Assembly (NCBI GenBank): GCA_947245665.1
Contig: CAMXOP010000002.1
Span: 1 to 45,372, forward strand
From: an uncultured Clostridiaceae bacterium
GTDB lineage: Bacteria > Bacillota > Clostridia > TANB77 > CAG-508
Direction: 5' to 3'
Length of the DNA: 45,372 nucleotides
Both the position numbers and the translations under genes were made by a program. The notes under the pieces are model-generated. The model was not told the origin of the DNA. It saw only the letters and a list, made by a program, of their open reading frames with translations, and ran no database searches. This document shows, in pieces, positions 1-45,372 of this stretch (its first letter is position 1; each line of letters opens with the position of its first letter).

Positions 1-1443
1 ATATTTTACTTTATCAATATCTAATTCATTCTTATATAATGTTATTTCTTTAAATTGATCGAAATTCCAATTATTTGGCATCTTTTGTCCGACGTTACAT
101 GAATATCCATATGACATATCTGCCACAAAGCTACTTATTGCATATCCTTTTTCAGATACTCTTTGGCAAACTAATCTTGGACCATATATACCAACTTTAT
201 ATCTTGAACCTATGAAATTATTTATTCCCTTAAAATATGGAATTATATATCTATCAATTTGATCTTCATATACATCTAAATCAACTGCAAAATAAATTAC
301 TGTTCCTTTTGGTAATTTTTCTTGTAATGCAGCATTAACTGCATTAATTGCTGCATTATTTCCTTTTTCTAATGTAAAATCATTTATATTACGATTACTT
401 TCTTGATATATTACAAAAGCTTTTAATCCATTATCTAATATAGTCTGTAATTCTCCTACTTGTAATTTTTTAGGTTTTTCTTCACTTATATATCCTGTTA
501 AATATCTTCCTACAACCTCAAACCCATCTTCTTTTAACATTTTTGCTCTACTTTTTGTTATTTCGAAACAAGTATCGCAGGCATTTGCACTTCTTGAAGT
601 ATCTCCACAACTTATAGCTAATGCTGACCATGTTTGTTTTCCACAATATCCATCAGCATCCAAACACATTAATGATTGGAAACCTTCAACAGCTTTTTTC
701 ACACCATTTCCATATCCACCATCAAAACCATTTGGGTCAAATCCATTTACATATAACAAATATTGTAATAGATATATCATACTTTTGTTGCTACTACCTG
801 GTAAAAGTGTTGGGCAGTTATTCATTGTATTACTTCCCCAAACTCCATCGGCACTTACATTTATTTCTACCTGTATAGCAATTATTAATGCTTTATTAGT
901 TTGCCTTTCATATATTCCATTTGTAGTTATATATGTATCGAAATAATTTCCATATTTATTGTTTAAGTCTCTTTGTATTGTTCTAATATTCGAATCACCA
1001 GATAATATTAATGTAAATGCATCTGTAGTTAAAATTGAAGCTAATATTTTAGCATCTACTATTCCATTTTGATTACTTAGTCCTATTTGTTCTTGTAATG
1101 TTTTAACTGCGGTCTTAGTTCCTTCTGTAAATACGTTTGAAAAAGATTGTGGTTCTATACCTCTACAATAAAATCCACCATTAATAATATAATTAATATT
1201 AGCATTTTGATTTTGAGTTTCTATAGATAAACCATTTGGAAACATACTGTTAAATAAATTCATCGTGCCTACTCCTAAGATTCCATCCATACTTGTTCCT
1301 AATTCATGTTGTAACCCTCTTATTAATCCTGCAACTGTTCCTCCACCTGTATATCCATCTTCATCTAAATTAACCCAACCTGAAATTGTTCCATATGTAT
1401 TATTTAACCATCTTTGTACTTCTCTAACTGCTTCATCTGCCAT
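1..1443 (-). CDS. Cell-wall hydrolase-like protein (peptidoglycan-binding repeats + DUF1906/Rv2525c-type glycoside-hydrolase-like domain); 3' end lies outside the window
   Basis: Absent from the ORF track (no stop in window). My translation of the minus strand from ATG 1443-1441 stays open to base 1: MADEAVREVQRWLNNTYGTISGWVNLDEDGYTGGGTVAGLIRGLQHELG... It has several PG_binding_1-like units (DGxxG..T..A...FQ), then ...CDTCFEITKSRAKMLKEDGFEVVGRYLTG...VIYFAVDLDVYEDQ...VGIYGPRLVC. It sits directly upstream of a holin gene. Confidence 0.6.
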   Translation of the reverse strand, partial: MADEAVREVQRWLNNTYGTISGWVNLDEDGYTGGGTVAGLIRGLQHELGTSMDGILGVGTMNLFNSMFPNGLSIETQNQNANINYIINGGFYCRGIEPQSFSNVFTEGTKTAVKTLQEQIGLSNQNGIVDAKILASILTTDAFTLILSGDSNIRTIQRDLNNKYGNYFDTYITTNGIYERQTNKALIIAIQVEINVSADGVWGSNTMNNCPTLLPGSSNKSMIYLLQYLLYVNGFDPNGFDGGYGNGVKKAVEGFQSLMCLDADGYCGKQTWSALAISCGDTSRSANACDTCFEITKSRAKMLKEDGFEVVGRYLTGYISEEKPKKLQVGELQTILDNGLKAFVIYQESNRNINDFTLEKGNNAAINAVNAALQEKLPKGTVIYFAVDLDVYEDQIDRYIIPYFKGINNFIGSRYKVGIYGPRLVCQRVSEKGYAISSFVADMSYGYSCNVGQKMPNNWNFDQFKEITLYKNELDIDKVKY

Positions 1444-1532
1444 TAAAATCCCTTCTTTCTTTCTTTATTTATAATTAAAAAATTGATATGTACACTTTCA
1501 ATTTTTAATTAGCTTAAAATAATCTATTAATT

Positions 1533-2024
1533 TTATTTGTTAGCTTTTTCATTTTCTTTTTCTATATTATTCTCAACTACTCTTGTAAACTTCTTTTCAG
1601 TAATTTCCAATCCTTTTATCAGAAAATCAGGTACGTTTATTCCTAATTCTACCAAGTTTTCTATAATGCTTCTTGCTTCATTTATTGATAAGCATCCTAA
1701 TGTAAACCATCCAAAAAACATTACAAATTCTATATTTACATTAAATTTATTACATATTTCTATTACAATATAAGATATAATAAATGTAGTTACTATAATT
1801 AGCCAATAACATACTTTTTTCAATATTCCTTTTACTCCTTCTTTTGAGCTTTCTGTTTTCTTCTTTTTTGCCTTTATTACACCTGTTATATAGTCTATAA
1901 CATTTAATATTAAGTACGCTGCAAATAATCCTCCCTGTATTCCGAATACTGATGTCAAAAATGTTATTGTAACAGAAACAAACGAATTAATCTTACTAAA
2001 TATCTGAATAATTAAATCTCTCAT
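1533..2024 (-). CDS. Holin, phage_holin_4 / TcdE-like family (163 aa)
   Basis: Three or four hydrophobic segments. Family-typical motifs: VIDYITGVIKA...S.EGVKGILKK, and C-terminal INEARSIIENLVELGINVPDFL. Strong RBS (GGAGG) before the ATG. Adjacent to the hydrolase-like gene. Confidence 0.7.
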   Translation of the reverse strand: MRDLIIQIFSKINSFVSVTITFLTSVFGIQGGLFAAYLILNVIDYITGVIKAKKKKTESSKEGVKGILKKVCYWLIIVTTFIISYIVIEICNKFNVNIEFVMFFGWFTLGCLSINEARSIIENLVELGINVPDFLIKGLEITEKKFTRVVENNIEKENEKANK

Positions 2025-2223
2025 AGTAACCTCCTTTGATGTTTAAATAATATCACATTTTTTTAATAATTTTCAGAAAGTCGCCCAAAATATAAAATCT
2101 TTTTTTTTTTTATAAAATATTACATTTCTTTCCTCTTTTCACCTTTTTTAAAATTATTATGATAATATATTTTTAGCTTAAAGATAAATGCATAAAATTT
2201 TTTAAAGAAAGGAGAGTGTTTTT

Positions 2224-2748
2224 ATGGGAGGAGTATTAACAGAATTTATGATTCAAAAAGGAGGTAATGCGTCTATCAAAAATAGACGTACTGGTGCAAC
2301 ACTTGGTACTCTATATAATAGAGAAGCATGCCTATATTACTATGATGATGGAGATGGAACTCTTGGTTATTTAGCTTCTGATGGTTCATTTAAAGAATAT
2401 GTACAAGCTAATATGGGTCTACTTAATTTAAAACTTTGTACTGATTATCCTTATGCAGTTGAAAATATTAATGGTGTACCATATTACATATTTAAGATTA
2501 GAAAAGCATCTACTGTTTATAATGCACTTGGTGAAGTATGGGGTTCTGTAGCTGCTGGAATGTATGTAGCAACTACTAATGCTGAAATGGGTCAAACACA
2601 TAAGACTTGGAAAGAAATAAACTATGTAAAAAGTACTAGTGGACAATGGGTTCCTATAAATAGTGCTGGAAAAAGTCATGGATATGTACCTACAGGTATA
2701 GAAACTGCATCTGGCTACCAAAATATTTCTTTTTATGGTTCTTGGTAA
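2224..2748 (+). CDS. Hypothetical 174-aa Gly/Tyr-rich protein with no signal peptide or TM segment
   Basis: Clean ORF with RBS AAAGGAGAG 7 nt before the ATG and a perfect terminator hairpin downstream. I recognised no family. Confidence 0.5.
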   Translation: MGGVLTEFMIQKGGNASIKNRRTGATLGTLYNREACLYYYDDGDGTLGYLASDGSFKEYVQANMGLLNLKLCTDYPYAVENINGVPYYIFKIRKASTVYNALGEVWGSVAAGMYVATTNAEMGQTHKTWKEINYVKSTSGQWVPINSAGKSHGYVPTGIETASGYQNISFYGSW

Positions 2749-2775
2749 ACTAATTAAGAATTTCTCTTATGCAAA

Positions 2776-2815
2776 AAAGATTAAAGAAGAAATCTCTCTT
2801 CTTTAATCTTTTTCT
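2776..2815. terminator. Bidirectional rho-independent terminator between convergent genes
   Basis: A perfect 14-bp stem, AAAGATTAAAGAAG (2776-2789) / CTTCTTTAATCTTT (2798-2811), with an 8-nt loop. It is flanked by an A-run upstream and a T-run downstream. Confidence 0.75.
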
Positions 2816-2827
2816 ATTAATATAGTC

Positions 2828-3856
2828 TTATTTTATAAGACTTGATTTTCCAAAAAAAGTATGTACTCCTCCCCAGTCTGCTGGTGAAAGTTCTAAGTGA
2901 ACTGGTGTATTTATTATCCAATAATCATAATCATGTAATATTTCATGAGCTTCAAAACATTTTTCCAAATTATGTTCGTTCATTCCCTCTTTTAAGGTAT
3001 CATATGTGTTTTGTAAATCTTTCTTTGTTTCTTTATCTTTTATTTCATTTTTAATTTTTTCTAATTTTTCTAGCACATATAAAAATCTTCCACCGTTATC
3101 TACTTTAGTACCTGTAAATGGATCCGTAAATACTCCATAACTTGTAAAATCTTCCCAGTATGGACTATTTTTATCTTTTACTAATCTTACTGCATCTAAA
3201 AGTTCATTTTCTAATCTTGAATGAATATCTCTAATATTTTTTTGAATATCTTGTTTTTTTTCTTCTGATAATCCTGATAAGGCTTTTTCTTGCGCTTTGT
3301 AACATTTTTCTTGCGTTGGCAATTCTAGATCACTTTTATGTAAGTAATATTTCTGTTCTGTAAATGTTAGTATTTCTTGATATATTTTTTCACTAATATG
3401 GTATGTCTTTTTTATATCCTTTGTCTGTATGCATACTATTCCTGCACCACTATTTATACCTCCTACTCCTTGCATTTTAAAAATACATTCAAAATCTCCA
3501 ATTAATTTAATTTCCCAATAAGCTCCATCAAAATTGCTAATTTGTGTTTTATCTTTTTCTTCCCAGATTGTATCAAAAAATAAGTTAATAAATTCTTCCA
3601 TTTTGTTTTTTTCATTTATTTTATAAATTGTTGGATTTGTGCTATCTGACATATTGTTTGTTAATATTATTTCTTTTATATTTTTAGGTATATATTCAGA
3701 AATTTCATTTGTTTTTGAAATAGATAAATTTTCTTCTTTTATCTTATCTACACTATCTATACTAGTTTCTTTTGGTTTATCTATCATTACTTTTGTAATT
3801 ATTATTCCAACTAAAATTAATAATATTATTAGTATTATTATAAAAACTTTTTTCAT
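2828..3856 (-). CDS. Membrane-anchored hypothetical protein (342 aa)
   Basis: N-terminal hydrophobic anchor MKKVFIIILIILLILVGIIITKV. Only 21 nt downstream of the Spo0A-like gene, so probably co-transcribed with it. No family recognised. Confidence 0.55.
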   Translation of the reverse strand: MKKVFIIILIILLILVGIIITKVMIDKPKETSIDSVDKIKEENLSISKTNEISEYIPKNIKEIILTNNMSDSTNPTIYKINEKNKMEEFINLFFDTIWEEKDKTQISNFDGAYWEIKLIGDFECIFKMQGVGGINSGAGIVCIQTKDIKKTYHISEKIYQEILTFTEQKYYLHKSDLELPTQEKCYKAQEKALSGLSEEKKQDIQKNIRDIHSRLENELLDAVRLVKDKNSPYWEDFTSYGVFTDPFTGTKVDNGGRFLYVLEKLEKIKNEIKDKETKKDLQNTYDTLKEGMNEHNLEKCFEAHEILHDYDYWIINTPVHLELSPADWGGVHTFFGKSSLIK

Positions 3857-3877
3857 TTAATTATCCCTCCTTTATAT

Positions 3878-4615
3878 TTAATTTTCAGAAATATTCTTTA
3901 GAACTGTATATATAACATTCTTTACAGTCGGCTTCGTTTTATCTTGAAAACCAAAATATTCTTGTATTCGCTCCCTTTTGCACATTTTGAACATATATTC
4001 ATTTGCTTTATTAATATTACTTTTTATATTATACACACCTAAGTTATTCTCTTTAGCTATGGTTGGATATATTTCTTCTGCCAAGTTGTATATTATGTGT
4101 TTTTTCCCTCCTTTGTTATATATTAATTGTATGGCATCTATAAGATATTGTGTTCCTGTGTGTGATAGATTGTAATTCAAATAATGTAGTTCTTTTATAA
4201 TACTCATTCTTATGCTTTCTTCTTTACTTTGCTCTTGTTTACTTTTGATTAATTCATTAATTTTATCTATTATGTCTGAAATAGAACTAACTTTATTGAT
4301 AAAACTATATACATAATCGCTTTCTCTTAATTTACAAATCATATCTGTTTCACCAGACACAACTATAATAGAATCTTTATATTTCCCCATTTTTTCTTTT
4401 TCTATTTCTTCTAGTATGTATAATCCATCATATATGGGCATCTTTAAATCAAGTAATATTATATCAACTGAATGATTCTTAATTATATCTAAAGCTTCTT
4501 GTCCATCTGTTGCAATATAGCTAACTTTCATATCCTCGCTATTACTTCCATTTATTATATTCATTAATACTTTTGCATAATATATGTTATCATCTGCTAT
4601 TAATATATTTACCAT
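3878..4615 (-). CDS. Spo0A-like orphan response regulator (receiver + Spo0A_C-like effector domain)
   Basis: Receiver motifs ILIADDN and ILLDLKMP (phospho-acceptor Asp). The C-terminal half parallels Spo0A_C: HTGTQYLIDAIQLIY..., IYPTIAKENN..., KPTVKNVIYTV (compare Spo0A HIKGYLYLREAISMVY, LYPDIAKKFN, KPTNSEFIAMV). Confidence 0.7.
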   Translation of the reverse strand: MVNILIADDNIYYAKVLMNIINGSNSEDMKVSYIATDGQEALDIIKNHSVDIILLDLKMPIYDGLYILEEIEKEKMGKYKDSIIVVSGETDMICKLRESDYVYSFINKVSSISDIIDKINELIKSKQEQSKEESIRMSIIKELHYLNYNLSHTGTQYLIDAIQLIYNKGGKKHIIYNLAEEIYPTIAKENNLGVYNIKSNINKANEYMFKMCKRERIQEYFGFQDKTKPTVKNVIYTVLKNISEN

Positions 4616-4653
4616 TTATACCACCTCTTACTATATTAGATACTTTAAGTTTG

Positions 4654-4666
4654 TAAAATAGTTTCA
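4654..4666 (-). promoter_or_regulatory. ECF-type -35-like element TGAAACTATTTTA upstream of the Spo0A-like gene
   Basis: On the minus strand, TGAAAC starts 51 nt upstream of ATG 4615. An identical 13-mer is found upstream of the ECF sigma gene (7288-7300). Confidence 0.4.
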
Positions 4667-4680
4667 TTTTTTTATTTTTT

Positions 4681-4770
4681 TTACTTTTATATTTACTTTT
4701 TCCACTTTTTTCTACTTTTTCACGCTTAATTATGCCCATAATCACTTTTTTTTACATTTTTTTCCACTTT
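4681..4770. repeat. Helically phased direct repeats (Y-Y-A-C-T-T-T-T-T; includes 2x TTTTTCCACTTT) between divergent promoters
   Basis: The AC cores sit at 4683, 4695, 4704, 4714, 4744, 4754 and 4766, with spacings of 9-12 bp or multiples. The related array is at 8951-8992. Confidence 0.5.
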
Positions 4771-4772
4771 GC

Positions 4773-4801
4773 TTGCATTAAATAAATTATTATGCTATAA
4801 T
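4773..4801 (+). promoter_or_regulatory. SigA-type promoter for the 4884 gene
   Basis: -35 TTGCAT (4773-4778), 17-nt spacer, extended -10 TGCTATAAT (4793-4801). Confidence 0.6.
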
Positions 4802-4883
4802 CTGATTTGTAGTTTATTTTTAGAGGGAGAATATAAATATATGTAACCCGTTAACCTTTTTTTATAATAAGGAGGAAATTTTT

Positions 4884-5489
4884 ATGAATATTTTGAAAAA
4901 AACAAAGAAACGGAACTTTTTGATTGCAGCTTTGGTTGGGGTATTATTTTTAACCCCTAATACAATTTGTCATGCTGCTTCTGGTAATGAAATTCAAGAA
5001 GCGAGTGAAGACACTATTGATGTTGTTCCAATTGAAGATGTTGGTATTTCTCATGAAGAAGCTATTGAAATTTTTGGACTTACTGAAGAAGAAGCTGAAG
5101 GGGTATCATTCTATTCAGTACGAAATGCAGGTTCAATTGATGTAGGCAAACCTTTCAATTCTACTTTTTCATTTACTGGTACAAATACTGGTGCATATCG
5201 CACGATGAATGGTAATAAACTTATGTACAAAATAACTTGGACACCTCTATCTGGCGATGGCGGAGAAGTATTAAGATTTTACTTATATCCATATGGAGGT
5301 AATGCCATTTCACAGGGATACCTATCTTTAGGATCTCCTGGCTCTGGGAATAGTCGAAGTTGGCAGTCTTCATGGTTAAATATTCAATATGGACTTGACT
5401 ATCATTTTTACTACGAGTCCTACATTGGATGGGTAGAAAATTCTCAAGCAAGATGCCAAGTGCAGATGTATATTGCTGTAGAAAATTAA
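4884..5489 (+). CDS. Secreted hypothetical protein (201 aa, Sec signal peptide)
   Basis: N-terminal MNILKKTKKRNFLIAALVGVLFLTPNTICHA/ASG signal. RBS AAGGAGG. The C-terminal half is beta-rich. No family recognised. Confidence 0.65.
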   Translation: MNILKKTKKRNFLIAALVGVLFLTPNTICHAASGNEIQEASEDTIDVVPIEDVGISHEEAIEIFGLTEEEAEGVSFYSVRNAGSIDVGKPFNSTFSFTGTNTGAYRTMNGNKLMYKITWTPLSGDGGEVLRFYLYPYGGNAISQGYLSLGSPGSGNSRSWQSSWLNIQYGLDYHFYYESYIGWVENSQARCQVQMYIAVEN

Positions 5490-5521
5490 AGTAGTTTTTG
5501 TTATTTTTCTCCTTCTAAAAT

Positions 5522-5546
5522 AAGGTCATAGCATTGCTATGACCTT
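5522..5546. terminator. Bidirectional terminator hairpin
   Basis: AAGGTCATAGC-ATT-GCTATGACCTT, a perfect 11-bp stem followed by TTATTT. It overlaps the stop codon of the convergent anti-sigma gene. Confidence 0.7.
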
Positions 5547-6709
5547 TTATTTAATACTATAGTAATTTCTTTATTATTCATAAACAATTTTAAAGTAAGT
5601 TTATCAGTTAGTTCTTTATTAGTAATTTCAAATATACATTTTTTTGTTATCTCTCCAGTAGCAGTATCCCATATGCTTTCTTGTTCTTTTACTGGTGAAA
5701 CACCAAATTTATGTCCAAATTCATTCTCAATAATAATATTATCAATCAGGGTATCTTCTGGACCTATTGAACTTATAATTTCTTCTATTTTATCTTTTCT
5801 ATCTTTTTCTTTAATTTTATATTCTGTTTTTATTTTTAGATTGACTATCATTTCAGATTCACTAGCAGTAGCATTTTCTACTATTACTTTACTGTTGTTA
5901 TTTTTATATGTTGCATTGTAAAATACTGTATCTCTTTTATAAAATTCTTTAAGTAAATCAACTTTTATATTCCATTTGTCATTTTTATCTATATTATAAT
6001 TATTATTTCTATTGTAAAAATGAAATCCTTCAAAGTCAAAATTCAGTTTTTCTGATTTTGGATATTCTGTTGAATACATTTTATATATAAATCTAATATT
6101 ATTTTCTGTTTTGCTTAATATCTCTATTCCATGTCCACTATTAGTGTATGAATTGTTCATATTTTTTTCACTATATTCAATATTATTTTCTCCACAATAT
6201 TTTTCATATATCTCCTTATTATCACAAAAAATTATATTTTTATTTTCATCTGTTATTATCATTTTATTTATCTCAACTGCATCTATCTTATCTAGTATTT
6301 CTTCTGATTCAATATTGAAAGTTATATATAAATTAAAGTCATCCATTAAAATATTTTCAATTTTAAAGTTTATTCCATCTTTATTTATATATTCCATCTC
6401 TGTATTATATAAGTAGCCCTCTTCTGCTACTTTTATTATTCCTTCTCCTGTTGTTTCTGGATTAAATATACTATATATCCAATTATAAATATCTTTAGCA
6501 AATACAGCACTTAATGTTATAACAAGTCCTGCAAATAGAGTTACAATTGTTTTTATAATAGCTATGAAAAAAGTGCTTAATTCAAATTTCTTTTTATTGT
6601 CAAATGCTGTTAATATTGCTTGTTCATATCCATAAGGTTCATATATTTTATTTTTAATTGTTTTTTCAATCATTATATCTAAATTATCCAACTTGTTTTC
6701 CTCCTTCAT
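5537..6709 (-). CDS. Putative anti-sigma factor (single-pass membrane protein with a large extracytoplasmic domain, DUF4179-like organisation)
   Basis: Overlaps the 3' end of the ECF sigma gene by 26 nt. It has a short cytoplasmic N-terminus, a TM segment (FFIAIIKTIVTLFAGLVITLSAVF), then about 320 aa outside the cell. Confidence 0.5.
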   Translation of the reverse strand: MKEENKLDNLDIMIEKTIKNKIYEPYGYEQAILTAFDNKKKFELSTFFIAIIKTIVTLFAGLVITLSAVFAKDIYNWIYSIFNPETTGEGIIKVAEEGYLYNTEMEYINKDGINFKIENILMDDFNLYITFNIESEEILDKIDAVEINKMIITDENKNIIFCDNKEIYEKYCGENNIEYSEKNMNNSYTNSGHGIEILSKTENNIRFIYKMYSTEYPKSEKLNFDFEGFHFYNRNNNYNIDKNDKWNIKVDLLKEFYKRDTVFYNATYKNNNSKVIVENATASESEMIVNLKIKTEYKIKEKDRKDKIEEIISSIGPEDTLIDNIIIENEFGHKFGVSPVKEQESIWDTATGEITKKCIFEITNKELTDKLTLKLFMNNKEITIVLNKRS

Positions 6710-7253
6710 ATTTATTCTTTATTTTCTCTTTTGCTCTTGAGAGCCTTGTTTTTATAGTATTTTCATTTATTTTTAAGATGTTAGATATTTCTTTTGTAGT
6801 GTATTTTTCTGAATAGTACAATATAATAATTATTCTTTCTTCATATTTTAATTCTTTTATCATTTCATAAAAATCTAATGTATCTTCTTTTAACTTTATG
6901 TCTTCACAACTTTTGATTTCATCTTTGTAAAATTCAATATCATAATTGTCATATACTTCCTTGCTATTTATTTTCTTATTATATAATTTATTAGAGTTAT
7001 TTATTAGTATTTTTATAATCCATGATTTAAATTTAGTAATATCTTTTAATTTTCGTATATGCCTATATGCATCTATCATTGTTTCTTGAATAATGTCTTG
7101 TATATCATCTTCATTAGTAGTTCTCATTTTTGCTATTTTGTATAAGTCATTTCTTATATTTAATATAATTTGTGTAAATGCTTCCTTATCTCCTTTCTTT
7201 GCTTTTATTATTAGTTCTTCCAATTTTAATTCCCCCTTTACTAATATGTACAT
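6684..7253 (-). CDS. ECF (group 4) RNA polymerase sigma factor
   Basis: Region 2: DDIQDIIQETMIDAYRHIRKLKD..FKSWIIKILIN. Region 4: ERIIIILYYSEKYTTKEISNILKINENTIKTRLSRAKEKIK. An alternative TTG start at 7223 follows a GGGGGA RBS. Confidence 0.8.
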   Translation of the reverse strand: MYILVKGELKLEELIIKAKKGDKEAFTQIILNIRNDLYKIAKMRTTNEDDIQDIIQETMIDAYRHIRKLKDITKFKSWIIKILINNSNKLYNKKINSKEVYDNYDIEFYKDEIKSCEDIKLKEDTLDFYEMIKELKYEERIIIILYYSEKYTTKEISNILKINENTIKTRLSRAKEKIKNKYEGGKQVG

Positions 7254-7287
7254 ATTTGTTGTCTACTTATAAGAGTATATTTTCTTA

Positions 7288-7300
7288 TAAAATAGTTTCA
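7288..7300 (-). promoter_or_regulatory. ECF-type -35-like element TGAAACTATTTTA upstream of the sigma gene (possible autoregulated promoter)
   Basis: TGAAAC starts 47 nt upstream of ATG 7253. The same 13-mer is at 4654-4666. No CGT-type -10 is visible. Confidence 0.4.
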
Positions 7301-7427
7301 CTTTTTATAAATTTCGAAAAATCTTTATATACTATAACATATATAAATACTAATTGGTGGTTTTCGACAGGCTTTTACAAATTTTTACATCTATTTTTGC
7401 TATAATAAATAAAAAGGGGATGATTTT

Positions 7428-7595
7428 ATGGATTCAAAAATTTCATTACAGCTCTTAAAAGAAAGAGCAAAACTTGAAAAACTTATTCTTGAAAAAGCAC
7501 CCTATGAAATAATTTGTAAAAAAAGTCAAGAACTTGATAACTTAGTACTGATAAAGTTTAAAGCTCTAAATAAAAAATATGAAAGTTCTAGTTAA
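7428..7595 (+). CDS. Spo0E-like aspartyl-phosphate phosphatase candidate (55 aa)
   Basis: Below the ORF-track size cut-off. My translation: MDSKISLQLLKERAKLEKLILEKAPYEIICKKSQELDNLVLIKFKALNKKYESSS. It carries the Spo0E-family signature SQELDxL(I/V). RBS AAGGGGA; extended -10 TGCTATAAT at 7398-7406. Confidence 0.6.
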   Translation: MDSKISLQLLKERAKLEKLILEKAPYEIICKKSQELDNLVLIKFKALNKKYESSS

Positions 7596-7709
7596 TCTAT
7601 CTTTAAAGTACCAAACTATAATAAAATTGATTATAAATTCTGAATGATGGCTTTTCGATTTATAAAAATTCTACTCTATATTTAATTTTGATATTTTTCT
7701 TTATATTTA

Positions 7710-7738
7710 TTGACTTTATTTCTTATTTTTGATAAATT
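7710..7738 (+). promoter_or_regulatory. SigA-type promoter for the HU gene
   Basis: -35 TTGACT (7710-7715), 17-nt spacer, TG-extended -10 TGATAAATT (7730-7738). Confidence 0.55.
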
Positions 7739-7786
7739 GGCGTTAATACAAAAGATATAAAATAATATCAAAAGGGGTGAATTATA

Positions 7787-8062
7787 ATGAATAAAATTGA
7801 ATTAGTAAACGCTATTTCTGAAAAAACTATGCTAACAAAAAAAGTTGCTGAATTATCTTTAAATGCTATAATAGAAACTATATCTGAAGAATTAAAAAAA
7901 GGTAATAAAATTCAACTTATTGGATTTGGTTCTTTCGAAGTAAGAAAAAGAGCAGCTAGAAAAGGTAGAAATCCTCAAACTAACGAAGAAATTACAATTC
8001 CTGCAACAATAGCTCCAGCTTTTAAACCAGGAAAAGCTTTAAAAGATAATATTAATAAATAA
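7787..8062 (+). CDS. hup: HU-family DNA-binding protein
   Basis: MNKIELVNAISEK...IQLIGFGSFEVRKRAARKGRNPQTNEEITIPA...PAFKPGKALKD is the canonical HU/IHF fold signature. RBS AAAGGGGTGA. Confidence 0.9.
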   Translation: MNKIELVNAISEKTMLTKKVAELSLNAIIETISEELKKGNKIQLIGFGSFEVRKRAARKGRNPQTNEEITIPATIAPAFKPGKALKDNINK

Positions 8063-8119
8063 AAATAAAAGCCAAACATGATTATATAAAACTATAATTC
8101 ATATTTGGTTTTATTTTTT
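8063..8119. terminator. Bidirectional terminator between hup and the AbrB-like gene
   Basis: Long imperfect hairpin, CCAAACATGATTATA (8072-8086) / TATAATTCATATTTGG (8094-8108). It has an A-run before it and TTTTATTTTTT after it. Confidence 0.55.
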
Positions 8120-8414
8120 AAAAACTTTCTTTAATATCTTTTATGCACTTTTTACATATCATTTTTTCCTTAAATTCATATAATACCTTTTTTTTATTAC
8201 AAAAACTGCATACTGTATCAATATTTTCTATAATAATTTTATCTCCTTCTACATATATTTGCAATGGAGTTCCTTGAAATATTCTTTTTTCATCTCGTAC
8301 TTCTTTTGGTATAGTAATTCTTCCAAGATCATCTACTTTTCTAGTAATTCCTGTATTTCCCATGTATTGCTTGTAATTTTCATTTTTACTTTTCATTTTG
8401 TTTTTTACTTTCAT
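8118..8414 (-). CDS. AbrB/SpoVT-family transition-state regulator with a C-terminal CxxC...CxxC zinc-ribbon tail
   Basis: ITRKVDDLGRITIPKEVRDEKRIFQGTPLQIYVEGDKIIIE matches the AbrB swapped-hairpin N-domain. The tail is CSFCNKKKVLYEFKEKMICKKC. Confidence 0.75.
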   Translation of the reverse strand: MKVKNKMKSKNENYKQYMGNTGITRKVDDLGRITIPKEVRDEKRIFQGTPLQIYVEGDKIIIENIDTVCSFCNKKKVLYEFKEKMICKKCIKDIKESF

Positions 8415-8558
8415 TTTTTTCCTTTCCTTTTTATATTTTAAAATTTATATTTTTCTTTTGGTTTGTTAGCTACATTCTAAAAGATGTGTAATAACATATT
8501 TTTCTTTTGAGTATAAAATGATATTATATAGTGCATATTAGTGAAAAAGGTGTTTATT

Positions 8559-8915
8559 ATGCAATTAAATGATGATGATGTTAAATTAATATTAAGTAAA
8601 AATATAAAATCAGCTAGAATAGCATCAAATTATACTCAAGAAGTGCTTGCAGAAAAGGCTAATTTATCTGTAAACTTTATAAAAGATATAGAAGCAAGTA
8701 GGTCTGGAGTTAGTTTAGCAACTTTAATAAATCTTTGCAAAGTTCTGAAAACATCTCCTAATCAACTTTTAAAAGATTTCTTTAAAGATTCTGTTAATAA
8801 CTCTGAAGATATTGTGCAACAGCTTAACTTTTTGAGTACTTTTGAAAGAAATGCTATTTTAACGCTAATTAATTATTTTAGCACAAATGATTTTAATAAT
8901 ATAGTATCTAACTAA
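8559..8915 (+). CDS. XRE-family HTH transcriptional regulator
   Basis: KNIKSARIASNYTQEVLAEKANLSVNFIKDIEASRSGVSLATLINLCKVL. I prefer ATG 8559 (RBS AAGGTG) over the track's GTG at 8541. Confidence 0.7.
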   Translation: MQLNDDDVKLILSKNIKSARIASNYTQEVLAEKANLSVNFIKDIEASRSGVSLATLINLCKVLKTSPNQLLKDFFKDSVNNSEDIVQQLNFLSTFERNAILTLINYFSTNDFNNIVSN

Positions 8916-8950
8916 TCTATTTATATATAGGTTAGTTTTTTTATATTTTT

Positions 8951-8992
8951 TAGGTACTTTTCAGTTACTTTTTTCCACTTTTTTCCACTTTT
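8951..8992. repeat. Four 10-11-bp phased direct repeats (GGTACTTTTC / GTTACTTTTTT / CCACTTTTTT / CCACTTTTG)
   Basis: The AC cores sit at 8956, 8967, 8977 and 8987. It contains 2x TTTTCCACTTTT, the same core as the 4681-4770 array. It lies upstream of the XRE gene at 9124. Confidence 0.5.
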
Positions 8993-9123
8993 GTTATCTT
9001 ACCATATAAAAAATGTAAATACAAGATATAATAATAAAATTGTTTATTAAATTTCCTTTTTGATTATTTCATTTCCTTTTAAATTATATTTTATTTTGCT
9101 ATTTTATAAGAGGTGATTGAAAA

Positions 9124-9471
9124 ATGAAGAAGTCAAATATAGAAATAGGTAAAAATTTAAAAAGTGCTAGAATAGCTGCTGGATATACTCAAGAAGAAGT
9201 AGCTGAAAAAATAGATCGTTCTGATAGACATATTGGACAATTAGAAACAAATCGAACTTTAGGAAGTGTTGATTTATTACTTGAGCTTTGCAATATTTAT
9301 AATATTACTCTAAATGATATTTTTAGCGATTATCTAAAGTTTGATTTTGATAAAGATAATAAGAACATTCCTACTATTATCGGTTATCATCAATTAAACG
9401 AAGAATATCGTTCTATTGTTGATAATCTTATCCAACATTTAAATATTCTACAAAGAAATAAAAATAAATAA
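9124..9471 (+). CDS. XRE-family HTH transcriptional regulator (paralogue of 8559-8915)
   Basis: KNLKSARIAAGYTQEEVAEKIDRSDRHIGQLETNRTLGSVDLLLELCNIY. RBS AGAGGTGA. Confidence 0.75.
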   Translation: MKKSNIEIGKNLKSARIAAGYTQEEVAEKIDRSDRHIGQLETNRTLGSVDLLLELCNIYNITLNDIFSDYLKFDFDKDNKNIPTIIGYHQLNEEYRSIVDNLIQHLNILQRNKNK

Positions 9472-9477
9472 AAAAAA

Positions 9478-9515
9478 TAAAGCATTGGAACTTAATCCTT
9501 AATGCTTTATTTTTA
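9478..9515. terminator. Bidirectional terminator
   Basis: TAAAGCATT (9478-9486) / AATGCTTTA (9501-9509), a 9-bp stem with a T-run at 9510-9514. It lies between convergent genes. Confidence 0.6.
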
Positions 9516-9516
9516 T

Positions 9517-10279
9517 TTATTTATAAAATACTAAAAGTTTCGTATTTACACCTGTTCCACTTTCTTTAAAACTATTTTGTAGCAAAGAATATATACTACC
9601 TTCTACTTCTTTAAACCATTTAGCAAATTCTATATTCTTTTTAGTTTGTTTATCTAAAATCATACTACTAGCTACTGTTATTAATATTCCATCTTCTTTT
9701 AAAAATTGATATGCATGCTTAATATGTTCTTCTTGCTCTGAAAATGGTGGATTCATTAAAATAATATCCATTTGTTTATCTGTATTAAAATCTAAAAAGT
9801 CTATATTTAATGGATCATATCCTTTTTTTCTTAAAAATTCACAATGCAATGGATTTTTTTCTATACAAGTTATATTAGCATTAGGAAATTCCTCTTTTAC
9901 AATATCAAGTATATGCCCCTGTCCGACACGAAGGTTCTAGAAATTCTATATTATCATATTTATAATTTTGTACTAAACCTAACATCTCATATATTATTTC
10001 CTTAGGAGTATGGTAAAAGTCTGTTGATTTCTTCCAATCAATTACTTCTTTTGTTTCTATTGCATTTTTTAACATATTGCTTATATCATATTCAAATTTA
10101 TGTGCCTTTAATTTTCTATCCCACTTTGCTCCCATTGCTACAAGAGCTTTATTTACTCTCTCATATAGTGTCCTTTCCAGCTGATACTCTGGTAAGAAAA
10201 ATAATTTTCCTTCAATATGTCCTTTTTCTAATATTTTAATTACATCATCTTCTAATTCTATTTTCTTATTATTTGACAT
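9517..10279 (-). CDS. Orphan SAM-dependent (N6-adenine-type, NPPF) DNA methyltransferase; frame broken by an extra base at 9925
   Basis: Track ORFs 9905-10279 and 9517-9849 fuse when the C of the CGG at 9925 is removed. This gives ...FYHTPKEIIYEML...EFLEPSCGQGHILDIV (motif I)...IILMNPPFSEQ (motif IV). The length minus 1 is 762 nt (254 codons). Confidence 0.7.
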
Positions 10280-10352
10280 CTTTTCCTCCTAGTTTAAAAA
10301 GCATCTTAGTTTTTTTACTAAAATGCTTTTTATTTCTTTTTATAATATATTT

Positions 10353-10835
10353 TTATATAAATTTAAGTAATTCTTTTATTGCACCATCAAAGTCACCTAT
10401 TAGACTTCCAAAATTCTCTGTTGCTGTTATTGTTTTTGATTTTACTTCTGCATTATATAATATCTTTAAATTTGTTTGATGATTTCTAATATTTTGATAG
10501 ACTTTGATATCATTTATACAAGCAAAGATGATCGATTTATTATTGTCAAATGATGTTAAAAAATAAAATAAATATTTATATTCTTCCCATATAGTCTGAA
10601 CAAAATTTCTTATTTCTGGAATCATATAAATTTCTCTTTTATCATTTTCATATCCTGCAAATGTAAGATATAATTTCCCTCTTGCATCTTTCCTTGCTTT
10701 CTTTAATATTTCTAAATTTTTTCTTATTCTTGTAAAATCTTTATTAATAACTTCTCTTTTGCTTACCGAATATACAAGCATATCTACTGTTTTTACCTGT
10801 TGTATATTTTCAATTGAATCATATATATTATACAC
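10353..10835 (-). CDS. Hypothetical protein (160 aa)
   Basis: Clean ORF in the co-oriented array. No family recognised. Confidence 0.45.
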   Translation of the reverse strand: MYNIYDSIENIQQVKTVDMLVYSVSKREVINKDFTRIRKNLEILKKARKDARGKLYLTFAGYENDKREIYMIPEIRNFVQTIWEEYKYLFYFLTSFDNNKSIIFACINDIKVYQNIRNHQTNLKILYNAEVKSKTITATENFGSLIGDFDGAIKELLKFI

Positions 10836-10837
10836 TT

Positions 10838-11164
10838 TTATTCCTCCAATATTTTTAATATCTCTTTCAATTTATTTTTAAATATCTCTTTTGTAATAAC
10901 TTTTACTTCTTTATGTCCTTTTAAGAAAATTTTTATATCATTCTCTGTATAGAGGTTTTTATTTGACCAATTCTCTAATTTTATGTTTGAATATTCTTCT
11001 ATTTTAATAATTATTAAATATTCGTTTGTTGTATAAATTCCTAAATATTCTGTTATATTTTTATTTTCACTATTTCCTTGTAAAAAACAATTATATATAT
11101 CCTCTATTTCAATTTCAAATTCTTCTGTTACATATTTTGATTTTTTATAATTTATAATCATCAT
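10838..11164 (-). CDS. Small Glu-rich hypothetical protein (108 aa)
   Basis: ORF with RBS AAAGGAAAA. It abuts the next gene with a 2-nt gap. Confidence 0.45.
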   Translation of the reverse strand: MMIINYKKSKYVTEEFEIEIEDIYNCFLQGNSENKNITEYLGIYTTNEYLIIIKIEEYSNIKLENWSNKNLYTENDIKIFLKGHKEVKVITKEIFKNKLKEILKILEE

Positions 11165-11236
11165 TTTTCCTTTCTTGTAAAAGTCTATGCTGGACTACTT
11201 ACTTTAGCTTTTTTATATTCTAATCAATGTCCTTTT

Positions 11237-11545
11237 TCAATTTTCTTTATAAACATAATGCTCATTACTAAGCTTATAAACATTATTTTTACTTTCTAAT
11301 AATTTCTGAATAATAGTTTTATTAGCATCTTGAATCGTTATTTCTAAATTTATTATTCTTTCAATTAGATTAATAGTGTCTTTTATTTTCTTCAAGTCAT
11401 ACATATAAATATATTCAAACATTTCTCTTTTTTCCATTAATAGAATATTGTTTTCTTCAAGGTAGTATGTAGGTATTTCTTGCATATTTAGTACTTGTTT
11501 TAGTACATTCTTTTCATTTTCATTTAAATCATTATAATCTAGCAT
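11237..11545 (-). CDS. Small acidic hypothetical protein (102 aa)
   Basis: ORF in the co-oriented array. No family recognised. Confidence 0.45.
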   Translation of the reverse strand: MLDYNDLNENEKNVLKQVLNMQEIPTYYLEENNILLMEKREMFEYIYMYDLKKIKDTINLIERIINLEITIQDANKTIIQKLLESKNNVYKLSNEHYVYKEN

Positions 11546-11559
11546 TTTTACTCCTCCTA

Positions 11560-11958
11560 CTAAGCTACTTTTTTATTATATATATAATAATCTTCTAAAT
11601 CTTTTTTATCTCTAATTGCTTTATATTTTGCATATCCATCTTTTAATATCTTATTGGATCTTTCTGTTTCAATATCTACAATTAAACTATTTAGCATATT
11701 AAAATTGTAAAATTTTTTTAATATGTTGTTATTATATTCATAACTCTTTCCTTGATAATTTTTTATTACATTATATTTACTTCTAGTTCTATAATTTTTA
11801 TGATCACTTATTCTAATTGTAGAACAAGCTCCATTATCAATTTTTAGATATATACTTTTACTATTCTTAGAAATTTTCATTTTTACTTTAAAACCTTTTT
11901 TATATAATTTATTTGCTATTTTATTAGCTATTTTCTTTTCTTTATAAATTTTAAACAT
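11560..11958 (-). CDS. Basic hypothetical protein (132 aa)
   Basis: Lys/Arg-rich (KKIANKIANKLYKKGFKVKMK...). No family recognised. Confidence 0.45.
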   Translation of the reverse strand: MFKIYKEKKIANKIANKLYKKGFKVKMKISKNSKSIYLKIDNGACSTIRISDHKNYRTRSKYNVIKNYQGKSYEYNNNILKKFYNFNMLNSLIVDIETERSNKILKDGYAKYKAIRDKKDLEDYYIYNKKVA

Positions 11959-12017
11959 TTATTTTCCTTCTTTCTTTTTACATTTTTTATGGAGCAGCCT
12001 ATTGGCCACTCCATATT

Positions 12018-12158
12018 TTAAGCTACTTTTTTAAGTTTTACTTTTCTTTCTTGTTTTTTATTAAAAATATCTAACTTTTTAACATATTCAAGACTTTTTC
12101 TTAATGCTTTTAAATCTTCATCTGACATATAATAACTTTTATTTTTATTTTTATTCAT
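12018..12158 (-). CDS. Possible small ORF (46 aa, Lys-rich)
   Basis: My translation: MNKNKNKSYYMSDEDLKALRKSLEYVKKLDIFNKKQERKVKLKKVA. An RBS-like GAGGTGAAAAAAG sits upstream. It fills the gap left after extending the upstream gene. Confidence 0.3.
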   Translation of the reverse strand: MNKNKNKSYYMSDEDLKALRKSLEYVKKLDIFNKKQERKVKLKKVA

Positions 12159-12174
12159 CTTTTTTCACCTCTTA

Positions 12175-13267
12175 TTATGCAGTATTTAATACAAACTCAT
12201 CATTTTCTTTGTCAAATATTTCTTCTAAACTACTTGGAATCTCACAGTCTTTTATTGATATGTTTAACCTCACTCTATCTTCTCCATATTTTTTTATTAG
12301 ACTAGATAATAGGTTTTCCGAAGTATGAAGTATTGTGTGTGAATCCATTACTACATATACATTATTAATATTTCTTATACTATCTAATTTTCTAGCTTCA
12401 ATCTTTGAGATTACATTAGGAACTCCGAATTACTATGTTTTCTTTATATGTATTAGCAATTTTATAAGCAAGTACCATCTCTGAAGCAACTATAATATCT
12501 CTTTTTTCTTTTAAATTATTCATAAGCTGTATTTTATTATCTTCTGGAAATAAAATCATAATATTGTTATCTGCTTTTGTTCCCTCGTTTTCTTGACTAC
12601 TGCTAAACCAAATATCACTAGTATCTATACTATACATTGTATCTAAATGAATTCTTAAAGCTACAATTTTACAATTATCTAGTACAGGAATAAATATTCC
12701 TTTGTGTGATTTAAAATTCCATCTAAACTTTTTATCTTTAAAAAAACCTGGTGTTCCATTAAAATCAATTCCTTCTGTTTGTAGTTTTCTACATATTTCT
12801 ATTTTTTGATTTTCTTGTGTTGGTATTGTTTTAAATCCTATTTTTTCGATTTGTTCCATTGAAAAACCACATTTTAAGAGTTTCATTGTATGCTCTGAGC
12901 TAAGAGATAATTTTTCTAAAAAAGCTTGATAAGCAATATCTAACTCTTCCTTATTTTTTCTTACATTTGTAATAATTGAAGTCATCAAGTTGTTGCTTAT
13001 ATCAGCTTCATTATTAATTAATCTTTGATATGCTTCTCTGTTTGAGATATACTTATTTTTTGCATATAATCCTATTGAATATCCTCTAGCTTCACATTTT
13101 TTGCAAATATAGCTATTATTACTTATATTTAATCTCATAGTTCCTTTCTCTGAACAAAATGGACATTTTACATATATTATATCTTTTTTAGAATAAATCT
13201 CTTTTAGCCCTAGTTTGTTTTTTACATTTATAATGCTAGTTCTATTCAAAATTTCCTGTTGATTCAA
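12175..13267 (-). CDS. Primase-like protein (CHC2-type zinc finger + Toprim-like C-terminal region); frame broken by an extra base at 12427
   Basis: Zinc-finger motif CPFCSEKGTMRLNISNNSYICKKCEARG. Removing the C of the CGG at 12427 extends ...KENIVIGVPNVISKIEARKLDSIRNINNVYVVMDSHT... to stop 12177-12175. The length minus 1 is 1092 nt. Confidence 0.5.
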
Positions 13268-13268
13268 T

Positions 13269-13538
13269 TTATTTTTCCACCTTTACTATTAGTTTCATAC
13301 CAGTTCTTTCTTCACCATCAAGTTCTACTTTCGTAAAGGATGGAACACATACTATATCAATTCCTGTTGGTGTTAAAAATCCTCTTGCAATTACAATTGC
13401 CTTTATTGCTTGGTTTATTGACCCTGCACCGATAGCTCTTAGTTCTGACTTTCCTCTTTCATTTATTTGACCAGCTATTGCTCCTGCAATAGCATTTGGA
13501 TTTGATTTTGCTGATATTTTTAAAATTTCTTCGTTCAT
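13269..13538 (-). CDS. spoVS: SpoVS (stage V sporulation protein S) homologue
   Basis: ILKISAKSNPNAIAGAIAGQINERGKSELRAIGAGSINQAIKAIVIARGFLTPTGIDIVCVPSF..ELDGEERTGMKLIV is near-collinear with B. subtilis SpoVS. Confidence 0.85.
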   Translation of the reverse strand: MNEEILKISAKSNPNAIAGAIAGQINERGKSELRAIGAGSINQAIKAIVIARGFLTPTGIDIVCVPSFTKVELDGEERTGMKLIVKVEK

Positions 13539-13565
13539 TTTTATTTCCTTCTTTCTTTTCTATTT

Positions 13566-14236
13566 TTATATATGGCAATCCACAATAGTTAATTTCCATT
13601 CTGGATTTGCTGTTTTTATAAATTTTTCTTCATAATTTTTCTCAAATTCTGCTTCTTGTTCAGGTGTTGCATCAGATATAGCCCACCATCCCATTTTTCC
13701 TGGTTCATGCCATTCTCCATCTGGTGTAAGGACAGCATAAGTAGAAAATTGAGTAAAACTTTTTTTATATTCTTCTTCTGTCGGATATTTTCTTTTTAAA
13801 TATTCTTCTGAATAATATGATTCTTTTAAATACTCATCATAAGGTTTTAATTGTTTTTCCATTTCATTTTTTATTAAATCCCATCTTATATCTTTTACTA
13901 ACGCTGAATCAACATACTTATAATAAGCATTTTTTTCATCTTTTGATATTACAATTTCTTTCTTTTCTTCTCCGATTTTCATTAAATGTATGTATCCTTA
14001 TATTATCTGCCTGACTAATGTCTATATCTTCCTGATATTTATATTTTGGTACTATTAGCATATCAGACCATCTGCCGACCTACACCATACCAATCCCACT
14101 TGGACTTTGGATTATATGTAGAATATATGCCTCCATCTATATATTTTTCAACTTCTATTCCTTCATAAAATGGCTCTAGTAAATCTTCAACTGTTGTATT
14201 TTCATCTGTAAAAACAGCTACTGAAAAATGACTCAT
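13566..14236 (-). CDS. Conserved phage/plasmid hypothetical protein (WDWYxxGGRW motif); two extra bases at 14077 and 13974
   Basis: Starts at ATG 14236 after RBS AAGGAGGAG. Removing the two C-before-GG insertions gives one 223-codon ORF: MSHFSVAVFTDEN...NPKSKWDWYGVGGRWSDMLIV...FNENGEEKKEIV..., which joins track ORF 13566-13982. Confidence 0.55.
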
Positions 14237-14250
14237 ATTTTCTCCTCCTT

Positions 14251-14277
14251 AAAAATAGAGCAAGCTCAAACTTGCCC
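14251..14277 (-). terminator. Weak terminator/attenuator hairpin after the ArdC-like gene
   Basis: On the minus strand, GGGCAAG-TTTGAG-CTTGCTC followed by TATTTTT. Confidence 0.4.
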
Positions 14278-14304
14278 CATTACTTTTTATATTTTAAAAT
14301 CTCA

Positions 14305-15183
14305 TTATGCACTTATTTTCTCTTGTTTATATTTGCTATTTTTTATTAATTCTATAAATTCATCTGCTGTTTCTTTAATTTTGTTAGATAAGCTCATAAA
14401 TTCCTTTATATTATTTTCTGCCCAACTAGTTATATATCCAAAACTACAAAGTGATGTATCAAATCCAAAGTGGTCAGCAACTAAAAATGCTACACTTTCA
14501 ACAAATATTTCACTTTTATTTCTTTCTGTCTTATATGCAAAATCATCATATAAGCAATGACAAAGTTCATGTATTAACACTGATGTTTTATCATCTTGTG
14601 ATAAACTTTCTTTTAATATAATTTTTTTATTTACTTTATCATAATATCCCTTTCCCATACCATTAATTTCTTCTGTTATTATTGGTACTGGAGATATTTC
14701 TAACAAAATATCATACAATTCTTTTGTAGTATCGTCTTCTAGTACATCATCTAATATTGGAATTCTTTTATCAGCTTTCTTTATATAGGTATCTCCTATG
14801 TCATATACAGCAACTCTTTTATATGAAATTCCTTCAATGATTTCTATTGTCCCACTATTATTTCGTTCTTTTTCTTCTTTCCCATTTACATTTTGTTGCC
14901 CTTCTATTGCCTTTTGTTTTTTATATTTTACTGGTCTGTAAATGAAAATAGTTTTAGGATTCTTTTTTACACCTCTTCCTAGTTTGTTCCAATCACAAAA
15001 GCCTTTTACAATTGTTGCATTTGGATTTTGTACATATACTAGTATTGTATTCCTAAAACTGTAATTGTTTTTTATTTTATTTACCATACTTAAAAATTTG
15101 GGATAATCTCCTCGCTTTATAATTTTTTTTACACCTTCTAATAATTTAGTATAATTTACTTTATTCTTAGGCATATTTTTCAC
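14305..15183 (-). CDS. ArdC-like antirestriction protein (ssDNA-binding DUF1738-like N-domain + HExxH zincin domain)
   Basis: N-domain YSFRNTILVYVQNPNATIVKGFCDWNKLGRGVKKNPKTIFIYRP. C-domain VLIHELCHCLYDDF (HExxH). Confidence 0.7.
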   Translation of the reverse strand: MKNMPKNKVNYTKLLEGVKKIIKRGDYPKFLSMVNKIKNNYSFRNTILVYVQNPNATIVKGFCDWNKLGRGVKKNPKTIFIYRPVKYKKQKAIEGQQNVNGKEEKERNNSGTIEIIEGISYKRVAVYDIGDTYIKKADKRIPILDDVLEDDTTKELYDILLEISPVPIITEEINGMGKGYYDKVNKKIILKESLSQDDKTSVLIHELCHCLYDDFAYKTERNKSEIFVESVAFLVADHFGFDTSLCSFGYITSWAENNIKEFMSLSNKIKETADEFIELIKNSKYKQEKISA

Positions 15184-15884
15184 CTCTTTTTATTATTCTT
15201 TAAATCTAATCTCATTTTTTCTCTATTATCTTTCAATTTTTCATTCCAATTTTTTAAATAATGTCTTATTGTATATAATTCTATACATACTTTATCTCGA
15301 TTTTTATTTAGTAATACTATTCTACCTGGAATATCATAAAGTGTTAGTTGTATATATGTTATATACGCACATATAATATCAGTTTCTTCTGCATATGCAT
15401 ACATTTTTTCCTTATAGTCTATTCCTTTTTCTTTTAAATATTTTGCTACACCTAATAACATTACTCCATTAGAACATTCTGCATCATAAATAGTTGTAAA
15501 TTCTCTATTTCTTATTTCTTCTAAATTTAGACTAGAAGCCATAACTCTTGCAATACTCATTGGTGTAAAATATCTATTGTCTAGTAATCTATAATTTCCT
15601 CCTACAGCTTCAAATATTTCTCCTAAAATATCTGATATTTCATTTTCTTCATACAATGAAACTATTTTATGCATTATTATTTTAAGTGTATTTAATTCTG
15701 ATTTTTCATATTTTTCCATAATCTTCTTATATTTATTTGTTGCGGTACGATCAAATGTATCGTTCATTAACAGTGTAAGTATAAATATAATATCTTTTAA
15801 TATATCTATATTTCGATATTTACCATTAGTAAATTCTAATAGTCCAATAATTTCTTTATATTCCATTTTGATATCTTCTTTCAT
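15180..15884 (-). CDS. Truncated HsdM/N6-methylase-like protein lacking catalytic motif IV
   Basis: RYFTPMSIARVM (motif X-like), IYDAECSNGVMLLG (degenerate motif I), YITYIQLTLYDIPG. The ORF ends without an NPPF/NPPY motif. It overlaps the ArdC-like gene by 4 nt. Confidence 0.55.
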   Translation of the reverse strand: MKEDIKMEYKEIIGLLEFTNGKYRNIDILKDIIFILTLLMNDTFDRTATNKYKKIMEKYEKSELNTLKIIMHKIVSLYEENEISDILGEIFEAVGGNYRLLDNRYFTPMSIARVMASSLNLEEIRNREFTTIYDAECSNGVMLLGVAKYLKEKGIDYKEKMYAYAEETDIICAYITYIQLTLYDIPGRIVLLNKNRDKVCIELYTIRHYLKNWNEKLKDNREKMRLDLKNNKKR

Positions 15885-15899
15885 GTATTTTCTCCTATA

Positions 15900-16592
15900 T
15901 TATTTTTTATAATTTATTTTTGTATTTTTTTGCATTTTTTCTTCCCATTTTCCTAAAAAAAACTCTGGTGTATAAAATATTCTTCTTGTTTGTAAACTTA
16001 GTGTATCTCCTCAAATAACTAGACCTGGCATACCGATATAATGATATTTGTATATATGTCATACAAAAACATATAAAATCAATATCTTGTCCCCAATAAA
16101 AAGCTTTTTTGTATATTCTATATTTTTATCCATTAAAACATTTCCAAAAGATAGTAATAGTATTCCACTACCGCAAGCACAATCATATATAACATCAAAT
16201 TCTTGTTTTTTCTTAGATAAATTATTTTGTGTTAATAATGCAGTAAGTATTCCTACTTCTTTTGGTGAAAAAAATTGCTTATTTCCTTTTTTTATTGCTC
16301 CTATTTGGTAATATATTTCTCCTAATACATCTTTTATTTTTGGCTCTTGCATATATAAATTTTGTAATTCGTCCTTTAATTTAGGAAAAATATCCAACTC
16401 ACATCTTTCATATTTTTTTATTGTCTTAAAATACATTTGTTCATCTATTTCTTCGTAATAGAATTTGTTTTTTATCGCAATTGCATATATGGTTACAAAG
16501 TCTTTAAATACATCTATTATGTCATATTTGCCATTACTAAAGTTTAATAGACTTACAAAATTTTTGTATTTTTTATTAATTCCTTGTTTCAT
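15900..16592 (-). pseudogene. Second truncated HsdM-like paralogue, multiply disrupted
   Basis: QFFSPKEVGILTALL and VIYDCACGSGILLLSFG (good motif I). The frame is lost in the C4/A5 run at 16091-16102. The other frame reads GQDIDFICFCMTYIQISLY, then there is an extra C at 16035 (restoring GMPGLVI), then an in-frame TGA (16013-16011), then GDTLSLQTRRIFYTPEFFLGKWEEK. The total of 693 nt is consistent with +1/-1 compensation. Confidence 0.5.
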
Positions 16593-16608
16593 TATTTTTC
16601 TCCAATCT

Positions 16609-16649
16609 AAAAAAATAAGAAGAAGATAAAATAAATATCTTCCTTCTTT
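16609..16649 (-). terminator. Rho-independent terminator after the 16698-17576 methyltransferase gene
   Basis: 13-bp stem with one mismatch, TAAGAAGAAGATA (16616-16628) / TATCTTCCTTCTTA (16636-16649). On the minus strand it is followed by T7 (plus-strand A-run 16609-16615). Confidence 0.6.
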
Positions 16650-16697
16650 ACTTTTTTATATCTTGTATCTTACTAATCTTATTGTTGCTTTTATTGT

Positions 16698-25850: not shown

Positions 25851-25878
25851 GTAGAAAAGCAGGGGGCAATTTTTCTAC
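25851..25878. terminator. Hairpin with flanking T-runs on both strands (bidirectional terminator or origin-associated stem-loop)
   Basis: GTAGAAAA (25851-25858) / TTTTCTAC (25871-25878) with the G-rich loop GCAGGGGGCAAT. On the plus strand it is followed by AAGTTTTTT. On the minus strand it is followed by CTCTTTTTTTATCTTTTTT. Confidence 0.45.
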
Positions 25879-26098
25879 AAGTTTTTTACCTTTATTTAAA
25901 AATTTTAAGCACAATAAATAAGTATCATGATTTTTAAGCAATGTGCTTTTACTACTACACCTACTAATAGGTATTTATAGCGTATACATTCGTTTTATAT
26001 CAACAAATTATTAAAAGTAATAATCTATTAATCATTAAAATCACGAGAATACGCCTTAAACTTAATAAATCATCAATATAGATAATTTTATTAAGTAA

Positions 26099-26127
26099 TA
26101 GGATAAAACTTCTTATTTTTTATCCTA
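26099..26127. other. Perfect 10-bp inverted repeat in the large non-coding gap
   Basis: TAGGATAAAA (26099-26108) / TTTTATCCTA (26118-26127), with a 9-nt loop. Confidence 0.5.
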
Positions 26128-26241
26128 CTTTGTTTTAAATACATTTATATTTTATCATTATATAATCTTTAATAAAATATAGTAAATTAATTTTTATTTT
26201 TATTTATTTTTCGTTATTTTTCAAACTTTTTTTATGAAATC

Positions 26242-26553
26242 TTAAATTTTATAATCTGAACTTATCTTACTAAATTTTTGTACTATATTCTTATACTGTT
26301 CCACAGTAACTTCATTTATTAGTATTTTTGTGCATTTTTCGTCATTATTTTGTAGTTTTTCAATATTTTTATAATATTTTAATAAATTTTGTTCAATCAT
26401 ATCAAAATCATATTCAGTATACATTCTATTTTCTATTTCTATTCCTAATTTTTCTAATATTTGTATATCTTCTTTATCTAAATATTTACTAAAATCTACA
26501 AGTTCTTTATTAAAATACTTTTGTCTCCAGTTTTCATATTCCACTTTTTCCAT
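26242..26553 (-). CDS. Hypothetical protein (about 103 aa)
   Basis: I prefer the start at MEKVEYENW (26553, RBS AAGGAAGG) to the track's 26598. Confidence 0.4.
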   Translation of the reverse strand: MEKVEYENWRQKYFNKELVDFSKYLDKEDIQILEKLGIEIENRMYTEYDFDMIEQNLLKYYKNIEKLQNNDEKCTKILINEVTVEQYKNIVQKFSKISSDYKI

Positions 26554-26692
26554 AATTCTTGTTTTTCCTTCCTTTATTATTATTATTATGACTTGCAATT
26601 TTATGATTATACCATATTTTTATATAACAGACCAGTTTTCCGGTCTATATTTCAAAAAAAAATTATTATACTTATGTATAAGGAGGTTTAGC

Positions 26693-26938
26693 ATGAAGTT
26701 ATCAGATGCAATAGATAAAAGATTAAAGTATTTTATGAAACTTAATAACATTCATTCCTGGTGGGGGTTGTATAAAGTTACTGGTGTTCCTAAATCTACT
26801 ATAAACTCAAATTTTAGTTCTAAAGAAACAAAGGCACCAAGTTTAGTTATTTTAACTCAGGTATGTAATGGTTTAAATACCAATTTACAAGATTTCTTTA
26901 ATGATGAAATGTTTAGAGATATAGATGATGATTTATAA
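26693..26938 (+). CDS. Small XRE/Cro-like HTH protein (81 aa)
   Basis: ATG 26693 is preceded by AAGGAGG. Sequence MKLSDAIDKRLKYFMKLNNIHSWWGLYKVTGVPKSTINS...LVILTQVCNGLNTNLQDFF. The track's longer 26588 start lacks an RBS. Confidence 0.55.
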   Translation: MKLSDAIDKRLKYFMKLNNIHSWWGLYKVTGVPKSTINSNFSSKETKAPSLVILTQVCNGLNTNLQDFFNDEMFRDIDDDL

Positions 26939-27183
26939 CTTTATTATTTAAAAGAGCAACTATTTTGTTGTTTCTTTTTTTAGCAATTTTATAATTATAA
27001 CTTTCAATATATTAATATCATAAATATTATAATTTTTCAATGAAAGTTACCAAAAGTGTACCTTTTTTTTAATAATTTACACTTTATTCTCCTTTATAGA
27101 ATAAAGTGCAATGTTTTTCTTTTAAAATGATTTTATTGATTTAAATACTTATGTAACAACACAACAATTTACATTCTGTTATA

Positions 27184-27444
27184 TTATTTTATTCCTACTA
27201 ACAATTCATTTGTTTCGACAATATATTTATTATCCTGAAATATATATGTTTCTCCAGTTTTATGTACTTTATAACCGATATTTGTTAATCTAGTTGCAAT
27301 TAAATCTATAGTTGCCTCTATTACACTATCTGATAATCCTAATTTTATCTTCATCTCAAAAAAACTAAATACTATTTTATTAGGATTTTGTTCTATTTTA
27401 TGTTCTATTAAATCAGTTATTTCTATTAAATTCATTTTTATCAC
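27184..27444 (-). CDS. Hypothetical protein (86 aa)
   Basis: ORF only; weak RBS. Confidence 0.35.
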   Translation of the reverse strand: MIKMNLIEITDLIEHKIEQNPNKIVFSFFEMKIKLGLSDSVIEATIDLIATRLTNIGYKVHKTGETYIFQDNKYIVETNELLVGIK

Positions 27445-27524
27445 TCTTTTCTATAAAGAAATTCTATCACAATTATGCAAAAAAATAAAGGGTATACAGA
27501 ACTTTTGTCCATATACCCTTTTTA

Positions 27525-27743
27525 TTACATTTCAATATAACATTCGTCAAGAATTTTATTTTTTTCTTCTATTGTTAGCTCTCTGTTTAGATCTTTTTGT
27601 TTTATCGCTATTTTCATACTTGATTTTTCTATTAATTTTTCAAGCTTTGGAGCAAGTATTTTACTTATCCTTTTTTCCTTCCATTCAAAGTATGTTTCAT
27701 ATATAAAAACTACTATTGCTCCTCCTAATATAAATTCTAACAT
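27525..27743 (-). CDS. Small membrane protein (72 aa)
   Basis: RBS AAGGAGGA. N-terminal TM segment MLEFILGGAIVVFIYETYF. Confidence 0.45.
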   Translation of the reverse strand: MLEFILGGAIVVFIYETYFEWKEKRISKILAPKLEKLIEKSSMKIAIKQKDLNRELTIEEKNKILDECYIEM

Positions 27744-27818
27744 ATATATATCCTCCTTATTTTTTATATATTATAAATCTTTATTAACTCCAATATCAAC
27801 TTGAGAAAAAATTTTAAT

Positions 27819-28301
27819 TTAATTAATTTTATCAATAATTTGTATTGGATATTTACATATAAGCACTTCTTTTGTAGTATTTATTAAATTTCTATCATAT
27901 TTTTCATTTTCTAATACAATTATTATTTTATCTGCTTTTGAATAATCGTTTAATTTTTTTAATACAACTTCTTGTTCAATTGTTCTTATGACTGCAATAT
28001 CACAAATCTGATTATCTAGTGTTATTATTGTAAATATAACAGGAAAATATCTACTATACATACATTCTTTTATATTATCTTTTATTACTTTTACTACATC
28101 TAATGCTATTGCTGTTCTTGTGTCTACTTTTTTCATCTTATGATGCAATAATTTTGTTTTCTCATCTAATACAATAAAATTAGCAGCAATTAAATATTTA
28201 ATATCTTGAACTGAACATCCTGTAAAATTCATTAGTTGCTCTTGAGTACAACTTTTAAATTTACTTAAAAATTGCATTATATTATTTTGATTTCTAGTCA
28301 T
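27819..28301 (-). CDS. Hypothetical protein (160 aa), possible N-terminal winged helix
   Basis: IMQFLSKFKSCTQEQLMNFTGCSVQDIKYLIAANFIV. The corrected S1-protein gene overlaps its start by 8 nt. Confidence 0.4.
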   Translation of the reverse strand: MTRNQNNIMQFLSKFKSCTQEQLMNFTGCSVQDIKYLIAANFIVLDEKTKLLHHKMKKVDTRTAIALDVVKVIKDNIKECMYSRYFPVIFTIITLDNQICDIAVIRTIEQEVVLKKLNDYSKADKIIIVLENEKYDRNLINTTKEVLICKYPIQIIDKIN

Positions 28302-29137
28302 TTATAGTTTCCCTCCTTACAGTTTTTATAAGTGAACTATAAATTTTTCTTCTTTCTGGTATTATTTTTTTTACTTTCACAATAATCATATCCCCTGGAA
28401 GTGGTGGTATTTCTAGCCAAACAGGAAGTGTTGCCATAGTATCAACTCCTTGCTTTAATGAAGCAAAAACTCCGATTATCCGAGAATCCTGTTACTGTTG
28501 CTAAATACTCTCCACCTTCTGTAAAACTTTTTCTAATATTTATGTATGGGTCTTCCTTGGTATCTTTGTGGGATATTTTTAATGTTTGTTTTTCATTGTC
28601 TATTTCTTTTACTATTACTTTTATTTTGTCCCCTACTTGGTACAAATTGTTTAAATTTGATACATATCCATATTCTAAATCGGAAATCTTTAATTTTACA
28701 TCTATTCCTAAGCATTCTACTGTAATATATTTTGGTGACACGCTTATTATTTTTGCGTATATTAGATCTCCTTTTTCGTACTTTTTTAGCTGAATACCTT
28801 TTATCCTCTCCATTGCTTTTTTTCTAGATGCTACTGCTGTATTTGTTAGCTTATCTGATTCAATTATAATAAACTTTATTTCTGAACCTATTAAATTCCT
28901 TATTGTCTTTTTATCATCTTTTTCTATTCCTAGCTCTCTCCCTGGTATAAGAACCTTTATATTTTTAAAATTTACTACTATACAATTTATATTCTCTTCT
29001 TGTATTTTTCCATCTTCTTTTGTTAGTTTAACTCTTTCGCTTTCTATTGCAATTGCTTTTCCTGAAAGTATTTTATTTTTCTCTTCTGAAGTATTTATAT
29101 TCTGCCATGCAATTTGTTTTTCTAATTCTTCTATCAT
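28294..29137 (-). CDS. Multi-S1-domain RNA-binding protein; frame broken by an extra base at 28474
   Basis: S1-like units (GDLIYAKIISVSPKYITVECLGIDVKL; VGDKIKVIVKEID). Removing the C of the CGG at 28474 restores GEYLATVTGFSDNGVFASLKQGVDTMATLP...GDMIIVKVKKI, to stop 28296-28294. The length minus 1 is 843 nt. The start overlaps the T4CP stop (ATGA). Confidence 0.65.
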
Positions 29138-30955
29138 TTTTTATTACTCCTTCCTTTTAAGAATTGTTCAAACGTCGGTAATTTTTCTATTTTTGTTTCT
29201 TCTATTTCTTGCTTTTGTATTTCACTTTGAATTATTTCTTCTACATTGAGTTTTTCTTTATATTCTTCTATTACGATTTCTTCCATTTCTTTTGAAAGTT
29301 GATGTTCAGAATAATCATATTTATTTGCAATAAGTGGCTTTTTTCCTCTTATTATTATGATTAATTTATTATTATCTAGTTTTATTAATTCATCTGGATT
29401 TATGAGATTTCTTTTAGATGTTCCTATATTAACGTTTCCATAAGTTAATTTGCCATCAAACCCATTTTCTTTTCTAATACTATTAGTTTCTACAGTAGCT
29501 ACTCCTAATAAGTCTGATACATATTCAGCTGACATAATTTCATTGCATCCCATACATAGTTTACTGTCACAATTTCCTAATAAATCTTGCCAAACATCAT
29601 TTGAATATCTATTTTTCAATTGTGCAATAGATTGGAATATAATTGCTGTATTTATACCTCTTGATCTCATTGTTGATAATTTCTTTTGAAAGTCTGGTAT
29701 TTTTCCGTATATTAGGAAATTCATCTAAAATAAAATATGTTTGGTTTTTTAAGCTTCCATTTTTATTTTTATCTGCTTGCCTTGTTAGTCTAATAAATAA
29801 AAATGAAAAGAATAAACCTGCCAAGAAATCAAATGTAGAATCCATATCGCTGCTTACACAAAAATATGCACATTTTTCTTTTCCTGGTAAATCTAAATTA
29901 ATATCTTTTTTCATTGTCATAGCTTTTATATTATCTATTTGAAAAATTTGAAGTCTTGTTGCAAGTCCTGTTACGACACTTTGTCTTACTGCTTCTGTTG
30001 CTTGTTTATATATGTTATATGATGCCTTTGTTGCTCCTTTTGAATTTTTAAATACATTATCTACTGTTTTTAAATCTCCACTTGATAATATACTATATAA
30101 ATACCCCATGTTTTTTTTATCTACATCTTCTAACTCTATTGCTACATGTAAGATAAGTGCTTTTAATAAGTTTTTCTCTGTTCTTGTCCAAAATTGATCG
30201 CCAGAATTATAACTGTCTACTTCTGTATTTGCAATAACAATCTCTGTAAATACTTGTGCATCTGTTTCTGTTTCTACTTCATAAATTGGATTCCAACAAT
30301 CACTATATTCTGGGTTTATCAGATTAAGTATTTTTACTGTATAACCTTTTTTCTTTAAATATACACATGTCTTTTTGTATAGTTCTGATTTTGGATCTGT
30401 ACAAATTAGGCTTCTACCTAACTCTGCTTGTTTTAAAATATTTATTATTGCAAATGCTCTTGATTTTTTACTCCCTGAAGAACCAAATATTGCAACATTC
30501 TTATTTAAATAAGTATTTTCAGGAAGTGAAATAGTTTTTCCGTCTTCCGTCTTTCCAAATATTAGTCCATTTTCTTTACCAATACTTAGTACTTCTTTTG
30601 CCTCTTTTATGTTAGACCAGTTTGCTGTTCCAAACGTACCATCTTTCTCTTTAAAATTAATGCCCTTATTTTCGATTTTTGCTTTTTTAATAGTAAAGTA
30701 TATGTCATAAATAGTTAAACTTAAAATAAGGGTAATTATGGCGTAAATAAGACCTATTATTTTATTGTTTACTACTACCTTTATGCAATCTATAAAATTA
30801 TTAATATTTATCACATTATAATTTTTACAAAAGCACTTTTCTAATAGTCTTATATAATTTGTTATAATTGGAATAAGTATTCTTATAGATAAAAATAAAA
30901 AAATAGGTATTGTAATCTTATTACTTAATACCTTTTTAAATATTTTGTGTTTCAC
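29134..30955 (-). CDS. VirD4/TraG-type type IV coupling protein; frame broken by an extra base at 29707
   Basis: N-terminal TM segments and a P-loop-like AIFGSSGSKKSRAF. Removing the C of the CGG at 29707 gives YFILDEFPNIGKIPDFQKKLSTMRSRGINTAIIFQSIAQLKNRY, the TraG/VirD4 signature. The length minus 1 is 1821 nt. Confidence 0.8.
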
Positions 30956-31871
30956 ATTTACCTCCTAATAAATTTTTATCAAAGGTTATAATGTTACATC
31001 TATTATCTATTAACATTTCTTGTATTTTTTGTTTATTCTCTTCTAGTGTTACAATATCTATTTTCTTTTTTGTATTTGTATTTTCTTTATAATACCAGTT
31101 TATTTTTTCTATTTTCTCTGTATTTATAAATGTCATATTTACAATATATCTGTTGTTTTCCGATAGATAATCTGCATTTTCCCAATTACTAATTAGAATT
31201 TCTTTTTGATATATATTCTCCATAATTTCGTGGTAATCAACTTCATTATATCTTTTTATAATTTGCTTATTTTCATTTGTATTTAGAATAATATATGTAT
31301 TTTCTTTACCAAATACTAGATTACTGTATTTTGTATTTATTACATCTAGTCCATCTACAAATATAATAATATTTTCACAATTTATAGCCTTATTTATATC
31401 AAACAAAAGTTGTTTTATATATACATTCACTTTTTTATTTGATATAAAATAGACTAAATATTCTTTATCTTCAACAATCATCTTGCCTATATATCTTCTT
31501 GCTGTATCTGTGAATATATTTTTATCTTTTATCTCCCAACTTGGTATAAATTGTATATTAGAATCAATTGTAATAGTTGCTATACTCGCTATATACTTTA
31601 ACCTTTCCATATAAGAAGCATTATCTTTATTTTTAATGTATGCAGTACCTGTAATTCCTAATATTTTTCTTCCATTTTTACCTAATATAATATAGCTTTT
31701 ATTTCTTTTTACATACTCTTTTGCTATAAGATTATTTATTCTTTGTCTATAATACCTCTTTGTTTTATAAATTAGACTACCATCTTCTACTTTTAACATT
31801 TTATACTTTGATAAAAATTTTAAAATCTCAATATCTTCTTTTGTTAAATTTTTGTTTTCTTTTTCTTGCAC
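30936..31871 (-). CDS. Replication-relaxation-family-like protein (N-terminal wHTH); candidate DNA-processing protein
   Basis: LTKEDIEILKFLSKYKMLKVEDGSLIY...RQRINNLIAKEYVKR resembles the Replic_Relax N-terminus. It lies directly upstream of, and overlapping, the T4CP gene. Confidence 0.4.
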   Translation of the reverse strand: MQEKENKNLTKEDIEILKFLSKYKMLKVEDGSLIYKTKRYYRQRINNLIAKEYVKRNKSYIILGKNGRKILGITGTAYIKNKDNASYMERLKYIASIATITIDSNIQFIPSWEIKDKNIFTDTARRYIGKMIVEDKEYLVYFISNKKVNVYIKQLLFDINKAINCENIIIFVDGLDVINTKYSNLVFGKENTYIILNTNENKQIIKRYNEVDYHEIMENIYQKEILISNWENADYLSENNRYIVNMTFINTEKIEKINWYYKENTNTKKKIDIVTLEENKQKIQEMLIDNRCNIITFDKNLLGGKCETQNI

Positions 31872-32028
31872 ATAAAACCTCCTATTTTTTTATGTTCAAG
31901 ACACAGTTTTTCAACAGCGTCTTAAACTATTGAAAAAATTAAAAAGTTTTTATTAAGAATTCAATAATTATCTCATCTTTTGGTATAAAATTTTTTAAAT
32001 TATTTTTTTTATAAAATTTTCATATTTT

Positions 32029-32619
32029 TTAAAACATATTTTGTAGATTTTCAATCCAATCTATCATATATTTTGCATCCATAACAAATACTTCTGTATA
32101 TGGCTTTATTGTATCATTTTTACCTAGAACCATATAAAACATATTATTAATGTTGTCATCTTTGATAACGCCTTGTATAACTAATGCATCTACAATAGGT
32201 TTTACATATTTATTGTCAATATCCATATTAGATTGATTCTCGTGTACTATTATTAAGACAAATGTTAGGTTATCTTTAAATAGTCCAGAATACTTTTCTG
32301 TACTTTTTGCAGTATTCATCATAATATTTTTATAAGCATAATTACTTACATTCTTATATTTAGGTAAAACTTCTGGTATAGTTATTTTTAAAATATCGTT
32401 TTTTAATATTGCTTTATATTCTTTATTTATAAAGTCTATTTTGTCTTGTAAATATTTATTTTGTATATCTGCTTTATTAAATAAATTATATCTAGTTTTT
32501 TCTAATTCTTTTAAAAACTTTTCTTTTTCTTTGTTGTCTATAATATTTTTGTTTAAAAGAAAATTATCCACTACATTTTTAAATTTTGTAATTTCACTAA
32601 TAAACTCTTCGTTTTGCAA
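32029..32619 (-). CDS. RusA-like Holliday-junction resolvase domain protein with an approximately 100-aa N-terminal extension
   Basis: MDIDNKYVKPIVDALVIQGVIKDDNINNM matches the RusA D-x-D-N-x-x-K...D-A-L...G...D-D core. Confidence 0.45.
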   Translation of the reverse strand: MQNEEFISEITKFKNVVDNFLLNKNIIDNKEKEKFLKELEKTRYNLFNKADIQNKYLQDKIDFINKEYKAILKNDILKITIPEVLPKYKNVSNYAYKNIMMNTAKSTEKYSGLFKDNLTFVLIIVHENQSNMDIDNKYVKPIVDALVIQGVIKDDNINNMFYMVLGKNDTIKPYTEVFVMDAKYMIDWIENLQNMF

Positions 32620-32640
32620 AATATTTCCTCCTTTAAATTA

Positions 32641-32670
32641 ATAGCGAGGCTATTTTTATAACCCCGCTAT
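32641..32670. other. GC-containing hairpin between spoVG and the RusA-like gene
   Basis: ATAGCGAGG (32641-32649) / CCCCGCTAT (32662-32670), pairing 8 of 9 bases. There is no good T-run on the minus strand, so it may be an attenuator or processing site rather than a terminator. Confidence 0.35.
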
Positions 32671-32677
32671 ATTATTT

Positions 32678-32941
32678 TTATTCTTCATTTTCTTCATCGT
32701 ATTTATTAGAAATCTCTTCTAGCATTTTCTCTCTAGTTTCATTATTAATTGGATATACAAAATTTCTTTTTATTCCTTTACCTCTTAATTTTCTTATTGG
32801 CATTAATATATATCTTCCTCTTGAATTTTCTAATAATTTTATACCATCTATAACGATACTATCTTCTACAAGTATACTTGCATAGCAAAGTAACTCCCCT
32901 CTATTAATTTTCTTAATTTTTATTTCACTAATTTTTAACAT
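32678..32941 (-). CDS. spoVG: SpoVG-family protein
   Basis: MLKISEIKIKKINRGELLCYASILVEDSIVIDGIKLLENSRGRYILMPIRK...FVYPINNETREKM parallels SpoVG. ATG 32941 follows AAGGAGGA. The track's 33028 start overlaps the adhesin gene and lacks an RBS. Confidence 0.75.
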   Translation of the reverse strand: MLKISEIKIKKINRGELLCYASILVEDSIVIDGIKLLENSRGRYILMPIRKLRGKGIKRNFVYPINNETREKMLEEISNKYDEENEE

Positions 32942-32972
32942 ATTTTGTTCCTCCTTATTTTTAATTTTATTT

Positions 32973-35900
32973 TTACATTCCTGTTCTTGGTAGTTTTTCT
33001 TCGTGCTTTTCTTCTTTTTCATATACAACTGTTGTTGTTTTACTTTCTGTTCTTGCTTCTATTCCATAGTAATTTCCTACTGTTTCTGTTTTGTTTACAA
33101 ATGTTGTTCCATTTTCTAGATTTTCTAAAACTTTGCAATATACTTTTGGTGCATTATCTTCCATAAATCCAATATCAACTTTTCCAAAGTCAAAACAGAA
33201 TTCTGTTACATATTCGTCTTCCTTAAGTTCTAATTCTTTAAAGTTCAAATCATAGTTTTCTTTTGTACTTAATTTTTCTTTGAATAAAATATATTCGTCA
33301 TATAGATTTGTTTTATAATATACATTGTAATTTAAATCTTGGTTCCATGTACCTGTACTAACACCTTTTAATCTTACATAGTCTGTTGGTAGATAATCAT
33401 ACCATCTAAAATCATCTAAATATACATTAGAACAATTTTTAATATTACTAAAATTATATTCTATTATTTCATTTGATTTTGTTTCAGTTGGTCCTTCTTT
33501 ATCCACATCAACTTCTATATCAACACCTTTATTGTCAATTGTTATTTTTACTGTTTCTTTATTTTCTTTTATTTCAACTTCGTAATATTCTTCATTTAGT
33601 ATGTAGTATACTGAGCCTGTTTTTGATTCTTTAATCATATATTTACCTTTATTTAAAAGCTTACTTGTTCCTATTCCATCTTCAGCAATTTTAATAGTAT
33701 CTACTAATTCATTATCCATATTAAATATTTCAAATTCTGCCCCAGCTAATGTTTTTTCTGGATGTTCTTTATCAACTTTTCTTATTTCAATGTAGCCTTT
33801 CTTCATTTCATTTTCAAATTGTATATCGACAATTTGATTTTCTTCTAATGTTACAGTTTGTGTTTCATCAGTTAAAACATATTCTTCCCTTGCTTCTTTT
33901 TCTACAACTGTATAGTTTTGGTCAATAGGAAGCCTTTTAGTTATAGCTACTCCTTCAGAATTAGTTGTTATAGTATCTACTACATTATTATTTTCATCTA
34001 AAATATCAAATACAACACCTTCTAGCAATACTTCATGATTATCTTTATCAACTTTAATTACTTTAATTTGTCCCTTTTTCTTTTCGTTTTCAAAAATAAT
34101 ACTCTTAATTTGATCTTGTTTTAATGTTACATTTTGAGTTTCCTCAGTTAAAACATATTCTTCTAGTGTTTCTTTTTCTACAACTGTATAATTTTGATCA
34201 ATAGGAAGTCTTCTAGTTATAGCCACTCCTTTAGAATTAGTTGTTATAGTATCTACTACATTTTTGTTTTCGTCTAAAATGTCAAAAGTTACTCCTTCTA
34301 ATACAATTGCTTTATTGTCTTTATCTAGCTTTATAACTTGAATTTGTCCTTTTTTCTTTTCATTCTCAAAAGTAAGTGTTTTTATTTGATTTGCTTCTAA
34401 TTCAATTGTTTGTGGTTGTTCATTTAGTACATAATATTCTCCTGTTTGTATCTCTTGAAGAGTTAAACTTTCATAATCTCTGACAGAATATCTTTTAGTT
34501 ATTGCTTCTCCATTTTCATTTGTTTCTATTTCTTCTAATATATTGCCATTATTGTCTAAAACTTTAAATTTAACGCCTTTTAATTTTATTTCGTTATTAT
34601 CTTTGTCTATTTTTATGATTCTGATTTGACCTTTCTTTAATTCATTTTCAATAATTGTATTTATTGTAGTATCCCACTCTACTTGTATTTGTGTTTCTTC
34701 TGCTAAGTCATACCATTTATTTGTTTCTTTTTCTATTAATTTGTAATCTCCTATGCGTAGGTTTTCAATATATATTTCTCCGATTTACATCTGTAGTATA
34801 TGTACCTATTACCTTTTGAAATTCCATGCTGTATAAATCAAACTTAACATTTCCTAGCGTTATTTTATTATTATCTTTATCTACTTTAAATACTGTTACA
34901 TTTCCCTTTTTGTGTAAGTTTGTAACAGTAATTTCCGTTGTTTTATCTTTCTGTATAGTAACATGTTTATTTTGTTCATTTAAAATATAATTGTCATCTC
35001 CTGTAGATATCTCTTTTATTCTATATTCTCCAATTGGTAAACGGCTTGTAGTGGCTTCTCCATTACTATTAGTTGTAATTGTTTCTACCACTTTATTTTC
35101 TGAATTTATGATTTCAAACTTAACATTTGCTAACTTTATTTCATTAAAATCTTCATCTAATTTTATAACCCTGATTCTTCCTTTTAGTTTTTCATTTTCT
35201 ATCTTAGTAGTAGTTGTTTTGTTCCATTCTACTTCAATATTTGTATCTTCATTTAATTTATAGTAATTTGAATTTTCTTTCGTTTCTTTTAAAATATAAT
35301 TTCCTATTTTTAAGCCTTCTATATTTATTTCACCATTTTTGTCAGTTATATATGTACCTATTAGTTTTTTATTCGAATCTAACAATTGAAATTCTACATT
35401 TGGAATTTTTATTTCGTTATTGTCTTTATCAATCTTTATAACTTTTAAATTGCCTCTTTTTAAATCATTTGTCACTTCTAAATTGCTTGTAGAATTGTAT
35501 TGTAAGCTAACATATTTACTTGATTCATCTAATATGTATTTTCCTGGTACTTCAATCTCTTTTACAATAACATTACCTTGTCTTAACTTTGAAACGCTAA
35601 TAGTTCCATTTGTATCCGTTGTATAATTTCCTATATTTTCTCCGTTTTCATATTTCAAATTAAAAGTTGCACCTACAACTGGTTTTTGTTCATCGTCCTT
35701 TTTTATAATCTTTAATGTTGATTTGTATGCATCTACATTTTGAGTTGCTCTAGCTGTAGTAACTTCGGTTGGATCTGCTATTACATAATTTTGAGTGTCA
35801 TTATTTCCAGAATTTCCGGTAAAAAATTGGGAAAGACTTTACTTTAGCGTCTTCAATATTTATATAACCAGTAAAATTATCTTTTATCTCAGTTACTGGA

Positions 35901-45372: not shown

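Follow-up and report, generated by a model that had tools for sequence, protein, structure and literature searches.

A Spo0A-related response regulator in a regulatory island of a conjugative element from gut Clostridia

Phages and plasmids carry homologues of spo0A, abrB, spoVG and spo0E (PMC10294663, PMC10075063), and the enrichment of Spo0A_C and SpoVG on mobile elements of gut Firmicutes is already published (PMC6907783) and not new here. Effector domains of spo0A occur in gut phages (PMC10294663), homologues of spo0E/abrB have quorum-sensing systems of phages or plasmids as neighbours (PMC10075063), and ICEBs1 manipulates development (PMC8032392). Here we describe an island on a conjugative element where relatives of Spo0A, Spo0E and AbrB lie together.

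Gene content of the island

The window is the whole analysed stretch of 45,372 nt, and all coordinates are window positions. The element is T4SS-type, of ~25% GC and from gut Clostridia. It is conjugative: the window encodes a VirB4-like ATPase, T4CP, a T4SS pilin-like protein, a sortase, SpaA/TED adhesins, ArdC and SSB. Related loci are cited by number (L001 and so on).

1-1443, minus strand: cell-wall hydrolase, N-terminal 481 aa, ORF leaving the window edge (Pfam Rv2525c_GlyHyd-like 145.7 bits, PG_binding_1 98.9 bits)
1533-2024, minus: TcdE-type holin (Phage_holin_4_1), directly upstream of the hydrolase (Pfam 101.4 bits)
2224-2748, plus: 174-aa protein, function unassigned, kept in L005, L006 and L080
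2828-3856, minus: 342-aa protein with N-terminal membrane anchor (ORF list), kept in L005, L006 and L080
3878-4615, minus: orphan response regulator, REC plus Spo0A_C-type DNA-binding domain (Response_reg 56.4 bits; Spo0A_C 42.4 bits, cutoff 25)
4700-4770, plus: candidate operator by tandem box pattern, TTCCACTTTtTTCTACTTT at 4700-4718 and TTACATTTTtTTCCACTTT at 4752-4770
4884-5489, plus: 201-aa secreted protein with signal peptide, predicted direct target of the regulator
5537-6709, minus: candidate membrane anti-sigma factor with DUF4179-type extracytoplasmic start (26.9 bits, just below the 30.1 cutoff)
6684-7253, minus: ECF-type sigma factor, regions 2 and 4 only (TIGR02937 79 bits, cutoff 42.9)
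7363-7406, plus: Spo0E-like promoter region, three 10-bp-phased units and an extended −10
7428-7595, plus: 55-aa Spo0E-superfamily protein with SQELD motif, candidate aspartyl-phosphate phosphatase (profile searches)
7787-8062, plus: HU-family nucleoid-associated protein (Pfam Bac_DNA_binding 117 bits)
8118-8414, minus: AbrB/MazE/SpoVT-domain DNA-binding protein (Pfam 35.5 bits; TIGR01439 37 bits, cutoff 28.3)
8541-8915 and 9124-9471, plus: two XRE-family HTH regulators (domain searches)
8973-8991: candidate tandem operator TTCCACTTTtTTCCACTTT by tandem box pattern, between the XRE genes and upstream of the second
13269-13538, minus: SpoVS homologue in the leading region (Pfam 122.7 bits)
32678-32941, minus: diverged SpoVG homologue (Pfam 64.7 bits; NCBIfam 55 bits vs cutoff 108)

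A sequence-only reading of this DNA had placed Spo0A-, Spo0E- and AbrB-like proteins, an ECF sigma/anti-sigma pair and HU in the island, with SpoVS and SpoVG homologues outside it. All of these genes are present at the positions it gave, and each domain call has statistical support: profile searches returned Response_reg and Spo0A_C for the regulator and recovered AbrB, ECF sigma, HU, SpoVS and SpoVG at the scores listed.

The hydrolase combines two PG_binding_1 repeats with an Rv2525c-like glycoside-hydrolase domain, and the 481 aa within the window lack a signal peptide; full-length orthologues have 751-773 aa (L080, L001), and the holin-hydrolase pair recurs in L001, L009 and L080. Pfam scans of the 174-aa and 342-aa proteins gave no matches. 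Since the 342-aa gene starts 22 nt downstream of the regulator gene, the two probably form an operon. The gene of the anti-sigma candidate, a protein with one transmembrane segment, shares 26 nt with the sigma gene and accompanies it in many loci. The AbrB-domain protein, with homologues in L005, L007, L017, L018 and L025, ends in a zinc-ribbon-like CxxC...CxxC tail. SpoVS is kept only in the close relatives L080 and L083. SpoVG, with the T4CP genes on one side and the SpaA adhesin on the other, occupies the identical position in five distant elements (L007, L015, L019, L027, L046) and forms part of the backbone of the transfer block.

The Spo0A-related regulator

The Spo0A_C match of the regulator spans 102 of 104 profile positions, and a profile of 46 family members matched the Spo0A effector-domain structures 1FC3 and 1LQ1 (E = 2-4e-9); the earlier call of the effector half as Spo0A_C-like is correct. 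The best PDB match of the receiver domain is the Spo0A receiver, and the AlphaFold model has a pLDDT of 92. Identity to real Spo0A is ~27%, and the Spo0A equivalog model scored 77 bits (cutoff 200). The regulator is a Spo0A relative in both halves, an old paralogue and not an orthologue.

The phospho-acceptor residues are intact, with D8/D9, D56, S87 and K108 invariant or nearly so among the 46 members. The recognition helix, with the family signature NIKxNIxKA(T/N)xxMY, is replaced: Spo0A SRVERAIRHAIEVAW lies opposite YNIKSNINKANEYMF in the alignment. Divergence of this helix had been noted before, and the substitution is real, but the earlier alignment was shifted by one residue. The regulator is one member of a large family of uncharacterised paralogues in gut Clostridia, which comprises more than 140 clusters and is found on chromosomes and mobile elements; some members are chromosomal in spore-formers, and the genome of one also has SpoIVA, GerA and SpoVT. 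No kinase gene was found among the ORFs scanned on the element, and those left unscanned are all ≤158 aa.

Candidate operators and recurrent neighbours

The candidate operator consists of TTCYACTTT boxes, arranged in tandem with a 10-bp phase and abutting putative sigma-A −35 elements. At 4700-4770 a gap of 2 nt separates the proximal box from the −35 TTGCAT (4773-4778), which is followed by a 17-nt spacer and TGcTATAAT at 4793-4801. These boxes are identical between the window and L080, with flanks diverged and indel-rich, and the 8973-8991 boxes are likewise kept in L080 and L083 while their flanks diverge. The window contains 4 instances of the tandem pattern where 0.22 would be expected, a count not attained in any of 100 shuffles; a point against the pattern is that the boxes are T-rich in a genome of 25% GC. 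Tandem boxes with at most one mismatch also lie near the regulator in L017, L026 and L001, with ~0.1 expected over all loci and zero found in 551 kb of controls. All of these arrays have their proximal box directly against a −35 hexamer, and the gene that follows codes for a small protein with a signal peptide or an N-terminal membrane anchor; L026 has nothing but the regulator in common with the window. A generalised pattern, set after hits had been seen, so that the statistic is partly post hoc, gave 20 clusters in 556 kb of paralogue loci, 9 of them no more than 300 bp from the regulator ORF, a zone that makes up 3.7% of the bases, vs 1 cluster in 504 kb of controls and zero near. Strong boxes are present in only ~8-15 of ~35 loci. 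Box variants follow helix variants (NIKSNINK with TTCYACTTT, NIxR with TGTnACTTT, NINN with TTTACCTTT) in few, phylogenetically related cases. We infer from sequence that the regulator may bind these boxes, and infer likewise the direction of regulation put forward below.

The 201-aa protein, which has only four relatives in databases, is homologous to the 215-aa secreted protein of L001 (30% identity, E = 8e-7), whose gene also lies downstream of tandem boxes. At the holin-hydrolase promoter only degenerate boxes are found (box-like repeats at ~2120-2150, upstream of the 174-aa gene), pointing toward that opposite-strand gene, so the link from regulator to lysis cassette is drawn from synteny alone. 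An ECF sigma and/or anti-sigma gene adjoins the regulator in ~20 of 35 related loci, a linkage that holds to ~40% identity, and hydrolase, holin or secreted-protein genes adjoin it in the window, L001, L003, L007, L080 and the chromosomal L076. The recurrent partners of the regulator are the ECF pair and hydrolase, holin and small secreted-protein genes, not sporulation genes. The complete seven-gene combination is confined to the close relatives L005 and L080-L083, with a partial one in L079.

Alternative readings and proposed function

A direct Pfam and NCBIfam scan of the 55-aa window copy gave no match, and two orthologues, at 19.9 and 20.1 bits, stayed below the cutoff of 23 for PF09388 (SpoOE-like). 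A profile built from the window copy and these orthologues retrieved 157 small proteins; of 149 that were scanned, 118 belong to PF09388 (best E = 4e-11), which bears out the proposed Spo0E-superfamily membership. S33 and D37 of the SQELD motif are nearly invariant, and the model is a helical hairpin (pLDDT 87). The gene, divergent from the ECF operon in an arrangement kept in three lineages, occupies the matching position in L005, L079, L080, L082 and L083; only in close relatives is the regulator found together with Spo0E-like and HU genes. Its promoter array, also kept in the diverged L079, comprises TTCGACA (7363-7369, the complement of the perfect 0A box TGTCGAA), TTTTACA at 7373-7379 and 7383-7389, and an extended −10, TGcTATAAT, at 7398-7406.

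The island had been read as looking like a plasmid-borne shadow of the output layer of the host Spo0A phosphorelay. The domain identities, the kinship with Spo0A and the Spo0E-superfamily neighbour sustain part of that description; the low identity, sub-cutoff equivalog score, replaced helix, own candidate operator and non-sporulation neighbours, however, argue against a copy of the host circuit. The reading that we prefer, and to which we give about an even chance, is that the island is the conjugative element's own sensory and regulatory module, not a duplicate of the host sporulation circuit.

Alternatively, the Spo0A-, Spo0E-, AbrB-, SpoVS- and SpoVG-like proteins could act directly on the host Spo0A~P level or the 0A regulon, the Spo0E-like protein draining Spo0A~P or the regulator competing for kinases, so that sporulation is delayed, blocked or triggered, or transfer is timed to it. 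The intact SQELD, the Spo0A-like receiver, the missing kinase, the conserved perfect 0A box, the family member in a genome with sporulation genes and the precedents cited at the outset are all consistent with this. We consider it unlikely, however: the recognition helix is fully replaced and the family tied to a distinct operator; the family has chromosomal members too, whose hydrolase or secreted-protein targets are local; 0A boxes over the whole window are not significantly enriched (2 observed vs 0.84 expected); SpoVG is a transfer-block gene, and HU, ECF and AbrB domains are generic; and the gene combination is not conserved beyond close relatives.

Mobile elements commonly use XRE- and AbrB-type repressors as switches. 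The regulator, ECF pair, AbrB-domain protein and two XRE proteins might serve mainly to time transfer-gene expression, with the hydrolase-holin cassette as unrelated cargo or in mating-associated wall remodelling. In five distant elements the module sits exactly between the ArdC/primase leading region and the transfer block, and tandem boxes precede the second XRE gene, both in favour of such a switch. We nevertheless regard it as quite improbable, because no strong boxes precede transfer genes in the window (the sole other match, at 27077, has 2 mismatches), the layout of boxes and secreted-protein gene is retained chromosomally with no T4SS nearby (L012, L013, L026, L076), and the T4SS block already has an M23 peptidase of its own. 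That there is no module, only a chance build-up of small regulatory genes in an accessory region with a sporulation theme born of family names, would suit the general nucleic-acid-binding or regulatory nature of HU, AbrB-domain, ECF, XRE, SpoVG and SpoVS proteins and the confinement of the complete combination to near relatives, but is very improbable given the deep regulator-ECF linkage, the strong enrichment of tandem boxes near the regulator and the conserved divergent placement of the Spo0E-like gene.

In the preferred reading, that of an element-owned module, the regulator, the Spo0E-type protein and the sigma factor most likely govern secreted-protein and cell-wall-lysis genes that belong to the element itself. 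A host histidine kinase would phosphorylate the regulator, because the element encodes none; since the receiver is most like that of Spo0A, obvious candidates for this role are found in the orphan sporulation kinases of Clostridia. The neighbouring Spo0E-type protein would remove the phosphate. The phosphorylated regulator would occupy the phased boxes as a head-to-tail dimer or oligomer beside the −35 element and activate two genes, that of the 201-aa secreted protein, which is divergent, and that of the second XRE regulator; it may also switch on the Spo0E-like gene, as negative feedback, and its own gene. The co-inherited ECF pair would bring an envelope-derived input. The physiological output would be the adjacent accessory cassette of 342-aa membrane protein, TcdE-type holin and signal-less peptidoglycan-binding, muramidase-like hydrolase, and a second possible output is the element's own expression state, through the XRE and AbrB-domain regulators. 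Input from host kinases, possibly those of sporulation, is plausible, and such reliance may tie the element to the sporulation decision of its host.

The regulator and its relation to Spo0A

The response regulator encoded at 3878-4615 (minus strand) matches Response_reg (56.4 bits) and, over nearly the full length of the profile, Spo0A_C (42.4 bits, cutoff 25), bearing out the sequence-only reading, which had given it a Spo0A-like effector half. A profile of its family finds 1FC3 and 1LQ1, structures of the effector domain of Spo0A (E = 2-4e-9), and the best PDB match of its receiver is the Spo0A receiver. With the Spo0A equivalog model TIGR02875 the regulator scores 77.4 bits, under the 200-bit cutoff, and its identity to annotated spo0A genes is 26.6-28%. 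At the level of sequence, it is a paralogue of Spo0A and not a copy or orthologue. The AlphaFold model is confident (pLDDT 92) and shows the REC domain joined through a long linker helix to a C-domain of six helices; in a Foldseek search with this model the receiver dominated the matches, and the effector domain got no score of its own.

Like Spo0A (TIGR02875; 1QMP, 1FC3, 1LQ1), the regulator combines a receiver in which all phospho-acceptor residues are kept with a six-helix Spo0A_C domain, and blocks common to the two proteins include GTxYL..AI, YP.IA and KPT.K. Unlike in Spo0A, the recognition helix SRVERAIRHAIEVAW, which reads the 0A box, is replaced by (Y/H)NIKSNINKAN(E/D)YM(F/Y); pairwise alignment places SRVERAIRHAIEVAW against YNIKSNINKANEYMF of the regulator, in agreement with the divergence of the recognition helix noted before. 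The two proteins differ further in overall sequence (about 27% identity), in the predicted box (TTCYACTTT as against TGTCGAA), and in their neighbours, which are an ECF pair and hydrolase and secreted-protein genes for the regulator and spoIVB/recN-type sporulation genes for Spo0A. Spo0A is usually regarded as a single-copy, sporulation-defining regulator, whereas the family of the regulator often occurs in two or three copies, and on mobile elements.

This family comprises at least 140 sequence clusters of 36-86% identity, nearly all with REC and Spo0A_C domains and mostly metagenomic; the genome-resolved members all come from MAGs of uncultured gut Clostridia. In the 46 members compared, S87 and K108 occur without exception and D8, D9 and D56 almost without exception, so that the family has the acidic pocket, D56 equivalent, S/T and K of a phosphorylatable receiver. 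The recognition-helix signature of the same 46 sequences is NIKxNIxKA(T/N)xxMY.

In several loci with family members (L numbers), two regulator paralogues lie in tandem or nearby (L007 8928-10768, L003, L017 12639-13358 and L082 392-1081). In L082, a variant of the related element, one regulator gene (9018-9751) is broken into ORFs of 186 and 51 aa, probably by a frameshift or as a pseudogene. Earlier work noted paralogues of Spo0A in genomes of Clostridiales, without an assigned function (bioRxiv 10.1101/2022.02.25.481979).

A candidate operator

The candidate operator consists of tandem TTCYACTTT units with 10-bp phasing, found in the window at the following positions.

Candidate operator boxes in the window
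4700-4718: TTCCACTTTtTTCTACTTT, divergent region between the regulator gene and the gene of a secreted 201-aa protein
4752-4770: TTACATTTTtTTCCACTTT, same divergent region
8973-8991: TTCCACTTTtTTCCACTTT, second perfect box pair, upstream of the second XRE gene

The last box of the divergent region ends 2 nt before TTGCAT–17 nt–TGcTATAAT. The tandem pattern was observed 4 times in the window, where 0.22 were expected, and none of 100 shuffles reached 4. At one mismatch or fewer, matches outside the window were found in L017, L026 and L001 (about 0.1 expected over all paralogue loci), and none in 551 kb of control loci. Every outside match abuts a −35 hexamer, and the gene that follows encodes a small protein that either has a signal peptide or is anchored in the membrane at its N-terminus. 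The gene downstream of the boxes in L001 encodes a homologue of the 201-aa protein of the window (E = 8e-7) and leads into holin-hydrolase genes, and L026 has the regulator as its sole gene in common with the window. Between the window and L080 the boxes are identical, while their flanks differ by substitutions and indels.

When tandem repeats with a 10-bp period were sought generically, lineage variants of the box came to light at the regulator gene's boundary (TGTGACTTT, TGTAACTTT, TGTATCTTT, TTTACCTTT and GGTAACTT), and the box variants roughly track the variants of the recognition helix. A generalised pattern gave 20 clusters in 556 kb of paralogue loci, 9 of them within 300 bp of a regulator ORF (3.7% of bases), and 1 cluster in 504 kb of controls, with none near; since this pattern was picked after examples had been seen, and the DNA is T-rich, the counts are supportive and not definitive. 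A promoter and terminator consensus scan was uninformative in such AT-rich DNA (68 sites, 79 expected).

The consensus of the 0A box is TTTGTCGAA, and head-to-tail binding of Spo0A to tandem 0A boxes, with 10-bp phasing beside the −35, is a known geometry (structure 1LQ1). The candidate operator resembles these tandem boxes in its head-to-tail arrangement, its 10-bp period and its place beside the −35, and the box variants TTTGTGACTT and TTTGTAACTT share the TTTGT half of the consensus.

Accompanying genes and the conjugative element

Genes of the island discussed below
5537-6709, minus strand: candidate anti-sigma factor
6684-7253, minus strand: ECF sigma factor
7428-7595, plus strand: Spo0E-like protein, 55 aa
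8118-8414, minus strand: AbrB-domain protein

The proposed ECF sigma/anti-sigma pair stands: the sigma factor has regions 2 and 4 only (Sigma70_r2 40 bits, r4_2 46 bits, TIGR02937 79 bits with a cutoff of 42.9), the 390-aa ORF of its partner lies downstream and overlaps the sigma gene by 26 nt, and the pair is kept across loci. The closest NCBIfam models of the sigma factor are TIGR02954, SigY and SigV; a TcdR/UviA-type sigma was considered and rejected, the best models being these ordinary ECF families. The DUF4179 match of the anti-sigma candidate is sub-threshold (26.9 vs 30.1 bits), and a sigV/RsiV lysozyme-sensing link via DUF4179, likewise considered, is not claimed on the strength of this match. 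The regions upstream of the sigma and holin genes, inspected by eye, showed no convincing ECF-type promoter in common. Between the convergent secreted-protein and anti-sigma genes lies a hairpin with an 11-bp stem (5522-5546, AAGGTCATAGC...GCTATGACCTT), likely a bidirectional terminator.

The homologues of HU (117 bits), SpoVS (13269-13538; Pfam 122.7 bits) and SpoVG (32678-32941; Pfam 64.7 bits) were called correctly; at the NCBIfam level SpoVS matches no model and SpoVG scores 55 bits with an equivalog whose cutoff is 108. For the supposed AbrB-like regulator the AbrB/MazE/SpoVT domain holds (PF04014 35.5 bits; TIGR01439 37 bits, cutoff 28.3) and AbrB orthology does not. No equivalog-level match was obtained for this protein (SpoVT 40 bits, cutoff 236), and its C-terminal half, with a CxxC...CxxC motif and weak zinc-ribbon matches, is not an AbrB-type multimerisation domain.

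The 55-aa ORF, read as a Spo0E-type phosphatase, belongs to that superfamily by way of its relatives, with no direct Pfam or NCBIfam match. Single-sequence searches against Pfam, NCBIfam, PDB and plasmids returned nothing or noise, and two orthologues reach 19.9 and 20.1 bits on PF09388 (cutoff 23); a profile of the window copy and these two orthologues retrieves 157 small proteins, and 118 of the 149 scanned are Pfam SpoOE-like (PF09388). SQELD, which fits the SQxLD signature that holds the catalytic Asp, occupies residues 33-37, with S33 and D37 conserved at 90% or more. The structural model is a two-helix hairpin (helices 3-21 and 26-53) whose second helix opens with SQELD; its Foldseek match to 2C0S (TMq 0.82, not significant) is compatible with a Spo0E-like fold, not specific for it. 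Like Spo0E, YisI and YnzD (PF09388; 2C0S, 2BZB), the protein has about 50 aa, a two-helix hairpin and an SQELD motif with S and D nearly invariant; unlike them, it falls in a subfamily of its own (consensus KNRxKLEKLI...Y.KILKQSQKLDKYI), and the window copy escapes Pfam detection. Proteins of the Spo0E type act on Spo0A~P. The Spo0E-like gene lies 2.8 kb from that of the regulator, and the substrate of its product could be the regulator rather than Spo0A. One protein from the profile search, P0205 (136 aa), joins a Spo0E-like domain (residues 1-47, with SQELD) to a complete SpoVS. Whether a true fusion or read-through from one gene into the next, it hints that genes of these two kinds adjoin each other elsewhere.

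Among 35 non-redundant loci with a member of the regulator family, an ECF sigma and/or anti-sigma gene adjoins the regulator in about 20 and an AbrB-domain gene occurs in five; it is in close relatives alone that the regulator is joined by the Spo0E-like gene, HU and SpoVS. L005 is near-identical to the window, the secreted protein of L080, L082 and L083 is 86% identical to that of the window, and L079 keeps only the Spo0E-like gene (protein 71% identical). Time and again the genes flanking the regulator code for secreted or cell-wall-active proteins. Beside the regulator the window encodes a 342-aa membrane protein, a TcdE-type holin (101 bits) and a hydrolase with two PG_binding_1 domains and an Rv2525c-like domain, which lacks a signal peptide and runs off the left edge. 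The same holin-hydrolase pair is found in L001, L009 and L080; elsewhere the neighbours are CHAP/PG_binding (L003), Amidase_6/ricin (L007) or SH3_3 (L073-L075) proteins. A chromosomal copy of the regulator gene (L076) has Amidase_6 beside it, with SpoIVA, GerA and SpoVT among the neighbours. In L017 a signal peptidase I gene (11985-12635, minus strand) has two regulator paralogues on one side and two genes for small secreted proteins on the other, which fits the recurrence of secretion at these loci.

An alternative sigma factor, a TcdE-type holin and an exported protein without a signal peptide also make up UviA/UviB/BCN5 of pIP404 and TcdR/TcdE of the C. difficile PaLoc. As in those systems, the window has a sigma gene near a Phage_holin_4_1 holin and a large signal-less exported enzyme on a clostridial mobile element. 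Unlike in them, the sigma factor is of the ordinary ECF type, with a membrane anti-sigma, and lies outside the TcdR group; what is exported is a PG-binding glycoside hydrolase and not a toxin or bacteriocin of known type; and a response regulator is added.

By its gene content, the 45.4-kb window (GC about 25%, nearly every gene on the minus strand) is a Gram-positive-type conjugative element with a T4SS. It carries genes for a VirB4-type ATPase, a coupling protein, a T4SS pilin-like protein, a wall hydrolase, an M23 peptidase, the surface adhesins SpaA and TED with a sortase and, in the leading region, ArdC and SSB; DNA methyltransferases and a protein resembling Gp3 are encoded as well.

Transfer and leading-region genes of the window
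40907-42067: VirB4/TraG-like ATPase
29609-30955, minus strand: coupling protein (T4CP), first ORF, T4SS-DNA_transf positions 2-314
29134-29724, minus strand: coupling protein (T4CP), second ORF, T4SS-DNA_transf positions 314-454 and TraG-D_C
15180-15884 and 16059-16592, minus strand: two small paralogous ORFs with an N6_Mtase N-terminal match
16698-17576, minus strand: N6_N4_Mtase-like ORF, leading region

The T4CP, in two overlapping ORFs here (29134-30955), is likewise split or fragmented in L007, L015, L019, L027 and L046, and may be a natural two-gene or frameshifted form rather than a sequencing error. A gene for an S1 RNA-binding-domain protein (28442-29137, minus strand) adjoins the coupling-protein genes and is kept in five distant elements. 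On these the transfer block comprises the S1-domain protein, the T4CP genes, two unknown genes, SpoVG and a SpaA adhesin. SpoVG lies inside the transfer block of L007, L015, L019, L027 and L046, which makes it part of the backbone of this family of elements. In the same five loci the module sits between the leading region (ArdC, a primase-like gene) and the transfer block. The three methyltransferase-related ORFs of the leading region (15180-17576, minus strand) adjoin ArdC and probably have an anti-restriction role.

No integrase or relaxase was identified within the 45.4-kb window, although the Gp3-like protein (24610-25506, minus strand) resembles recombination directionality factors; L080 (1-279) has a 292-aa tyrosine recombinase and an IS110 transposase past the hydrolase gene. 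Terminal overlap of the window, as a sign of circularity, was looked for and not found, and a near-identity search with 3000-9000 gave no near match among annotated plasmids and phages.

A proposed private regulon and possible links to host sporulation

The island had been taken for a shadow of the sporulation-initiation circuit. The domain identities behind that picture hold, and the lack of an encoded kinase agrees with it, but 77 bits where 200 are required, a replaced recognition helix and non-sporulation neighbours argue against it. We give about even chances to the island being a signalling module of the element, centred on a Spo0A paralogue that has its own regulon.

No histidine kinase is encoded among the scanned ORFs of the window (the unscanned ones are all of 158 aa or less), so that the regulator has to rely on a kinase of the host. 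Sporulation kinases of the host may supply its input, and the Spo0E-like protein may reset it. The one perfect 0A box of this region (TGTCGAA, 7363-7369, minus strand) is in the promoter of the Spo0E-like gene, where it is the first of three 10-bp-phased units (TTCGACA, TTTTACA, TTTTACA) ahead of an extended −10, and is kept in L079; the site may just as well be a variant that serves the paralogue. TGTCGAA is not enriched in the window (2 observed, 0.84 expected), and TGNCGAA is so marginally (8 observed, 3.86 expected), the extra sites lying inside coding regions elsewhere. In L033, a Clostridium sp. CAG:389 scaffold, a perfect tandem of two TTTGTCGAA with a 10-bp period (6737-6757), about 2.9 kb upstream of the paralogue gene, suggests a genuine Spo0A target nearby and a working host Spo0A.

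A further proposal, which we consider improbable, is that the element eavesdrops on the host's decision to sporulate and runs a private-operator programme as a parallel output of the phosphorelay. Orphan kinases with which the host activates Spo0A would phosphorylate the Spo0A-like receiver of the element, the Spo0E-type phosphatase would reset it, and at the onset of sporulation the TTCYACTTT arrays would switch on an element-specific programme of secreted protein, holin-dependent muramidase release and re-setting of the XRE/AbrB switch. The output could be cannibalism-like lysis of siblings or recipients, or escape or transfer before host dormancy.

Spo0A_C and SpoVG are enriched on mobile elements of gut Firmicutes (PMC6907783), gut phages carry receiver-less spo0A, abrB and spoVG (PMC10294663), and spo0E/abrB homologues adjoin phage and plasmid quorum-sensing systems (PMC10075063); the general observation is therefore not new. 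The genes described here share with those homologues the protein families, mobile elements of the same bacterial groups and the idea of sensing or manipulating sporulation. They differ in having a full-length regulator, receiver included, whose gene keeps company with an ECF pair and a Spo0E-like gene on a conjugative element, and in allowing a candidate operator and local targets to be specified; the latter favours a regulon of the regulator's own. Our literature search found no description of the full-length paralogue family, of its linkage to ECF, hydrolase, holin and secreted-protein genes, or of the candidate operator.

A module with its own regulon would give a concrete predicted regulon to genes so far known as Pfam domains enriched on gut mobile elements. 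Among gut Clostridia the full-length paralogue family with its altered recognition helix is widespread, both on chromosomes and on conjugative elements. An operator is predicted for it, as are local targets, namely small secreted proteins, hydrolases of the cell wall and a holin, and all this calls for caution in labelling Spo0A_C matches on mobile elements as spo0A or as sporulation manipulation. If host sporulation kinases feed the regulator, mobile elements would tap a developmental signal of the host and leave the host regulon untouched; and were the eavesdropping proposal true, a large uncharacterised family of Spo0A paralogues in gut Clostridia would have in common an output channel owned by mobile elements.
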